The translations under genes and the position numbers were made by a program. The notes beneath the pieces were generated by a model. That model was not told the DNA's origin. It did no database searches and saw only the letters and a list, made by a program, of their open reading frames with translations. Positions 1 to 64,000 of a stretch of DNA of 64,000 bases are shown here, piece by piece. Source of the stretch: Chloroflexi bacterium HGW-Chloroflexi-6 (GTDB lineage Bacteria; Chloroflexota; Anaerolineae; Anaerolineales; Villigracilaceae). The stretch is from the NCBI GenBank assembly GCA_002840685.1, contig PHBU01000020.1, positions 471 to 64,470 of the forward strand, given 5' to 3'. How positions within the stretch are numbered: the stretch's first letter is position 1; every line of letters begins with the position of its first letter.

Positions 1-130
1 CCTTAAGATTAGATCCCTCATGGAGTTAATCCAGTAAGAACGCAGGTAGACTACCTGCTATATAGGCGGCGTGTGTAATCGCAGTAATGTGTTTAGCTAA
101 GCCGTACTAATGTTCGAGGGCTTCTCGTGT
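1..130 (+). rRNA. rrl: 23S rRNA, 3'-terminal fragment (gene begins upstream of the window)
   Basis: The stretch ataggcggcgtgtgtaatcgcagtaatgtgtttagctaagccgtactaatg parallels the conserved bacterial 23S 3' end (E. coli GATAGGCCGGGTGTGTAAGCGCAGCGATGCGTTGAGCTAACCGGTACTAATG). The 3' boundary is approximate. Confidence 0.8.
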
Positions 131-213
131 GGTACGGAGAACTTGATACTTTTTCGATAAAATTCATTCATCATTTGCTGTTCAGGACTAACTAACTTAA
201 GTGAATTAGTCTT

Positions 214-332
214 TTGGTGATTAGAGCGACGAGGGTCCACCCGGTCCCATCCCGAACCCGGAAGTTAAGCTCGTCAGCGCCGATGGTACTTGGGGGGCAG
301 CCCCCTGGGAGAGTAGGTCATCGCCAACAGGC
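214..332 (+). rRNA. rrf: 5S rRNA
   Basis: Contains the conserved 5S motifs CCCGGTCCCATCCCGAACCCGGAAGTTAAGC and CCTGGGAGAGTAGGTC. Terminal helix I pairs TTGGTGAT (214-221) with ATCGCCAA (320-327). It lies about 85 nt after the 23S end. Confidence 0.92.
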
Positions 333-335
333 TTT
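323..335. other. attL core (GCCAACAGGCTTT) at the 5S 3' end
   Basis: The identical 13-mer recurs at 46410, 48171, 49344, 50320, 51835 and 52491. Sequence to its right (ACACAATCTCCC, 336-347) is the inverted copy of the half-site found left of those copies. Confidence 0.7.
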
Positions 336-370
336 ACACAATCTCCCACTGTAAGGTGGCAGATTGCAGA

Positions 371-402
371 AGGGCAACCCTTGTGGTTGCCCTTTTCTAT
401 TT
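371..402 (+). terminator. Intrinsic terminator supplied by the prophage arm, replacing the rRNA operon terminator
   Basis: A 9-bp stem AGGGCAACC/GGTTGCCCT with a 5-nt loop is followed by TTTTCTATTT, 40 nt after the 5S end. Confidence 0.7.
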
Positions 403-404
403 AA

Positions 405-1925
405 CTATTCTTTGAAGTTTATGTGGACTATCTTATCGCCATCTACAATGAAGGTTGCCAGCAAGACTCTCAGGGCGCTATTTACAGCTATGGGATCTTC
501 ATTTGTGATCCACTCTGATATCCCCCCTACCAGGCGTTCAAATTTCATAAGCGTTTCTTTCCGCTCAGCTGATCGAGCGGTTTTTTGTTTTAAGTCTTCG
601 ATTTCTTGTTCAACTTTACCGATTTGGGTATCCAGCTCGCGCCGACGAACCATGTATTCATCTTTGGTCAGGCCACCGCTTTCAAAAATATCTACTATTC
701 GACTGCGACGTTTGAGCAGTTCTTTGAGCGATTCTTCTTCCAGGGTATTGCTTGGCTTGTCGGCATTGGTTGTTTTGCGGGGATCGTTGATCCTGGTAAT
801 TTCATCTTGTAGGTAGAGCCCAGCCTGTTCAATGGCAAGCGAATGCAGAATGTTTGCGGCACCACATCCGGGCTTGGAGCAGCGCCAGATGGCGCGATCT
901 GGTTCAGAGCGTGGGCCATTGTGCTGCATCCAAAGTGGAGATCCACACTTGGCGCAGATCAATAAACGCGAGAGCTGGCTGGCCGATTTGCCGCGGTAGG
1001 CGTTGCCGCGTTCATCCAGATCACGGATGATGCGTTGATGTGTTTCTTCATCCCAAAGTGGGATGTGATAGCCACGTTCAACGATAACATTATCTGGATT
1101 TACATGCCGGTTGCGGATACTCTTGCCGGTGCGGGGGTCAGTGAAGTTCTTGCTCATTCCCCAGCGGTTGTAACCCGCGTAGAACGGGTTTCTTAGTATG
1201 TCTCTGATGGTTTGGGATGACCAGGCTTTGCCCTTGGGCGATTTGATGCCGGTCCCATTGGCAAAATCAACTAGTTGGCGCAGGCTGCGGCCTTGCAACA
1301 GTAGATCTTTGAATTTTGTGACGATCAGGGATGTGACCTTGTCTTGCACCGGGATAGCGCTACTGTCTTTTTCTTTGCCAGGCGGCTTGCGATATCCAAA
1401 GGGGATGGAGATGGCTGGCAGGCCACGGTTTTGAACGCGGGCGGGCATGCCGATTTCATATTTTCGGCGCAGATCGTACACCTGTGCGCGGCTGATGATC
1501 GATGAGAGATATTGCATCATCCAGGCCGAATCGGCGCGGTAGATGTTGAATGTTTCTGGGGTTTGGGGCTCGACCTGCTGGGTGACTGAATAGATTTGGA
1601 CTTTATAGGCAGCCAGGGTACGCGCGACCGGGTCGAGCAATTCGCGCATGCGATTGTAGTCATACATAACCAAAACATCGAAGCGATCGCGCTCGGCATC
1701 GAAGAGCATCTGGCGCAGCTCGGGAATGGCATCTTCGGCATCCCGCAGGTTGATATAGGCAGTGCGCGTTTCGCCGGGAACGATATAAGGCAGGCTGGTT
1801 TCCTGCCAGCCCTTGGCGTTTGCGACCGATCGGCAGCGCGCTTCTTGATCTGGCAGCGAGATCTTATCGTCTCCGGCCTGGCGTTCACTTGATACGGCGC
1901 ACCAGATTGCATAGCGGATGGACAT
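405..1925 (-). CDS. Large serine recombinase (phage integrase type)
   Basis: The N-terminus YAIWCAVSSERQ is a resolvase catalytic-serine motif. A recombinase domain follows, then the zinc ribbon CAKCGSPLW...WRCSKPGC and a C-terminal coiled coil. The gene ends 70 nt from the att core. Confidence 0.85.
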   Translation of the reverse strand: MSIRYAIWCAVSSERQAGDDKISLPDQEARCRSVANAKGWQETSLPYIVPGETRTAYINLRDAEDAIPELRQMLFDAERDRFDVLVMYDYNRMRELLDPVARTLAAYKVQIYSVTQQVEPQTPETFNIYRADSAWMMQYLSSIISRAQVYDLRRKYEIGMPARVQNRGLPAISIPFGYRKPPGKEKDSSAIPVQDKVTSLIVTKFKDLLLQGRSLRQLVDFANGTGIKSPKGKAWSSQTIRDILRNPFYAGYNRWGMSKNFTDPRTGKSIRNRHVNPDNVIVERGYHIPLWDEETHQRIIRDLDERGNAYRGKSASQLSRLLICAKCGSPLWMQHNGPRSEPDRAIWRCSKPGCGAANILHSLAIEQAGLYLQDEITRINDPRKTTNADKPSNTLEEESLKELLKRRSRIVDIFESGGLTKDEYMVRRRELDTQIGKVEQEIEDLKQKTARSAERKETLMKFERLVGGISEWITNEDPIAVNSALRVLLATFIVDGDKIVHINFKE

Positions 1926-2173
1926 AATTTATATCAAAGTAAGAAGATGGGATAAAAGTAAAAATAGTGAAACAACAAGCGCACCAATGTAGGCAAAAAG
2001 CAGAATTGCTTTTCCCTGTTTGTGCCATTGACTAGCAGGCTGATTTTTCAGAAATAAATGGTGATCATTTTGCTCTCCAAATTGAGCATAAACAATCGTT
2101 TTAGTTCATGCCGTTAGCATTACTTAATCAAATTGGCCGTTAATCATTTTTCCGAAAGCACATTTCTCATATG

Positions 2174-5128
2174 TTATAAACTCTGTTCAAAAATTCTTCT
2201 TGGACTGTCATACCAGAAATCTCGGTATTCAGCAGAAACTTGATTTCTGTCGTCAGTGTAAAGAGTCAGAGCAACTTGAACACTTTGTTTGCCGTGCTTA
2301 AAGATTTTTCGTTTTCCATTTTCAAGAAACAGATCTTTGTAACCTTCGACTTTGTAAGTCCAGCCGATGTCGCGGACGCCTTTGGGATCAACGAACAGGA
2401 TCGTGTATTTTGCATCGTTCGCCAGCCAAAAGATGAAGTCAGGATGGAAATCGCGCATTTTGTTTTGGGTTGGATCGTAATAGGGAATGGAAATTTTGTC
2501 GAGCGTTTCTTCGGCGCGGCTGAACATCCACCAATCATATTGTTTCAAATGATTATCTGGTTCTTTCAGATAGGCTTCTAGTTGATTAACAAAACGTATT
2601 TCGCTTGGTGTCTTGATAATGCGCGAGATGTAATCAATTCGGTCGTCATCTGACAAGAGCAGGGGCAGGTAGTAATGGCTGGTAATATTTTTGATGTGCA
2701 AACGATGACCGTTATGCTCGAAGGTTTCTTCTGGCTCGGTGCGAGCCAAGCCTTTTACAGCCAGTGTATATTGGTCAATATCCAACTTGCCGTCACGTAG
2801 TTGTTGTTTGAGTTGCGCTTCTTGCGCATCGGGATCTTTATAAAGCCGTACCGCGTCAATTTTCTTTTGCAATTCCTTAACATCCTTCAACAATACGCGG
2901 ATATGTTTGAAGTGATTGATTTCATCTTCGAGAATCTTGAAGCCTTCCACTTCATGCGGGATGATATCGAAGTATTGATTCAGGCGGGGTAACAGAATTT
3001 CGATATCGCCATATTTGCGAGTTGTATTCGGGTTGAAAAAATTATCAGGTGCAGTGAGCGCTTGTTCAAGCAAGCCGATTTGTTGCGGAGTCATACCATG
3101 CCGTGCAAGGAGCAAGCGTTCGTCTCCCAGATAATCAATGTAGTTTTTGAGCAGTTGGCTTTCTGTCGATTGAATTTCAAACTTGCGTGGTTCATGTTGT
3201 TCCACCAACAAGTGACCATTAAGTTGGCGGTAGATCGGAATTAAGACAGGATAAATTGAAAGCGCAGATGTGTTTACATCTAATACAAGTTCAATGCCTT
3301 CCTGTTTTTCCTTCTCATCTACAAGCCCCTTGAAGATGGTATCTAGCGCTTCGCGTTTTGTGCCAAAAATAAAAAGAGATTGCACAGCGGAAAGAAACGG
3401 CTTGGCCTGTTGAAAAAGTAGATCAGCCACTTCTTTGGTATTGTGAAGACTCTCCAATCGTTTGCGCTTGCCTTTCATCGGCTCGATGCGGACACCGCGC
3501 CCTACTGATTGCAAAACAAATTTTCGGGCTTCTGCACCTGTACCGATGTTGATAAAGGTGATGACGTTGGGGCGGTTGGAGTCCCAACCTTCGTAGAAGC
3601 TGCGCGAACCCATTAACAGGTTGATTTCGCTGTCATCTTCATTCAGGTGGGAGAAGAAACTTTCATCTTCGAAGCCTTTGACAATTTCATAACCTGCCAA
3701 AAAATCCTTAAGCCATTCAGTGTTTTGACCGATTTTGATGAGCGCAAACGGCGCGGCGGATGTTTTGAGCTTGAAGGCGAGTTCCTTGTCATTGGAAGGT
3801 CGTACCAATACTTCAATATCACCCTTGCTTTCGGCGTTGAAGATGTGTTTATAAAGATCGTTGAGAGTAAGGCTGTTTAGAAGGGATTGATCGAGCGCAA
3901 AGTTTATGCCTTCATACAACCATTCGGGTTCAGATTCAAGTTCGGCTTTGAGCGCAGACCTGGCGGCGGTAAAAGCCTGTGATGAAATTTCGCCTTTGCC
4001 AATACGTTCCAATTCGCGGAAAAAGAGTTTGAGGTCTGCTTCTTCGGTGTTAACACTGTTCACAAGCGCAAGCAGTAATGGGCGATGAAAAAGAAGCGTG
4101 CTGGTTGCGTTGCATAACTGTTCGCGTGATTTCGCAATGTAAGCCAAAGTCAAAAGAGATTGAAGCACAATTCTTTGCTTTTCTTCGTTGGAAAAATCTT
4201 CCTTATCTTTGAAGGCGCGGTTTTCTTGTTTGAGCAGGCTGATATGTTTACCGTAGCCCTTTTCGATGAAGCTGGCAAGATTGAATTCAGCGGCAGTGGT
4301 TTTGATGTCGCGCTGGTCGGTGAAGGTAGCGGAGAAATTGAATAGGAAACCGTTGCGGCTTAGGATGTTGTAAATGTGCTGGCGTTTGGAGTCGTCTTTA
4401 TCACCTTTGTGTGCTTCATCTAGCAGGAGATACCATTTGCCGTTGTTTTCGTAATTGTGGAAATCAATAATGCGTTCTTTTTGTTCATCGCTGATATTAT
4501 CGGAGCGATAATAGAAAACGGTCAATTCCTGTGAGCCAAACATTCGATTGGCGCTGCGTTTGATTTCGGGATATTCTTTTAATTCGCGCAGATGAATATG
4601 CGGCGCTTTACAAGATACATTAAAATCATTGACGTGGTCGCGTAACTGCTGGATGAGATCTTCACGATGGGTGAGCACCATCACGTCGTGTGCGGGGATT
4701 TCACCGCGTTGAATGAGCGTATAAAGTATTTCGAGCATTTTGACAATGACGAGGGTCTTCCCCGAACCTGTTGCCATCCAAAAGCCCATGCGGTTGATGA
4801 AGTGATGATATGAAATTTTAGAATCGGTAATTGAGTAAAAAGAAGCAAGCATGGAATTATTATCGCGCTTTTTGCCGAGGCTGAAGTCTGAGTCTAATTC
4901 AATGTCATTGTCTGTATACCATTGAAAAAAACTGGATTTATTTGCCCCCAAGTCTTTATAGTATTTGTGCAAGGCCTTAAGCGCATTTTGTAAAGCAAGC
5001 TGTTGATAATCCCACAGGGATTTGGCGCGCGAGAAGGATGCAAGGTCGAAGGTTGTCCAGGCGGGCGGGAGGTTTTCAAACGAAATGTCGTTGAGTAGGT
5101 TATGAAGGTTTGCCACAATTACCACCAA
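2174..5128 (-). CDS. res: Type III restriction enzyme Res subunit (SF2 helicase plus PD-(D/E)xK nuclease)
   Basis: Walker A ATGSGKT, DEAH box LLLDEAHKG, FSATF, motif VI QSVGRGVRI, and C-terminal HPDF...FVDPKG. It overlaps the upstream mod gene by 10 nt. Confidence 0.8.
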   Translation of the reverse strand: MVVIVANLHNLLNDISFENLPPAWTTFDLASFSRAKSLWDYQQLALQNALKALHKYYKDLGANKSSFFQWYTDNDIELDSDFSLGKKRDNNSMLASFYSITDSKISYHHFINRMGFWMATGSGKTLVIVKMLEILYTLIQRGEIPAHDVMVLTHREDLIQQLRDHVNDFNVSCKAPHIHLRELKEYPEIKRSANRMFGSQELTVFYYRSDNISDEQKERIIDFHNYENNGKWYLLLDEAHKGDKDDSKRQHIYNILSRNGFLFNFSATFTDQRDIKTTAAEFNLASFIEKGYGKHISLLKQENRAFKDKEDFSNEEKQRIVLQSLLTLAYIAKSREQLCNATSTLLFHRPLLLALVNSVNTEEADLKLFFRELERIGKGEISSQAFTAARSALKAELESEPEWLYEGINFALDQSLLNSLTLNDLYKHIFNAESKGDIEVLVRPSNDKELAFKLKTSAAPFALIKIGQNTEWLKDFLAGYEIVKGFEDESFFSHLNEDDSEINLLMGSRSFYEGWDSNRPNVITFINIGTGAEARKFVLQSVGRGVRIEPMKGKRKRLESLHNTKEVADLLFQQAKPFLSAVQSLFIFGTKREALDTIFKGLVDEKEKQEGIELVLDVNTSALSIYPVLIPIYRQLNGHLLVEQHEPRKFEIQSTESQLLKNYIDYLGDERLLLARHGMTPQQIGLLEQALTAPDNFFNPNTTRKYGDIEILLPRLNQYFDIIPHEVEGFKILEDEINHFKHIRVLLKDVKELQKKIDAVRLYKDPDAQEAQLKQQLRDGKLDIDQYTLAVKGLARTEPEETFEHNGHRLHIKNITSHYYLPLLLSDDDRIDYISRIIKTPSEIRFVNQLEAYLKEPDNHLKQYDWWMFSRAEETLDKISIPYYDPTQNKMRDFHPDFIFWLANDAKYTILFVDPKGVRDIGWTYKVEGYKDLFLENGKRKIFKHGKQSVQVALTLYTDDRNQVSAEYRDFWYDSPRRIFEQSL

Positions 5129-7713
5129 ATCAACGACTTAACATCATCCCAATCAGGCGCAGATAAATTAGCGGATGTGCCATCTTGAAATTCAACGGTA
5201 TCTTTCGTTATGCGCCTGATCCATTTGCCCGTGAGATAGGATAGCGTTTCGGCAAGATCTATGCCGTCATACAGTTTTTCAAGATTTACTTCCACGTTGT
5301 TATCATTTTTGTCCACCCGCACAGCTTCGAGCATTTTCAAATCGCGCAAAAAGGCGTAACTGGTATAAGCGTCCTGCGTGCCTGCAAAGAGAGGAGCATC
5401 TTCATAGCGCGCCTTTTTTAATGCGTCCTCGTATTGTTCTAACTCAAAGTATTTGGCAAAGTGACTGATGCCTTTGCCTTCTTGTGCAATTCCAGCTTTC
5501 CAGTTATCACTAAATACTACTTTCTTGATACGCGGCAAAATAGCATTGATAAATTGTTCGCCAATTTCTACAAGAATATATTTTCGCTTTCCACCATCGT
5601 CTCGATTAAGGTTAATACTTGCGTGAGCAGTTGTTCCAGAACCTGCAAAAAAATCGAGAATAATATCGTTAACTTCTGGTGCAGCTGATCTCAAGATGTA
5701 TTCATAAAATTCAATACTGTGAGCAAACGGAAAAGCAATACCCAGCTCATCCAAACCTTGCTTTCCTCTTGCGCCACTTCTATACATACTTGGTAACTGA
5801 CTGGTTTCACTTTCATCTAGGTATGTTTTCTTTCGCGGCATTGTGGTGTGATCTTCACCAAATAATATTTTTTGTTCTGCCAATAGATCATCCATTGAGT
5901 TAGGAGAATATCGCCACCCGTACTCAGGAACAGGACAAGGCATGTGGGTAGCAGGGTGTATTAATGGTCTGTAAAATTTTTCGTCTGTTCTTTTATCGGT
6001 GGCCGACATATTGTCTGAACGGTAAATTCTGCCAGTGTCCTCAAACGAATCGAATGTCTTTTCGGCGGGAGATAAGTCGTTGTTATTTCTAAGCCACGAA
6101 CGATAATCTTTAATGGTTTGAAGAATTGCCCCATCATTTTTTTTGAGCAACTTGCTTACTTGTGCCTGAATTAATTCGAGATTTCTTTTCTTTACTCGAA
6201 TCTTTATATTATCGATTGTTTTCCAGATTACATATTCATGTTGTGTGGCTAAGCCATAGGCGCCTGTAACTGGTTGTCCTTTGTCCCAAACCATTGTGCC
6301 TGCATTTTGAAAACCAACCATGTCCAAAAGAATATTTAGACGTTCAAATTCATATTCATCAATATGGCAGGTAAAAATACCGTTTTTTGCAAGGATAGAT
6401 TTACTCAAGACAATCCTGTCATTCATCATTGATAGCCAACTTGAATGACCGTAATTGTTTTCGTACAAAAAACCGCTGCTTTTAGTGTTGTACGGAGGGT
6501 CAATATGAATGCAATTTGCTTTACCAAGAAATTTTGGCAAAATTGTGTTGAGCGCCTGGTAATTTTCACTGTGAATTAGCCAGCCATCCAAGGCAGAATC
6601 TAAATCATCAAACAACGCCAGAATATCGAGTTCAAGATCTTTGAAGTATTTCGTATCCAGCGGCAAATATCTGTATTGGGGGTTTGTAGGTTCATTAAGG
6701 AGATTCTTTTCCAAAACAAAATCAAGGTTGAATTTCTTGTCCACCATGCCGAGTTCCTGCCATTCAGCAATCTGGTTTATCATGCCTTTGTGTTTGAAAA
6801 TCTCCTTGAGTAGGGCTTCGTCTGTGATTTTATCCAGCGTGATGATGTAATTGCTGTTCAATACAAATTTTGGCTTGTTCCAAATTTTTACCAATTCTTC
6901 TTCAAACTGCGCAATAAAGTCAATAATTTTGGTTGCAATGCTTTTCATGGCTTGCAATTGTTTCAAGCGCAATTCGTTGAACTCGCTTTCGCCTTTGAAA
7001 ATATATTGATACAGCCACAGGTCGAATTGCTCATCTAAAAATGCTTTAGCGTTCTTGTTGATGAAATAATCCACTTCGGATTGTTTTTGGAATACAGCAA
7101 AGGCTTTTTCAAGCATCTCTTCGTCGAGCATCATGCCGTTGTCTTTTGCGGCTTGTACGATCTCGTCAATTTTGGTTTTGCGACCCTTTTCAGAATAGCT
7201 AACGGTTAAAGTGATGATGCCGTTTTTGATAGATTTGAAGGTGTATGTCAGCTCGCGCTTTTCATTCGAGCGTTTGAGTTCCATGCCTGAATTATCGAAG
7301 AAGAATTTCCGCTTTGCTGGGCTGTCAATTTCAATTTCCATGCTGTTGAAGAGTCTGTCCGTTTTTACATAATACAGCATGTGCGTTTTCCAGAACAACA
7401 TCACATCGTGATCATCGGTGTAAACTTTCTCATAAATGTTGTGGTGTTGTGCTGTGTTACGGAAGTAAATGCTTCCGCTTTCACTGAAATAGTGCTGAAA
7501 GAAATCGTAGAGTTTATCGAATAACTCTTCGCGGAAATCTTTTTCGAAAGGCTTGCAGATTAAGTCAATATCTTTCATTAAAAAAGGAAAAACGCCTTTT
7601 TCAAAGTAATTAGCTTTGATCTTCATCAGGTTGATATAGCCTGATTCGCCTTCTACTTTTGCGCCGATGAAGATGGATTTGAGTGCATCAAGAAATTGTT
7701 GCTCGTGGGCCAT
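5119..7713 (-). CDS. mod: Type III-like N6-adenine DNA methyltransferase (Mod) with a long N-terminal extension
   Basis: Motif IV IHIDPPYNT precedes motif I DFFAGSGTTAHA (beta-class order). It is translationally coupled to res. About 380 aa at the N-terminus have unknown function. Confidence 0.8.
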   Translation of the reverse strand: MAHEQQFLDALKSIFIGAKVEGESGYINLMKIKANYFEKGVFPFLMKDIDLICKPFEKDFREELFDKLYDFFQHYFSESGSIYFRNTAQHHNIYEKVYTDDHDVMLFWKTHMLYYVKTDRLFNSMEIEIDSPAKRKFFFDNSGMELKRSNEKRELTYTFKSIKNGIITLTVSYSEKGRKTKIDEIVQAAKDNGMMLDEEMLEKAFAVFQKQSEVDYFINKNAKAFLDEQFDLWLYQYIFKGESEFNELRLKQLQAMKSIATKIIDFIAQFEEELVKIWNKPKFVLNSNYIITLDKITDEALLKEIFKHKGMINQIAEWQELGMVDKKFNLDFVLEKNLLNEPTNPQYRYLPLDTKYFKDLELDILALFDDLDSALDGWLIHSENYQALNTILPKFLGKANCIHIDPPYNTKSSGFLYENNYGHSSWLSMMNDRIVLSKSILAKNGIFTCHIDEYEFERLNILLDMVGFQNAGTMVWDKGQPVTGAYGLATQHEYVIWKTIDNIKIRVKKRNLELIQAQVSKLLKKNDGAILQTIKDYRSWLRNNNDLSPAEKTFDSFEDTGRIYRSDNMSATDKRTDEKFYRPLIHPATHMPCPVPEYGWRYSPNSMDDLLAEQKILFGEDHTTMPRKKTYLDESETSQLPSMYRSGARGKQGLDELGIAFPFAHSIEFYEYILRSAAPEVNDIILDFFAGSGTTAHASINLNRDDGGKRKYILVEIGEQFINAILPRIKKVVFSDNWKAGIAQEGKGISHFAKYFELEQYEDALKKARYEDAPLFAGTQDAYTSYAFLRDLKMLEAVRVDKNDNNVEVNLEKLYDGIDLAETLSYLTGKWIRRITKDTVEFQDGTSANLSAPDWDDVKSLIWW

Positions 7714-7877
7714 GAAAGATTCCTATTAGGATAGAACTGTAATTACAACGTGAAGTAGTGAATAAGTTGACTGATTATAAAGCCATTAGGTTCGAAGGAT
7801 TAAGCCTAAGGGCGCTTTTGTCATACACTCCCTTACACAACTAAGATTATTTTCTATTTACTAAAGGTAGTTCTGGC

Positions 7878-9482
7878 CTAAACTTTAAACCTGTTTTGAG
7901 CGCGCGGTGTTGGCACGCTTGAAGTTTGTGGGTTTAGCCTTTTTACAATTTCAGCTAACATTTCGGTATAAGACAATTTCTTTTTGCCTGAGTCAGTCTT
8001 TACGTGGACTTCACCCTTGCCTGTCGCATATAAAATATTTGAGTTAGGGGCATGAGGAACAATTAATTCCACAACATATAAATCGGGAATGGCTTCCTTT
8101 TTTTCGTACACGTGGTGTAATTCAATGCGCCAAGATGATGGGGCTATTACTGGTTGAATTTGCCGTAATTTCATATCTATTGCTTTTACGACATCATCTC
8201 GTTGACGATAATCGAGCGAAACCCCAACCACAACTCCGTCAGCATTTCTAACACCCCAAAATATTCTACCGCCTTCACTATTCAAAAATGCAACTGCATA
8301 TTCATCGCTTGCATTTTCTATGACACTGACTGGATTGTTTCCTTTAACTTCTTTAAATTCATAGTGGCGTGTTTCCTCGATTTTCGCCTTTTCGTTCAAT
8401 AAAAACTGTCCAATGGGACGGCGAAGTATATTTACGAAAATTTTAGATTTCGAATCATGTATTATGTCAAAACTGTTTAAATCATGTTCGTGACCCACCA
8501 TATAATGTTCTGAAGGTTTTGCCCCTATTTTTTCCAACCGATTTTGAGTTATTTCCAACGCCAATGGATTTGTATCACTACATATCCATTGTCTACCTAG
8601 CGAATGGGCCGCTACAATCGTAGTACCAGAACCAAAAAACGGGTCAACAATTATGTCACTTTCATTGCTGGCAACTTGAATTACCCTTTCCATTAAGGCC
8701 AGAGATTGTTGTGCTGCATATCCCGTTTTCTCTTTTGAAGATGATAGAGTCAAAGGTGGTAAATCATCCCAATTTGTTCCAATTGGAGCACCAACAAATT
8801 CATCGACATAACTTTTGAGAAGGGGTCTTTTTCCATCTTGGCTGATTTCGATTCGGCCCTCTGAAATTAGGCGTTCCATAGCTTCTTGGGAAAATCTCCA
8901 AGAACGTCCTGGGGGTGGAGTAAAACCTTGCCATGTGTATTGGAAACGAGGGCGATCTACCGGTTGTGTTAAGTCAGTTTTAGCAAAGCGCCCGCGCGAA
9001 TCGACAAATCTAAATCGTTCATCAATTTCATCCTGGCCTAATGGGCGAGTAAGATTATTCCATGTAGACACGGGTGCTTTACGGCAAAAAAGAAGGGTTT
9101 CGTGTTCGTTTGTCGGTTTATAACGATTGGCGAATCGCTTTGGCCTTCTCAAAATGACTTCTGTCAATTCTATTTTTTCAAAAAGTTCCTCGGCAATTAA
9201 CCTTAAGTAACTGTTTATTCTGGGTTCAGTATGTATGACGATATTTCCGAGCTTATCTATAATACGATAGGCTTGGCTAATTATTTTTGCCAACCAGTCT
9301 AAATATTCATCAAAGTCAATTTCGCGTTTTTTGTCAAAACCATCTGGTATTTCTAATGAATCAGCCATGAAAAAAGGTGGGTCAAGATAAACCAACCTGG
9401 CAGAATCACTTTCAAGTCTTTCAAGAAGAAATAGGCTGTCCGCGAGATAAATTGCATTCGGATGAATGTATTGTTGATGCAT
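7878..9482 (-). CDS. DNA methyltransferase (beta-class, DPPF) fused to a C-terminal AlbA_2/Schlafen-like domain
   Basis: Motif IV YLDPPFF and motif I DPFFGSGTTIVAA. The C-terminus ETRHYEFKEV...AVAFLNSEGGRIFWGV matches the hallmark pattern of AlbA_2 (divergent AAA/Schlafen) domains. Confidence 0.7.
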   Translation of the reverse strand: MHQQYIHPNAIYLADSLFLLERLESDSARLVYLDPPFFMADSLEIPDGFDKKREIDFDEYLDWLAKIISQAYRIIDKLGNIVIHTEPRINSYLRLIAEELFEKIELTEVILRRPKRFANRYKPTNEHETLLFCRKAPVSTWNNLTRPLGQDEIDERFRFVDSRGRFAKTDLTQPVDRPRFQYTWQGFTPPPGRSWRFSQEAMERLISEGRIEISQDGKRPLLKSYVDEFVGAPIGTNWDDLPPLTLSSSKEKTGYAAQQSLALMERVIQVASNESDIIVDPFFGSGTTIVAAHSLGRQWICSDTNPLALEITQNRLEKIGAKPSEHYMVGHEHDLNSFDIIHDSKSKIFVNILRRPIGQFLLNEKAKIEETRHYEFKEVKGNNPVSVIENASDEYAVAFLNSEGGRIFWGVRNADGVVVGVSLDYRQRDDVVKAIDMKLRQIQPVIAPSSWRIELHHVYEKKEAIPDLYVVELIVPHAPNSNILYATGKGEVHVKTDSGKKKLSYTEMLAEIVKRLNPQTSSVPTPRAQNRFKV

Positions 9483-9564
9483 AATTATTACCTATATTTG
9501 CATGGGGCGGACTCAGGGTCAGTGTTTCTGGCGCTGGCGCAATCGTGGACTTTGTTAGGTAGCA

Positions 9565-9601
9565 GGAAAAACCGCCTGGCAAAGATTAGTTTGCCAGGCG
9601 C
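9565..9601 (-). terminator. Intrinsic terminator after the 9717-10604 gene
   Basis: Read on the minus strand: CGCCTGGCAAA-ctaatct-TTGCCAGGCG followed by GTTTTT. Confidence 0.6.
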
Positions 9602-9716
9602 TGTTTAAGAATGGCTTCCGCCGGGAGCAGGCCATGATCGGTTTTCTTTTGTGTAACAGTGAAGAGCCAATAGTTCATAGTGATTTATGGGGTTGGATGC
9701 AAGGGATTCGAATCAA

Positions 9717-10604
9717 TCAATTTCCAAAATAAGTGAAAATATCAAAACTAGAACAAGATGGAATATCAAAGGGGGAGCCGGGTACCAAAGTTACAGATAT
9801 CATCTTCTCTTCATCAACAATATATATCCTAGCTGGTTTGCAAGTGTCAGGGTTTACATCATCGTAGAGATAGTATTTTCCGCTATTTTTTGTGAGAAGG
9901 CGTAATCCGGAATATTTATAAGTAGTCGAAGCATTAGGCGATACTTGGGAAAATTCTATTTCACCCATAGACTCTTGTGTGTAAAAAGTTATTTCTTGGC
10001 TTTTCGCTAACACCACATCACGTCCGCTCCAATTACCTATGAAGAATGCAAAATAAAAGGTTAGTATTAATAAAACAATGACATCAAAAACCCAGAAAAC
10101 CTTGTTAGGTGTTTTTGGGGAAGGTACGCCAGCTGCCTTTCTGTCTATTTTAAATCGAGAACGTATAAGTATTTTTCCTAAGACAATAAGAACAACCAAC
10201 GCAGAAAGAATCAAAACAAACTTTAGTACAATAAAATAATTTGCTAGAATGAAATTCCCTATCACAATCGGCAGAAGAAGCAAAGTTCCGAAATACTGCT
10301 CGCCGTATTCGCCAAAAGTGAAGGTAAGCATGTACAAAGGAATATCCAATGACTGGAAATAGCCCATTGCAAAAAAACGCCCACCCATCCAAAACAATGC
10401 GGCAAAAACACCGGAACTACCAGCCAGAATGCTAAGGATTTCTTTGAAGTTAATCCCAGATTCTTCCTTAGGTTGTTCAGCTCTAGGCAATCGATATTCA
10501 CGAAGAGGGCGGCGGTGTGTTTTTTTTACCATATCGATTACTTTCATGAAACCAGAATGATGTTTGAAAATGTCACAAATATCCCGCACGTGAAGTACAT
10601 CCAA
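9717..10604 (-). CDS. Multi-pass membrane protein, unknown function
   Basis: Several long hydrophobic segments followed by a soluble C-terminal domain. AT-rich. Same strand as the repressor. Confidence 0.55.
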   Translation of the reverse strand: MDVLHVRDICDIFKHHSGFMKVIDMVKKTHRRPLREYRLPRAEQPKEESGINFKEILSILAGSSGVFAALFWMGGRFFAMGYFQSLDIPLYMLTFTFGEYGEQYFGTLLLLPIVIGNFILANYFIVLKFVLILSALVVLIVLGKILIRSRFKIDRKAAGVPSPKTPNKVFWVFDVIVLLILTFYFAFFIGNWSGRDVVLAKSQEITFYTQESMGEIEFSQVSPNASTTYKYSGLRLLTKNSGKYYLYDDVNPDTCKPARIYIVDEEKMISVTLVPGSPFDIPSCSSFDIFTYFGN

Positions 10605-10670
10605 TCAGATGGCGGGCCATCATTTTTTACGAAAGGATACTGCGTGTCCTGAGCACGCCAGGTGGTTTGC

Positions 10671-11051
10671 TTAGCTTACTAAAATATCTATAGTTCTTAT
10701 AGCCCACAGCGCTTCTATTTCGAATCCTCCTTCAAACATTTCACCGCGAATTAGGTGCGATAAACGGCTGAAATTCTTCTGACCAATCCTATCTGCATAC
10801 GGCTGAAGCTTTCCTATTGTCGTGACGTACACTCCCACAACTTCTCCAAGTTCATAGCTTTGCCGCTTTGATTTATCCTGATAGACAGCTAGAACATGAA
10901 CGATTGCCTCTCGCACATCTAAAAGGTCAGCGCGATAGCGATCGAACTGTTGAGTTTTACTTTGCTGCCTTTGTGCAAGGAACCAGCCAAGAATGGTTCC
11001 AGCTATAACAGAAAATAATCCAATTATCGCATTTATCAAAGTGTCAGACAT
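10671..11051 (-). CDS. Small N-terminally membrane-anchored protein, unknown function
   Basis: One N-terminal TM (INAIIGLFSVIAGTILGWFLA) followed by a soluble domain. Confidence 0.5.
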   Translation of the reverse strand: MSDTLINAIIGLFSVIAGTILGWFLAQRQQSKTQQFDRYRADLLDVREAIVHVLAVYQDKSKRQSYELGEVVGVYVTTIGKLQPYADRIGQKNFSRLSHLIRGEMFEGGFEIEALWAIRTIDILVS

Positions 11052-11275
11052 TTCTGGATACCACTCCTAAGGTTTATCGAGTTTGTGTGGGCGTTTGCGC
11101 CCAACGGACTGGCGTTACTGGGGCAAGGGCGGGATTTGGCGGACAAAACCACCAGACGCCGAATCCGCCGTTGGGGCAGAATCCCCGAAAGTTGCGGGCA
11201 ACGCCCCGCACTTGTCCGGTACACGCGGTGCTAGCCCGGTTTTGACTTTGAAAAATGTTTTGTGAACATACTTTG

Positions 11276-12031
11276 TTATTGCCTGTTCATTTCATCACGT
11301 ACTGCTCGGCGTGTGCGGTCATAATCAGATTCACTTAAAGTAGCACCAACCGCACCTGCTGCTATTACTCCAACTACAGTGAGCACCCCCATTAGTATCT
11401 GCTTATTCTTTTCTGTTCGCTCTTGATTTTGTTGCTTTACCCAAGCATTCCAAAATTTTGTAAAGCCTTTTTTCTCTTGCTCAATTGTGGTAACTCTTTC
11501 TACTATCTTTTTTTGTCTTTCTTGAGAAACCCAACTTTGTTGGGCACTCAACCAGGCCAATGGAATTACTCCTATCGGCCACCCTGCTAGAATGAATGAA
11601 CCACACATCACATAAGCCAGAAGTTTTTGCCAAAGTTCGGAGATACTTCCCATAACAATATTTTCAGGAAGTGTCAATACGCCAAGAATTGTTAGGCAAA
11701 ACAGAATAGCCCCAACGATAAAAGACAGCCCACCCAAAATGAGAAGTTTATTAGCTTGAAATCGAAACGCTGGTATTGGTATATGCTCTTTTGAAACTTT
11801 CTCTGCCAACTTCAGGTATTCTTGATATATGGCCTCGGCGCGTTCCTTTGCTAGTTTTTGTTCTGCTTCGGTTTTTTCATCTGCTATTTTTTGATTGGCG
11901 CAATCACTACAAAGAGTATCTATCGAGTGCTCATGACAATAGTACCGCCCACAAGTCTTTTTATGTCCCGTGCATTGCCCGATAACCGGGTTAGTACATC
12001 CAGACTGAGAACAAGCAATCTTGATACTCAT
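11276..12031 (-). CDS. Zinc-ribbon / coiled-coil / multi-TM protein, unknown function
   Basis: N-terminal Cys/His cluster (CSQSGC...CTGHKKTCGRYYCHEH...CSDC), a charged helix, then about 4 TM segments. Confidence 0.55.
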   Translation of the reverse strand: MSIKIACSQSGCTNPVIGQCTGHKKTCGRYYCHEHSIDTLCSDCANQKIADEKTEAEQKLAKERAEAIYQEYLKLAEKVSKEHIPIPAFRFQANKLLILGGLSFIVGAILFCLTILGVLTLPENIVMGSISELWQKLLAYVMCGSFILAGWPIGVIPLAWLSAQQSWVSQERQKKIVERVTTIEQEKKGFTKFWNAWVKQQNQERTEKNKQILMGVLTVVGVIAAGAVGATLSESDYDRTRRAVRDEMNRQ

Positions 12032-12274
12032 TAGAATCTCCTTTTGTGCAAAGAACGGGCTAACTATAGATCCACCCGCAGCAGCTTAAATCACTTTGGG
12101 CTACCCTGCCTGATCATTCAACGATTGTGTTATTGATGTTTTACATTCCTAGCGTGGATATCGTAGCAGCTGCAAATAGTGAATAGAACAAGATCTCAAT
12201 AACCCCCCGCCTGGTTGGCTCTTCAGGATTTGTGCTGCTTATCAAAGCAGGCAAAACCAGGAAGAGCAGAATGC

Positions 12275-12643
12275 CTACCCAGAGGCAGAAGACGCTGAAG
12301 ATGTATTTGGTGAGCATTTTCTGGTTGTGGCCGGGAACATGGCCAGGGCAGCGATCAGCAGATTGGCAATCCCAAAGTGCCAGAGCGCTGAGGGGAGTGG
12401 ATAACGCAACGAGAGTATGAAAGCCCCCAGCTGCAGGCTGGTGGCGATTGGTAACAGGGAAACTGGGCGGACCGGGGGATTTACCCGCCTATCGTCAATA
12501 AGATAATAACGGGCAGAACAACGTCGATCAGGAAACACCAGGCCACGCAGCCGGTTAGTGGCGTTTTCGGCCACAACGAGCAGGCGTAGGGCTGCTAATA
12601 GGATGTGGCGGCGATGGGCGGCGCGGATCTTGCGAAAGTTCAT
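12275..12643 (-). CDS. Hypothetical membrane protein translationally coupled to the repressor
   Basis: Its start overlaps the repressor stop in an ATGA (12640-12643). The C-terminal half is hydrophobic. No recognisable motifs. Confidence 0.4.
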   Translation of the reverse strand: MNFRKIRAAHRRHILLAALRLLVVAENATNRLRGLVFPDRRCSARYYLIDDRRVNPPVRPVSLLPIATSLQLGAFILSLRYPLPSALWHFGIANLLIAALAMFPATTRKCSPNTSSASSASG

Positions 12644-13014
12644 CTTGTTTGGGTGGCTTTGGGGGCGGCGGCGGACTTGTCTTCCGATTCTTCGGCAGCG
12701 ATTAGTGACTTTACAAGACTTTCGGCAATCGAGCGGCGCAGGCCGGTGAGTTTGCCAAGGTTGTGGGACATTTCTTCGACCCAGGGGTCTTTTTCTTTTT
12801 CTGGGGGGAGAACGCCAGCTTTTTCAAAGACAAGATGCGGGGGAAGATGCAAGGCACGGGCAATAGCTGTAAGCGTATCCTTTCCTGCGTTCCGCTGACC
12901 AGAAACAATACGCGACATTTGAGCCGTTGTTATATCGGTGGCCCTGGCTAAGTCAGCCTGGGTCATTTTGCGTTTTTCCAGTTCTTCCAAAATCCAAGAG
13001 CCAAAATTGTCCAT
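12640..13014 (-). CDS. CI-like XRE-family HTH repressor
   Basis: HTH MTQADLARATDITTAQMSRIVSGQR. It is divergent from the early operon. I prefer the start at the MDNFGSW Met (13014) because a -10-like TATATA ends 5 nt upstream. Confidence 0.8.
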   Translation of the reverse strand: MDNFGSWILEELEKRKMTQADLARATDITTAQMSRIVSGQRNAGKDTLTAIARALHLPPHLVFEKAGVLPPEKEKDPWVEEMSHNLGKLTGLRRSIAESLVKSLIAAEESEDKSAAAPKATQTR

Positions 13015-13019
13015 AAGTG

Positions 13020-13048
13020 TATATATATTGCCATAAAGGTAATACCAA
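13020..13048 (-). promoter_or_regulatory. Putative repressor-maintenance promoter (possible leaderless cI transcript)
   Basis: Minus strand: TTGGTA, 17-nt spacer, TATATA, then cactt-ATG. It overlaps a GGTAATACC operator-like site. Confidence 0.4.
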
Positions 13049-13071
13049 TAGGGTGACACTTGATTACCATA

Positions 13072-13099
13072 TTGACAACTATTTGTAAATATGTATAAT
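13072..13099 (+). promoter_or_regulatory. Early rightward promoter (PR-like)
   Basis: TTGACA (13072-13077), 16-nt spacer, TATAAT (13094-13099). Confidence 0.7.
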
Positions 13100-13103
13100 G
13101 TGT

Positions 13104-13120
13104 GTTACCAAAAAGGTAAC
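13104..13120. promoter_or_regulatory. Operator-like perfect inverted repeat GTTACC-aaaaa-GGTAAC
   Basis: It lies immediately downstream of the -10. Related hexamers occur at 13038 (GGTAAT) and 13063 (ATTACC). Confidence 0.55.
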
Positions 13121-13179
13121 GCATAGTTGCCTTTAGAGCCCGGTCACCCACGGCGGGCGAACTAAAAAGGAGATGTTTG

Positions 13180-13389
13180 ATGGAAGAAAAGAAAAAGCAA
13201 TATCAGTACCAAACAGTGCCGGTCGATCTCGAGACGCACGCCATGATCATGGCCATGTGCGAGCACTACGTAATGGGCAAACGCGCCCAGGGAGCGCTCG
13301 TGAAGCGCGTCATCAAGCCTGAGTTCGAGAAATTGCTCGAAGCAGGTCTGGTTCAGTCAGTAACCCCGGAAGTCAAAGAGAGTCTGTAG
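13180..13389 (+). CDS. Small early protein (Cro/antirepressor position)
   Basis: First gene after the PR-like promoter. SD AAGGAG lies 7 nt upstream of the ATG at 13180. Confidence 0.55.
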   Translation: MEEKKKQYQYQTVPVDLETHAMIMAMCEHYVMGKRAQGALVKRVIKPEFEKLLEAGLVQSVTPEVKESL

Positions 13390-13640
13390 TGGCCAAGTAC
13401 ACCGTCTCCGGCAAACCCAACCCGCAAGCCGTGTGCTTTTTGCTCGATAGTGTTTATCGCTATCTGATGGAAAAAGAACTGGCAAAAGCCGAGCGCGAGA
13501 GCGCAGGGGACGGGCCTGCGCTCAGCGCGCTCGAGGTCACCGGGACGGGCGGTGTGGAGAACTGGACAAATACAGAATACAGCGAAAAAGAAAATCTGTG
13601 TGTTTTTGATGAAAACCAAGTCCCTGCGCGGGCAGGGTAG
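13389..13640 (+). CDS. Hypothetical early protein
   Basis: GTG start overlaps the previous stop (TAGTG). In-operon position only. Confidence 0.4.
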   Translation: MAKYTVSGKPNPQAVCFLLDSVYRYLMEKELAKAERESAGDGPALSALEVTGTGGVENWTNTEYSEKENLCVFDENQVPARAG

Positions 13641-13651
13641 AGACAAAAGGA

Positions 13652-14032
13652 GTGATTCCCATGAACGAAAATCAAACTTATGTAGAGCGCTATGCGCTGC
13701 CGCTCGAAACGCTGATGGAACTGGCCGAAGTGGCTCCTAAAGCTGCGCCGGTGGCTGGCATTGATGCGCGCGAACTGGTGCGGGTGCTCGACCTGCACAC
13801 CGATAAGAAGAAGGGCATTTCAGGCCAGGACGGTATTTCCTACTGGACGATGACGGTCAAGCAGGCCAAAACAGCCTACGAAGAACTGACCGGCGCAGAC
13901 GATGTCACCCACTCACGGATCGGTTGCCTGTTGGGCTCGCTGGGCCTGAGCAAGCACCGCACCGGAACGGGCTGGCTGGTGATGTGGAACCGCGCGCAGC
14001 TCGATATTCTCAAGAAACATTTCATTCTTTAG
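13652..14032 (+). CDS. Hypothetical early protein
   Basis: Operon position and codon usage consistent with its neighbours. Confidence 0.45.
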   Translation: MIPMNENQTYVERYALPLETLMELAEVAPKAAPVAGIDARELVRVLDLHTDKKKGISGQDGISYWTMTVKQAKTAYEELTGADDVTHSRIGCLLGSLGLSKHRTGTGWLVMWNRAQLDILKKHFIL

Positions 14033-14038
14033 GGGGCG

Positions 14039-14968
14039 ATGATGGCAACCATGACTTTTCAAGTTAAGCCTGGGCTGGCCTGGCAAGAAGATTTTTCCCT
14101 GTGGCTGTATGAGCACAATCGGGCCCAAAAAACCATCGAAGCCTACGTTCAGGATGTGCATCATTTTGCCCGTTGGTGTGGGAGCGCGTTTGGGGCTGAA
14201 AGCCTGAATCGCACCGATGTGCGGGCTTATTTTGAATGGCAGAAATCAATCAAGGCTGCCGTCAATAGCCAGAACCGGCGTTTGGCCTCGCTGCGGGTGC
14301 TGGTTTCATGGATGCGCGAACGCGGCATGCTGGATTATGACCCGACCGATCGCATCCAGCGCTCCGAGCAGAGCAAGTTGCCTCCCAGGGCGAAAGATGC
14401 AGACGAGTACGCGGACTTGGCCTCCGTTTCGATGGCTGGCGCGCACCTGAAGTGCGCCGGCGAAAAACACTCGCTTTTGGCCGCGCGCGACCTGGTTATT
14501 TTTGGGCTAATGGCTCGGGCTGGTTTACGGGTGAGTGAAGTCGCCGGGTTGGATGCGGAAGATCTGCACCTGGAGCGGAACGAGATCCGCGTGCGAGGCA
14601 AAGGTGGCAAAGTTGGCGACGTGGTTATCCCAAACGAGCTGGTTTGCGACATAGAAGCCTGGCTGGCTGTTCGTCCGGGCGCTGGGGCTGCATTGATCAC
14701 CGATTGGAACGGTCAGCGCATCACGACTGGCCAGATCAGACGCCGAATTGAGATGATCGGACAGGCAGCCGGGATTGTGGTCAAGCCGCACGATTTGCGC
14801 CACACCTATATCTACCGCTTGTTGGATGTTTTCTTGCGGCAGGAAACATCGCTGCCGGTGGCGATCGATGCGGTCCGGATGCAAGCACGCCATTCAGACA
14901 GCCGAACAACAATGAGCTACCTTCGAGCCAGTTACAAGCAGATCCGCATGGCTGTGGAAGGTGTGTGA
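14039..14968 (+). CDS. Tyrosine recombinase (XerC/D-like)
   Basis: N-terminal SAM-like core-binding domain (TIEAYVQDVHHFARW), then RVSEV, HDLRHTY, and HSDSRTTMSYL with the catalytic Tyr. Confidence 0.8.
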   Translation: MMATMTFQVKPGLAWQEDFSLWLYEHNRAQKTIEAYVQDVHHFARWCGSAFGAESLNRTDVRAYFEWQKSIKAAVNSQNRRLASLRVLVSWMRERGMLDYDPTDRIQRSEQSKLPPRAKDADEYADLASVSMAGAHLKCAGEKHSLLAARDLVIFGLMARAGLRVSEVAGLDAEDLHLERNEIRVRGKGGKVGDVVIPNELVCDIEAWLAVRPGAGAALITDWNGQRITTGQIRRRIEMIGQAAGIVVKPHDLRHTYIYRLLDVFLRQETSLPVAIDAVRMQARHSDSRTTMSYLRASYKQIRMAVEGV

Positions 14969-15066
14969 TGGCGCGCAGGGCGATGTTGACTCTGGCTCGG
15001 GTTGCGCTGGTGGTTTCGATGGCCAGCTGGTTGGGCATCTTCCTGGCGTTGGTAACGAGGAGATGA

Positions 15067-15354
15067 GTGATGGCTGAAGAAATAAAAACTATTGAAATCC
15101 CTGCATGCCAAGAGCACGAAGGTTTTTATCGAATAGATGTGCGCTTGGCCTGGGTGTGCCCAGAGTGTGGTGGGCCACGCGGCGAGATCTATCGCATTCG
15201 CTCATACGATGGAAGTCGCTGCATGATGGTTGATGGCTGGTCAAACCCGTGCGGGCATGTGGACCGCTACGGAGACTGCCGCAGCGAAGCTAAAACAAAC
15301 GGGCTAAATGTGAAGATTTCTGATGGGAGTCTTCCTGCTACAGCCAATCTTTAG
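15067..15354 (+). CDS. Small zinc-ribbon protein
   Basis: CPECGGP...C...CGH cysteine pattern. Confidence 0.5.
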   Translation: MMAEEIKTIEIPACQEHEGFYRIDVRLAWVCPECGGPRGEIYRIRSYDGSRCMMVDGWSNPCGHVDRYGDCRSEAKTNGLNVKISDGSLPATANL

Positions 15355-15356
15355 GA

Positions 15357-15719
15357 GTGCAAAAAATGAACATACCTGTTTTGGTGGTGCTGGTCTTCTT
15401 CATTGAAATAGCCTTGCATTATTTCAGATGGAAAGAAGTTCTGCAGGGCAGAGAACTACCGCGTGTTGCGGCATATGCGCTGGGTGTGGCAGGCATGATG
15501 GTTCCATTCACAGCCTGGCTAATCCAGGAAGAGCACGGTGCGGTTGCGCAGGTTCTTTGGTTGGTGATCTTTGGTGCAGGCGCAGCAGTGGCCATCACCT
15601 ATTTATTGGACTGGGTCGTTGACCTGATCTGGAAGGCGCGTGAAGCCAGCCAGCGCGAGAAAGCAGCATTATCCGGTTTGAAGGATGTCATCGATGCCAC
15701 GAGCAAAGGGCAAGACTGA
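15357..15719 (+). CDS. Small membrane protein (3-4 TM)
   Basis: Hydrophobic segments throughout. Operon position. Confidence 0.5.
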   Translation: MQKMNIPVLVVLVFFIEIALHYFRWKEVLQGRELPRVAAYALGVAGMMVPFTAWLIQEEHGAVAQVLWLVIFGAGAAVAITYLLDWVVDLIWKAREASQREKAALSGLKDVIDATSKGQD

Positions 15720-15942
15720 CCAGGTCATGCGTCTGCAGGAAGATCTTGATTGCATCACCGGTGCGCTGGTGGGCTGGGAGATAGCAGAACGTATCCTTCG
15801 CTTACGCATCGAGCAGGCACGCCAGCGCACCGGTTTGGATGAATTACTTTCACCCGCTTTGACAGAACTGGACGAGATGTCCAAGCGGGTGAGAGCAGCC
15901 AAGATGCAGGTCAGTCACACCCTGACCCGGCTGACAGAGTGA
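15685..15942 (+). CDS. Hypothetical helical protein
   Basis: ORF overlaps the upstream gene end. Start uncertain (an alternative ATG is at 15727). Confidence 0.4.
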   Translation: MSSMPRAKGKTDQVMRLQEDLDCITGALVGWEIAERILRLRIEQARQRTGLDELLSPALTELDEMSKRVRAAKMQVSHTLTRLTE

Positions 15943-15954
15943 GAGTGGTGCGGT

Positions 15955-16203
15955 GTGACGATGAATGCAGTAGTAGAAAGAATCGCAAACTTCCCCAAAT
16001 GCCTGCCCTGGCTGGTGTGGGCAGGTGTGCCCCAAAAAACGGCCTTTGGCGAGCGAATTTCATGCAACATATCAAGGGGTTATGTTGCACGAATGGCAGG
16101 GGGGCGGGGGTCAAATTCCCAGAGCGATTTCAAAAAGCCTATTACTGAGTACCTCGGAAAATCCGAGCAACTTTTTAGAAAAGGCGGTACGGACGGCTTA
16201 TGA
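15955..16203 (+). CDS. Hypothetical protein coupled to the primase gene
   Basis: Its stop overlaps the primase start in an ATGA (16200-16203). No motifs. Confidence 0.35.
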   Translation: MTMNAVVERIANFPKCLPWLVWAGVPQKTAFGERISCNISRGYVARMAGGRGSNSQSDFKKPITEYLGKSEQLFRKGGTDGL

Positions 16204-19091
16204 CTGACAATATCTTCGAAGACATCAAAAAGAGGCTCCGCCTTGAAGATCTGGTGAGGGAGGAAGGTTTCCCCTTACGTGGAAGCCGCGACGATTGGCG
16301 CGGTGATCGTGAAGATTGCAATAGCCTCGTCATCACCCGCGATCGGAAATCCGGAGAGATCTACTACTTCTGGAATTCTAAGAGCGAGGGCGGCGATCAC
16401 ATCAATTGGATCAAGAACCGGCGTGGCATGGACACTAAGGCCGCGGTTGAATATCTCTGCCAGAAGGCGGGCCTTGAACTGCCGGACTGGACCAAGCAGG
16501 ATGCCGCGGCCTGGGCAACCGGCAAGGCTCGTGAAGATGTGATGACCATCGCCACCAGAGTCTTTCATGGGTTTTTGCAATCTACGCCAGCAATGAAGGC
16601 GTATTGCCAGGGCCGCGGGTGGACAGATGAAACGGTAACAAAGGCTCGGTTGGGTTTCAGCGGATCTGCTACTGCTGCTGAAATCAAAACAATGCGCGAT
16701 GAATTTTTCGCCAATGGCATCGATCCAGAAAGCCCTGCTGCTGTGGCTGTACTTGGTTTCCGCGGCGACGTGGCTGGCTGGGCACAAAAGCACAACATGA
16801 TGCAGGCGCTGAAAACAGACGATATCAGTAAGGGATACATTGCCGGGTTTATGAGCAGCCCCAGGCTGGTTTATCCGCACTTGCTGTATGAAACGGTTAC
16901 ATACATCTCAAGCCGTAACCTTATTTGGGATGACGGGAAACTGATCAACAACCCTGATAAAAAGTTCAAATCGTTCAACCCTCGTAAAGAATTCATGGGG
17001 GATCGCCAGCCTTATTTTGGCCATAACTATCGCGCGGATGACAAGGAAATCGTCATCGTCGAGGGGCCTCCAGATGCAATAACAATGAGCCAGTGGGGTT
17101 ATGTGCCGGTCGGTTTGGTAGGCGTACACCTGGATGAGTTCTGGGGCAAAACGCTGGTCGACCGGCATGAGACGATCTACTTTGCAACAGACGGGGATGA
17201 TGCTGGCCAAACTGCCATCCGCGGTAAAAAAGGTGACTGGCCGCTGGCCGACGAGTTAGGTCCGTTGGTGCGGGTCATGCGCTGGCCGGTGAAGGATGCC
17301 AACGATCTGCGCCAGGAATATCAGAAACGCGGTGTGGCTGATGAGCGCCAGGTCAAACGGGTGCAGTATCGGCTCGACTGCGCGACTCCTGTTGCCATTT
17401 TGGCAGCAAAAACTGCCAGGGATATGCGCGAGAGCGCTGAAAAAGAGAAGGCGGTCGAGCGGGCCTTTGAAATAATCGCAAAAATACCAGCAAAGAAAGT
17501 CGGGCTGATGGCTGCCCAGTTGTTGAAGGCAACCGGCATGAAGTATGCCGAATTCAACCGGGCGCTGAAGGCGGTCAGGGGTGATGCAACAGGGGATGAT
17601 GATGAAAAATTCATGATGCGCGAAACGACTGCCGGAGGCTGGTACCCAACCAATGATGACGGTACTGAAGGCTACCTGGTGGAGCTGCTATTTGATGCAA
17701 AAAAGCAAAAGGCACGCCTGGCATATGCGCAGATCGACCTGCTGCACCCGGAAAAACGCGAGATCAGCGAGGCTTCATACGTGGATATCAACGGCGTTCG
17801 CTACGAGCCATATATGGATGACAACATCCGCTACGGAACGGTGATGCTACCAAGTGAACTGGGTCCGGATAAGCCCACAAACGAGCTGCTGGCTCAGTTG
17901 GAATTCTATGTGCGGCGATATTTCCTGATGGATCGTCACCTGGACTTCAAGACAGCGGCAATGTATGCGCTCTTCACCTGGGTATACGACTCATTCGATG
18001 CGCTGCCCTTCCTGCGCGCGCGAGGCGGGCCGGGTTCGGGCAAGTCTGAACTCATGCTGCTGATCGGGCGAGTGTGCTACCGGATGATGATTACCAGTTC
18101 ATTGACCAGCCTGGCGGGCTTCAAGGGCATGGCGCACTTGTATGACGGGACCCTGATGATCGATGAAGTGGACAGCATCCCGAGAGAGATGCAGGAAGAG
18201 CTGCGGGCGCTGCTGAATGGACGTGCGATGGCCGAGCAGGCCAGGATCATCACCATGATGCAGATCATGAAGCCAGATGGCACCACAACTTACACCCCCA
18301 CCACGACCTACGTTTATGGACCAACCCTGATGACGATGTACGGGGCCTTCAAAGATCCGGCGACCGAGACCAGGTGCATTACCTTTGATTTGTTCCAGAA
18401 AACGGTGGCTGAACTGGAAGAAGCTGGGATCGAGCCAGGTGTGGTGCAGCCCACAATGAAAACTGATGCGCAGACACTGCGTAATATGCTGATCCGCTGG
18501 CGTCTGAAGACCTGGTTGCCATCTTTGCAGGTCCCTGCGGGAGTGAAGTTGTTCAACCGTGAAGTTTCGCCGCGCATCAATCAGATTTTTCGACCGCTGA
18601 TGATCCTGGCTTACATGCTGAAGGATGATCAGATGATGGAAGACATCAAAGCGATCATGGTCGACAACTACCAGGATGAGCTGAACCGGCGCGCCGGTTC
18701 GTTCGAGGCGATGTTGCTGCGAGCAGTGATCGCAGTCGATGAAGACGAGAAATGGAAACAATATGTGCAACAGGGCAAGCTCGGCACGCACGGTGTGGTG
18801 CGATATGTGCTCTACAAAGACCTGGCTTATGTGACCAATGAAATCATGGATGCCGAGAATATGAACGAAAACGCCAGCGAGAAGAAGAAAAAGGACTCGG
18901 ACTCGGTCAAAGCTAACACGATCGGCACCGTTTGCCGAGATGCTTTCAGGCTGCCGGTGGCTCGGACTGGCAAGGGCTGGGTGGTTGTGTTGGATAAATC
19001 CAGGCTGCAGATCGGAAAGCTTCGGTTTGGCCTGCGCGATATCGAAGTGCCGATAGAAGAAAAGGCGCAACAGGTTGAGATGAAAATTTAA
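16200..19091 (+). CDS. Primase (Toprim) / P-loop NTPase replication protein
   Basis: Toprim motifs IVIVEGPPDAITMSQ and FATDGDDAGQ. Walker A GGPGSGKSE and Walker B LMIDEVD in the C-terminal half. Confidence 0.75.
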   Translation: MTDNIFEDIKKRLRLEDLVREEGFPLRGSRDDWRGDREDCNSLVITRDRKSGEIYYFWNSKSEGGDHINWIKNRRGMDTKAAVEYLCQKAGLELPDWTKQDAAAWATGKAREDVMTIATRVFHGFLQSTPAMKAYCQGRGWTDETVTKARLGFSGSATAAEIKTMRDEFFANGIDPESPAAVAVLGFRGDVAGWAQKHNMMQALKTDDISKGYIAGFMSSPRLVYPHLLYETVTYISSRNLIWDDGKLINNPDKKFKSFNPRKEFMGDRQPYFGHNYRADDKEIVIVEGPPDAITMSQWGYVPVGLVGVHLDEFWGKTLVDRHETIYFATDGDDAGQTAIRGKKGDWPLADELGPLVRVMRWPVKDANDLRQEYQKRGVADERQVKRVQYRLDCATPVAILAAKTARDMRESAEKEKAVERAFEIIAKIPAKKVGLMAAQLLKATGMKYAEFNRALKAVRGDATGDDDEKFMMRETTAGGWYPTNDDGTEGYLVELLFDAKKQKARLAYAQIDLLHPEKREISEASYVDINGVRYEPYMDDNIRYGTVMLPSELGPDKPTNELLAQLEFYVRRYFLMDRHLDFKTAAMYALFTWVYDSFDALPFLRARGGPGSGKSELMLLIGRVCYRMMITSSLTSLAGFKGMAHLYDGTLMIDEVDSIPREMQEELRALLNGRAMAEQARIITMMQIMKPDGTTTYTPTTTYVYGPTLMTMYGAFKDPATETRCITFDLFQKTVAELEEAGIEPGVVQPTMKTDAQTLRNMLIRWRLKTWLPSLQVPAGVKLFNREVSPRINQIFRPLMILAYMLKDDQMMEDIKAIMVDNYQDELNRRAGSFEAMLLRAVIAVDEDEKWKQYVQQGKLGTHGVVRYVLYKDLAYVTNEIMDAENMNENASEKKKKDSDSVKANTIGTVCRDAFRLPVARTGKGWVVVLDKSRLQIGKLRFGLRDIEVPIEEKAQQVEMKI

Positions 19092-19415
19092 TGAACCGTT
19101 GTGATTGCTAATGAACCCCATTCTCTGTAAAGGGCAAAAAAAATATTTTTTTGAAAAATAGGCCAAAAAACAAAATATTTCTCCAAAGAAAGGGCTTATC
19201 CGGGTTCATTTTTCTGCATAAGGTTCATAAATTGGCCCGGAAAGCCAAAACCATGAAAAAACAAGCAAGAACAACAACCGGAGGTAGATATTTTATGAAC
19301 ATTATGAATTCTTGTGTTGCGGGCAAGTGTAAAGGCAATTTTTTTGACATGGGTAAAGGAATTCAAAATTTAATGAACCTTGGAAAAAGGCGAATTTCAT
19401 AAAGGTTCATTAATC
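19085..19415. repeat. Iteron cluster / putative phage replication origin
   Basis: TAATGAACC occurs at 19089, 19109 and 19371 (+) and at 19404 (-). Near-copies occur at 19203 (-) and 19222 (-). The 330-bp non-coding stretch is AT-rich with A/T runs. Confidence 0.55.
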
Positions 19416-19490
19416 GTGCAGAAGTGGAGTGAGTATGAATATTTACATGATATCGGGCGGTAACTGCATCTTACTACAGGAGATGAAACC

Positions 19491-19826
19491 ATGATTCTCG
19501 GTGCAATCCTCTTTGTTTTTGCGGCGCTTGTAGCGTTGTTCGGATTGGGCTTGTTGGTTTCAACTGACCTGGGCGTGCCGGATATTGATGCTGCAGCAGA
19601 TGTAATGGGGGAGCGCTTATTTTTGGATGGTATGGAGCGAAAAGCGGCTGATGAAATGAACCAGGCGAAGCTACTTCAAGTGAAGGATGCGCGAGAAGCC
19701 CTAGAAAAATTTGTAGTTAGCCAGGGCTTTCATAATGACGACTCGTCGCGCTGGTTACCAGGTGGCCGCGAGAACTACATGGATGCGCTTCGCAAGATTT
19801 ATGGCAGCGTGGGAGGTGAGCGATGA
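19491..19826 (+). CDS. Small N-terminally anchored membrane protein
   Basis: TM segment ILGAILFVFAALVALFGLGLLV. Coupled to the next gene. Confidence 0.5.
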   Translation: MILGAILFVFAALVALFGLGLLVSTDLGVPDIDAAADVMGERLFLDGMERKAADEMNQAKLLQVKDAREALEKFVVSQGFHNDDSSRWLPGGRENYMDALRKIYGSVGGER

Positions 19827-20815
19827 AACAATCTGCGATTGGTTATCTTCTATTTGCACTGTTTCTGGCAGCGTGCGGTGCATATTTCTGGGAGTCTGAG
19901 AAAGAAATGTCTATGGTACGAGCTGCGCCAGAAACAGATAGGCAGCCAGTTATCTTGGCCACGGCGACTTTATACATCGAGCCTGTTACTGTGACTCCAG
20001 CTCCAACGATCTACGTGACTCCGACTCCCAACGAGGCGGCGACCATAGCTCAGATTAACCTGGAAGCGGCGAATAAGAACTTGGAAGCATCTGGCAGACA
20101 GGCAACTGCGATCGTCGATGCGGCTAGGATCGCGGCGCAGGCACTAGCCCAGAAGTCTGAGAGCGATGAGCGTTTGGCCGGGCAGGCAGTCCTTCTGCAG
20201 GAGCTGGTCAACAAAGGCAAAACCATCGATGCGATGATGTTGTCTTTCGGGCTGCGGCGCGACGAGATCAACCTGGCACACGATCAACTCAACGAGGGCA
20301 AGAACAGGGTTTGGGTGGAAGCACTGTGGGCCTCGGCCTTGATTTGCTTGGCTGCCGCGATGGTGGTCACTGCTCTGTTGCGGAGATCGGTGCAACATGC
20401 GGCACCGGTAAAGCAGGTGCTGCATGTTGAAAAGCCGGGCGGCGGCACCGAGCGAATCCCTGCGCCACCAGTGCAAGATTATGAGAGCTTTATGGCGTGG
20501 GCCGGGGCGGTCGTGGCGGGTGAGACAGTTGCAGTCGACCATTGGGAGCAATCTGGAATGTTCGTGGGCAGCTATCGCAAGGTGCATAGCTGGTTGGTGC
20601 GCTGGCATCTGATCATGCGGCATCCTAAGTCTGGCAGGGCTGTGCTGAACCCAACAGGAGAGCGGGTGCTGGTGGAGTGGATTATTGCTTATCCCCTACC
20701 CCATAACAACGAAAGCGCAAAAAAAGCGGCCCTGTCGTCCGTACACACGGATTCCGTGACCACGGAAACGGTAGGGGAGGGGTTGTCGGGTGATTCATCA
20801 GGAGGTGCACTTTGA
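19823..20815 (+). CDS. Bitopic/two-TM protein with coiled coil and a C-terminal soluble domain
   Basis: N-terminal TM, T/P-rich linker, coiled coil, and a second TM (ALWASALICLAAAMVVTALL). ATGA-type overlaps on both sides. Confidence 0.5.
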   Translation: MKQSAIGYLLFALFLAACGAYFWESEKEMSMVRAAPETDRQPVILATATLYIEPVTVTPAPTIYVTPTPNEAATIAQINLEAANKNLEASGRQATAIVDAARIAAQALAQKSESDERLAGQAVLLQELVNKGKTIDAMMLSFGLRRDEINLAHDQLNEGKNRVWVEALWASALICLAAAMVVTALLRRSVQHAAPVKQVLHVEKPGGGTERIPAPPVQDYESFMAWAGAVVAGETVAVDHWEQSGMFVGSYRKVHSWLVRWHLIMRHPKSGRAVLNPTGERVLVEWIIAYPLPHNNESAKKAALSSVHTDSVTTETVGEGLSGDSSGGAL

Positions 20816-21654
20816 ACAAAATAACTGTAGTGGACTGGGTAGCGAGCTCGCTTCCAATAGCTGGCGGTCTGATCCCAGCAACGATGACATTTCATAATGC
20901 CCAGGCGCAGCTCGGGTTTGGAATTCCTGAGTCTTTTATCATCGGCGCTGTCGTTGAGGCTCTGGGTTTTGTAACGATCAAAACGAGTCTGGATATTTTG
21001 GCTCAGAACCAGAATGAGCATGGCAAGCCCTTTGATTCTGCATTCTGGCTTTCGTTGACAGGGACGCTCGTTTACTTGGTATCGGTGCTGATGGTTAACG
21101 CCATCCTGGATGATGGCGATATGTGGCGCAAGATCACACTTGCTTTGTTGAGCCTTTTTGGTTTGATCGGTGGTCTGATGATTGCGCTTCGAGATCACCT
21201 TTATAAGCGCCAGGTGGCATTGGAAGATGCTCAAGATCGCGCTTTGCGTGTGGCAGAAGATGAAAAACAACGAGCAGCTGAGCGCGAGACCGCTGAGATT
21301 GAGCATGCCTGGCAAATGGATCAAGAGCGCCTACGCCTGGAGCACGAGGAACGGATGCTCAAAATTGAAGAGGAAAGTCGCCGGAAGATTGCAAAAATTG
21401 AAGCGGGTAGTATCCGGAAACCATCCGGAGTGGTAACGGATGGTTCCGGAGGCCCTCCGGATGCTACCGATGATCATCCGGAAACCCGCCTGCGCTGGTC
21501 TGATGTATCTCCGGAAGATTACCGGTGGATTGTGGATGCTCCGGTGGGCGAAATCGTAAACCGTTACAAACTGACCGGTAAAGACCCGGAGAGACTTGCA
21601 AGAACATGGAAAAAGTATGCCCGCAATGGGCAAGGAAAGGCAGGTGTGCAATGA
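20812..21654 (+). CDS. Membrane protein (about 4 TM) with a charged coiled coil and a C-terminal HTH-like region
   Basis: Hydrophobic N-terminal half, E/R-rich helix, and the C-terminus EDYRWIVDAPVGEIVNRYKLTGKDPERLARTWKKY. Confidence 0.5.
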   Translation: MNKITVVDWVASSLPIAGGLIPATMTFHNAQAQLGFGIPESFIIGAVVEALGFVTIKTSLDILAQNQNEHGKPFDSAFWLSLTGTLVYLVSVLMVNAILDDGDMWRKITLALLSLFGLIGGLMIALRDHLYKRQVALEDAQDRALRVAEDEKQRAAERETAEIEHAWQMDQERLRLEHEERMLKIEEESRRKIAKIEAGSIRKPSGVVTDGSGGPPDATDDHPETRLRWSDVSPEDYRWIVDAPVGEIVNRYKLTGKDPERLARTWKKYARNGQGKAGVQ

Positions 21655-21881
21655 AAACAGGGATGCTTTGGTTCGATAATGACCCGAAGACGGCGCTTGA
21701 TGTGAAGGTACAGAAAGCCGCTGAATATTTCAGAAAGAAGTATGGTTCGAGCCCGGATTGCTGCCTGGTGCATCCGACGATGTTGGGCGAGTCTCTGCAC
21801 CAGGCAGGAAGTGTGACAGTGCGCCCTTGGCGGACGGTAACGCCTGGGCACTTATGGATCGGCGTGGAGGAAAAATCATGA
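21651..21881 (+). CDS. Hypothetical protein
   Basis: The ATG at 21651 overlaps the upstream stop (ATGA). I prefer it over the longer track ORF starting at 21606. Confidence 0.45.
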   Translation: MKTGMLWFDNDPKTALDVKVQKAAEYFRKKYGSSPDCCLVHPTMLGESLHQAGSVTVRPWRTVTPGHLWIGVEEKS

Positions 21882-22495
21882 ATGCACAAAATCTGCAATC
21901 TGCTCTGATTTTGCAACTGCGGGAAACCAGTAAGTTGGAAAAAAGGCGTGATTATATCGGTATCTCAAACATAAGCAAGTGTCCACGCCAGGCATACAGT
22001 GATCTGGTGCATGGATTCAATGGCACAGATTTTGCCCACCAGATGGCCTACGCGGGGTATCTCTTCGAGCAGGATGCGATCGCGCGCCTGGCTGCAATGG
22101 GTTTTGTGAAACAGGATGGCTCATTGAATGCCGAGGTTATGTGCCCGGCGAACCCGGCAATCCGTGGCCACGTTGATGGCGAAACGAACCTGGGCGACTT
22201 GCTGGAGATCAAGTCGGTCTCGAAGCGAAAGTTCGAGATATTGAGTTACCAAAACCGGCCACTCCATGAGCATACGGATCAAGTGCAGTTGTATATGCAC
22301 TACGGATACTGGAAAACTTGTCTGATCATTTACATCTGCCGGGAAACATTCGAGCACCGAGTTTTCGATGTTCGATACGATGCTGCGAAAGCGGGCGAGT
22401 TGGAAACCAAGATGCTCTCACTGGCAGAAGCGGTCAAACTCAAGAGTCCGCCAGCATGCACTTGTGGAAAGTGCGGAAGTAGGCACCATGAGTGA
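21878..22495 (+). CDS. PD-(D/E)xK (RecB/Cas4-like) nuclease
   Basis: GHVDGE...LLEIKSVS matches D...ExK. C-terminal cysteines CTCGKCG. The start at 21878 overlaps the previous stop. Confidence 0.6.
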   Translation: MNAQNLQSALILQLRETSKLEKRRDYIGISNISKCPRQAYSDLVHGFNGTDFAHQMAYAGYLFEQDAIARLAAMGFVKQDGSLNAEVMCPANPAIRGHVDGETNLGDLLEIKSVSKRKFEILSYQNRPLHEHTDQVQLYMHYGYWKTCLIIYICRETFEHRVFDVRYDAAKAGELETKMLSLAEAVKLKSPPACTCGKCGSRHHE

Positions 22496-22952
22496 TGTGG
22501 TTGTTTTGGAAAGTTCTCTGGACTTTCATTGGGTGGTCCACCTGCATGCGATGGCAAATTCGCGGGAGCATCTCGAAGCCTGGGCGGCAGAACAAATCGC
22601 AGGCCGGGAGTTTACTGCGCAGTCAGACGAACTGCGAATGTGGCACATCAAGGCTGCCTGGCCGGCGCGTGATTTTGTCGAGGTGCACTTTGCACCCAAG
22701 CCAAATGAACTGGTGCGTTGGCCATTGGTGGCCTGGCATTACGGGCAGCAACGGGTGAGCGAAGCAATGGCTGAGGCAGGTGTGGCCTTTGCGCTGGCAA
22801 CTGGCCGAGATCCGCTGTTCGCGCTTATTCGTCAGATGCCAGCCAGAGCGGAAGAGTTTGTAGAAGTGAAGGGAATAACCCTGTTGCAGGCTGACTGGGT
22901 GCCGACTGGATATCTCGCTGTTGGACGCGGCGGGATGCACTTGAAAGGATAG
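22488..22952 (+). CDS. Hypothetical protein
   Basis: Start MSDVVV at 22488 overlaps the upstream gene end. No motifs. Confidence 0.45.
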   Translation: MSDVVVLESSLDFHWVVHLHAMANSREHLEAWAAEQIAGREFTAQSDELRMWHIKAAWPARDFVEVHFAPKPNELVRWPLVAWHYGQQRVSEAMAEAGVAFALATGRDPLFALIRQMPARAEEFVEVKGITLLQADWVPTGYLAVGRGGMHLKG

Positions 22953-22956
22953 GACG

Positions 22957-23259
22957 ATGGACGGACTGAACTGGAAAAGGTGCCCTGGCGGGCATGTGCT
23001 GGGCGAGATTGTGCGCGAAGCTGTTGTCTATAATGGGCGGCGGATGTATGCCACAAGGTTGAAATTGTTTCGTCAGGCGATGACGGAGGCCGAGGCTGAT
23101 GTTATCCCTGGAAGTGTAGCCGCGACTATCGAGGGAACGGCACCAGAGTTATATTGCAGCATTTGTGACGCCACAACACCCTGGATCATTGGGCAGCACG
23201 AGACCGAGCGGCTGGTGGAACGATGGGTGACAAAAAGGCGGACCCTTGTTCAAGGGTAA
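22957..23259 (+). CDS. Small Cys-containing (zinc-ribbon-like) protein
   Basis: CPGGH...CSICD pattern. Last gene before a strong promoter. Confidence 0.45.
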   Translation: MDGLNWKRCPGGHVLGEIVREAVVYNGRRMYATRLKLFRQAMTEAEADVIPGSVAATIEGTAPELYCSICDATTPWIIGQHETERLVERWVTKRRTLVQG

Positions 23260-23282
23260 CCAGAGAAGTGTACTTATGCGAC

Positions 23283-23311
23283 TTGCAAACATAGAACGCA
23301 TGTGCTAAAAT
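23283..23311 (+). promoter_or_regulatory. Strong sigma70-type promoter
   Basis: TTGCAA (23283-23288), 17-nt spacer, TAAAAT (23306-23311). Confidence 0.65.
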
Positions 23312-23322
23312 CTAACTACAGG

Positions 23323-23356
23323 CGCCTGTCATCCCTAAAAGGGATGATAGGCGTTT
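23323..23356 (+). promoter_or_regulatory. Promoter-proximal 13-14 bp stem-loop (5' stabiliser or weak attenuator)
   Basis: CGCCTGTCATCCCT-aaa-AGGGATGATAGGCG followed by TTT. It starts about 5-10 nt after the predicted TSS. Confidence 0.5.
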
Positions 23357-23383
23357 CGCATTTAACCATATGGAGGTAGGAAG

Positions 23384-23995
23384 ATGTCTTTACAAAAGCC
23401 GACTTATCAGCTCATGCTCGATCTGGATTTACCAGAAGGTGGGGAAGCCATTACCGATGACGAGCGAATCCGCAGCGAGGCCGCTCGCAGCGCACTGGAC
23501 TCCTTGTTTGGTAAAGTTGGTGCTCCCAGGTGGTTGGATGAATATCTAGAATTAACACGCGGTGGCTGGCCCTGGAGGGTTGCTGCATATATAGCCTGGG
23601 CATCCACCCCACGAGTCAGCCGGGAACCAAAAACGCAGGATCTACTGGCGCGCGAGTACCTTGGGCTTAATAGCGATCGGGTAATTTCAACCTGGCGCAA
23701 ACGCAACCCGGCAATCGAAGAGATGATTCGCCAAATGCAGGCCTCTCCGCTTTTCAAGCATAGGGCAGAGATATTTAATGCGCTTGTGGCTGTGGCAGTC
23801 AAGCCGGAATATAAAAGCCACAATGACCGCAAGCTGGCTTTTGAACTGATGGGAGATTACGTACCGGCCAGCAAGGCATTCTTGGCCATGACTGGAAAAA
23901 TCAAAGGAAAAGACTTAAGCAAGTTGAGCATTGATGAATTAATGGAATTGGCAGCATCTATGGAGGATGAAAACAATGAGCACGCTGAAAACTGA
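23384..23995 (+). CDS. Terminase small subunit-like protein, paralog 1
   Basis: Clear paralog of the 26592-27227 protein, which sits directly upstream of TerL. Shared blocks are W.W..AAYIAW.S.P and YLGL.SDR.ISTWRKRNPAIE. Confidence 0.55.
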   Translation: MSLQKPTYQLMLDLDLPEGGEAITDDERIRSEAARSALDSLFGKVGAPRWLDEYLELTRGGWPWRVAAYIAWASTPRVSREPKTQDLLAREYLGLNSDRVISTWRKRNPAIEEMIRQMQASPLFKHRAEIFNALVAVAVKPEYKSHNDRKLAFELMGDYVPASKAFLAMTGKIKGKDLSKLSIDELMELAASMEDENNEHAEN

Positions 23996-25196
23996 CCAGA
24001 ATAATGCAAACCAGGGAACAGACCGAGGCCGTGAGCTGCTTGAGCAATCTTTGCAAGAGCTGGGAGCTGGCCGTTCCATCTTGGCCGATAAAGATGGCTC
24101 AATCATCGCAGGGAACAAAACCTACGAAACCGCCCAGAAGTTGGGCTACAGCATCCGGATCGTTCCAAGCGATGGGAAAGAACTGGTCGTTGTCCAGCGT
24201 ACTGATCTTGATTTGTCGCAGCCCACCGGCGAAGCACGGCGTTTGGCATACATGGATAATCGGGTGGCGGAACTGGATCTGGCTTGGGATGCAGAGCAAG
24301 TGGCTCATGATATTGAAATTGGTATGGATCTAGTTGAACTGGGGTTTACTGATAAAGAACTGATGAACCTACTTCTCGAGCTCGAACAATCAAAAGAAGA
24401 ATTAAAAGACCCAGGGCCGCAACTCGAGCGTGCTGATGAATTCCAAAAGAAATGGCAGGTGCAGGAAGGCCAGCTTTGGCAATTGGGTGCCCACAGGGTA
24501 ATGTGTGGGGATTCAACAAATGCAGGCCACGTGGGGCTTCTGTTGGGCAACGAACGCGCAACCTTATGCTGGACAGATCCACCTTGGAACGTCAACTATG
24601 GAGGTAGCGATCACCCGAGTTGGAAAAAGCGAACCATGAATAATGACAACCTCGGAGACAAGTTTCCTGAATTTGTTGCAGCTTTTGTGAAGAACATTTG
24701 GGATTTTTGCATCCCAGGAGCGGTGATCTACCTGGTGATGGGGGCCCAGGAATGGCCGGTGGTAGATAAGGTTTTGCGTGACAACAAGTTTCACTGGTCG
24801 AGCACGATCATTTGGGTAAAAGATCAACTGGTGCTCTCGCGCAAAGATTACCACACCCAATATGAGCCTATGTGGTATGGCTGGAAGTCGGATGCTGCTC
24901 GAGCGCGCGAAGTGATAAATCGTAAGGTTTCGGACGTTTGGATGATTGATCGGCCAAAAGTATCTGAAGATCATCCCACAGAAAAACCCCTGCAGTTGAT
25001 TGAGCAGTCTCTGGAAAATTCCAGTTTGCCAAACGATCTTGTACTCGAACCATTTTCTGGGGGCGGCTCTACCTTGATAGCTTGCGAACGAACCGGACGG
25101 CGATGCGTTGCTATGGAAAATGATCCCAAGTACGTGGCGGTTAACCTGGAAAGGTGGAGTGTAATGACCGGAAATCTCCCCCAACTTCTCACATAA
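23967..25196 (+). CDS. ParB-like nuclease domain fused to a DNA methyltransferase
   Basis: N-terminal ParB/Srx-like region (SIIAGNKTYETAQKLG). Motif IV TDPPWN and motif I EPFSGGGSTLIACE. Confidence 0.75.
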   Translation: MKTMSTLKTDQNNANQGTDRGRELLEQSLQELGAGRSILADKDGSIIAGNKTYETAQKLGYSIRIVPSDGKELVVVQRTDLDLSQPTGEARRLAYMDNRVAELDLAWDAEQVAHDIEIGMDLVELGFTDKELMNLLLELEQSKEELKDPGPQLERADEFQKKWQVQEGQLWQLGAHRVMCGDSTNAGHVGLLLGNERATLCWTDPPWNVNYGGSDHPSWKKRTMNNDNLGDKFPEFVAAFVKNIWDFCIPGAVIYLVMGAQEWPVVDKVLRDNKFHWSSTIIWVKDQLVLSRKDYHTQYEPMWYGWKSDAARAREVINRKVSDVWMIDRPKVSEDHPTEKPLQLIEQSLENSSLPNDLVLEPFSGGGSTLIACERTGRRCVAMENDPKYVAVNLERWSVMTGNLPQLLT

Positions 25197-25251
25197 ATGA
25201 CTTGACTTACTTGGCACTCAGAGGGAACATGAACGCAACAAGGAGCCCAAG

Positions 25252-25545
25252 ATGACAACTCAAAAACCTTTTACCCCCAACACAACAAAGAAACTTGAGA
25301 AGATGGCCACAGCCGCCAACAAAATCAGCGAAGCCATGAAGGCGCTTGAAGAAGCTAAAAAATACTCAGATGACTGGGCAGAGTGGGAAACGCTGCAATA
25401 CTTCAAGCATCAACTGCAAGAATTTATGAGCCAAGATAATGGCGAGGCCGGTTTTGAACCCTACGTAGCAAAAGTTGAAAGAGAAGAAAAAAGAATGCAT
25501 GCTTTCAACCGTCAAGGAAGAAGGGTGAGGGTTGTAGTTCCCTAA
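25252..25545 (+). CDS. Hypothetical acidic helical protein
   Basis: Operon position. A strong terminator follows. Confidence 0.45.
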   Translation: MTTQKPFTPNTTKKLEKMATAANKISEAMKALEEAKKYSDDWAEWETLQYFKHQLQEFMSQDNGEAGFEPYVAKVEREEKRMHAFNRQGRRVRVVVP

Positions 25546-25552
25546 TAACTTG

Positions 25553-25597
25553 CACACAACAAAAATACCCGGTTTTCCGGGTATTTTTTGTTGTGTG
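25553..25597. terminator. Bidirectional intrinsic terminator
   Basis: Long palindrome CACACAACAAAAATACCCGG-tttt-CCGGGTATTTTTTGTTGTGTG. Confidence 0.8.
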
Positions 25598-25614
25598 CGT
25601 TCTTTAAAAGACTC

Positions 25615-25643
25615 TTGACAAGCGAGTCAGTTTGTTTTAAGAT
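25615..25643 (+). promoter_or_regulatory. Strong promoter of the packaging/structural operon
   Basis: TTGACA (25615-25620), 17-nt spacer, TAAGAT (25638-25643). Confidence 0.65.
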
Positions 25644-25727
25644 GATAGTGTATTCAGTTGATATTGATTTTCACTATCAATAACAAGCAGGCCCGGCACT
25701 TTGGCGCGGGCGACTTGGACGGCATGA

Positions 25728-25767
25728 GCACCCGTCGCGTATAGAACGCGACGGGTGCTTTTCGTTT
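25728..25767 (+). terminator. Promoter-proximal intrinsic terminator (candidate antitermination target)
   Basis: Perfect 12-bp stem GCACCCGTCGCG/CGCGACGGGTGC with a 7-nt loop, then TTTTCGTTT. It lies about 80-115 nt after the promoter and 25 nt before the first late ORF. Confidence 0.7.
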
Positions 25768-25791
25768 AAACGCATTTTCAGGAGGTTCAAG

Positions 25792-26199
25792 ATGGAGTTC
25801 TTCAAACGTTTTTCCTGGCAACAAGTTGTTTTGGCGCTGGCTGGATTGGGCATCATCTCAAGCAGCGATCCAGATGCTGCGGTGATCAGCGTGGCGGCAA
25901 TGGTGATCGTTGCGCTCTTTGGCCTGGCTTCGAAAGCGCTGACCAAGCCGATCGGGCGTGGATGGTTGACGATCACGGTTTATGCGTTTGCCTTTGGCCT
26001 GGCAATGGTAGCCCACCCACCGGCAGGCGGTTTTCCGATTTGGACAGGCGACCCATCCATTTATATGGCACAACTGGCGGCTTTGCTGGCTGAATTTGGC
26101 GTTTATGCGATGGCCTTAACCGGTTCGGCGACGGTTCTCTACAACGCAATACTCAAGATCGTTGTGGATGCGATCGACGAGAAATTACTCAAAGGGTAA
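25792..26199 (+). CDS. Small 4-TM membrane protein (holin-like by topology only)
   Basis: Four hydrophobic segments. SD AGGAGG upstream. Confidence 0.5.
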   Translation: MEFFKRFSWQQVVLALAGLGIISSSDPDAAVISVAAMVIVALFGLASKALTKPIGRGWLTITVYAFAFGLAMVAHPPAGGFPIWTGDPSIYMAQLAALLAEFGVYAMALTGSATVLYNAILKIVVDAIDEKLLKG

Positions 26200-26202
26200 G
26201 CA

Positions 26203-26592
26203 ATGACACCAGCACCGTCCGCAGATATTTGGACGCAGTTTCCGATCATCGCCGTTTTGGTAATTTGCATTGTGATGGTTGCAGGTGCTTTTTACAAGCT
26301 GTGGAAAGACCTGATTGCCTGGCAAGAAAAGCAAAACGAAGCCAGAGATGCAGAGCGTGACAAGCAGCGCGAGTGGGAAGCTGCTCAGGCTAAAACACGT
26401 GATGCGCAATGGCAATCGTTTTTGCAAACGATGCAAAACCAGTGGCTTGCAAATGACAAGCGCAACAACGAGGTTTTAGAGCGGCTGGTTGACCGGATCG
26501 ATGAGCTGACGGTGTCGATCAACAACCACGATACTTTTGTGCGCGCATCGGGCATGGTGGCTGATCGCTCACGATCAGCGAGGAATAAGTAA
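26203..26592 (+). CDS. N-terminally anchored coiled-coil protein
   Basis: One TM (FPIIAVLVICIVMVAGAF) followed by a charged helix. Confidence 0.5.
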   Translation: MTPAPSADIWTQFPIIAVLVICIVMVAGAFYKLWKDLIAWQEKQNEARDAERDKQREWEAAQAKTRDAQWQSFLQTMQNQWLANDKRNNEVLERLVDRIDELTVSINNHDTFVRASGMVADRSRSARNK

Positions 26593-27227
26593 TGCCGATG
26601 CAAAAACCGGTTTTTATCTTGGGAGATGAAGCCCGACAACTTGCTCTTGATCTCGATTTGCCGGAGATCGAGATTGAGAATATTTCCGAAGAAGAAGCCC
26701 GGATGCGTCGAGAAACAGCCTGGCAAGCTCTAAAAGCGCTTCGATCCGCAAAAGAACCCCCTGCCTGGCTGGATGATGTTTTCAAACTTATCGAGTGGGG
26801 TTGGACCTGGCGGCAGGCAGCTTATATTGCCTGGTGCGCTTCTCCCAAGATAGGTCGGAAACCAGCGAATCAAGAAGATCTTGCCACGGATTACCTGGGG
26901 CTAAGCAGTGACAGGGCAATATCTACCTGGCGCAAACGGAACCCGGCCATCGAAGATGCAATCGGCCTTTTGCAAGCTGCACCGCTCTGGGAATCTCGTG
27001 CAGATGATTTTCGTGCGCTCGCTGAAGGAGCTGCAAAAGCAGGTGATGATTACAAGTTTTTCCCACACCTGAAGCTTAAGCTTGAAATGCGTGGTGATTA
27101 CGTTCCAAAGAGCGAATTGGAAGCCTTGCTTAAGCGCAAATCAGCTTCAGGCGCAGAGGTAATGAGCATCGAGGAACTTGAGCGACAAGCTGGGTATGAA
27201 GAGAACAGTAACGGAGGCGATGAATGA
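26592..27227 (+). CDS. Terminase small subunit-like protein, paralog 2
   Basis: Immediately upstream of TerL and overlapping it. Paralogous to the 23384-23995 protein. Confidence 0.6.
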   Translation: MPMQKPVFILGDEARQLALDLDLPEIEIENISEEEARMRRETAWQALKALRSAKEPPAWLDDVFKLIEWGWTWRQAAYIAWCASPKIGRKPANQEDLATDYLGLSSDRAISTWRKRNPAIEDAIGLLQAAPLWESRADDFRALAEGAAKAGDDYKFFPHLKLKLEMRGDYVPKSELEALLKRKSASGAEVMSIEELERQAGYEENSNGGDE

Positions 27228-28858
27228 TGCCTTCGCCAGCAAACACTCGCAGTCAGATCTCGCCCAAACAGGCCAGACAAGAATTGGCGCGGCGAGAGCT
27301 GTCAAAGCTGCGCTTTTTGGATTTCTGCCGCTACGTGGACCCGAAATTTCTGGCCGTGCCTCATGCCAAGTATGTGGCCAGCAAACTGGAGCAGGTAGCA
27401 CGCTACATCGAAACCAGTGGCAGGGAAGGGATCAGCCGTTTGATGATCCTGATGCCGCCTCGGCATGGCAAAACAGAGCAGGCATCCATCAAATTTCCGG
27501 CTTGGCTATTGGGGCGAGCGCCAGATAGCCGGGTAATCCTGACTTCCTACTCGGCAGACTTGGCCAGCCGCAACAGCCGTCAGATGCGCGAGCTGGTGGT
27601 TGGAGACCGATATCGGGCAGTTTTTGGCGATCGGAGCAGCCTGGAAGCACCGGTGATATTGAGTGCGGACAGTCGTAGTGTGGCAACCTGGGATCTTGCT
27701 CAGCCTCATCGAGGCGGAGTAATTGCAGCTGGTATCGGTGGTTCTATCACTGGCATGGGTGCAACTTTGTTGGTGGTCGACGATCCGTTGAAAGGACGCC
27801 AGGAGGCAGAAAGCCAAGGTAGGCGAGATGATGTTGATGAGTGGTATCGCTCAGTTGCTTACAACCGCTTGGAGGCACATGGCGCGATCATTGTTTTCCA
27901 CACAAGGTGGCATCCAGATGATCTGGCCGGGCGTCTGATTCGGCGCATGGCCCAGGATGAGCGTGCTGATCAGTGGGAGATTGTATTTCTTCCTGCTCTG
28001 GCTCTGGATAGTTACCCAGCTAATGCTCAGGAACAACGCGATTTCATGCTGGATGGCATATACATGCCACTCTCCGATCCGCTCGAACGCAAGCCTGGCG
28101 AGGCTCTTTGGCCATCCCGATTCCATGCTGAATGGTTGGAAAAGAAAAAACTAAATATTGACTTGTATGAGTTTGAGAGCCAGTACCAACAAAACCCTTA
28201 TTCGCGTGAGGGCGGCTTTTTCAAACGAGAGTGGTTCACGATCGTTGATAGTGGTCCGGGCGACAAGGTACTTCAAAAAACATTCCAAGATGGAACCAGG
28301 TTGGTAGCGCGCGTTCGATATTGGGATAAAGCTGCCAGTAAAAACGGTGACTTTACTGCAGGTGCGCTGTGCAGCATCGGGGAAGATGGTTTTTTCTACA
28401 TCGAGCATGTCTTCCGCTCTCAGATGACCCCAGGAGAACGCGATAAAACAATCGCGGAAATCGGGGTGGAAGACTATCAGAACTATGGTCCTTTCATCAT
28501 TTGCCACCAGCAAGATCCAGGCTCGGCAGGAGTGGATAGCGCTCAGGCAACCAACTCTCAGCTTGCCGATTACGGACTATGGGCAACCTTTGAACCCATC
28601 AGCGGTGACAAAGTTGTTCGAGCTGGACCGTTGGCATCGAAGATGCAAAGTGGGCGCATCCGCCTTGTGCGAGGCGCGTGGAATCAGGCTTTTATTGACG
28701 AATGCACAGCGTTTCCAAACGGCAGAAATGATGACCAGGTTGATGCGGGAGCAAGCAGCCTAAGCAAGTTACTGGAAATATTGGAAGCGATCGCAGCCCA
28801 GGAAGAAACCGAGGATGTTGTTGTTTATCAGGAGCGGGTGGAAATCTCCCCGATGTAA
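27224..28858 (+). CDS. Terminase large subunit
   Basis: Walker A-like PPRHGKT and Walker B LLVVDDPLKG. C-terminal nuclease acidic residues (DDQVDA). Size and position fit. Confidence 0.8.
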   Translation: MMPSPANTRSQISPKQARQELARRELSKLRFLDFCRYVDPKFLAVPHAKYVASKLEQVARYIETSGREGISRLMILMPPRHGKTEQASIKFPAWLLGRAPDSRVILTSYSADLASRNSRQMRELVVGDRYRAVFGDRSSLEAPVILSADSRSVATWDLAQPHRGGVIAAGIGGSITGMGATLLVVDDPLKGRQEAESQGRRDDVDEWYRSVAYNRLEAHGAIIVFHTRWHPDDLAGRLIRRMAQDERADQWEIVFLPALALDSYPANAQEQRDFMLDGIYMPLSDPLERKPGEALWPSRFHAEWLEKKKLNIDLYEFESQYQQNPYSREGGFFKREWFTIVDSGPGDKVLQKTFQDGTRLVARVRYWDKAASKNGDFTAGALCSIGEDGFFYIEHVFRSQMTPGERDKTIAEIGVEDYQNYGPFIICHQQDPGSAGVDSAQATNSQLADYGLWATFEPISGDKVVRAGPLASKMQSGRIRLVRGAWNQAFIDECTAFPNGRNDDQVDAGASSLSKLLEILEAIAAQEETEDVVVYQERVEISPM

Positions 28859-28860
28859 TC

Positions 28861-30495
28861 ATGAACGATTTGAGAGAAACGATTATCGAGCGAGTAACGG
28901 GCATTCCGCTGGGTGAGATGCGCCAAGAAAATGCCAATCTGCGGGAGCAGGTTGGTCAGTTGGACAATACCCTGGAGTTTATGCAAGAGGGAATGGCCGA
29001 GTTAGAGTTGGCGCTCGAAGATCTGAATTACATCCGCTTGTCTGCAGATAGCGAGCAGGAGTTCAGCCGGAATGGGCTGGATAAGATTGTCGACTTGTCG
29101 CGGTTGATGTATGTCAAAAACCCGCTGATCAAGCGCCAGGTGCAGGTTAAGTCGTTGTACGTTTGGGCCCAGGGCATCAATGTACGAGCCAAGAACCCGG
29201 AAATTAACAAAGTTTTGCAGGCTTTCTGGGATGACGAAAAGAATCGTGCAGAGCTCACAAGCCACCAGGCTCGGATGTTGAAAGAAGTTGATCTGCAAGT
29301 AGATGGCAATCTGTTCTTTGTATTTTTCGTGCGCCCATCCGATGGACGGGTACGGGTGCGCTCAATTCCGATGAACGAGATTCGTGAGATTGTCTGCGAT
29401 CCAAACGATGCGAAGAGTCCGTGGTTTTACCTGCGGAAATGGAAGGAAACAAAAATCAATCCGCAGACCGGTCGCAAGAACACCACACAACGCCAGGCAT
29501 ATTACCCGGGCTGGCAATACAACCCCAAGGTGAAACCCAGCAAATTTGGCAGCATTGAAGTGCGTTGGAATGAGCCGGTTTATCACGTGCGGATTGGTGG
29601 TTTCTCTGACTGGAAATTTGGCCTGGGAGAAGTTTATGCAGGTATCGATTGGGCCAGAGCCTACAAAGGATTTTTAGAGGATTGGGCCAGCCTGACCAAA
29701 TCTCTGAGCAAGATCGCCTGGAAGATGACCACCCCTGGTGGAAAAAAAGGCATCTTGGCAGCGAAAGTCAAACTTGGCACCACCCTGGGATCACCACCTT
29801 CTGGAGCGGAAACCAATCCTGCCCCAACCACCGGTAGTGCGTTTATCGGCGGCCAGGGCGTGGATCTTCAACCTATGAATATCAGAGGGGCGAATGTTAG
29901 CGCAGATGATGGCAGGCGTTTGTTGCTCATGGCTGCAGCGGGTGCAGGCTTACCCGAAACTTACTATGGCGATGTGAGCGTAGGCACGCTGGCCACAGCA
30001 AAAACAATGGACCGGCCTACTGAGTTGATGATGCTCGAGCGCCAGACCATGTGGATCGATGTTCTTCGTAACATCTTTAATTTTGTGCTGATGTGGTCCG
30101 TCAAAGCAACTTCTGGGGCATTGAACAAACTCGGCACGGTAACAGAACTTCCAGATGACGATGAAGTCGAGCTCAAGCTGGCCTGGAACAAGGATGTTAA
30201 GGCCATGCTCGACATTGATTTCCCGCCCATCCTTGAGCACGACATGCAAGCCGCGGTACAGGCCGTTGTCACAGCCCTGACTCTGAACGGGCAGGATATC
30301 CGCCTCCTGGATGAACCCCAGGGAACACGCCTGATATTGAATGCCCTCGGTGTCGATGATGTGGACGAGATCATGACCGAGATGTTCCCGGATGAAACCA
30401 ACAGCGTTACCAGCAGCGAGGCGCGGATCGGCGTTGTGATTCGCAAGATCGCCGAAGCGCTGCGCAAGCAGCATGTGGAGGTCAACGATGGATGA
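28861..30495 (+). CDS. Portal protein
   Basis: 544 aa, directly after TerL and before the gp7-like head morphogenesis gene. Confidence 0.7.
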   Translation: MNDLRETIIERVTGIPLGEMRQENANLREQVGQLDNTLEFMQEGMAELELALEDLNYIRLSADSEQEFSRNGLDKIVDLSRLMYVKNPLIKRQVQVKSLYVWAQGINVRAKNPEINKVLQAFWDDEKNRAELTSHQARMLKEVDLQVDGNLFFVFFVRPSDGRVRVRSIPMNEIREIVCDPNDAKSPWFYLRKWKETKINPQTGRKNTTQRQAYYPGWQYNPKVKPSKFGSIEVRWNEPVYHVRIGGFSDWKFGLGEVYAGIDWARAYKGFLEDWASLTKSLSKIAWKMTTPGGKKGILAAKVKLGTTLGSPPSGAETNPAPTTGSAFIGGQGVDLQPMNIRGANVSADDGRRLLLMAAAGAGLPETYYGDVSVGTLATAKTMDRPTELMMLERQTMWIDVLRNIFNFVLMWSVKATSGALNKLGTVTELPDDDEVELKLAWNKDVKAMLDIDFPPILEHDMQAAVQAVVTALTLNGQDIRLLDEPQGTRLILNALGVDDVDEIMTEMFPDETNSVTSSEARIGVVIRKIAEALRKQHVEVNDG

Positions 30496-31345
30496 ATTGG
30501 ATGTCTTGATCCTGGAGTTGGATGAAGCTGTCAAACGTGGTGCGAACAAGGCCAAGGCTGAGCGAATGGTAAGGCCACTCGAACTGGCGATGCGCAAGGG
30601 ATTCAGGCTGCAGGGCAGCCTATTTGTGCGCAAGTTGCGCACCCTGAAAGCAAAGTTTTCAGAAAGCACAAGCAATGACCCATGGGAGGCTCATGCTCTG
30701 CTATTGGAAGCTGCATTTAAAGAAGCGGTCACCCCTGCTGATTGGCAAAAGGCTTGGTACGAGGTTGAGCAGGCAACTCTTAAGCTGTTCTCTGCCCCGA
30801 TAGAGAAGGCCGTTAAGAAAGCTCTAGAGATTGGCGCGCTGGCTCAGATCGCAGACCTGGGATTGGGCATCAAGTGGGATCTAAAGAATCCGAGCGCCCT
30901 GGGCTATCTGGATAACTATGGTGCGGCGATGGTGACCAATATCAACGAAACCACGCGCGATATTTTGCAAACCCTGATCAGTCAGGCAGCCGAAGAAGGC
31001 TGGTCTTACCAGCGCACAGCGGAAGCGATTACCGAACGCTTCGAGCAATTCGCAGTGGGCAAGCCGCAGGAACACATTGACAGTCGGGCGCACCTGGTGG
31101 CCGTGACAGAGATCGGCAATGCGTACACCGAGGGCAACCTGATTGTCGCGCGTGACTTGGCCGAGGCTGGAATCGGTGTTGAAAAAGCCTGGGATACCGT
31201 TGGGGATGGCAAAGTCAGCGAAGGTTGCTTAGAAAACCAGGATGCAGGCTGGATCGATGTCAACGATGTATTTCCCAGCGGGCACCAACGCCCACTGCGT
31301 TTTCCGGGGTGCAGGTGTGACCTGTTGACCCGAATCAAGCAATAG
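30488..31345 (+). CDS. Head morphogenesis protein (SPP1 gp7 / Mu F-like)
   Basis: The C-terminal motif HQRPLRFPGCRCDL resembles the PNCRC signature of this family. SD GGAGG lies 6 nt before the ATG at 30488. Confidence 0.7.
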   Translation: MDELDVLILELDEAVKRGANKAKAERMVRPLELAMRKGFRLQGSLFVRKLRTLKAKFSESTSNDPWEAHALLLEAAFKEAVTPADWQKAWYEVEQATLKLFSAPIEKAVKKALEIGALAQIADLGLGIKWDLKNPSALGYLDNYGAAMVTNINETTRDILQTLISQAAEEGWSYQRTAEAITERFEQFAVGKPQEHIDSRAHLVAVTEIGNAYTEGNLIVARDLAEAGIGVEKAWDTVGDGKVSEGCLENQDAGWIDVNDVFPSGHQRPLRFPGCRCDLLTRIKQ

Positions 31346-31353
31346 GAGGTCCG

Positions 31354-32859
31354 ATGAAGGATTTTAGATTGTTGTTGGAAGCGGCAACCGTTAAAGCTAG
31401 GGCGCAGGCTGCAGCCAAGGCGCTGAAGTTGCTTCTGGCAGATAAAGCGCTGCCGGACGATATGCGCAAGTCAGTGGAGAGCCTGCACTCTGCGCTGAAG
31501 AAAAAGTGGTCTGATCTGGAGTCTGGTACGGAATCAGCTCATCCCCCAGATAGCCAGGATAAGCCCATGAATGAAGCATCGAACATGGGAGATTGGGCCT
31601 TCGCGCGGATGCACACAGACATGGTCATGCGTGTGGATGACATGCTTGCATCGGACCGGATCAATTTCGATGAATATCGAGCAGCTTTGCAAGCTGTAGA
31701 GATGGCAGCCGGTACGTTTCGGGCGATCCTAAATACCAGCGCGCCCAGCATTTTCTCACGTGGCCCTTGGGATTATGCAACTGAAACGTCGGTCATCAAC
31801 CAGAGTGAAAGCGTTGGTGGCGGACAGATCGGGGATGATCTTGTCGGGGATACGGTTGAGTTGCTCGAAAAAGCTGTGCGGAGAGATGGCACCATCCCGA
31901 TCAAGGTTATCCAGCCAGGTTGGGGTTCTTCCGGCTACTACCCAGCTGAAGTTCTGGAGCGAGATGGACCGCGGGTCTTTGCCAAAGGTCTGCACATGTA
32001 TTGGGATCACCCTACCCAAAGAGAAGAAGCCGAACGACCGGAGCGAGAACTGGATGATCTTGCAGCAGTACTGACAAGTGATGCCTACTGGCAAGAAAAT
32101 GGCCCAAAAGGTCCGGGCCTGTATGCCGATGCATTGGTCATGGAGCATTATCGCAACAAAGTAAATGATTTGGCCCCGCATATTGGCGTGAGCATCCGTG
32201 CGTTTGGAACTGCCAAACAAGGTGAGGCTGAAGGCAAGCAGGGACCGGTCGTTGATGCGCTCACAGCTGGGCGCTCAGTTGATTTTGTTACCGCTGCCGG
32301 TGCCGGTGGCGAAATCATCACAATGTTCGAATCTGCGCGGAAACCCCGCGTTGTTTCAGCCACGTCTACTGGAGACGTGAGCATTCAAAAACCCCTTGAG
32401 GAGGTAGCAAAAATGGACCAACTGCAACAACTGCAGGAAGCCAATGCCACGCTCCAGGCCCAACTGGACGAGGCGAAGAATGCCAATGCACGTGCGCAAG
32501 AAGCGCTGGTTTTGCGTGAGGCAAAAGATCATGTCAATGCGGCTCTGGCCAAAACTGACCTGCCCGCGATCACTCGCACACGCCTGGCCAAGAACCTGGC
32601 TGAAGCTGCGCCGGTGAAGGATGGTGCCTTGGATAAGGTTGCCTTTGAGACCCAGATAACTGAAGCCGTGAAGGCCGAGGTGCAGTATCTGGTGGAAGCC
32701 GCTGGTCTGGGCCGCATCCGCGGCATGGGCGGCAGCAACGAGGATGAAGCCAGTGATGAGATTGATGCCAGTGAGGCAGAACAATCTTTACTGGAATCGT
32801 TCCAAACCCTCGGCCTGAGCGAAAGCGGCGCGAAAGTTGCCGCGGCTGGCCGCAAATAA
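31354..32859 (+). CDS. Capsid scaffolding / maturation protease-like protein
   Basis: Lies between the head morphogenesis and capsid genes. The C-terminal third is coiled coil (QLQQLQEANATLQAQLDEAKN). Confidence 0.5.
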   Translation: MKDFRLLLEAATVKARAQAAAKALKLLLADKALPDDMRKSVESLHSALKKKWSDLESGTESAHPPDSQDKPMNEASNMGDWAFARMHTDMVMRVDDMLASDRINFDEYRAALQAVEMAAGTFRAILNTSAPSIFSRGPWDYATETSVINQSESVGGGQIGDDLVGDTVELLEKAVRRDGTIPIKVIQPGWGSSGYYPAEVLERDGPRVFAKGLHMYWDHPTQREEAERPERELDDLAAVLTSDAYWQENGPKGPGLYADALVMEHYRNKVNDLAPHIGVSIRAFGTAKQGEAEGKQGPVVDALTAGRSVDFVTAAGAGGEIITMFESARKPRVVSATSTGDVSIQKPLEEVAKMDQLQQLQEANATLQAQLDEAKNANARAQEALVLREAKDHVNAALAKTDLPAITRTRLAKNLAEAAPVKDGALDKVAFETQITEAVKAEVQYLVEAAGLGRIRGMGGSNEDEASDEIDASEAEQSLLESFQTLGLSESGAKVAAAGRK

Positions 32860-32874
32860 ACAAGAAGGTGAGAC

Positions 32875-33231
32875 ATGGCAAAAAACCTGATTTACAACGG
32901 CTGTGACGGACTGGCTGTAACCTGCTCCGATCCGGCCACCCCAGTAAGTGGCGATCCGGTACGCTTTGGCGAAAAGTGCGGTGTTGCCCTGGATGCCGAA
33001 CAGGCTGACGGCAAAACGGTCGTGGATTTCACCCAAGGCCATGTTTACGATCTGTCAGTTAAGGCCATTGACGGCGTTGGTAACTCTGCGGTCGCTTTTG
33101 GCGACAAAATCTATTATGTCGACGCGGATACCCCGAAGCTCTCGAAGAAAAATACAGGGCGCTTATTTGGGTATGCGTGGGAAACCGTCACAAGTGGCGG
33201 CACTGACACCATCCAAGTGATGCTGGCATAG
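32875..33231 (+). CDS. Small head protein (decoration/DUF2190-like)
   Basis: 118 aa, Gly/Val-rich, immediately upstream of the major capsid gene. Confidence 0.4.
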   Translation: MAKNLIYNGCDGLAVTCSDPATPVSGDPVRFGEKCGVALDAEQADGKTVVDFTQGHVYDLSVKAIDGVGNSAVAFGDKIYYVDADTPKLSKKNTGRLFGYAWETVTSGGTDTIQVMLA

Positions 33232-33248
33232 TCCAGCAGGAGAAGAAC

Positions 33249-34406
33249 ATGGAACTACTCGAATTAGTTGAAAGTATTCGCGCCGAGGAAGCCAGCGTGC
33301 AGCGCCTGTTCCAAGGCGAGGGCACCGGCATTCGGCATGGCAACTTACGCCAGCGCCAGGATTACCAGCAGCGCCTGGCCGAAGCTGCGAAATTTATGGC
33401 CGATATTGTCAAGGGCCGTCGCTCGATGCGCCAGCTTCAGGAAGCGATGACGACCAGCGATTTCCCTTATCTCTTCGGCGATATCCTGGATCGCCAGGTG
33501 CTGGCATCCTATCGTGAGGCGGGGGCAACGTATCGCAATTACGTCAAAATGTCCCGGGTGCGCGATTTCCGCACGGTCAAGCGTTTCAGTGTTTATGGCG
33601 CTGACCAGATTTTGCCGGGGGTCAAGCAAAAGGAAGAGTATCCGATCGATAAGATGGAAGAAAACTCTCCCTTCACTTACTCAGTAAGCAAATTCGGGCG
33701 CAAGCTTGGTTTGACCTGGGAAACGTTCGTCAATGATGATCTCGATAGCTTGACCGACATGCCTGTGCGGCTGGGTCGCGCGGCTCGCCGCAGCGAACAG
33801 AAGTTCGTTACCCAACTGCATGTGGATGCCAATGGGCCACATGCCTCGTTTTACACGGTTGGCAATAAGAACATCGTGACCGGGAACCCAGCGCTCTCCA
33901 TAGCTGGCTTGACCACCGCTCTGGAGAAGTTGACTGAGCAGGTGGATGAAAAAGGCGAGCCGATTGTGATCGAGATGGTTGAGTTGGTTGTACCGCCCAG
34001 CCTGGAAGTGACGGCTCAGAACATCTTGAATGCGCTTCAGATTGAGTACACCGAAAAAGGTGGCACATCAAATCAGAAGATCACATCTGCGAATTGGATG
34101 AAAAACAAGTTCCGGTTGAATGTCGATCACTACATCCCGCTGGTGGCAAGTTCTGCCAACGGAAAAACCAGCTGGTTCTTGTTCGGCAACCCGGACAATG
34201 GTCGCCCTGCGCTCGAACTGGGCCACCTGATCGGGCATGAAGAGCCGGAAATCTTTATGAAGGCTCCCAATTCGGTACGCGCGAGTGGCGGCTCGGAAGA
34301 GTTCGACTTTGACACCGATACCCGTGAATACAAGGTTCGGCATGTCTTTGGCGGTTCTCGTCTGGACCCGAAGATGACGCAGGCCAGCAACGGCAGCGGC
34401 AGTTAG
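33249..34406 (+). CDS. Major capsid protein
   Basis: 385 aa. Canonical position after the scaffold and before the connector genes. Confidence 0.7.
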   Translation: MELLELVESIRAEEASVQRLFQGEGTGIRHGNLRQRQDYQQRLAEAAKFMADIVKGRRSMRQLQEAMTTSDFPYLFGDILDRQVLASYREAGATYRNYVKMSRVRDFRTVKRFSVYGADQILPGVKQKEEYPIDKMEENSPFTYSVSKFGRKLGLTWETFVNDDLDSLTDMPVRLGRAARRSEQKFVTQLHVDANGPHASFYTVGNKNIVTGNPALSIAGLTTALEKLTEQVDEKGEPIVIEMVELVVPPSLEVTAQNILNALQIEYTEKGGTSNQKITSANWMKNKFRLNVDHYIPLVASSANGKTSWFLFGNPDNGRPALELGHLIGHEEPEIFMKAPNSVRASGGSEEFDFDTDTREYKVRHVFGGSRLDPKMTQASNGSGS

Positions 34407-34479
34407 TTGTCAGCATACAGACCCTTCCCCTGGGCGCATAGTTCGATAGCGTCCAGGGGAAGGGAGAGAGAGTTGAACA

Positions 34480-34866
34480 ATGACCTATACCTACGATCCC
34501 ACAACCAGTATTGGCAAGATGCGCATGATCATCCAGGACAAGGATGAGCAAAACGTTTTCTTCCAGGACGAGGAGCTTCAGGCATTTTTGGATATGGCCA
34601 GCGATGTTCGCCGCGCGGCGGCGGATGCATTAGAGAGCATGGCCAGCAATCAGGTCATGGTGTTGAAAGTTGTTCGGACCCTGTCCCTGTCTACCGATGG
34701 TGCAGCCACAGCTCGTGCGCTGAGAGAGCACGCTAAAATCCTGCGCGATCAAGCAGATCTTGCTGATGCCGGTGATGGCGGTTTGTTCGAGATCGCCGAG
34801 TTTGCCGGCGATGTGTTCACCCAGCGGGAACGCATTTGGAACCAAATGTTGCGAGGCGAGCTGTAA
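34480..34866 (+). CDS. Head-tail connector protein (putative)
   Basis: Size and position only. Confidence 0.45.
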   Translation: MTYTYDPTTSIGKMRMIIQDKDEQNVFFQDEELQAFLDMASDVRRAAADALESMASNQVMVLKVVRTLSLSTDGAATARALREHAKILRDQADLADAGDGGLFEIAEFAGDVFTQRERIWNQMLRGEL

Positions 34867-35231
34867 TGGTGAGCCGTTTGATCCACCCACGCCTGATGCA
34901 AACGCTGGAGCGCGATTTCTTCGCGCAAGCCTGCACCATCCGCCAGCCGGTAAAAAGCAGCAATGCAATCGGCGGCGAGGTGCGGAGTTACAGCGATCTG
35001 CCTGGTCACAACGGGCTGGCCTGCCACGTGGCCCCGGCCCAGGGTGGAGAGCGGCGCACTGAACAGCAGGTTTATCTGGATGCGACCCACATCATCATGC
35101 TGAATGCCGCGTATCGGCAAATCACCGAAGAAATGCAGGCGGTCGTCGACGGCGTTTCCTACGATATCCTGCTGGCGACCCCGGACAGCCAGAATGTGCT
35201 GACTGAATTGACCGTGAGGTTGGTGCGATGA
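34866..35231 (+). CDS. Head-tail adaptor / head closure protein
   Basis: The start at 34866 overlaps the previous stop (TAATG). The pattern (..GGEVRSY...THIIMLNAAY..) resembles the head-tail joining family. Confidence 0.5.
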   Translation: MVSRLIHPRLMQTLERDFFAQACTIRQPVKSSNAIGGEVRSYSDLPGHNGLACHVAPAQGGERRTEQQVYLDATHIIMLNAAYRQITEEMQAVVDGVSYDILLATPDSQNVLTELTVRLVR

Positions 35232-35773
35232 AAAGCAGCGTGATCGGTACTGAAGAATTGCTCAGGAAATTCAACGCCCTGGATGAAGTTGTGCAAGGTG
35301 CGAATTTGGCGCTGGCCACAGATGCAGGCAGCATGGTCATCCTGAACGGTGCCCGCAAGAACATCAAGGATCAGGGTTTGATCCGGACTCGCACGCTGAG
35401 CCGGTCGCTGACGAGCGAGCACGAGGAGATCACCCCGACTCGGGTGGCCGATGCGATCGGCACCAACCTGGAATATGCGCCGATCCACGAGTATGGCGGG
35501 ACGATCAGGGCCAAGAAAGGCAAGTATTTGGCTATCCCAATTGGTGGGATGAAGGATTCGCCGGTGGGGAAAAACCTACATCTGACAAAAACCAGCGGCG
35601 GCACATTGCTGTTGGTGGATGATGGCGGTCAGGCCCAGTACGTGCTCAAGGAGTCGGTGACCATTCCGGCCAGGCCGTACTTGCGCCCGGCATACGATGC
35701 CAACCAGGCCAAAGCCCAAGAAGCGATCGGAAAAGTTCTGAAGCAGCTGATCATAGAGGCCAGCAATGTTTGA
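35228..35773 (+). CDS. HK97 gp10-like tail completion protein
   Basis: Position and size. The N-terminal pattern ELLRKFNALDEVVQGANLALATDAG is typical of the gp10 family. Confidence 0.5.
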   Translation: MKSSVIGTEELLRKFNALDEVVQGANLALATDAGSMVILNGARKNIKDQGLIRTRTLSRSLTSEHEEITPTRVADAIGTNLEYAPIHEYGGTIRAKKGKYLAIPIGGMKDSPVGKNLHLTKTSGGTLLLVDDGGQAQYVLKESVTIPARPYLRPAYDANQAKAQEAIGKVLKQLIIEASNV

Positions 35774-36143
35774 TGAAGGCCTGTATACCTTTTTGGTTTC
35801 TGCAGCAACATCTGCCGGCAACCGGGTAAAACCGATGCGGCTGCCGCAAGGCCTTCGGTTGCCTGCGATCGTGTACAGCGAAGTGTCACCAGGCATCGAA
35901 TACACCCAGGGCGGCGAGAGCAGCGTGAAAGAACCGCGATACCAACTGGATTGCTGGGGCGCTGACGAACTGGCTTCAAAAACACTGGCGAGTGAAGTTG
36001 TGCTGGCCATGAGCAACTACAACGGCCTGATGGGCAGCGAGCAGGTATTTTCCGCCTTCATCGAAGGCAAGATGGATGATCCGGACCCGGACACAGGGCG
36101 GTGCAGGGTCATCATCGATGTTGTGATCCAACACAAGAGGTAA
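35766..36143 (+). CDS. Tail terminator-like protein (DUF3168-like)
   Basis: Position, and the motif LPAIVYSEVS. Confidence 0.45.
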   Translation: MFDEGLYTFLVSAATSAGNRVKPMRLPQGLRLPAIVYSEVSPGIEYTQGGESSVKEPRYQLDCWGADELASKTLASEVVLAMSNYNGLMGSEQVFSAFIEGKMDDPDPDTGRCRVIIDVVIQHKR

Positions 36144-36145
36144 AG

Positions 36146-36469
36146 ATGGCAAAACGAGTCAAACACGAAAGCCAGCAACTTAAAGAGCCTGCGGTGATTG
36201 AGCAGCTTTACACAGTTGGTGAGTGGTCCGGCCAGCCACAATACAGATGCGGCCTGTGCCAGTTCGATTGTATGCGCCAAGAAGCGATCCTGCAGCACAT
36301 CGAGCAGGTGCATTTCCCCAAGTTTTTGAGCGAGCCAGCCAAAAGGCCCAGCGGCATTTTGGTGGCAGACAAAAACGGTAATGTTGTCAGCCAGGAGCAG
36401 AACCTGGTTGGCGTTTATGAAGTCGATCTCAAGGAGGTATTGAACAATGCCACGAACGAACTTACCTAA
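36146..36469 (+). CDS. C2H2 zinc-finger protein within the tail module
   Basis: YRCGLCQFDCMRQEAILQHIEQVH is a classical CX2CX12HX4H finger. SD AAGAGG lies before the ATG at 36146. Confidence 0.5.
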   Translation: MAKRVKHESQQLKEPAVIEQLYTVGEWSGQPQYRCGLCQFDCMRQEAILQHIEQVHFPKFLSEPAKRPSGILVADKNGNVVSQEQNLVGVYEVDLKEVLNNATNELT

Positions 36470-36809
36470 GACCACGGCCAAGGGTGCTTATCCCACCTTG
36501 CCGATTGCCGCTAATTCACTTGATATCGTTTTTACGGCAGCGGATGTTGCCAACAAAAACGAATTTGTACCCACCGGCAATGATCTGGTTCTGGCTTGGA
36601 ACTCTGGCGCATCTGTGTACACTGCGACTGCGACCAGCGCACCGGACCCGCAGAACCGGACCGGCGACATTGGCGCATATTCAATCGATGCAGGCGAGAT
36701 TGCCCACATGGGCCCCGTGCGCACGCTTGGCTGGGTGCAGCCAGATGGCAAGGTTTACCTGGAAGCCAATAACGCAGCTATCAAATTTGCAGTAATCGCT
36801 TTGCCGTAA
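36447..36809 (+). CDS. Hypothetical structural protein
   Basis: Position upstream of the major tail gene. Confidence 0.45.
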   Translation: MPRTNLPKTTAKGAYPTLPIAANSLDIVFTAADVANKNEFVPTGNDLVLAWNSGASVYTATATSAPDPQNRTGDIGAYSIDAGEIAHMGPVRTLGWVQPDGKVYLEANNAAIKFAVIALP

Positions 36810-36822
36810 GGAGGGCTAAAGC

Positions 36823-37245
36823 ATGACTACTAATGCTATTTCATCTCACGGAACACTTGTAAAAATGGCGGATCGCGCCACCCATGTAACCCTTGCCACG
36901 ATCGCTGAACTGCTCGATATCAAGGGTCCGAAAATTTCAGGTCAGCGCGAAGACGCGACCCACCACGGTTCAGGCGGTTGGGTCGAGAAGATTTCCGTTA
37001 TGAAGGACGGCGGCAAGGTCACCTTTGACTTGCAGTTTGTCGCAGCTGAGGCAACCCACAACAAAACAACTGGCATGGTTGCTGCTGCCCTGGCCCAGAC
37101 CAAGGAAAAGTTTCAGATTGTTTTTCCTGATTCCAGCGGTTTCGAATTTTGGGCTTACGTGGATACCGAATTCGAAGCCAAGGTCAAAGGCAAGCTGACC
37201 GCTTCGATCGAGCTGGACATCACCGGCGCATTGACCCCGCTGTAG
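36823..37245 (+). CDS. Major tail protein
   Basis: 140 aa, directly upstream of the frameshifted chaperone pair and the tape measure gene. Confidence 0.65.
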   Translation: MTTNAISSHGTLVKMADRATHVTLATIAELLDIKGPKISGQREDATHHGSGGWVEKISVMKDGGKVTFDLQFVAAEATHNKTTGMVAAALAQTKEKFQIVFPDSSGFEFWAYVDTEFEAKVKGKLTASIELDITGALTPL

Positions 37246-37255
37246 GAGAAAGATC

Positions 37256-37669
37256 ATGCCAAAAAATTACCTGACAAAAGAACAAATCCTTGCCGCGGAT
37301 GATTCTGCCTTTGAGGATGTATCCGTGCCGGAATGGGGCGGAACTGTGCGTGTGCGCCGTTTGAGCGCTGCCGAGAAGGATGCCTTCGAAGCTTCACTGA
37401 CGATCATCCATCAGCAGGGTGGGACTGTTGTGCAAAAGCCGAACATGGTCAATGTGCGCGCCAAGTTGGCGGTGCGCTGCATTGTGGATGAAAACGGCGA
37501 GCGCATCTTCGAAGAAAACGAAATCGCCGATCTGGGGCGCAAGTCTGGGGCGGCCCTGGACCGAGTTGTTGCTGCGGCCAAACGCCTGAACCGGATGAGC
37601 GAGGCAGACTTGCAGGAGATGGTGCAGGGCCTAAAAAACGACCAACCCGCCGCTTCGCCTACCGCCTAG
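37256..37669 (+). CDS. Tail assembly chaperone (gpG-like)
   Basis: Position before the tape measure gene. An in-frame slippery heptamer lies near its 3' end. Confidence 0.7.
   Translation: MPKNYLTKEQILAADDSAFEDVSVPEWGGTVRVRRLSAAEKDAFEASLTIIHQQGGTVVQKPNMVNVRAKLAVRCIVDENGERIFEENEIADLGRKSGAALDRVVAAAKRLNRMSEADLQEMVQGLKNDQPAASPTA
37633..37639 (+). promoter_or_regulatory. -1 programmed ribosomal frameshift site A_AAA_AAC
   Basis: In-frame X_XXY_YYZ heptamer (codons CTA AAA AAC). The -1 frame is open from here into the 37675-37995 ORF. Confidence 0.7.
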
Positions 37670-37674
37670 CGACT

Positions 37675-37995
37675 GTGGCGGGCCGTTTGGATGTTGATGG
37701 CATATTGGCCGAACTTAGCGTAGAACAACTGCGCGAATGGGAGGCCTACGCCATTCTGGAGCCTTTCGGGGCTCCGTGGAAACAAACCGCACTACTGGCC
37801 ATGTTGCTGGCCAATGCGAACCGAGATCCGGATGCCAAGCCTGAACCATACGAAATGTCAGATTTCCTGCCTGCCGAATCGAATGTGCTCGTTGTAGATG
37901 GTGAAAGCGAACCGGAAGAAGAAGAGCCGCATTGGATGAAGATGAAACGCGTTCTGCAAGTACTGGCTGATGCGAAGAAAGAAAACAGATCATGA
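37675..37995 (+). CDS. Frameshift extension of the tail assembly chaperone (gpT-like part of a G-T fusion)
   Basis: It lies in the -1 frame relative to 37256-37669, with no stops between the slippery site and this ORF. No convincing independent start or SD. Confidence 0.6.
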   Translation: MAGRLDVDGILAELSVEQLREWEAYAILEPFGAPWKQTALLAMLLANANRDPDAKPEPYEMSDFLPAESNVLVVDGESEPEEEEPHWMKMKRVLQVLADAKKENRS

Positions 37996-40175
37996 CCACA
38001 ATCGCCACCCTGGTTGTCAAATTAGTTGGAGATGTATCTGAGTATTCGGCTTCCTTGCGTGAATCGCAAGAGTTGACTGGAAACTTCTCTGATCGCGCTG
38101 TCAATGGTTTGTCCGCCATCGGCGGAACGCTTGTAGTTGGTGCACTGGCAGCCGGGGCGGCGGCTGTGGCAGGGATTGGCGTGGCTACCTGGACTGCCAG
38201 TGAAACTATTGATGAAGCCTATGACACGATTCGGATTGGCACAGGAAAAACAGGCGAAGCATTGGATGGTTTGCAGCAATCGTTCAACAATGTATTTTCG
38301 TCAATTCCTACGGATGCAAACAGTGCGGCTGTGGCCGTCAGCGAGTTAAATATTCGCCTGGGTCTAACCGATGGCATGCTGGAAACATCATCTATGAAAT
38401 TACTGCGCATGACAGATCTGCTTGGTGGTGATATCCAAGTCAATGCGGGGTTATTTGCCCGAGTTATGGGTGACTGGGCCGTGCCCTTGGAAGAGAATGA
38501 TATCTTGCTGGACAAGATATTCCGTGCCAGCCAGCTCACTGGTGTGGGTGTGGATAAGTTGATGACGAATGTTGTCCAGTTTGGTGCGCCGATGCGCAAC
38601 ATGAACTTTGGCTTGGATGAATCAATTGCGCTCTTCGCGAAATGGGAAAAAGAAGGTGTGAACGCAGAGCTGGTGATGGGATCTCTGCGCCAGGCTGCTG
38701 GTCACTTCGCGGATCAGAACATCCCACTGCGCCAGGGCTTGGATGACACCTTCGAAAGTATCAAAAATGCAGCGAGCGGCAGTGAAGCGCTCGCCATTGC
38801 AATGGATGTTTTTGGCGCGCGTGCAGCTGGCGATATGGCAGCCGCCATCCGCGAGGGCCGTTTCGATATCGATGACATGGTTGCTGCCCTGGGAAATGCT
38901 GAAGGCGCGATCATGGATACATCAGCTGCCACGGCAGACTGGCCTGAGATGTGGAACCAATTCACCAATGGGCTCACGGTTCAGCTCGCCCCGATGGGGG
39001 ATGTGCTGCGTAACATTGCAGGCGAGGCAATTGGCATGTTTGCAGCATTCGTCTCAAGACCGGAAACCCAAGCGTTCATTGAACAACTATCCCTGAAGGT
39101 GCAGGAATTTGGCGGGATGGTTCTGGAGTGGATGCCACAAATTGCCACAGGTTTGGAAAATGGCCTGGGTTGGCTGGATCAGAATAAAGGCGTGGTTGTA
39201 GCAGCCCTGGCAATGATTGGGGCAGCAATCCTGGCGTTTGCATACACATCGGTTGCCGCGGCGATCCCAGCTGTGATCGCTTTCGTGACAGCCATGTGGC
39301 CAGTGCTGCTGGTGATTGGCCTGGTGGGCGCAGCAGCTTATCTGTTGTATACCGCCTGGACAGAAAACTGGGGCGGCATCCAACAGGAAGTGCTGCCGAT
39401 CGTGGAGAATGTCAAAACGGCACTGAGTTCTGTGTGGAGCTGGATGAGCACTGTTCTGTGGCCGTTCCTGGTGGTATTGGGCGGCACGATCCGGGATCAG
39501 ATCGGCGGCGGGTTGGCTTGGATGAGCGGGATCTGGACAAACAACCTCTTGCCCGCGATGCTGGCGGTCTATGAATGGATCAGCGCAAACCTGTTCCCGC
39601 TTTTCATGGCGCTGGCAGATTTTTGGGCTGTTGTGTTCAACCTGGCCCTAACTGTCATGGCCGGGTTATGGCAAAACGTTTTGCTGCCTGCCTTGTCACA
39701 GGTTAGTCATTGGATGAAAGATAAAATCTGGCCCATTTTCCAAAAGTTTGGAGGTTTCGTCAAAGAAACTTTATCTCCGGCTCTTGAAGGTTTTGGAAAC
39801 TTTATGAGTGGGGCACTGTTGAAAGCTTTTGAGGCGATATCGGAGGCAATCAGTAATGTTATTGAGCTGATTGGCAACATGACTGAAGCCTTGAAAAGCG
39901 TAAAGCTTCCCAACTGGCTAACAGGGGGCGGGGGCGCATCAGCATCCGAGACTTCTACAGCGCCTGGCGCTTCGGCTCCAGCCGGTTTGCCGGCATCCAA
40001 TCCTTCTCCCGCATCGCAGCATGCACCCGCCGGTCCGCAGCTGCGCGGCGATAAAACATCCCCAGCCGAGGCAGAACGAATCATTATTGAGATCCAGGGC
40101 AATTCAGTTCTGGATCTGGAAGCGCTCGCTTACAGGGTAGCCGAAATTATCCAAATGAGAGGCAGCACAGCATGA
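37992..40175 (+). CDS. Tape measure protein
   Basis: 727 aa, Ala/Gly-rich helical with hydrophobic segments. Canonical position. ATGA overlap with the upstream gene. Confidence 0.8.
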   Translation: MTTIATLVVKLVGDVSEYSASLRESQELTGNFSDRAVNGLSAIGGTLVVGALAAGAAAVAGIGVATWTASETIDEAYDTIRIGTGKTGEALDGLQQSFNNVFSSIPTDANSAAVAVSELNIRLGLTDGMLETSSMKLLRMTDLLGGDIQVNAGLFARVMGDWAVPLEENDILLDKIFRASQLTGVGVDKLMTNVVQFGAPMRNMNFGLDESIALFAKWEKEGVNAELVMGSLRQAAGHFADQNIPLRQGLDDTFESIKNAASGSEALAIAMDVFGARAAGDMAAAIREGRFDIDDMVAALGNAEGAIMDTSAATADWPEMWNQFTNGLTVQLAPMGDVLRNIAGEAIGMFAAFVSRPETQAFIEQLSLKVQEFGGMVLEWMPQIATGLENGLGWLDQNKGVVVAALAMIGAAILAFAYTSVAAAIPAVIAFVTAMWPVLLVIGLVGAAAYLLYTAWTENWGGIQQEVLPIVENVKTALSSVWSWMSTVLWPFLVVLGGTIRDQIGGGLAWMSGIWTNNLLPAMLAVYEWISANLFPLFMALADFWAVVFNLALTVMAGLWQNVLLPALSQVSHWMKDKIWPIFQKFGGFVKETLSPALEGFGNFMSGALLKAFEAISEAISNVIELIGNMTEALKSVKLPNWLTGGGGASASETSTAPGASAPAGLPASNPSPASQHAPAGPQLRGDKTSPAEAERIIIEIQGNSVLDLEALAYRVAEIIQMRGSTA

Positions 40176-41500
40176 TCTACGAAGCTCGCATTGTATGCGC
40201 TGATCTATCTCCAAGCACGACCTGGCTGTCTGAAGACTCGTCCGGAGGCAGCAGTCAGCTCAAACTGACAAAATATATCCCGACTGCTATGGGGCAGGAA
40301 AATGCACCTGTGGCAGAAACCCTGGATGTGCTTGGCAGCTTTTCAGCAATTCGAACCGCTATTGATGGCCTGGAGCAATGTTTTGGGGTGGCGCGAGACG
40401 AAAAGAACAAACGTGTTTATCTCGAAGTCCGGGTCAATGAGTCGGACTGGTATCGCACTCGCGTTCATGATGGCATTGCCCAAATAGGCCCGGCTCCGTT
40501 TTGGCACAACTCTGACTATGCGCGCTTGCAAGTTTTTGTAAAGCGCGAGTTTGGCTGGGAAGGGCCTGAAGCAGAGTTGGCCCTGACCAACGCCAGCGGC
40601 AGCGGGACCGGTGGGCGGGTTGTTGGCAACGAGAATTACAGTACGACCGAGAACTGGGTAACGGTATCTGGGGCGGCTGTGCTGGGCGATCTGCCAGCGC
40701 GCACCAGGCTGGAACTGACCCACACATATGCCACCAATCCTTTCATCCGCGAGATCTGGCTGCATCACAAGGTCGATTCGCCGGCGTCGTTTGTTCATTT
40801 CATTCAGGGCGAGGCCGCTACTGGCGGTGTAAACACCGCGGATGCCAATGCCAGCGGTGGCAGCAAGAAATCCGTTTCCTGGGCGGTGACAACCAAAACA
40901 AAGCTGCTCTCATGGACGCTGAATGCTGCCAGCCTGGATGCGATGGCAGGTGGGCAGGTGCATGCCATGCTCAGGAATGATGGCACAGCCTACACCGATC
41001 TGTACCTGCAATTCCAACTGCGCAACCCGACCGGGTCCACTTTGATCAGCGAGGGGGCCCTGGCCCCAGTTGCTTATGACATTGAGATGTTGGTGCTGGA
41101 TACGATGCAACTGCCACCAGGCGGGATTGTTTCAGGATCGAGCAATTTGCTGTTGGAGCTGTATGGCCAGCGCTTGTCTGCCGGTACACACAACCTGGCT
41201 ATTGATTTTGTGCAACTTTCGCCGGTCGGGCCAGGCAATAGCTGGCAGAAACTGACCTGTATTGGCTCAGGGCTGGCGCTGAACGAAAAGTTGGTTACGG
41301 ACGGCATCAACGAACGCGTGTACCGGGTTGTGGCGGGCGTAAATGTTGCGGACTGGACAACCGAAGGCGGCGGCATCCGTTTGCAGCCAGGCCGCGATCA
41401 GCGGATCTACGTCCTGGGGGCGGAGGTTGGAAACAGCTACCGCCGGCTGCAAACCTATACTGCACGCCTGTACTACCGGCCTCGCCGAAGGAGTCTGTGA
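40172..41500 (+). CDS. Minor/distal tail protein
   Basis: Position after the tape measure gene. Translationally coupled. Confidence 0.5.
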   Translation: MIYEARIVCADLSPSTTWLSEDSSGGSSQLKLTKYIPTAMGQENAPVAETLDVLGSFSAIRTAIDGLEQCFGVARDEKNKRVYLEVRVNESDWYRTRVHDGIAQIGPAPFWHNSDYARLQVFVKREFGWEGPEAELALTNASGSGTGGRVVGNENYSTTENWVTVSGAAVLGDLPARTRLELTHTYATNPFIREIWLHHKVDSPASFVHFIQGEAATGGVNTADANASGGSKKSVSWAVTTKTKLLSWTLNAASLDAMAGGQVHAMLRNDGTAYTDLYLQFQLRNPTGSTLISEGALAPVAYDIEMLVLDTMQLPPGGIVSGSSNLLLELYGQRLSAGTHNLAIDFVQLSPVGPGNSWQKLTCIGSGLALNEKLVTDGINERVYRVVAGVNVADWTTEGGGIRLQPGRDQRIYVLGAEVGNSYRRLQTYTARLYYRPRRRSL

Positions 41501-42561
41501 TGCAAGTTGTCATTTCCAAACGTGACTTTAGCGGGCCGCTGGCCACGCCTTTCGAATGGACAGCTGAGTCTTTTGACTGGTCCATTTATGGCGGGCCAAC
41601 CATTGCCAGCCTGAGCGCACCAGATAATGTCTATCGCTGGGATGCAGCCAAGCTATTGCGCTGCCCGGTAGAGATCCTGGATGACAAGGGAACGCCGGTC
41701 TGGTGGGGCTTTGTGCAGGCAGCTACGATTCCACAGGGTACGCTGGGTGTGGGGATCTCGTTGGACGGCATGTATAACGCGGTGGCTGTAACCTACGCCA
41801 ATATGCCCGCCGGTGCAACGACCCCAAGCGGGCAAAATACGACTGCATGGGCCTTGGCAAATGAGTCGATCAGCGAATATGGCCAGCGCGAGTTGCTCGA
41901 GAACATGTCAGATGGCACAGCCGCGGCAGCTGAGGCCAGGCGAGATCGGATCTTGTCTGAGTATCGCTATCCAAATGCGGTCGTGGCCGCTTTTGGTGGA
42001 GACAGGATCAAGCTTGAACTGCGCGGTTGGTGGGACGTGCTCTCCTGGCGCTACTACGCCAACGGCGGCACAGCCGCAGCAGCCACGCTCGACCAGGCAG
42101 CCGCGATGGTGGCCACATTTACGCCACTGCTGACGGGTGCCCACCTGGCAGCAGTGAGCGGGTTGAGCACAAATCAATTCCGGGACGGACAGACAAACGC
42201 CAAGAGCCAGATCGAGGAGCTGCTTAAGTTAGGCACGAGCAGCGGTGGCCGTTTGGCGGCAATCGTAAACCGGTCGCGGGTATTGCGCATCGATGCGCTG
42301 CCATCTGCCAGCACTCCAGATCTGCGCTTGCGAGAGGATGGAAAACTGGAAAATATCGCCGACCTGGTGCTGGATGCTGCCAGGCTGGATCAGGCTGTGG
42401 GGCGCTGGGCCACGCTCAAATCTGCACCAACTGTGGTGGGCAATTACTCGACAATTCACCCGTTTTTGATCGAGTCTGCGACCTGGCGGACCGGCACCGC
42501 ATCCTACAAGCCGGTAGGGCAGCGGGATGTGTTTTCTATCGGGAAAGATGGAGGATATTAA
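41497..42561 (+). CDS. Tail tip/baseplate-associated protein
   Basis: Position only. Confidence 0.45.
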   Translation: MMQVVISKRDFSGPLATPFEWTAESFDWSIYGGPTIASLSAPDNVYRWDAAKLLRCPVEILDDKGTPVWWGFVQAATIPQGTLGVGISLDGMYNAVAVTYANMPAGATTPSGQNTTAWALANESISEYGQRELLENMSDGTAAAAEARRDRILSEYRYPNAVVAAFGGDRIKLELRGWWDVLSWRYYANGGTAAAATLDQAAAMVATFTPLLTGAHLAAVSGLSTNQFRDGQTNAKSQIEELLKLGTSSGGRLAAIVNRSRVLRIDALPSASTPDLRLREDGKLENIADLVLDAARLDQAVGRWATLKSAPTVVGNYSTIHPFLIESATWRTGTASYKPVGQRDVFSIGKDGGY

Positions 42562-42564
42562 TCA

Positions 42565-44832
42565 ATGAAACGTGAAGATTTAGAGAAATTCAAGAGCACA
42601 ATTCTGGGCTGGATTACATCGGCTGGCGGCGGATCAGGTCCGTTTGCACCGAGCCCGCACGATTTGAACAGCGCGCACCATACAGGGAATATCTCAGATG
42701 CGCAGCACGGCACTCGCACCCAGGCCAATGCCCATGCTCACAATCATTTGAGCGGCGTGACTGCGGATCAGCACCATGCCCAAAGCCATGCCCACAATGG
42801 CGCTGATGGTTCTGGGGTAGTGGCGCATTCCGCCACGACTGGCCGCACCGCAAACGATCACCACAATCAGCAACATACTCTGGCAACAAACGCAGGATTA
42901 GGTGCAGATCACACCATCAGCGGCGCTGCCCTGGGCTGGGTCCTGCGAGCTACCAGCGCTGTCGCGGCGGCCTGGGCGCAGCTCCAGCACAGCGACCTTG
43001 GAGGCGTGACGGCAGATCAACATCATGCCCAGGCCCATGCCATCAGCGGCGCGGATCACACCGGCACGTTGACCGAAGGCCAGTTACCAGCTACGGCGAT
43101 CCTTGAGAGCGATGCCGCAACGGCTGCGCCAACCGTCGTTAGTAACTCGGGCGCAACCGTTGGGACCGCTCTCAAATATGCCAGGGAAGATCATCGCCAC
43201 AATATCTACCAGGCCCTTACAGCAATATGGACCGGGAATCACACATTCCAAGGGCTGCTCAAAACCCGCCATGTCGAGCCTGAGGCGGGCGAACTGTATG
43301 ATATCGGGCTCGCGACAAAACGATACCGCACTCTGCGCGTTGCAGAGCTGGCGGCAACATTATTTTCAAAGGAGCAGATTATGGTATTAGGGAACAAGAT
43401 CATCATAGCCAAAGATGCCGACACGCTGCCGGCAGCCATGACCAACGTGCAAACAACATACAATTTTGGCCGGGCCATGACTCCCAACGACTGGATACAG
43501 ATTACAGCAGAAGACACGGCGGGAAACCCGTCCACCGAATGGCTTAAAGTCGGGACGCTGGTGAGCGGCACGACCTATAACATCACCAGAAATGTGGATG
43601 GATCTGGAGCCAACGCATGGACAGAAGGAACTCCTTACATCGTGATCGGACAAAACGGAGATTACCGAATCGAGCTTTCTGCTGGAGCCAGCGCCAGAAT
43701 TGATGTGATTCGGCAGAGCAATGCTTGGAATGCCTGGGATGTTTTGGCATCGATGAACCAAACCGGTTTTGTGGTGGACGACAACGGGGGAGTTGGTTCG
43801 ATGATGTTTCAGACCGGGGATAACAACCAGGTTATTGCATGGTTTTATTCCTTTATTGCTGGTGGGCTCAACACGGCTTTCGTAAAAACGAATGACGAGC
43901 TTCCAGCGGGGGAAGATGCCGAGATTAACTTTATGGCGGATCGTCGCAAAACTCTGGGCGGAAAAGTAACGGCAAAGTTCGGGGCTGGCTCAACGGAAGC
44001 CATGCCGAGCGCCAGGCCATCTATGAGGATCGGCTCTGAGGCTTCGTATGATGACAATCTTGGAAAAGACCAACACTTCAACTTCGTTCGCTCTGGCGTA
44101 GCTTATCCAATCCAAACGCCTGCCATCAATGCCGACCCGATTGGCAGCCTTTTGTCGATTCCAGGCATGAGGATGGTTTGGCACGGTAACGGGTATATTG
44201 GCAACGCTGCCGCATCATCCCTGATGGACAGGCTAGGCGCAGATCACCACCTGACGCCAAACAATGGTCCTGCAGATGCGCAGTATCAAAACAGCCCATT
44301 CCCACCTATCAACTATACAGATTTAAACGGCACAAACCAATGGTATCACCGTGCCAACGAGGCGGCGTTCAACGATGTCAACTATCTCGATATCTGGGCA
44401 GTAGTGAGCTTTGATGTTCTGCCAACGGCTGGTCAAATCAAAACCATATACCGCAATGGGCAAACCACGCCTAGCTGGATGCTCTATCTGTATGAAACCG
44501 GTGGTCTGGCAAAACTCCAGTTTGAAACATTCTCGTCGGGGGGCGTATCATCCTATTGCCCATCTGGGGCGCTGGCGGCAAACACCCGGTACGTGATCCG
44601 GGCGCAGTTTATCGCATCAACCCTGATGGCGCTGACGGTCAACGGCACGAAAACAACCGGCACGGCAGCTGCCACAATGAGAGCACCCACTGGAAATTTC
44701 GAGCTTGGGCGCATGAATGGTTCGCACTATTTAGATGGCAAGTATTTCGCCGGAGGCCTTGCTGTCAACGCAGCTGGCGAAACTACCTACAACGCTGTTT
44801 TCCACAGCTTACGCGATTACCTGGGTGTATAG
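42565..44832 (+). CDS. Tail fibre / receptor-binding protein with His-rich HxH repeats
   Basis: 755 aa, the last large structural gene. Duplicated motif GVTADQHHAQ(S/A)HA plus additional HxH strings. Confidence 0.65.
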   Translation: MKREDLEKFKSTILGWITSAGGGSGPFAPSPHDLNSAHHTGNISDAQHGTRTQANAHAHNHLSGVTADQHHAQSHAHNGADGSGVVAHSATTGRTANDHHNQQHTLATNAGLGADHTISGAALGWVLRATSAVAAAWAQLQHSDLGGVTADQHHAQAHAISGADHTGTLTEGQLPATAILESDAATAAPTVVSNSGATVGTALKYAREDHRHNIYQALTAIWTGNHTFQGLLKTRHVEPEAGELYDIGLATKRYRTLRVAELAATLFSKEQIMVLGNKIIIAKDADTLPAAMTNVQTTYNFGRAMTPNDWIQITAEDTAGNPSTEWLKVGTLVSGTTYNITRNVDGSGANAWTEGTPYIVIGQNGDYRIELSAGASARIDVIRQSNAWNAWDVLASMNQTGFVVDDNGGVGSMMFQTGDNNQVIAWFYSFIAGGLNTAFVKTNDELPAGEDAEINFMADRRKTLGGKVTAKFGAGSTEAMPSARPSMRIGSEASYDDNLGKDQHFNFVRSGVAYPIQTPAINADPIGSLLSIPGMRMVWHGNGYIGNAAASSLMDRLGADHHLTPNNGPADAQYQNSPFPPINYTDLNGTNQWYHRANEAAFNDVNYLDIWAVVSFDVLPTAGQIKTIYRNGQTTPSWMLYLYETGGLAKLQFETFSSGGVSSYCPSGALAANTRYVIRAQFIASTLMALTVNGTKTTGTAAATMRAPTGNFELGRMNGSHYLDGKYFAGGLAVNAAGETTYNAVFHSLRDYLGV

Positions 44833-44833
44833 C

Positions 44834-44971
44834 ATGAAACTTGGCGATATTATCTATCTTCCGCTGATCATCCTGTTTGCTATCGGCGGCGTTGCTTTGG
44901 CGTACCTGGAACGGCAGTCGGGGCGATGGGTAGCAGCTGAAGCACCTGTAAGAAAGATGGAATACGATTAG
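44834..44971 (+). CDS. Small single-TM protein
   Basis: 45 aa with the TM segment IIYLPLIILFAIGGVALAYL. The ATG lies 2 nt after the fibre stop. Confidence 0.45.
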   Translation: MKLGDIIYLPLIILFAIGGVALAYLERQSGRWVAAEAPVRKMEYD

Positions 44972-45004
44972 AATTGGCCAGCAGTTCACAAGGCGTGATT
45001 GATT

Positions 45005-45050
45005 AATGTACAGATATGCCGATAGGATACGGTGGGCATATCTGTACATT
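45005..45050. terminator. Perfect 16-bp inverted repeat closing the structural operon (no clear U-tract)
   Basis: AATGTACAGATATGCC-N14-GGCATATCTGTACATT. Confidence 0.45.
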
Positions 45051-45155
45051 AATAGTAGAACAAAAAACAGAACGATATATTAGAAATATTTTAAATTTGG
45101 AATCGAGTTGATTGCTAAGTTATAATAAATTTAGTTATATTACTGGAGGACCAGT

Positions 45156-45341
45156 ATGGAAAAAATAATAGATGAATCAAAAGCGCTAGAAAAGAAAATC
45201 GATGATTTTCTTCAATCAAATCCGGGGGCAAAAAAGGCACTTGATATTTTTGGTATAGCAGATGAGCGTTATCGCGCTGCTTTACAATCAAAAAATTCAG
45301 TCCGTTTCTACACAACCAATACAACATCTCCACAAAAATAA
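45156..45341 (+). CDS. Small hypothetical protein (AT-rich cargo)
   Basis: 61 aa. SD GGAGG lies before the ATG. Upstream of the protease gene. Confidence 0.45.
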   Translation: MEKIIDESKALEKKIDDFLQSNPGAKKALDIFGIADERYRAALQSKNSVRFYTTNTTSPQK

Positions 45342-45353
45342 AAGGGTGAAAAG

Positions 45354-46304
45354 ATGGAAAGCTGGCTTGATATACAGCGGGAATTTGAAATAGCCGGACA
45401 GCAAAGGGGTGTTCCCATTGATTTTGATAGTGTACGGCGCTCTTCTTATAGCGAATTAGTGGCCATCACTGGGAGGCCGCTGATTGTTTATGCATCATCT
45501 TTTCATGTACCCATAAAAAACCAAATTGCAGGAGCGATGCTTTCTCTTGACCTGTCCGATAAGGATGGTTTTCAAGAGGTCATACAGAATATTGATAGTC
45601 AATCTGTAGATATCTGGCTCCATAGTCCAGGCGGTTCAGCTGAAGCAACGGAGTCTATAGTTGCGATGCTTAGGGCCAAGTTTACAGATGTGAGGTTTAT
45701 CATAACCGGTACAGCAAAAAGCGCGGCCACAATGCTGGCCATGTCGGGGAATAGTATTTTGATGTCCAGCGCCGGCGAGCTTGGCCCTACAGATCCGCAG
45801 CTTTTTGTTGGTACTCGTTTTGCGCCTGCGGGAGCGATACTTGACCAGTTCAATATGGCCAAAGATGAAATTGCTCAAAATCCTAACCTTATTGGGCCTT
45901 GGTTGCCTATAATGCAGCAATTTGGTCCGTCGTTGCTTGTTGAATGCAATAATTACATCAATTTATCTAAAAAGCTTGTTTCTGGCTGGCTAGAAAATTA
46001 TATGTTTGCTGGGCAGGTAGATGCAAAAGAGAAGTCAGAGAGATTGGCTGAGTTTCTGGCTAATGATAAAAATTTCTTCTCACATGGTCGGCGCGTAGCT
46101 GCGGCGGACTTACAAGCATATAATGCTAATATTTCTAGGGTTGAAGATTGTTCCCAGGAAGTACAAAGGGCTATTTCTCGGGTTCATCTAACAATTATGG
46201 CTACACTTGATCAATCAAGTGCTGTGAAATTGTTTGAGAATAGCTCTGGTGGCGTTTTTATAAGAATGGTTCAGGCTCAGCCAGGCAATATGCCCATGGC
46301 CTAG
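45354..46304 (+). CDS. ClpP/SppA-fold serine protease (SDH, serine dehydrogenase proteinase-like)
   Basis: IWLHSPGGSAEATESIVAMLR and GTAKSAATMLAMSGN match the ClpP/SppA-type nucleophile region. Confidence 0.6.
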   Translation: MESWLDIQREFEIAGQQRGVPIDFDSVRRSSYSELVAITGRPLIVYASSFHVPIKNQIAGAMLSLDLSDKDGFQEVIQNIDSQSVDIWLHSPGGSAEATESIVAMLRAKFTDVRFIITGTAKSAATMLAMSGNSILMSSAGELGPTDPQLFVGTRFAPAGAILDQFNMAKDEIAQNPNLIGPWLPIMQQFGPSLLVECNNYINLSKKLVSGWLENYMFAGQVDAKEKSERLAEFLANDKNFFSHGRRVAAADLQAYNANISRVEDCSQEVQRAISRVHLTIMATLDQSSAVKLFENSSGGVFIRMVQAQPGNMPMA

Positions 46305-46384
46305 CTTTTGAACTGCCTGCGTAGGTAGCGACCCGATATCAGCATCTTATTGCATGCATATGTTGGTATCTGAGAGAGATACAT

Positions 46385-46548
46385 GGTAGGGAGACTGTGT
46401 CAAGCCGTTGCCAACAGGCTTTTACTAACTCTAGCTTGCTAGAGTCAGAAATACCCCGTGAAAACGGGGTATTTTTATTTCTGGTGTTGGGCGCCGGGCC
46501 TTGCGTGATGATCTAATCTTTGCTTTCATTCACCACTATATCGGTGCC
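46385..46548 (+). repeat. Cassette repeat copy 1 (right part only), which is the prophage attR
   Basis: GGGAGACTGTGT (46389-46400) and the core at 46410-46422, followed by about 125 nt nearly identical to copies 2-5. Confidence 0.85.
46449..46480 (+). terminator. Intrinsic terminator inside repeat copy 1
   Basis: ATACCCCG-tgaaaa-CGGGGTAT followed by TTTTTATTT. A-rich on the 5' side, so possibly bidirectional. Confidence 0.8.
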
Positions 46549-46573
46549 CGCTTTTGACCGTGTTATTTTTGCG

Positions 46574-47920
46574 CTAGGGTATTTCCCAATCCATCCAGTC
46601 TACTATACCGTAATAAAATACGTCGCCTGATAAATGCAAATAGTTGTTCATGCTTTTGCCATCAGGTAATTTGTAAATTGTTTTGGTTGATATATCCAAA
46701 ATTAAGGTCCGCCAGTCATAATCCGCGGTTCCTGATGTAGAAGTTGTATGGGGTGGATAGGATAAAGTTAGAACAATGTGTTCGCTATCGAAGGACCAAT
46801 CAAATTCATAAGCACCTGGCGGCTCAATACCACTAACTGGCAGGCATGGATTTAATAAGATCTTATCGACATCATCCCAAATAAACAATTCCGGTATAGA
46901 CAGGCGATCCGGCTTTTGAATTTTGAAAGCCATATAACGTTTGTCGGATGACCATTGTGGGTGGAAGTTAAGTATGTATCCTGGTTGAAAGACATCTTCA
47001 AAACGTGTGAATTGTGTGATCGTGCCATCCAAGGAGATATTATAAAAATTCTGTGATTTTTTGTTGTTATTTGATGTCCCAATATAAGTGAGCGAATTGG
47101 CATCGGGTTTCCAAGTCGGCATATAAGGTTTTTCGTCGCCTGTACCCAATACTTTGTCTGATTCCGGCAAAGTCCATTTGATCTGACTGGAGCGTAAATC
47201 CAATAAACTATAAGCGTTCTTCCCATCAATCAAGGTTGAACGATACAGCACAAAATTGCCATCTGGGCTATAGGAAATATCCGCGCCCCAAACTCCACCT
47301 GCATAATCAAAGGTAAATTTGGGCAGGAATACTGAATGGCTTTCTATTTGTTCACCGGTTTCTCGGTCATAAATATAGTATGTATCCGTATATCCAACAC
47401 CTTTTTGGTAAATTTCATTATCTGCAGGAGCTTTGAATATGCTAGCAAAAGGCGCTGCAAGAATTTGTCCATTGAGCAGAGAATTCAGATCATAGTTTCC
47501 TGCGGGAAGGTCGAGGGTAACTGACGGTTTCTCAGGGGATATCAGCACAATTCTATTTTCGGTATGGAAGGGTATGAAGGTTTTATCATCAGATGGAACG
47601 CTATAGTTCATACCTGTATCGGCTACCAAATTGGCGTTAAAAGAATTGATATCCCAATAAAAATATCCGGGATGATTACCATGTCTAATAATAAGACTTC
47701 CCTCAATGTTATTCCCTGCTTGCAATAGCTTTGTTGGCCAGCAGGATAAGCTCGTTTTAAAAGGAAATGTCGTTTGTAAAGCATTCTGCTGGGGCATCAT
47801 AGTTGCTTGTGGCGTAATTTTAGTTTGAATGGGAGCAGCTTCTGGATAAGCAACGCAGCCAAATAATACTAAGATTATCAGTCCCGCAAATAACCGAACA
47901 TAACATTTAGCTTTGATCAT
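46574..47920 (-). CDS. Cassette 1: lipoprotein with PD40/TolB-like beta-propeller repeats
   Basis: Signal peptide with lipobox LFGC. Repeated motifs YSPDGNFVLY, WKPDANSLTY and WSSDKRYMAF. Confidence 0.65.
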   Translation of the reverse strand: MIKAKCYVRLFAGLIILVLFGCVAYPEAAPIQTKITPQATMMPQQNALQTTFPFKTSLSCWPTKLLQAGNNIEGSLIIRHGNHPGYFYWDINSFNANLVADTGMNYSVPSDDKTFIPFHTENRIVLISPEKPSVTLDLPAGNYDLNSLLNGQILAAPFASIFKAPADNEIYQKGVGYTDTYYIYDRETGEQIESHSVFLPKFTFDYAGGVWGADISYSPDGNFVLYRSTLIDGKNAYSLLDLRSSQIKWTLPESDKVLGTGDEKPYMPTWKPDANSLTYIGTSNNNKKSQNFYNISLDGTITQFTRFEDVFQPGYILNFHPQWSSDKRYMAFKIQKPDRLSIPELFIWDDVDKILLNPCLPVSGIEPPGAYEFDWSFDSEHIVLTLSYPPHTTSTSGTADYDWRTLILDISTKTIYKLPDGKSMNNYLHLSGDVFYYGIVDWMDWEIP

Positions 47921-47957
47921 ATATAATTCTTAATTCGTGATGTGTTGAAGGAGCGTG

Positions 47958-48310
47958 CCAACCAGGTGTTTACCCGCCACTTTGCCGGTATCTTGGCCGC
48001 CTAAAATGCGAGATTATTGTATTTATTCGCAAGGTTGCATATTGTAGCTATATTCTAGCTGAAAAAATGCTATAAAGCAGGATTTTTCGCCGGTAGTTTT
48101 AGCGGTAAAATCGGGAAAAGTGGTGTGACGCAAGGGCGAGCATGGAATTGGGAGATTGTGTCAAGCCGTTGCCAACAGGCTTTTACTAACTCTAGCTTGC
48201 TAGAGTCAGAAATACCCCGTGAAAACGGGGTATTTTTATTTCTGGTGTTGGCACGGGCCTTGCGTGATGGTTTAATCTTTGCTTTCATTTACCACTGCAT
48301 ATATTGGTGG
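47958..48310 (+). repeat. Cassette repeat copy 2
   Basis: Aligns with copies 3-5 along its length, with a short deletion in the left part. Half-site at 48150-48161 and core at 48171-48183. Confidence 0.85.
48210..48241 (+). terminator. Intrinsic terminator inside repeat copy 2
   Basis: Same hairpin and T-tract as copy 1. Confidence 0.8.
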
Positions 48311-48404
48311 ACCGCAAAACCCCACATTGAGACGAAAACAGGGTGGGGAGAAATGTCTCTGGATGGGGAATCTGATAAACAGCGGTTTCAAAACCTTCAC
48401 CAAG

Positions 48405-48446
48405 AAAAAAGGCCTGACATCTTTTTCCAGATGCGAGGCCTTTTTC
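48405..48446. terminator. Hairpin downstream of the cassette 2 gene (A/T-flanked, possibly bidirectional)
   Basis: AAAAAGGCCT-N20-AGGCCTTTTT. Confidence 0.45.
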
Positions 48447-48512
48447 ATTCACTTTTTCGTTCATCCCTTGACGTGGCTATTAATCGGTGGGCTACGTGGC
48501 TTTACGAGATCA

Positions 48513-49043
48513 TTATTCTTGGAAAGCACTCACACTCCATCGACTGTGACTTACCGGTACCATAGTAATGTAGCACGCGGCGCCATTATCAAACGTGATC
48601 CACCAATCCCGTGCGCCAAAAAAGGAATCCTTACCTGTAATGCTGTACTCTAGAGAAATATTTTTGTCTAATTGAGCTAAGCCGTCATCTGATATTGAGA
48701 ATCTCTCAGGCATATTTTGGCTGGCAACGGCAGAAATGAACTCATCCAATGTTCTTTCGGCTACCCAATCCCTGTAACCCCAATAGAGGTAAGTAGAAAA
48801 TATGGAAAAGACGATCGTCAGAATTGGAACGAGAAGGACAGTCCGCCCTTTCCAATGCAGCGTAATGCACAAAAAGATGAATGCTATTAAGAGCCAAATG
48901 ACGATGACTACTGGAAAAATCAGGTCATGATGACCGTATGCAACAAAGAAACTTAGCCCGACAACTAGCCACAGTGCTAATCCGAGCAACAGAATGGGTT
49001 TCAGAACCTTAGAATCATTTTGCTGTATGAATTGGTTGTACAT
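48513..49043 (-). CDS. Cassette 2: 4-TM membrane protein with a C-terminal soluble domain
   Basis: I prefer the start MYNQF at 49043, because the longer track ORF runs into the repeat. Four hydrophobic segments. Confidence 0.55.
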   Translation of the reverse strand: MYNQFIQQNDSKVLKPILLLGLALWLVVGLSFFVAYGHHDLIFPVVIVIWLLIAFIFLCITLHWKGRTVLLVPILTIVFSIFSTYLYWGYRDWVAERTLDEFISAVASQNMPERFSISDDGLAQLDKNISLEYSITGKDSFFGARDWWITFDNGAACYITMVPVSHSRWSVSAFQE

Positions 49044-49102
49044 TTGCTTGACTATCCATAGTGTAAACGTTTTTTGCTGGAGCACATTCGTTTTAGCGCA
49101 GC

Positions 49103-49475
49103 TCAACTATGTGTTTAGCGGCTATTTCGCCGGTTAATGGCTTATGGGCGGTATTTTGACCGGCTAAAATCCAAAATTAATGCAGGCATTTGTATTCCTG
49201 CGCAAGGTTAATAATTGTAGCTTTATTTTAGCTGAATAAATGCTACAAAGCAGGATTTCCCGCTGGTAGTTTTGGCTGCAAAATCGGAAAAAGTGGTGTG
49301 GCACAAGTGCGAGCATAGGATTGGGAGATTGTGTCAAGCCGTCGCCAACAGGCTTTTACTAACTCTAGCTTGCTAGAGTCAGAAATACCCCGTGAAAACG
49401 GGGTATTTTTATTTCTGGCGTTGGGCGGGTCTTGCATGATGGTTTAATCTTTGCTTTCATTTACCACTGCTTATG
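49103..49475 (+). repeat. Cassette repeat copy 3
   Basis: Core at 49344-49356. Left and right parts align with copies 4 and 5. Confidence 0.85.
49383..49414 (+). terminator. Intrinsic terminator inside repeat copy 3
   Basis: Same hairpin and T-tract. Confidence 0.8.
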
Positions 49476-49490
49476 CGGGTGATCGCATTT

Positions 49491-50045
49491 TCAATAATTG
49501 AAATGTTCTGGAAAAAGTTTCTTATGAAACTCTCTAAGAGCTTGTTGATCGCTGCTTCCTAATGGATTGTAGATTTCACCTTTATATCGTGTCCACCAAT
49601 AACCGTCTCGGAACGGATAACAAAAAATTGGTTTGCCTAACTGTTCGTAAAGCGAATTATCCACAACGCACTCTATTTCTAAACGCTTCTCTCCATTATG
49701 TAATGTTTCAACCCACTCCGGCAATTCAGACATTGTGATGTTTTCAGCTTCCCAGGCAATACGAGCAAAGCGGAAATCTGGGGCAAACTTGAGATGATAA
49801 TAAAGTTGAAGTCCAACTTCTGTACTATCTATGGCGTCTTGAATAGTTCTAATGCCAAACCCACTTAATCCTGAAGAGGATATTCTTGCGCCAAAGAGGC
49901 TGGGCGGCTTTTTGATAACTTCCACGTACAGTATTATTTCTTTTCCTGCGGGTAAATTGAATTTTACTCTATCAAAGTGATGAACAAACTGAGCAAGAGC
50001 TTGCTCATCTTTGCACTCTGCCCACAACTCGAAAATAATAGCCAC
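49491..50045 (-). CDS. Cassette 3: cytoplasmic protein of unknown function
   Basis: GTG start with SD AAAGGA. No signal peptide and no recognised motifs. Confidence 0.55.
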   Translation of the reverse strand: MAIIFELWAECKDEQALAQFVHHFDRVKFNLPAGKEIILYVEVIKKPPSLFGARISSSGLSGFGIRTIQDAIDSTEVGLQLYYHLKFAPDFRFARIAWEAENITMSELPEWVETLHNGEKRLEIECVVDNSLYEQLGKPIFCYPFRDGYWWTRYKGEIYNPLGSSDQQALREFHKKLFPEHFNY

Positions 50046-50078
50046 AATAATCCTTTTGATTGTTTCAAGGCTTCAGAG

Positions 50079-50470
50079 CCCAACTATGTGTTTAGTGGCC
50101 ATTCCGCCGGTTAATGGCTTATGGACGGTATTTTGACCGGTTAAAATCCAAAATTAATGCAGGCGTTTGTATTCCTGCGCAAGGTTACTATTTGTAGCTT
50201 TATTTTAGCTGAAAAATGCTATAAAGCAGGATTTCCCGCTGGCGGTTTTGGCTGTAAAATCGGGAAAAATGGCGTGGTACACGTGCGAGCATAGAATTGG
50301 GAGATTGTGTCAAGCCATCGCCAACAGGCTTTTACTAACTCTAGCTTGCTAGAGTCAGAAATACCCCGTGAAAACGGGGTATTTTTATTTCTGGTGCTGG
50401 GCGTGGGCCTTGTGTGATGATCTAATCTTTGCTTTCATTCACCACTGCATATATCGGTGCATATATCGGT
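50079..50470 (+). repeat. Cassette repeat copy 4
   Basis: Core at 50320-50332. It ends with a 12-nt tandem duplication, GCATATATCGGT x2 (50447-50470). Confidence 0.85.
50359..50390 (+). terminator. Intrinsic terminator inside repeat copy 4
   Basis: Same hairpin and T-tract. Confidence 0.8.
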
Positions 50471-50495
50471 AGGCGCGTTTTCTGTTTATAAGGTC

Positions 50496-51575
50496 TCATG
50501 GGGTAAGAAGCCCATGTAAATCTTGTTGAATTGCTAACATATACTCAGATGCTTTATCTGGTGGAAAATATTCGTTCAGAACATCTTGAGCGTCTGATTT
50601 TTGTCCTATCAGCAAATAATGGGCTGTTAGTGCATAAAGTGTACTTACAGCCTGTCCATATTCCCAGTTTGTTTCCTTATTATATTGATCAATCTCTTTG
50701 TCGTCTTCACTTGGGTTGTTTATATCCCATTTTACGCTCTGAAAATGAAATGGCATATTTGGATGTTGCTTTTTAAATTTAGCGAGAAGGTCCAGTGATT
50801 CTTTAGCGTCAAAAAACTGTAGTTTGTCCTTGAAATTATAAGTTGCTGGTACATAACCAGCCTTTCCTTGATATTCATATACAATACGCATACCTACCTG
50901 GCAGGTCAAACAAAATTGCGACCAAATTCTAGTTTGAGCAATATATTCAAGAGACCCATCTTCGTTTAAATCGGTAAACATTCCTGGGTCTTGACTTCCA
51001 GCAGACATTATTTTTTCCAGCGTATCACCTGCTTCGTAAACAATAGTTCCTGCTCCACCATCGCCTGCGCCAGTCCATGTGCCGATAACAATTTCTGGAA
51101 TTCCATTTCCCGTTAAATCAGCTCCTGTTTCTTCTCTTAGCCAAGCAGTACCATAACCCCAAATTTCTGCTTGCTTGGTATTTTTTGATGCAATTATGAC
51201 AGCACAAGATGCCAAAAGCCTAACTTGTGGGTCACTATCACACCAATTTCTCACTACATATTTTCCTACATACAATTCATGAAATGTAATATCTTGTCTC
51301 TGGGGTTCAGGGGTGAAGTTCAACCAACAACCATCTACTCCACATGTAGGAACTACCATAATTTCAGGTGTCGGGTATCCATAAAGAGTTTCTGGCGTTG
51401 GCGTTACCCAAGGAATTGGCGTTGACGTTGGTGTGCTGGTTGCTGTTGGAGATGATATTGTTGGAATGACAAAAGTTGGCGATACCGTCAGTTGCGTTGG
51501 GTAAGGCGTAACGCCGCCACAGGCGGTTAGAAAGATGGCGCAGATGAGTATTGGTAACGTGATTTTTGTTTTCAT
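50496..51575 (-). CDS. Cassette 4: lipoprotein with a T/P-rich linker and FG-GAP/VCBS-like repeats
   Basis: Lipobox LTAC. Linker SPTATSTPTSTPIP. Motifs DLTGNGIPEIVIGTW and FTDLNEDGSLEY. Confidence 0.65.
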   Translation of the reverse strand: MKTKITLPILICAIFLTACGGVTPYPTQLTVSPTFVIPTISSPTATSTPTSTPIPWVTPTPETLYGYPTPEIMVVPTCGVDGCWLNFTPEPQRQDITFHELYVGKYVVRNWCDSDPQVRLLASCAVIIASKNTKQAEIWGYGTAWLREETGADLTGNGIPEIVIGTWTGAGDGGAGTIVYEAGDTLEKIMSAGSQDPGMFTDLNEDGSLEYIAQTRIWSQFCLTCQVGMRIVYEYQGKAGYVPATYNFKDKLQFFDAKESLDLLAKFKKQHPNMPFHFQSVKWDINNPSEDDKEIDQYNKETNWEYGQAVSTLYALTAHYLLIGQKSDAQDVLNEYFPPDKASEYMLAIQQDLHGLLTP

Positions 51576-51592
51576 GTATTTTCGGCGAAGCG

Positions 51593-51972
51593 CCTAACTA
51601 TGTGTTTACCCGCCATTTTGCGGGTTAATAGCTTATGGGCGGTATTTCGACCGCCTAAAACCCGAAATCATTGTGGGCATTCGTATTCCTGCGCAAGGTT
51701 ACTATTTGTAGCTATATTCTAGCTGAATAAATGCTACAAAGCAGAATTTCCCACTGGTAGTTTTGGCTGCAAAATCGGAAAAAGTGGTGTGGCACAAGCG
51801 CGAGCATAGAATTGGGAGATTGTGTCAAGCCGTCGCCAACAGGCTTTTACTAACTCTAGCTTGCTAGAGTCAGAAATACCCCGTGAAAACGGGGTATTTT
51901 TATTTCTGGTGTTGGGCGGGCCTTGCGTGATGATCTAATCTTTGTTTTCATTCACCACTGCATATATCGGTA
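51593..51972 (+). repeat. Cassette repeat copy 5
   Basis: Core at 51835-51847. Full-length alignment with copies 3 and 4. Confidence 0.85.
51874..51905 (+). terminator. Intrinsic terminator inside repeat copy 5
   Basis: Same hairpin and T-tract. Confidence 0.8.
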
Positions 51973-52087
51973 GCCCGCTTTCTATGAAACTGTTGCGTCC
52001 AGAAAACAAGAATATCATTTCCACGCTGAATATTTTGATTCGCGACAAATGTCCCAAAGAAGGTGAATGATAGATCAGGCCTCACAG

Positions 52088-52315
52088 TTATATTATCTCT
52101 TGAAATTCCCAATATAGCTCTTGGTCTTCGGGAAAGAGCAGTATGTTTTGACAGTTGTTACAAGTGAGTAAGGTCAGGTAATCAACAGACATGCGCCACT
52201 TGCTCTCGATTCGTGCTACTTGTTTGCGAAAACTCTTTCCATTGCAAAGTGGGCATACAAGGGACCTTTTACCATTCCTATCGGTTAAGGTGGTATCGTT
52301 AGATGAAAATGTCAT
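52088..52315 (-). CDS. Cassette 5: small zinc-ribbon protein
   Basis: CPLCNG...CNNCQN. Confidence 0.5.
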   Translation of the reverse strand: MTFSSNDTTLTDRNGKRSLVCPLCNGKSFRKQVARIESKWRMSVDYLTLLTCNNCQNILLFPEDQELYWEFQEII

Positions 52316-52474
52316 TTTGCGTTCCCTTTCAATTTAGGATTATATCTTTGTTTTTGCCATTATTTCCGGGATTGGCATTTTAGATCCACTGTGAGCCGCC
52401 CACTTGGCGCGTAACCGGTTTTTGGCTTTATTCAAGAAGTGACCCTATACGCGAGGATTTGGAAGACTTGCTAG

Positions 52475-52512
52475 GTTGTTTCAAACCATAGCCAACAGGC
52501 TTTTACTAACTC
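52475..52512 (+). repeat. Degenerate sixth att-like copy abutting unique chromosome
   Basis: TGTTTCAAACCATA-GCCAACAGGCTTT-TACTAACTCT. Only about 40 nt are shared with the other copies, and downstream sequence is unique. Confidence 0.7.
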
Positions 52513-52533
52513 TGGTAGATGATGTTTGTTGCT

Positions 52534-52570
52534 GGCCGCTCGTTCTCTTAAGCGGCCAATGATATTTTTA
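52534..52570 (+). terminator. Possible ancestral rRNA-operon terminator
   Basis: GGCCGCT-N10-AGCGGCC, with ATATTTTTA 7 nt downstream. The geometry is weak. Confidence 0.35.
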
Positions 52571-52593
52571 TACAATACTGCTTATGTGGTTCT

Positions 52594-53694
52594 CTATTTC
52601 AAATAAAGATCGAAGAATGCCAGAATGCGCTGCAGGAACAGTTCCCGGCTTTCGCCAGTGAAGGAGTGGCGCTGGCCGGGGTAACGGAATAGTTCGACCG
52701 GTTTGCCTGCTGCGAGCAGGGCCTCGTATAGTTTGTATGCCCATTCGGGCGGGGTGCTGCCGATGTAATCGCCATCCGCTTCGCCGATGTGGATCTGGAT
52801 GGGTGTCTGGATATGCTCAAGATGGTAAATTGGGGCAATTTCGCGCAGTTGTTGCGGATCATTGGCTGCATCGATATACGCCTGAACCAATTCAGGAGAC
52901 AAATCTAGGGGGAGCATGTCGGCGGAGTTGCAGCGCCCGGGGTTGATATCGCCAAGACAGCCGTAGCCCCAGCGCGCGATCAGATCGGCATCGTCGGCGG
53001 AGTTGGGCGCGTATAAGACCGCCGCCCGGATGCGCGGATCAACCGTCAGGATTTTGGTTGTGATTCCCCCGCCCATGCTGTGCCCCCAGATGCCGATTCG
53101 GTCGGGGTCCGCCTGCGGCACAGAGGGGATGGCATTTAAAAGATGCAAGACATCGATCACCAGCCCGGTATGGAACAGGCTGGGCCCGGCATCCGAAGCG
53201 CCCCAGCCGCGGTAATCGGATGCGATGGTCAGGTAGCCATGCCGGTTGAGCACATCGGCCACGAGCGAGGTGCCATCGCCGGGCAGGTATTCATCGCGAT
53301 TGAAGTAACCGTGATTCATGAGAATGACCGGGAATGGGCCATCCCCGGGCGGAATTTGCATAACACCCGAGATGGTTAATCCATCGCTGTCATAGGTGAT
53401 GGCGTAACGGGTGTAATCGGCGGTGGTTGCGAGTGTTTCCCCGATCAGGATATTTCCGGCGGGATAATTTCTCTCACGCAGCCCGTCAATGCTATAGGGA
53501 TAAAGGATGTCCCGGACCGGGGTTTGACTCGGTTCGGGACTTTTTTGTGTGGCTGACGGTTCGAGCGTGATTGTCCTGACCGCCGGGGGACGGGCCGTAT
53601 CTGTGGGCATCATCTCCTGGGTTGGCTGGCAGGCAACCAGCCATAATCCCAGGGCGGTCAGCAACAGTTTTTTGTACAGGCCAGAGAAACTCAT
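52594..53694 (-). CDS. Secreted alpha/beta hydrolase (prolyl oligopeptidase/dienelactone hydrolase-like)
   Basis: Nucleophile elbow GHSMGG. N-terminal signal/lipoprotein-like sequence (LVAC). Confidence 0.7.
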   Translation of the reverse strand: MSFSGLYKKLLLTALGLWLVACQPTQEMMPTDTARPPAVRTITLEPSATQKSPEPSQTPVRDILYPYSIDGLRERNYPAGNILIGETLATTADYTRYAITYDSDGLTISGVMQIPPGDGPFPVILMNHGYFNRDEYLPGDGTSLVADVLNRHGYLTIASDYRGWGASDAGPSLFHTGLVIDVLHLLNAIPSVPQADPDRIGIWGHSMGGGITTKILTVDPRIRAAVLYAPNSADDADLIARWGYGCLGDINPGRCNSADMLPLDLSPELVQAYIDAANDPQQLREIAPIYHLEHIQTPIQIHIGEADGDYIGSTPPEWAYKLYEALLAAGKPVELFRYPGQRHSFTGESRELFLQRILAFFDLYLK

Positions 53695-54959
53695 TTGGTT
53701 TTCAGGAATGGCTGTGCAAAGCGCTGCTGATAGGCGCCATTTTTCTTGAGCATATCGTCAAAATAGGAGTGGGCGATCGGCAGGCGCAGGAAAACCTGAA
53801 AGACCGGCCCCAAAATGGCCGGGAAACGCTCCGGGTGGGCGATCTTGGCTAAAACTTCAGGGTCGAAGCGGCCTGCGGAGGCCAGGCCCGCTCCCAGGGT
53901 TTGTAAATTCGCGAACAGTTTCTCGTTCATGTTGGGCGGCATGATGCGGACGCCTTCGCCATTGCCCTTGACGATTGTCCCCAGGTACGGGCTTCCGAGC
54001 CGGGCGGCCAGTTTTTCGAGATAGCGTTCGATATAACGCGAGTGCAACCCTTCAGGGAAACCGGATTGGACAACAAAGCCGATCGGCGGATTTTTACCAG
54101 CTGCTGCCAGCGGTTCGAGGGCTTCGATAAAGCGTTTTACGATCCCGGGCATCGAGTCGGTGTAGAGCGGGAAGCCCAGGATGACACATTCGGCATCGGC
54201 GAAAGCCTGGACCATTTTGTCGGTCTCTTGCAGGCGCACAAGGTGATGGGTTTCGCTTGGTCCGCCGAACCCGGCAGCGATTTCGCGCAGGAAGATCGGA
54301 GTATTGCCTTTTCGCCCACGCGGGGAACCGTTGAAGAGAGTCAGCCGCCCGGGCGGGGAAACGGTCCCCCCTTCGGTTGCCAGGAAAGGCTTCGGGAACG
54401 GCAGGCAGGCTGCGGCTTTGTCTGCGATCCGCCGGGCCACATCCGCCGCCGGCGTTTCGGTGGTCAGGGAGAATTGCAGGCGGGTTTTCAAGTTGAGCGC
54501 CGTCCGGCAATGAATGTCGCTGACGATTTGCAGGTCGCGTTCGTCTGTGGTGGCTTCTTTTTCGAGCAGCAGGCCGAGGCGCGGATAGCGGGCGTAGCGT
54601 TTCAGGTGGTGGGCTTCGCCCTGATCGACTACCATGTAAGGGTGGATGAGCGGGATGTGTTTGTCTGTGGCGCGTTTGAGCAGCTCGGACGGAAAGCCCA
54701 TCTTGAGCGGGGCAGCCCACAGCAGAAAATCGGCGTTGATAATGGCGCGATCCATGTCGAGCGAGTCGTCGCGGTTGGAGCATTGGCCGGGGGTTTTGGC
54801 CCAGCAGCCCCAGCAGCCGATGCAGTAGCGCAGGGTCAGGTCGCGCAGGTCGAGCTGGGTGACGCTGTGACCGCCCGCTTCGAGAACCGGGCGCAGTTGG
54901 GCAAGGTAACGATCCAACCCGCCGGGTTGGGGATTGCCGTTCAGGATGGTGATATTCAT
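53691..54959 (-). CDS. Two-domain flavodoxin-like NAD(P)H-dependent FMN reductase
   Basis: Two repeats of the flavodoxin-like fold (NITILNGNP...; LTLFNGSPRGRKGNT...). Confidence 0.6.
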   Translation of the reverse strand: MNITILNGNPQPGGLDRYLAQLRPVLEAGGHSVTQLDLRDLTLRYCIGCWGCWAKTPGQCSNRDDSLDMDRAIINADFLLWAAPLKMGFPSELLKRATDKHIPLIHPYMVVDQGEAHHLKRYARYPRLGLLLEKEATTDERDLQIVSDIHCRTALNLKTRLQFSLTTETPAADVARRIADKAAACLPFPKPFLATEGGTVSPPGRLTLFNGSPRGRKGNTPIFLREIAAGFGGPSETHHLVRLQETDKMVQAFADAECVILGFPLYTDSMPGIVKRFIEALEPLAAAGKNPPIGFVVQSGFPEGLHSRYIERYLEKLAARLGSPYLGTIVKGNGEGVRIMPPNMNEKLFANLQTLGAGLASAGRFDPEVLAKIAHPERFPAILGPVFQVFLRLPIAHSYFDDMLKKNGAYQQRFAQPFLKTK

Positions 54960-54962
54960 GAT

Positions 54963-55559
54963 TTACTCCTTGAAAAGGCCAGAGGCCCAGGTTTTGATGG
55001 CATTCCAGTTGCGTTTGTCGCCGGGCTGGGCCTGGATGATGAGCAGGGCAAACAGGGCCGCCCACCATTGCAGGTTGAAATATTGCAAGCTGCCGCCGAA
55101 TACGCCGATCGAAACCGGCTTGACGGCCGGGGCGGCTTTAAGAATCGGTTGTAAATAGTTGCCGAGGGTGGCGTAGCGTTCTTTCAGGCTCAACCGCCCG
55201 GGCTTTTTCGGCGCGCGCGGAAGTTTTTCATCGACAAAAAGCGGCACGCCCTCGAGGCTGGCTTGGTCCGTTCGCGTGCCCGTCAGGGTATTGGTCAGGC
55301 TGATGCAGGTCACGAAAATTGCCAATGGCACTCGGCTGAGGGGATCCTGATTGCGTTTGAGAAACGCCAGCGCCCCGCGATGCCAGCCCAGGATCATGGG
55401 CGCGCCCAGCACGACGGCGGAGTATTCATCCAGCACGGTTACTTTTTCGAGCGGCAGAATGTCCACTTCGGCGCTTTTGGCCAGTTCGGCGGCCACCGCC
55501 TCGGCAATTTTGGCGGTCGAACCGGCGTTGGTGGCATAGGCTACGAGAATTTTGTTCAT
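54963..55559 (-). CDS. Flavodoxin-family protein
   Basis: MNKILVAYATNAGSTAKIAE is a flavodoxin FMN-binding N-terminus. Confidence 0.65.
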   Translation of the reverse strand: MNKILVAYATNAGSTAKIAEAVAAELAKSAEVDILPLEKVTVLDEYSAVVLGAPMILGWHRGALAFLKRNQDPLSRVPLAIFVTCISLTNTLTGTRTDQASLEGVPLFVDEKLPRAPKKPGRLSLKERYATLGNYLQPILKAAPAVKPVSIGVFGGSLQYFNLQWWAALFALLIIQAQPGDKRNWNAIKTWASGLFKE

Positions 55560-55565
55560 TGGGAC

Positions 55566-56435
55566 TCACTTTCCAGCGCTGAACGAGTATCGAATGACGT
55601 TTTTGGAGCAGTTATCGACGCAGGTGCCGCACAGGATGCATTCGGGATGTTCCATCTTTTCAAGCTGTACCATTCCATTTACGTCGAGACTCATCGGGCA
55701 GTTGTAGGTGCATTTTTTGCAATCCGAACAGGCGGATACGTCCGCTGTCAGCCGCAGGGAGGGCCAGGTGAAGCGGTTGCGCAGCCAGCGCCCAATCATC
55801 ATGAAAGGCGCCATCCAGCAGATGCTGTGACAGCCTGCGCGCCGGCCAACCAGCATTGCCAGGCCCAGAAACAGGGCGATGACAGCGTAATAGATGATGT
55901 ACGCGATGAAAATGGGTCGGTCGGCGGAACCGGCCACGGAAATTCCGTTCTGGGTGTGCATCAGCAAATCGAGGCTGTGATAGCCGCCCGCGCTGATCAC
56001 CAGCCAGACGATCAGCGAAACCCAGGGAATCCAAACCAGCCATTTGATCCAGTCGATTTTCTTGCCGTTGACTGCTTGATTGTTGACCGGCTCGACGATC
56101 TCCTGCATCCCGCCTGCCGGGCAAACCCATCCGCACCAGGCGCGGCCGAGGAAGAGCGATGCGATCAACATCAGCCCGAACATGACCAGGCTGCCGTTGA
56201 CAATGCCTTGCGCAGAAGCATCGACGATGACGTAGGGTGAAAAGAAATTCATCGTCAGCGGAAAAGTGAGAAAAGCGAGAATGATCAGCGCTTTGCGAAG
56301 GCGCTGGCGTGCGGGGAGTTGTTTGAGCATGAGAAATCTTTCTAAATCAAGTCCTGAGCGAAGGGCCGTAGTCGAAGGACGGTTTTCAGTAGTAGGTCGA
56401 GCGGGACGCCGGGTCTCGATACGCCGCTGGGGCAC
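55566..56435 (-). CDS. Membrane-bound 4Fe-4S ferredoxin-type protein (NapH/MauN-like)
   Basis: Several TM segments plus CSDCKKCTYNCP and CILCGTCVDNC clusters. Confidence 0.65.
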   Translation of the reverse strand: MPQRRIETRRPARPTTENRPSTTALRSGLDLERFLMLKQLPARQRLRKALIILAFLTFPLTMNFFSPYVIVDASAQGIVNGSLVMFGLMLIASLFLGRAWCGWVCPAGGMQEIVEPVNNQAVNGKKIDWIKWLVWIPWVSLIVWLVISAGGYHSLDLLMHTQNGISVAGSADRPIFIAYIIYYAVIALFLGLAMLVGRRAGCHSICWMAPFMMIGRWLRNRFTWPSLRLTADVSACSDCKKCTYNCPMSLDVNGMVQLEKMEHPECILCGTCVDNCSKNVIRYSFSAGK

Positions 56436-56452
56436 CTACTTGACCCTCGTTG

Positions 56453-57025
56453 CTATTCCTGTGGAACCTGCCCGCTCTTAATCCGCTCGATGACGCTTTC
56501 GGCCCAGGCCAGGTTGGCGCGCATATTGCTGATGCCGTTTTCGAGAGTCAGCAGCCAGAAAAAATGCTCGCGTGGCGAGGGGATTTCCTGCTGGTAGGGC
56601 CCGATCTGGATGCCAACCTGGTCGTACTGGCTCAAAATAGCGCGCATGATGGCTGCATAGCCCTCGAATTTGACCAGTATTTCAGCGTCTGATAACTGGC
56701 CGCTGAAAAATACCTGGATCAGCGGTGCACTGCGCGGCTCTCCCATCGGCGGCGGCCCGGACAGCCATTCGCGTAAGGTGGCGCGCCCGGCCTGGGTGAT
56801 GTGATAGACCTTGCGATCGGGGCGGTCGTCCTGTGGAACCTTCTCCATCTCTGCAAAACCCTGCTCGGTCAGCTTGGTGAGCGTGCGGTAAATCTGGCTC
56901 TGGTCGGCCGGCCAGAAGTGACGGATGGATGTGTCGAAAATCTTCTTCAGGTCGTAGCCTGTGTATGGGTGGTAATTAAGAAAACCGAGGATGGCATAAT
57001 CAAGAGACATAGATGCTTTCTCCAA
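56453..57025 (-). CDS. PadR-family transcriptional regulator
   Basis: LDYAILGFLNYHPYTGYDLKKIF...QIYRTLTKL is a typical PadR winged helix. Confidence 0.75.
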   Translation of the reverse strand: MEKASMSLDYAILGFLNYHPYTGYDLKKIFDTSIRHFWPADQSQIYRTLTKLTEQGFAEMEKVPQDDRPDRKVYHITQAGRATLREWLSGPPPMGEPRSAPLIQVFFSGQLSDAEILVKFEGYAAIMRAILSQYDQVGIQIGPYQQEIPSPREHFFWLLTLENGISNMRANLAWAESVIERIKSGQVPQE

Positions 57026-57175
57026 TATAGGATATATCCTATATATATTTTACGCCTTGTTTTCGATTTCCGCAAGGCTTGCAGCTCCCCCAACGAAAAG
57101 GTGATTGTCATAATTTTATGATTGGTCATAATAAATATATGTGCATTGTGAATTGCGTAGGGATGAGGTGTCACG

Positions 57176-58537
57176 ATGAAAAAAAACCTTTTCTGGATTT
57201 TTGTGGTTTTGTTCTTTGCCAGCCTGGCCTGCAGCTTGGGTCAGACTCCCGTGGAGCAGACTGCTCCCAGCCTGCCCCCGGTTTCTCCAACAGATGATAT
57301 TTTTCCTGCCACATCTGTTGCGCTGCCGCCGCCCGCGGACCCCGGGGCTGTCATTCAACCTGACGATCTCATTTATCTGGGCGCCTTCCGCCTGCCGGGT
57401 GAGTCAGGCAACTCGAGCTGGGATTACAGCGGGCGCGGCCTGACCTATTATCCAAACGGTGACCCGAACGGTGGGGAAGATGGATTCCCCGGCTCGTTGT
57501 TTGGGGTTGGCCACGATCAGCAGCAGTTCGTCTCGGAGATCAGCATTCCGGTCCCGGTCATCTCCCAAAACATGCAGGAACTTAACAGCGCTGAGACCCT
57601 CCAGCCTTTTGCGGATATTACTGGCGGGATGTTTGGCGAAACGGAAATTCCGCGGCTGGGGCTGCAATATTTACCTGATCCGGAAAATCCATCGGGTGGT
57701 AGGCTGTATTTTGTACATGGGCAGCACTTTCAGGATTTTGAACCATCCCATGGATCGAGTGGGCTTGACCTGGGTAACCCGCAGCCTGCCGGCCCGTGGA
57801 TCTTTGACGGTTACACCAACTACGTTACCAGCGATTATGTTTTTGAAATTCCTGAGAATTGGGCGGCAGCCATCCCCGGTGTGCCGCGCCTGGCAACAGG
57901 ACGATTCCGTGAAGGGGTCTGGGGTGGGCGCGGGCCAACGCTTTTTGCTTATAATCCATCCCCCGATGGCAATGGCTTGCAGGCTATTACCCCGCTTTTG
58001 TTGTATGGGACTCAGCAGCCTGGCCTGACCGATATTGTCAGCGATGAGAACACCCAGATGGCCGGGTATCTCGAAGATGACAGCTGGTGGGGTGGCGCAT
58101 GGTTGACTAGGGGTGAAAACTCGGCGGTGATTTTTGTGGGCACGAAAGCGCTTGGAAGATCCTGGTATGGGTTTGCAAACGGGGTTATCTGGGAATATGA
58201 TTGCGCCGAGAAGAATCCGCCGACCTGCCCTGAAGTTCCCGAATGGCCGTATGAAAACCGGGGTTACTGGGCAGAGGATTACCAACCGCAGATCATTTTT
58301 TTCAACCCGGCAGAATTAACCTCAGTTGCCAATGGCCAAATGGAAACCTGGCTGCCTCAACCTTATGCCAGTCTTGATCTTTCGGCGACTTTTTTCAACC
58401 CGGAAATTAATTTGGCGGATTATAAAACCGACCTGGCCGGAGCGGTAGCTTATGATCGTGAGCGCGGCCTGCTCTACATTATCGAGCGCCTGGCCGATGA
58501 ATATAAATCGGTCATCCATGTCTGGCGTATCCGTTGA
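57176..58537 (+). CDS. Secreted protein/lipoprotein of unknown function
   Basis: Signal peptide with LACS. No recognised catalytic motifs. Confidence 0.55.
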   Translation: MKKNLFWIFVVLFFASLACSLGQTPVEQTAPSLPPVSPTDDIFPATSVALPPPADPGAVIQPDDLIYLGAFRLPGESGNSSWDYSGRGLTYYPNGDPNGGEDGFPGSLFGVGHDQQQFVSEISIPVPVISQNMQELNSAETLQPFADITGGMFGETEIPRLGLQYLPDPENPSGGRLYFVHGQHFQDFEPSHGSSGLDLGNPQPAGPWIFDGYTNYVTSDYVFEIPENWAAAIPGVPRLATGRFREGVWGGRGPTLFAYNPSPDGNGLQAITPLLLYGTQQPGLTDIVSDENTQMAGYLEDDSWWGGAWLTRGENSAVIFVGTKALGRSWYGFANGVIWEYDCAEKNPPTCPEVPEWPYENRGYWAEDYQPQIIFFNPAELTSVANGQMETWLPQPYASLDLSATFFNPEINLADYKTDLAGAVAYDRERGLLYIIERLADEYKSVIHVWRIR

Positions 58538-58540
58538 TTT

Positions 58541-59704
58541 TTAGCGCTTCGGGCCTTTGCCGACCACCCTTTTGCCGTATTTATCTTGCAACTCATCGAG
58601 CACGGATTGCAATTTGCGTTGTTTTTCGTTGTTCTGCCCCCACAACTCCATCTGGTGGATGGGTTCGCCAAGGCCGCTGACGCCTACTCCGATCAGTCGC
58701 ACGGATTGTTCGCTATGGCGCACCTGACGCAGGAGAGTCAGCGCGGTTTCGTAAATATCCGCGGCCTGGTCGGTGGGCGTGGGCAGGGTCATCTGGCGCG
58801 TCAGGGTGCTGAAGTCGGGCCAGCGTATCTTTAATTTGACGGTTTTCCCGGCCAAATGTTCATGGCGCAGGCTGTGGGCCACCTCGGCGGACATGCTTTT
58901 TAAGGTGGCTTCAAGGGTTTTATCATCACGCACATCGCGCGAAAAAGTGATTTCCTGGCTGATGGATTTGGTTTCACGCTCGGTAACCACCCGTCGCTCG
59001 TCGATGCCGCGGGCGTGCCTGGACAGGTCGCGGCCCGGCTGCCCGAAGCGGGCGATCAGTTCCCTTTCGGGATATTGGGCGATATCGCCGATGGTGTGGA
59101 CTCCCAGGCTGTCGAGGCGGGCTTCGGTTTTGGGCCCGACTCCCCACAGCATGGAGGTCGGCAGCGGAGCCAGGAATTCGGCTTCGTGCCCGGCTTCGAC
59201 AACGGTCAGCGCCTGCGGGTAGCCCGCTCCGCGCGCCGCTTTTTTGCCGGTTTCAGTGGCGATTTTGGCGACCAGCTTGTTTGACGCGACCCCGACCGAG
59301 CAGGGCAGGCGCAAGTCATCCCAAATGGTTTGTTGTAACTGCCGGGCGATCTTTTCTGCCGGTTCATGGAGGTCGCTGATGTCGACAAAGGCCTCGTCGA
59401 TCGAGATTTGCTCGACGAGTGGCGAGATGTCGTGCAGGCGTTCCATAACCTGTTTGGATTTTTCCCCGTATTTGCCGTGGCTGTGTGAGACGATGACCAG
59501 GTCCGGGCAGAGCCGCAGGGCCTGGCTCATCGGCATGGCGGAATGCACCCCCAGGGCGCGGGCGGCGTAAGAGCAGGAGGCCACCACACCGCGTTCTTCA
59601 GGCCGGCCCCAAACGGCGAAGGGCTTGCCGCTCAGGGATGGGTTGTCAAGTTCTTCGACGGCGCAGAAGAAGGCGTCCAGGTCGAGGTGCAGGATGGTGC
59701 GCAT
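58541..59704 (-). CDS. dinB: DNA polymerase IV (Y-family)
   Basis: ILHLDLDAFFCAVEE, SIDEAFVD and the overall Y-family architecture. Confidence 0.85.
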   Translation of the reverse strand: MRTILHLDLDAFFCAVEELDNPSLSGKPFAVWGRPEERGVVASCSYAARALGVHSAMPMSQALRLCPDLVIVSHSHGKYGEKSKQVMERLHDISPLVEQISIDEAFVDISDLHEPAEKIARQLQQTIWDDLRLPCSVGVASNKLVAKIATETGKKAARGAGYPQALTVVEAGHEAEFLAPLPTSMLWGVGPKTEARLDSLGVHTIGDIAQYPERELIARFGQPGRDLSRHARGIDERRVVTERETKSISQEITFSRDVRDDKTLEATLKSMSAEVAHSLRHEHLAGKTVKLKIRWPDFSTLTRQMTLPTPTDQAADIYETALTLLRQVRHSEQSVRLIGVGVSGLGEPIHQMELWGQNNEKQRKLQSVLDELQDKYGKRVVGKGPKR

Positions 59705-59729
59705 GGGGATATTGTATCCCGGTTTTGAG

Positions 59730-60206
59730 TTACCCCTTTAACGCCCGCCATTCAGGGATCTCGAAGGCGGCTGTCTCAACCAGGAAGGCGCTCTGGTCGG
59801 GTTGCAAGGTATAGTATTCGCTGTTTTCTCGGGCAGTGTCGCGGTTTTCAACCAGCAAAATTGTCGCATCACGGCTGAGAACAGCCGAGTGCCAGGCCCC
59901 GCGCTTGACGTTGTACAAGACCCCGTTTTGCATCACGTGCGGGAGAATTTCTTCCACGGTCGCATCGCCCTTACCCATGAAAAGCACGGCCTGCCCCTGG
60001 AGCAGGATAAAAACCTCATCGGTCTCGTTGTGGCGTTCAAAGTAAGAGATCTTGTCTGGCTGAAGCTCATCGAGGTAGCGCAAGACAGCCACACGCCAGC
60101 AGTTGAAATCGATGAGCGGTTTGTAGCCCTCACCCAGGTATTCGTGCATTTCAAGTAAATTTTCGTTCATAAGTCCGTTTCCTGTATCAATAATTGAGTT
60201 TGTCAT
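59730..60206 (-). CDS. Cupin-fold protein
   Basis: HNETDEVFILLQGQAVLF...GAWHSAV is a cupin motif pattern. Confidence 0.5.
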   Translation of the reverse strand: MTNSIIDTGNGLMNENLLEMHEYLGEGYKPLIDFNCWRVAVLRYLDELQPDKISYFERHNETDEVFILLQGQAVLFMGKGDATVEEILPHVMQNGVLYNVKRGAWHSAVLSRDATILLVENRDTARENSEYYTLQPDQSAFLVETAAFEIPEWRALKG

Positions 60207-60253
60207 TTCGAACCGCGAAGCGGTGAGAAATCTTTGCGCATGTAGAAGATTTC

Positions 60254-62983
60254 TCAGTCGCCGCTGGGCGGCTCCTTCGAAATGACAAGCGCCACAATTT
60301 CGACCTGCTCCGGCAGAGATTCGAGCGCCAGGCGCTTGATCTTGACACCCTGCGGAGCGCTTTCGGCGGTGAAGGGTTGGCCATTGACCGAGACCGCCCC
60401 GATTTTGTACTGCCCGTAGCTCAACTTTTGCGGGTTTTTGTAGGTTACTCGCAGGTTCTTGCCCGCGAACAGGGTCAGGACGGTTGCCTGTCCATCCACG
60501 TCAAATTGGCTGTTGAGCAGTTTGGGCGCGAGCAGCAGATCGCCCAGGTCGCCGCGCACCCCGTAGACTTCGGTCAGCATCGTCAGCAGGTACCAACTGG
60601 CAGAGCCGGTCAGGTAGGGGTACATGCCGCGCCCGCGCGGGTTGAAATACTCGGGAATGCCGGGGTACATGCGGCTGGCGGCGAAATCCTGGCTTTGGGC
60701 GTAAATCCCCTCGAGCACGCGCCAGCCGGCTTCAACCAACCCGCGCTGGTAGAGGGCGTTGGCATACATGACCGCCATGTGGCTGAACATCGCGCCGTTT
60801 TCCTTGTGGCCGTAGGCAAAGCCAAAGGCCCGGCCCAGGTTCAAGCGCAGTTCGCCGAAATCGGTATTCAGCCGGTAGCCGCGCAGGGACGGGTCATACA
60901 GGTGTCGGTCTGCCGCGGCAGAGATTTTCCGGGCCTGCTCGTCGCTGGCAATCCCGCACATCAGCGTGAAAACCTGCCCGGTCAGGGTCATGCGCGCCCC
61001 GGAAGCTGTAATCTGATCGACCGGTTGACCGTCATCGTCATAATAGCCGTTGAACCAGCCCTGGCCTTCCCCGGCCTCGATCCATTCCTGTTTGCGGATG
61101 TGGGCCGAGAGCCAATCCGCTTTTTGGCGCAGGTTGGCGGCCAGTTCGGCCAGTGGCAGGCGGGTTTTGATTCCTGAAACGGTATGGCGCACCTGTCCAA
61201 AATACTCCTGCAGGCGCTGGCGCTTGTTCTCGATCGAGTCAAAATCAACCGCCTCGAGCAGGGTCGAGAGCTCGGCCGCCAGTTCGACATCGGCGGAGCC
61301 CGTCCCGGCCAGGGCCAGACACAGATCCGCCAGTGTATTCAGGTTGCCAGCGTACAGGGCGCTGAACGCCACGCTCTCGCCACGCGTGCGGGCCATATCC
61401 AGGCCGTCGTTCCAGTCTGCGCCTTCGAGCAAAATAGTGTTGTGTTCGCCAACGTTGTAAAACGCCGTCAGGTGCTGGATCAGCAAATGTTCGAGCAGCG
61501 AGCCGCGATACGGGCGGCCATCCGCCGCACACAGCAGCGTGCCCTGCTCAGGCGACCAATCGGCATCGGTTTGTTTGCAGCGGTGGCTCATGTGATCTTT
61601 GAAATAAGCCTGTTCGCGCAAAAGAAAGCCCAGGTCACCGGTCTGATCGATGTACAGGCGGGTGGTCAAGAGCGGCCAGGCGCCGTGATCCATCCAGACG
61701 CGCGGAATTCCGTTGCGGTCGGCGCGGAATTCTCCCGGCTGCGAACCGATAATGGTGGCGTTCGAACCGTCGGCGCGCACGCCGCCAAAGTAGCCCAGCA
61801 GCATTTCACTGACATCGCCGCGTTCCATCATCAGCAGGGCCAGCACATCCTGCCACAGGTCGCGCCAGCCGCGCCCGCCGCGTCCGTAATCATGATAGGG
61901 CAAAAAGGAGTTGCCCATCATGCGGCGCAGGGTTGGTTGGAGCGTCACCCACTTCAGCCAGCCGTCCAGGCGCGTGTCGCCGGTCTCAAAGGCCAGCGTC
62001 GCAACTTTGGACTGCCAGAAGGCCTGTGTCTCGGCCTGGGCGCGCGCAAAACCATCCGCCGAGCCGTAGCGCTCGAGCAGGGCTGCGGGGCTTTCTTCGC
62101 CTTGTAAGATGCCAAGCAGGAGGATGTAGGATCTTTCTTCACCAGGGGCCAGTTCGACATCTGCAAAGCGGATGCCGCCCAGGGCCTCGTAGCCGTCGAC
62201 CGTGCTCCCCGCAGCCTGGGTCGCCGTCAAACCGGCAGCGACTGCCTCGGGCCAGTCGAGCGAGCCGCCCTCGCCGATGAAATCTTCGATCACCGGGAAA
62301 AAGCCGACAGGGGCTTTTCCCGCCTCGTCCACACCCAGCACGGCATAAGCGAGCTTGTTGACGGTGTGTCCGCGCTCATCGAAAGAAAGCGTCGGGCGGA
62401 CGATGACTCCGTTTGGGGTGCAGGTTGTGCGCTGCAAGAGCGAAGTGACGTGGCGATGGTCACGCAGATTGTCTGCCGAGCGGCCGTAGATCGGGATGGC
62501 CGCGGTCGGGGTCAGGTTCAGCGCAGCAGCGCCGGTGTTTTTCAGGGTGATCCGCATCAGTTCGACCTGGTCTTGCGTGGCCGGGACAAAACTGGTTATG
62601 TCAGCCTGCAAGCCGCTTTCGGGGTCCACGCGCCGGACAGTCTGCCAGAGCAAACCGGCAGTCAGGCTGACGACATCTTTATCGGCGGTCAGGCGGCGGG
62701 AGGTTTGTTCCGCACTGTTGCCGGTTGCAGACCAGAGCCGGTTCCCATTAATCCGCAGCCAAAAATTGCGCGCCGAGCGGGTATTATGCAGGTCTTCAAC
62801 AGAAACCGGCTGAAGCAGGTAACTGTTCTGGCCGGTTTTGGCGTCGCCGTGGGAGGTCGGGGTGATGGAAGACATCATCCCGGCCTCGTTGAGCAACAGG
62901 AAGTAAAGATAATTGCTGTTTTCGGGGTCGGAAAGCCGAAACGTGCCGTTTTGGTCGATAAATTGCCAGCCGGATGTGCTCAT
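60254..62983 (-). CDS. GH94-like glycoside phosphorylase (cellobiose/chitobiose phosphorylase superfamily)
   Basis: 909 aa. EGADWNDGLD resembles the catalytic DWND region of GH94 enzymes. Family assignment is tentative. Confidence 0.5.
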   Translation of the reverse strand: MSTSGWQFIDQNGTFRLSDPENSNYLYFLLLNEAGMMSSITPTSHGDAKTGQNSYLLQPVSVEDLHNTRSARNFWLRINGNRLWSATGNSAEQTSRRLTADKDVVSLTAGLLWQTVRRVDPESGLQADITSFVPATQDQVELMRITLKNTGAAALNLTPTAAIPIYGRSADNLRDHRHVTSLLQRTTCTPNGVIVRPTLSFDERGHTVNKLAYAVLGVDEAGKAPVGFFPVIEDFIGEGGSLDWPEAVAAGLTATQAAGSTVDGYEALGGIRFADVELAPGEERSYILLLGILQGEESPAALLERYGSADGFARAQAETQAFWQSKVATLAFETGDTRLDGWLKWVTLQPTLRRMMGNSFLPYHDYGRGGRGWRDLWQDVLALLMMERGDVSEMLLGYFGGVRADGSNATIIGSQPGEFRADRNGIPRVWMDHGAWPLLTTRLYIDQTGDLGFLLREQAYFKDHMSHRCKQTDADWSPEQGTLLCAADGRPYRGSLLEHLLIQHLTAFYNVGEHNTILLEGADWNDGLDMARTRGESVAFSALYAGNLNTLADLCLALAGTGSADVELAAELSTLLEAVDFDSIENKRQRLQEYFGQVRHTVSGIKTRLPLAELAANLRQKADWLSAHIRKQEWIEAGEGQGWFNGYYDDDGQPVDQITASGARMTLTGQVFTLMCGIASDEQARKISAAADRHLYDPSLRGYRLNTDFGELRLNLGRAFGFAYGHKENGAMFSHMAVMYANALYQRGLVEAGWRVLEGIYAQSQDFAASRMYPGIPEYFNPRGRGMYPYLTGSASWYLLTMLTEVYGVRGDLGDLLLAPKLLNSQFDVDGQATVLTLFAGKNLRVTYKNPQKLSYGQYKIGAVSVNGQPFTAESAPQGVKIKRLALESLPEQVEIVALVISKEPPSGD

Positions 62984-63005
62984 AAGTTCTCTCTAATTAA
63001 TTTAA

Positions 63006-63998
63006 TTATGCGGGCCAGATCTTGCGTCCCTGGCCGGGGGTCACCAGTTTGTTGATGAAGTCCATTTCGGCGGCGCTGAGGGGCGATAAAAGACCGGCCG
63101 CGATGTTCTTCTCAGCCTGCGAAATATCCTTGATGCCAGGAATGACGGTCGTGACCGCCGGGTGCTGCAAAACGAATTGCAAAGCCAAATGTGCCAGGCT
63201 TTTTTCTTGACCCTGAACCAATCCGCGCAGGCTTTCGACCGTTTCGAGATCTTTCAGGAAAACCTGATATTCGTCGGGGGTGTCGTGCCAGCGGCGGCGG
63301 AAATCTCCATCGGCAAAGCGGGTTTCGGCGCTGAATTTGCCTGCCAAAATGCCCATCGCCAGCGCGCCGCGCACGATCACGCCGATGTTGTTTTCCTGAC
63401 AGTAGGGCAAAATCTCTTTTTCGGCGGTGCGGTTGAGGATGCTGTAGTCAATTTGGAGTGTGGCGCAGCCGCCATCGGCATTGAAGGCTTTGAGATACTC
63501 AAAATTGCTGGTGCTGACCCCGTAGGCTTTTACTTTCCCGGCTTGTTGCAAGCGCTGGAAGCCTTCCAGGAAGATTTCCATGGTGGGGTCGCGGAAGTCA
63601 ATATGGCTTTGGATGAGATCGATGAAATCGGTGTTCAAACGCTTGAGATTGCTTTCAACCCCGGCAATGAATTTTTCGAGGCTGGTATAGGCTGTTTTCT
63701 GACCTTCGCCGTCAAAATCGCGCCAGCCAATTTTGGTTGCTACAATGAATTGTTCGCGCCGGCCTTGCATCGCCCGGCCGAGCAATTCTTCGCTGTGCCC
63801 TGCGCCATAGACATCGGCGGTGTCGTAGAAGTTAACTCCGTGCTCGAGGGCGTAGTCGATTGCATTCAGAACCTGGCTGTCATCAGTGGCGCCCCAGGCG
63901 TCTCCGCCCGCGGCCCACAGGCCAAAACCAATTTCAGAGATTTGCAACTTGCTCTTGCCAAGAACCCGCATGCGTAACGGCATCGTATTGGTAGTCAT
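63006..63998 (-). CDS. Aldo/keto reductase
   Basis: GFGLWA..GDAWG, NFYDTADVYG.GHSEELLG and an overall AKR pattern. Confidence 0.8.
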   Translation of the reverse strand: MTTNTMPLRMRVLGKSKLQISEIGFGLWAAGGDAWGATDDSQVLNAIDYALEHGVNFYDTADVYGAGHSEELLGRAMQGRREQFIVATKIGWRDFDGEGQKTAYTSLEKFIAGVESNLKRLNTDFIDLIQSHIDFRDPTMEIFLEGFQRLQQAGKVKAYGVSTSNFEYLKAFNADGGCATLQIDYSILNRTAEKEILPYCQENNIGVIVRGALAMGILAGKFSAETRFADGDFRRRWHDTPDEYQVFLKDLETVESLRGLVQGQEKSLAHLALQFVLQHPAVTTVIPGIKDISQAEKNIAAGLLSPLSAAEMDFINKLVTPGQGRKIWPA

Positions 63999-64000
63999 AA

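Follow-up and report, generated by a model that had tools for sequence, protein, structure and literature searches.

How does an uncultured groundwater Chloroflexi (Anaerolineales-like) bacterium come to carry, behind a 5S rRNA gene, a prophage followed by five tiny one-gene DNA cassettes that have no recombinase of their own? To address this question, we analyzed a 64,000-nt stretch of contig PHBU01000020.1 (hereafter the window), beginning with the repeats that bound the cassettes. The 13-mer GCCAACAGGCTTT, which lies inside and just past the 3′ end of the 5S gene, recurs six times further along the window, always on the + strand and with 0 mismatches, whereas shuffled sequences gave a mean of 0.12 matches and 0 of 100 shuffles reached 7. 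Repeat analysis around this core revealed a 105-nt family with 5 copies at 96-100% identity (46389-46493 and its register mates), a 300-nt family with 4 copies (copies 2-5), a 62-nt right-hand family with 5 copies, and a 50-nt family with 6 copies, including copy 6 at 86%. Copies 2-5 share a unit of 360-390 nt. BLASTN of unit 5 against the whole window found only these copies, with 370-385 nt at 86-92% for copies 2-4, 171 nt at 94% for copy 1, and 50 nt at 84% for copy 6. The half-site, the core, TACTAACTCT, a CTCTAGC/GCTAGAG hairpin and a 13-bp-stem terminator were all present in the block. The array set out in the preliminary description is therefore real.

Exactly one substantial ORF lies between consecutive copies, always on the minus strand. 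The five ORFs are unrelated, and none has a recombinase domain or any significant Pfam or PHROG family; the labels given to them earlier (PD40 lipoprotein, 4-TM protein, cytoplasmic protein, FG-GAP lipoprotein and zinc-ribbon protein) were only partly supported (Table 1). Because the genes are on the minus strand, the roughly 230 conserved nt previously described as the left part of the repeat lie upstream of each gene, as a putative promoter/leader region, and the 70 nt described as the right part lie downstream of the stop codon of the cassette gene to their right. Read from the 5S side, one element thus comprises a right-arm half-site with a small hairpin (beta), a strong two-way terminator (T1), a GTTGGGC/GCCCAAC box and about 70 nt (Z), one low-GC gene on the minus strand, about 230 nt of conserved gene-upstream DNA (A) that ends in GTTRRRY just before the gene, and a phage-type P arm.

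Considering that the window is a short-read MEGAHIT k141 contig of a metagenome-assembled genome (MAG), and that k=31 Logan contigs of the same run break at every repeat, exactly at the invariant block, we asked whether strain variants or dispersed copies of a repeat could have been chained into a false tandem array. The breaks are as expected for this block, and the longest exact repeat between any two copies is 99 nt, below 141, so that the order is resolvable. Moreover, each unique segment of ~1-1.7 kb is bounded by repeats on both sides in independent unitigs (one of them corresponding to 46508-48186), a database record from a MAG named HGW-Chloroflexi-6 also places the cassette-1 gene on a 72-kb contig, and comparable arrays occur in three unrelated assemblies. 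An assembly artefact is thus very unlikely.

Next, we examined the attachment site. The prophage is bounded by the same core, and its large serine recombinase (LSR), which has Resolvase, Recombinase and Zn-ribbon domains, is encoded next to the 5S junction. Joining the two ends of the prophage gives the near-palindrome GGGAGACTGTGTCAAGCC-GTTGCCAACA-GGCTTTACACAATCTCCC. In two other metagenomes, LSRs of the same family, 91% identical in contig L046 and 64% identical in contig L048, abut a 5S 3′ end, and in two relatives, L047 and L049, LSRs of 63% and 68% identity lie next to intact palindromic attP sites of the same geometry. The GGGAGA motif starts 16 nt from GCC in all four 5S genes but 21 nt from GCC in all phage and cassette P arms, which is the 5-bp zinc-ribbon-domain (ZD) motif shift between attB and attP described for LSRs (PMC3783163). 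The cassette P arms differ from the prophage P arm at only 1-3 of 21 positions, while the DNA to the left of the arm is unrelated. These results support the earlier proposal that the repeats carry a phage-type LSR attachment site. Every element next to a 5S gene brings a terminator, as had also been proposed.

To determine whether the backbone occurs elsewhere, we searched public sequences and found it in only three other contigs, at 73-98% identity: the phage contig L042 and two contigs of Anaerolineae-class MAGs, L044 and L045. A-P-core and core-beta-T1-Z occur there with entirely different cargo, about 18 distinct genes in all, and the L045 array lies directly behind a 5S gene. L042 is a related phage, since its tail-region protein is 48-50% identical to window 42565-44832, and its right end carries a cassette array headed by A-P. 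Within the window beta-T1-Z is 95-96% identical, compared with 98% to L044 and 95% to L045, and A-P of copy 3 is 92.4% identical to L042 but 91.5% and 89.6% identical to copies 4 and 5. Copies in the array are therefore no closer to each other than to copies elsewhere, which argues for independent acquisition. The units are also compositionally foreign, the cassette genes having 40-43% GC against 57.6% for the chromosome.

These comparisons bear on the possibility that the array is not mobile now, but is a graveyard of successive prophage or element ends or an in-situ tandem amplification, kept uniform by homologous recombination and gene conversion across the 400-nt repeats, with genes swapped by homologous recombination with incoming DNA. 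The perfectly identical stretches of 75-99 nt in all copies could reflect gene conversion, repeats of 400 nt at 86-92% identity are adequate substrates for RecA, copy 6 is degenerate, and no circular forms have been observed. In addition, L044 and L045 contain 'empty' elements (alpha-T2-P) made only of the LSR-proximal phage end (P′ arm and terminator T2, as next to the LSR in L048) joined to a P arm, which are most simply deletion remnants of prophages. However, these decayed prophages, which kept both att arms, are also the situation defined for cis-mobilizable elements (CIMEs; PMC5704250), and they count in favor of the site-specific accretion described below as well. We consider this explanation unlikely, because copies within the array are no more alike than copies from other metagenomes, the five unrelated genes are uniformly low in GC, and the variable segments are trimmed almost exactly to single ORFs between fixed boundaries, which repeated independent prophage decay would not produce. 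The near-identical block is also conserved at 95-98% in MAGs whose 5S genes differ from this one by 4%.

Table 1. Features of the 5S-proximal region, in window coordinates
Positions	Strand	Feature	Support
213..329	+	5S rRNA gene; its last bases carry the B half-site (GGGAGAGTAGGTCATC) and the start of the core	Rfam RF00001, 105.3 bits; spacing of the GGGAGA motif
323..335	+	Core copy 0, the attL crossover region of the prophage	
336..396	+	Prophage P′ arm (ACACAATCTCCC), a small hairpin and an intrinsic terminator that now ends the rRNA operon	Sequence; the fold has a 12-bp GC-rich stem followed by UUUUC, z = -5.5; same arrangement in L046
405..1925	-	Large serine recombinase, 506 aa	Pfam Resolvase + Recombinase + Zn_ribbon_recom; weak NCBIfam matches to XisF and CcrB/CcrC; homologues next to 5S genes or attP sites
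336..46409	.	Prophage, the most 5S-proximal element	Terminase at 27224-28858; capsid at 33249-34406; HTH repressor at 12640-13059; bounded by core copies at 323 and 46410
46389..46556	+	Repeat copy 1, the prophage attR: phage P arm (46389-46409), core (46410-46422), beta arm with hairpin, terminator T1 (46447-46476), GTTGGGC box, 70-nt Z part	
46574..47920	-	Cassette 1 ORF, 448 aa, a predicted beta-propeller with an N-terminal signal-like helix	Model pLDDT 82, best PDB matches TolB/DPP4 propellers; GC 0.40
47956..48315	+	Repeat copy 2: A region starting with TGCCAAC, P arm (48150-48170), core (48171-48183), beta, T1 (48208-48237), GTTGGCA (48247-48253), Z	
48513..49043	-	Cassette 2 ORF, a predicted membrane protein, 176 aa from the ATG at 49043	The mechanical ORF listing runs to 49106 and overlaps the repeat
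49101..49487	+	Repeat copy 3: A from GCTCAAC, P arm 49323-49343, core 49344-49356, T1 49381-49410, Z	
49491..50045	-	Cassette 3 ORF, 184 aa, no family	
50078..50470	+	Repeat copy 4: A from GCCCAAC, P arm 50299-50319, core 50320-50332, T1 50357-50386, Z with a duplicated GCATATATCGGT	
50496..51575	-	Cassette 4 ORF, 359 aa, with a lipoprotein-like N-terminus (LTAC)	FG-GAP only at E = 0.11 (Pfam)
51592..51978	+	Repeat copy 5: A from GCCTAAC, P arm 51814-51834, core 51835-51847, T1 51872-51901, Z	
52088..52315	-	Cassette 5 ORF, 75 aa, with two CxxC pairs	Weak zinc-ribbon matches only
52464..52513	+	Copy 6: degenerate P arm (GCTAGGTTGTTTCAAACCATA), core (52491-52503) and TACTAACTCT, followed by unique chromosome with its own terminator-like hairpin	Same P* variant (..TCAAACCATT) in L044 and L045

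Taken together, the best explanation, to which we assign a probability of about 0.6, is that five small integrative elements encoding no recombinase have accreted one after another at the attachment site of a phage-type LSR in the last bases of the 5S gene. In circular form each element would carry the site P-core-beta, and recombination would follow the rule (5S arm)-core-X x P-core-Y -> (5S arm)-core-Y + P-core-X. In this view, every arrival would land next to the 5S gene, supply the rRNA operon with a new terminator, re-create a usable target and push older elements away; the 46-kb prophage would be the latest arrival and bring the only recombinase; and the cassettes would depend on that enzyme, or a relative, in trans. 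They may also travel with the phage when excision uses a distal P-core site instead of the phage's own (cis-mobilization). The anatomy, the phage insertion at this core, the 5S specificity and attP geometry of the LSR family, the foreign composition and the recurrence of the backbone in other genomes with other cargo rest directly on the analysis. By contrast, circular intermediates, action of the 405-1925 recombinase on these sites in trans, insertion order, phage-assisted transfer and promoter activity of A are inferred from sequence alone, only one sample containing this genome and no read-level evidence existing for circles, empty sites or alternative junctions. The sites also do not fit the canonical rule that LSRs do not recombine attL or attR-like sites without a directionality factor: every right arm, including the one left at the chromosomal end, has attP-type spacing (22-24 nt) and no B′-type arm is recognizable, so that the 5S-proximal target is formally B + P′-type and looks like an attL rather than a true attB (PMC3783163). 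The earlier reading of the units as serially stacked, trans-dependent cassettes is thus supported in part. Recombinase-less tandem elements at an LSR site are not unprecedented, as shown by ccr-less psiSCC elements and CIMEs. The present array resembles such SCC composite islands or CIMEs in miniature, with one gene per element, and looks like an integron-like way of collecting foreign genes that depends on a phage enzyme.

A link to integrons, which the preliminary description missed, suggested an alternative in which the array is an integron-type cassette array without a nearby integron integrase (a CALIN). A tyrosine recombinase would then exchange the genes at the GTTRRRY boxes, and the 400-nt repeat would be a composite spacer, a truncated attC 5′ end plus an attI-like array head, that happens to contain the phage attachment site because the array head sits next to the phage attP. 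The repeat units end in complementary RYYYAAC/GTTRRRY boxes, and in gene orientation conservation stops at GTTGAGC, GTTGGGC or GTTAGGC right before each ORF, while a GCCCAAC-ACC box identical to the start of canonical attC sites lies next to T1. Unit 2 shows two compensatory changes between boxes about 290 nt apart (TGCCAAC/GTTGGCA), suggesting that the repeat unit, rather than the core-bounded element, can behave as one unit. Canonical attC cassettes sit in the same arrays in L042 and L044: in L042, A-GTTGGGC is followed by cassettes, three of which are followed by ~130-nt sites whose ends pair like attC sites (duplex -25 to -34 kcal/mol; 0-4% of shuffles do as well), and in L044 four attC-like sites are interleaved with two repeat units in one co-oriented array. 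The window prophage has an attC-like site at 11099-11236 and a Xer-like tyrosine recombinase at 14039-14968 that is conserved in the related phages L047 and L048, and integrons and attC sites in phages have been reported (PMC9892861). Nevertheless, we regard this alternative as doubtful. The ends of the window repeat units do not pair beyond chance (15-42% of shuffles do as well), so they are not foldable attC sites; the tyrosine recombinase scores 47.5 bits on the integron-integrase model against a cut-off of 265, and scores better as XerC-like; and no integrase lies at either end of the array. Each gene has its own conserved upstream region and terminator, unlike promoterless integron cassettes, and the units are bounded by the LSR core that the phage demonstrably used. 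Finally, the GTTRRRY box before a gene matches the box after the same gene less well (4-7 of 7) than the two boxes of one repeat unit match each other (6-7 of 7), which is the opposite of what G|TT exchange would produce.

The 13-mer GCCAACAGGCTTT lies across the end of the 5S rRNA gene identified by Rfam, and it recurs six more times in the window. All copies are direct and exact, so that seven core copies in direct orientation start in the 5S gene, whereas none of 100 shuffles gave as many matches. Repeat finding and alignment revealed a 105-nt block that is 96-100% identical in copies 1-5, a 360-390-nt unit in copies 2-5 that is 86-92% identical by BLASTN, and a 50-nt remnant at copy 6. The block contains the half-site, the core, TACTAACTCT, a CTCTAGC/GCTAGAG hairpin and a terminator with a 13-bp stem that folds strongly on both strands. 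A single ORF, always on the minus strand, lies between consecutive copies, and none of these ORFs has a recombinase domain or any significant family. The observation made in the preliminary description is thus confirmed. An assembly artefact is very unlikely. The window comes from a MAG contig (GCA_017973775.1, which is the same as an ENA MEGAHIT k141 contig) of a Horonobe deep groundwater sample, and the longest exact repeat between copies is 99 nt, so k = 141 can order them. Logan k=31 contigs break at the invariant block, as expected, and a database record from a MAG named HGW-Chloroflexi-6 also places the cassette-1 gene on a 72-kb contig.

Coordinates of the features analyzed in the window and in three other contigs
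Sequence	Position	Strand	Feature
Window	213-329		5S rRNA gene (Rfam)
Window	323-335		Core, copy across the 5S end
Window	336-46409		Prophage
Window	405-1925		Large serine recombinase (LSR), 506 aa
Window	2174-9482	-	Putative restriction or defence module
Window	9717-12031	-	Three ORFs without any family (295, 126 and 251 aa)
Window	11099-11236		attC-like site of ~138 nt
Window	14039-14968	+	Xer-like tyrosine recombinase, 309 aa
Window	42565-44832		Prophage protein 48-50% identical to the 670-aa protein of L042
Window	45000-46304		Last prophage genes (61-aa ORF; ClpP/SDH-type serine protease-like protein, 316 aa)
Window	46410 (start)		Core, copy 1
Window	47956-47962		TGCCAAC box, left end of repeat unit 2
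Window	48171 (start)		Core, copy 2
Window	48247-48253		GTTGGCA box of repeat unit 2, after the terminator
Window	49205-49250 and register mates		Nested palindrome in the A region
Window	49344 (start)		Core, copy 3
Window	50320 (start)		Core, copy 4
Window	50446-50469		Tandem duplication of GCATATATCGGT in the Z part of copy 4
Window	51835 (start)		Core, copy 5
Window	52491 (start)		Core, copy 6
L044	5560-5665 and 625-720		'Empty' elements
L045	3790-3880 and 2084-2160		'Empty' elements
L041	1900-2100		Region of an Rhs-core-like peptide

The left neighbour of the array is a prophage that encodes a terminase, a capsid protein, an HTH repressor and, at the 5S junction, an LSR with resolvase, recombinase and zinc-ribbon domains (Pfam PF00239, PF07508 and PF13408). 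Immediately after the LSR gene lie a ResIII/SWI2-SNF2 helicase-like protein (984 aa), an N6/N4 DNA methyltransferase (864 aa) and a methyltransferase + AlbA_2/SLFN protein (534 aa), which together look like a phage-borne restriction or defence module. The last prophage genes, at the other end, are as GC-poor (0.41) as the cassettes, unlike the rest of the prophage, so they look like acquired cargo next to the left (P) arm of the attachment site. The DNA after the 5S core reads ACACAATCTCCC, followed by a small hairpin and a terminator, and the DNA before core copy 1 reads GGGAGACTGTGTCAAGCCGTT. Joined, the two ends form a near-perfect palindrome, as expected of an LSR attP, which is a pseudo-palindrome of about 50 bp.

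To determine whether homologous LSRs occur in the same setting, we examined them in their own contigs. A 91%-identical LSR (contig L046) abuts a complete 5S gene through the same core, and a 64%-identical LSR (contig L048) does the same, while LSRs of 63% and 68% identity (contigs L047 and L049) sit next to intact palindromic attP sites. The LSR searched as a single protein against viral contigs gave only one distant relative, at 21% identity, and among cultured phages (INPHARED) it is at most 24% identical to any integrase and the repeat has no match. Tabulating all sites, we found that the GGGAGA motif starts 16 nt before GCC in all four 5S genes and 21 nt before GCC in every phage or cassette P arm. 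A 5-bp shift of the outer (ZD) motif, toward the centre in attB relative to attP half-sites, has been described by Rutherford et al. (PMC3783163). The cassette left arms are therefore genuine attP-type arms of this integrase family. In the right half, however, all arms, including the one left at the chromosomal end (copy 6), have attP-type spacing of 22-24 nt, and no B'-type arm was identified. The proximal target is therefore formally attL-like, and characterized LSRs do not use such sites without a directionality factor (PMC3783163).

Because the genes are on the minus strand, the unit is best read in gene orientation. A stop codon is followed by about 70 nt (Z, beginning ..CACCGATATATGCA), a GCCCAAC-ACC box, terminator T1, the hairpin arm (beta), the core, the P arm, about 230 nt (A) with a nested palindrome and two short hairpins, and then GTTGAGC, GTTGGGC or GTTAGGC. 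The next start codon follows 19-60 nt after that last box. Each gene therefore has its own conserved upstream region and its own terminator. The cassette genes are 40-43% GC, compared to 57.6% for the flanking chromosome and 50% for the prophage. The cassette 1 protein is modelled confidently as a beta-propeller resembling TolB and DPP4 propellers, while the other four proteins remain without a family. The nested perfect palindrome in A (TTTGTAGC ..AGCT-N9-AGCT.. GCTACAAA in gene orientation) is conserved in all copies and in two other contigs, L042 and L044, and may be a protein-binding or operator site. A sigma-70 promoter scan of the array gave no more sites than shuffles did, so promoter activity of A is an inference, and a consensus fold of A gave little covariation (3 of 46 pairs had double changes), which does not support a structured RNA. 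The 24-30-codon frames in A do not encode a small protein, because the start codon is lost in copy 5. Rfam, at gathering and at E-value thresholds, found no known RNA in the repeats, only sub-threshold terminator-like hits to BSnc120.

To determine whether the backbone occurs elsewhere, we scanned public collections. An exact 23-mer (core + TACTAACTCT) gave no hit in GTDB representative genomes or JGI metagenomes, whereas a degenerate P-arm + core pattern found three further contigs, L042, L044 and L045. Among viral contigs, the P arm + core pattern found only L042, an A-region pattern found only L042 again, and a degenerate right-arm pattern and the T1 and Z patterns found none. A chimeric pseudo-peptide made of three reading frames across the repeat, designed to catch spurious ORF calls over other copies, found only the window's own ORF among 5.8 billion proteins. 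L042, a 24-kb IMG/VR contig, carries core-P-A at about 90% identity, followed by a different 112-aa gene and by further cassettes, three of them each followed by a ~130-nt site whose ends pair like those of integron attC sites. The 670-aa protein next to that array is homologous to a protein of the window prophage. L042 is therefore a related phage whose right end carries a cassette array headed by A-P, although by synteny this contig cannot reach the LSR end. L044, a whole 6-kb contig of an Anaerolineae MAG, has two repeat units with five co-oriented genes and four attC-like sites between them, the cargo comprising an alpha/beta hydrolase, a DSP-phosphatase, an AlkZ-related protein, a deaminase and a CN-hydrolase. 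L045, the end of a 76-kb contig of an Anaerolineales MAG, shows a two-gene array directly behind a partial 5S gene. No cargo gene is shared between any of the four arrays.

The identity values argue against in-situ duplication with concerted evolution and for independent acquisition from a shared pool. The beta-T1-Z segment is 95-96% identical within the window, 98% identical to L044 and 95% identical to L045, while A-P of copy 3 is 92.4% identical to L042 but 91.5% and 89.6% identical to copies 4 and 5. For comparison, the 5S genes of the window and L045 are 95.7% identical over 70 nt. We consider it unlikely that the array consists of immobile relics or is a product of homologous recombination. 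The Z part of copy 4 carries a tandem duplication of GCATATATCGGT that is also present in both units of L044, where the motif opens two attC-like spacers. The preliminary description had named dispersal of the repeat at unrelated loci, as a REP/MITE-type repeat, as an observation that would count against it. Within the 64-kb window the unit occurs only in the array, and in the public collections it was found only in comparable arrays; seven-bp inverted boxes exist, but there is no target duplication.

Every junction seen in the window, L042, L044 and L045 can be written as (left arm)-core-(right arm). The left arm is either the 5S end (once, proximal) or a P arm, and the right arm is one of several interchangeable types (phage P', alpha, alpha2 or beta), each built of a half-site, a small hairpin and a terminator. 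The alpha module with its terminator T2 is the LSR-proximal end of the phage in L048. In L044 and L045 it occurs joined directly to a P arm, in 'empty' elements of about 90-100 nt that consist only of a phage-type P' arm, T2 and a P arm. Two sequence variants of these are shared by the two MAGs, which come from different studies. They are too small to be plausible free circles, so they are probably prophage deletion remnants, reduced to two att arms and a terminator, that have been copied along with their neighbours.

All arrangements follow from one rule, whereby 5S-core-X x P-core-Y gives 5S-core-Y plus P-core-X. In this view insertion would always occur next to the 5S gene and the prophage would be the last arrival, which is the stacking model of the preliminary description in a slightly more general form. 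We therefore favor LSR-dependent accretion of recombinase-less cassettes, with a probability of about 0.6. The array contains no recombinase, every unit has a P arm and a beta arm, and the LSR is encoded by the adjacent prophage. The architecture and its recurrence at independent loci with other genes, in different genomes rather than in strains of one species, are established by the analysis. By contrast, the action of the LSR on these particular sites, excision or circularization of the cassettes alone or with the helper, and the order of insertion are inferred from sequence, the Logan unitigs showing only breaks at the repeats. The interpretation put forward in the preliminary description is thus partly supported: it is largely right in architecture, but unproven in mechanism and incomplete, because it misses a link to integrons.

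This link rests on several features that the core-bounded element does not explain cleanly. The repeat units are flanked by complementary 7-bp boxes. Unit 2 carries TGCCAAC and GTTGGCA, which are two compensatory changes about 290 nt apart relative to the consensus pair GCCCAAC/GTTGGGC, whereas units 3-5 show single uncompensated or wobble mismatches, hinting that the repeat unit itself can behave as one entity. These boxes, the GTTRRRY boundary before the ORFs and the attC sites interleaved in sister arrays point to integron-type recombination, at least for cargo exchange. Co-orientation and GTTRRRY boundaries are present in 3 of 4 units. Inside the prophage, three co-oriented ORFs without any family sit between the defence-like genes and the repressor, together with a site belonging to the same sequence family as the attC-like sites of L042 and L044 (GGCTAGC-ACCGCGTGTACCGGACAAG ... 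CCAGTCC-GTTGGGC), whose end pairing is degraded. A joint alignment and consensus fold of seven attC-like sites was too poorly aligned to build a covariance model, so we used single folds and an end-pairing test. The ends pair, R''/L'' with L'/R', in the three L042 sites; the result is ambiguous for the prophage site, and in the window repeat units the end-to-end duplex is no better than in shuffles. The only tyrosine recombinase in the window is Xer-like: it scores 47.5 bits against a cut-off of 265 bits on the integron integrase (IntI) model TIGR02249 and matches XerC better, at 126 bits, so it is not an integron integrase by NCBIfam. A counterpart is found at the same relative position in the related phages L047 (293 aa) and L048 (294 aa). 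Moreover, each gene has its own conserved 230-nt upstream region and terminator, whereas integron cassettes are mostly promoterless. A purely integron-type array therefore seems unlikely.

Integron cassette arrays and CALINs, including those reported in phages (PMC4889954; PMC9892861), share with the window co-oriented single-gene units of unknown or accessory function separated by conserved repeats, RYYYAAC/GTTRRRY boxes at the repeat ends, and attC-like sites in the sister arrays and in the prophage. They differ in that the window repeats do not fold as attC sites, no IntI is present in the window, each unit has its own upstream region and terminator, and the unit boundaries coincide with an LSR core that a phage has used.

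Staphylococcal cassette chromosome (SCC) composite islands at the 3' end of rlmH/orfX are likewise integrated by large serine recombinases (Ccr), accept new elements at the gene-proximal site, form tandem stacks bounded by direct repeats of the target 3' end, and include psiSCC elements as small as 2.6 kb that carry no recombinase (PMC9430635). The window LSR gives weak NCBIfam matches to CcrB/CcrC. Here, however, the target is a 5S rRNA gene rather than a protein-coding gene, and the elements are unusual in scale and uniformity, being 1-1.8 kb with a single gene and a conserved ~400-nt backbone (upstream region, predicted two-way terminator and att site). The only recombinase present belongs to a tailed prophage, the host is an uncultured Chloroflexi (Anaerolineales-like) bacterium, and integron-type boxes and attC cassettes are mixed in.

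Cis-mobilizable elements (CIMEs) and site-specific accretion, as in the ICESt1/ICESt3 family and others, involve elements that have lost, or never had, integration genes but keep both att sites, an incoming element integrates into the att site of the resident one, and the composite may excise together (PMC5704250). The 'empty' elements of L044 and L045 fit the definition of decayed elements that retain their att sites. CIMEs are known for tyrosine integrases at tRNA or protein-gene 3' ends and for conjugative elements, whereas here the enzyme is an LSR, the helper would be a phage, and the units are uniform single-gene cassettes rather than random decay products.

The ssrA-specific genomic islands of Dehalococcoides, whose host phylum is also Chloroflexi, lie in tandem downstream of a stable-RNA gene and are each bounded by a direct repeat of its 3' end. 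Their integrase is a CcrB-like serine recombinase, and some islands lack the integration module and were proposed to be cis-mobilizable (PMC3146451). Those islands are several kb to tens of kb, sixteen of them carry their own six-gene integration module, their target is tmRNA, and they have no conserved promoter/terminator backbone and no attC link. A full-text literature search for 5S rRNA together with serine-integrase terms returned no paper on a serine integrase targeting 5S rRNA, although absence from the literature searched is not proof of novelty.

A bolder reading remains possible but tentative, namely that a phage serine integrase drives a cassette-collecting platform that works like an integron but is mechanistically independent of it. 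Self-contained one-gene expression cassettes (upstream region, gene, two-way terminator), each with a complete attP-like site, would stack at the 5S rRNA 3' end because every insertion re-creates the target, and the phage would pick up or drop cassettes by choosing among alternative P-core sites at excision. As the backbone also serves as the head of true attC arrays, two cassette systems, one LSR-based and one integron-type, would exchange cargo between phage and chromosome.

If the mechanism holds, single-gene cassette arrays could be built by serine integrases as well as by integron integrases, and a temperate phage could act as the engine and vehicle for a pool of recombinase-less accessory genes, which would be of clear interest to mobile-element and integrase specialists. 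The 5S rRNA 3' end would join tRNA, tmRNA and rlmH as a stacking site, where each element, like each phage, has to bring a replacement terminator for the rRNA operon. The sites would also break the textbook attP x attB to attL + attR asymmetry, since only the left arms differ, raising the question of how LSR directionality is set and perhaps offering reusable 'landing pad' sites for genome engineering. In practice, 1-2-kb low-GC segments behind rRNA operons in MAGs may be real biology rather than misassembly.

Finally, we examined the contexts of homologues of the cassette-1 protein. Most lie in ordinary or uninformative contexts with no repeat nearby (contigs L008, L032-L040, L009, L010 and L041). 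In L041, an Rhs-core-like peptide (..NRYAYVVNNPLKFTDPSGH..) lies downstream of the closest homologue (58% identity). Some cargo families may therefore belong to polymorphic-toxin or immunity loci, and a DSP-phosphatase domain annotated as part of polymorphic toxin systems also occurs in the L044 cargo, as does an Abi_C domain in the L042 cargo. The one promising contig, of 23,068 nt in JGI sample 3300075153, was not recovered by a second metagenome scan. Judged from its gene layout alone, it has about a dozen co-oriented small genes of 110-480 aa, mostly without families and including two paralogues of the cassette-1 protein, with intergenic gaps of 200-400 nt, and it looks like a long cassette array.
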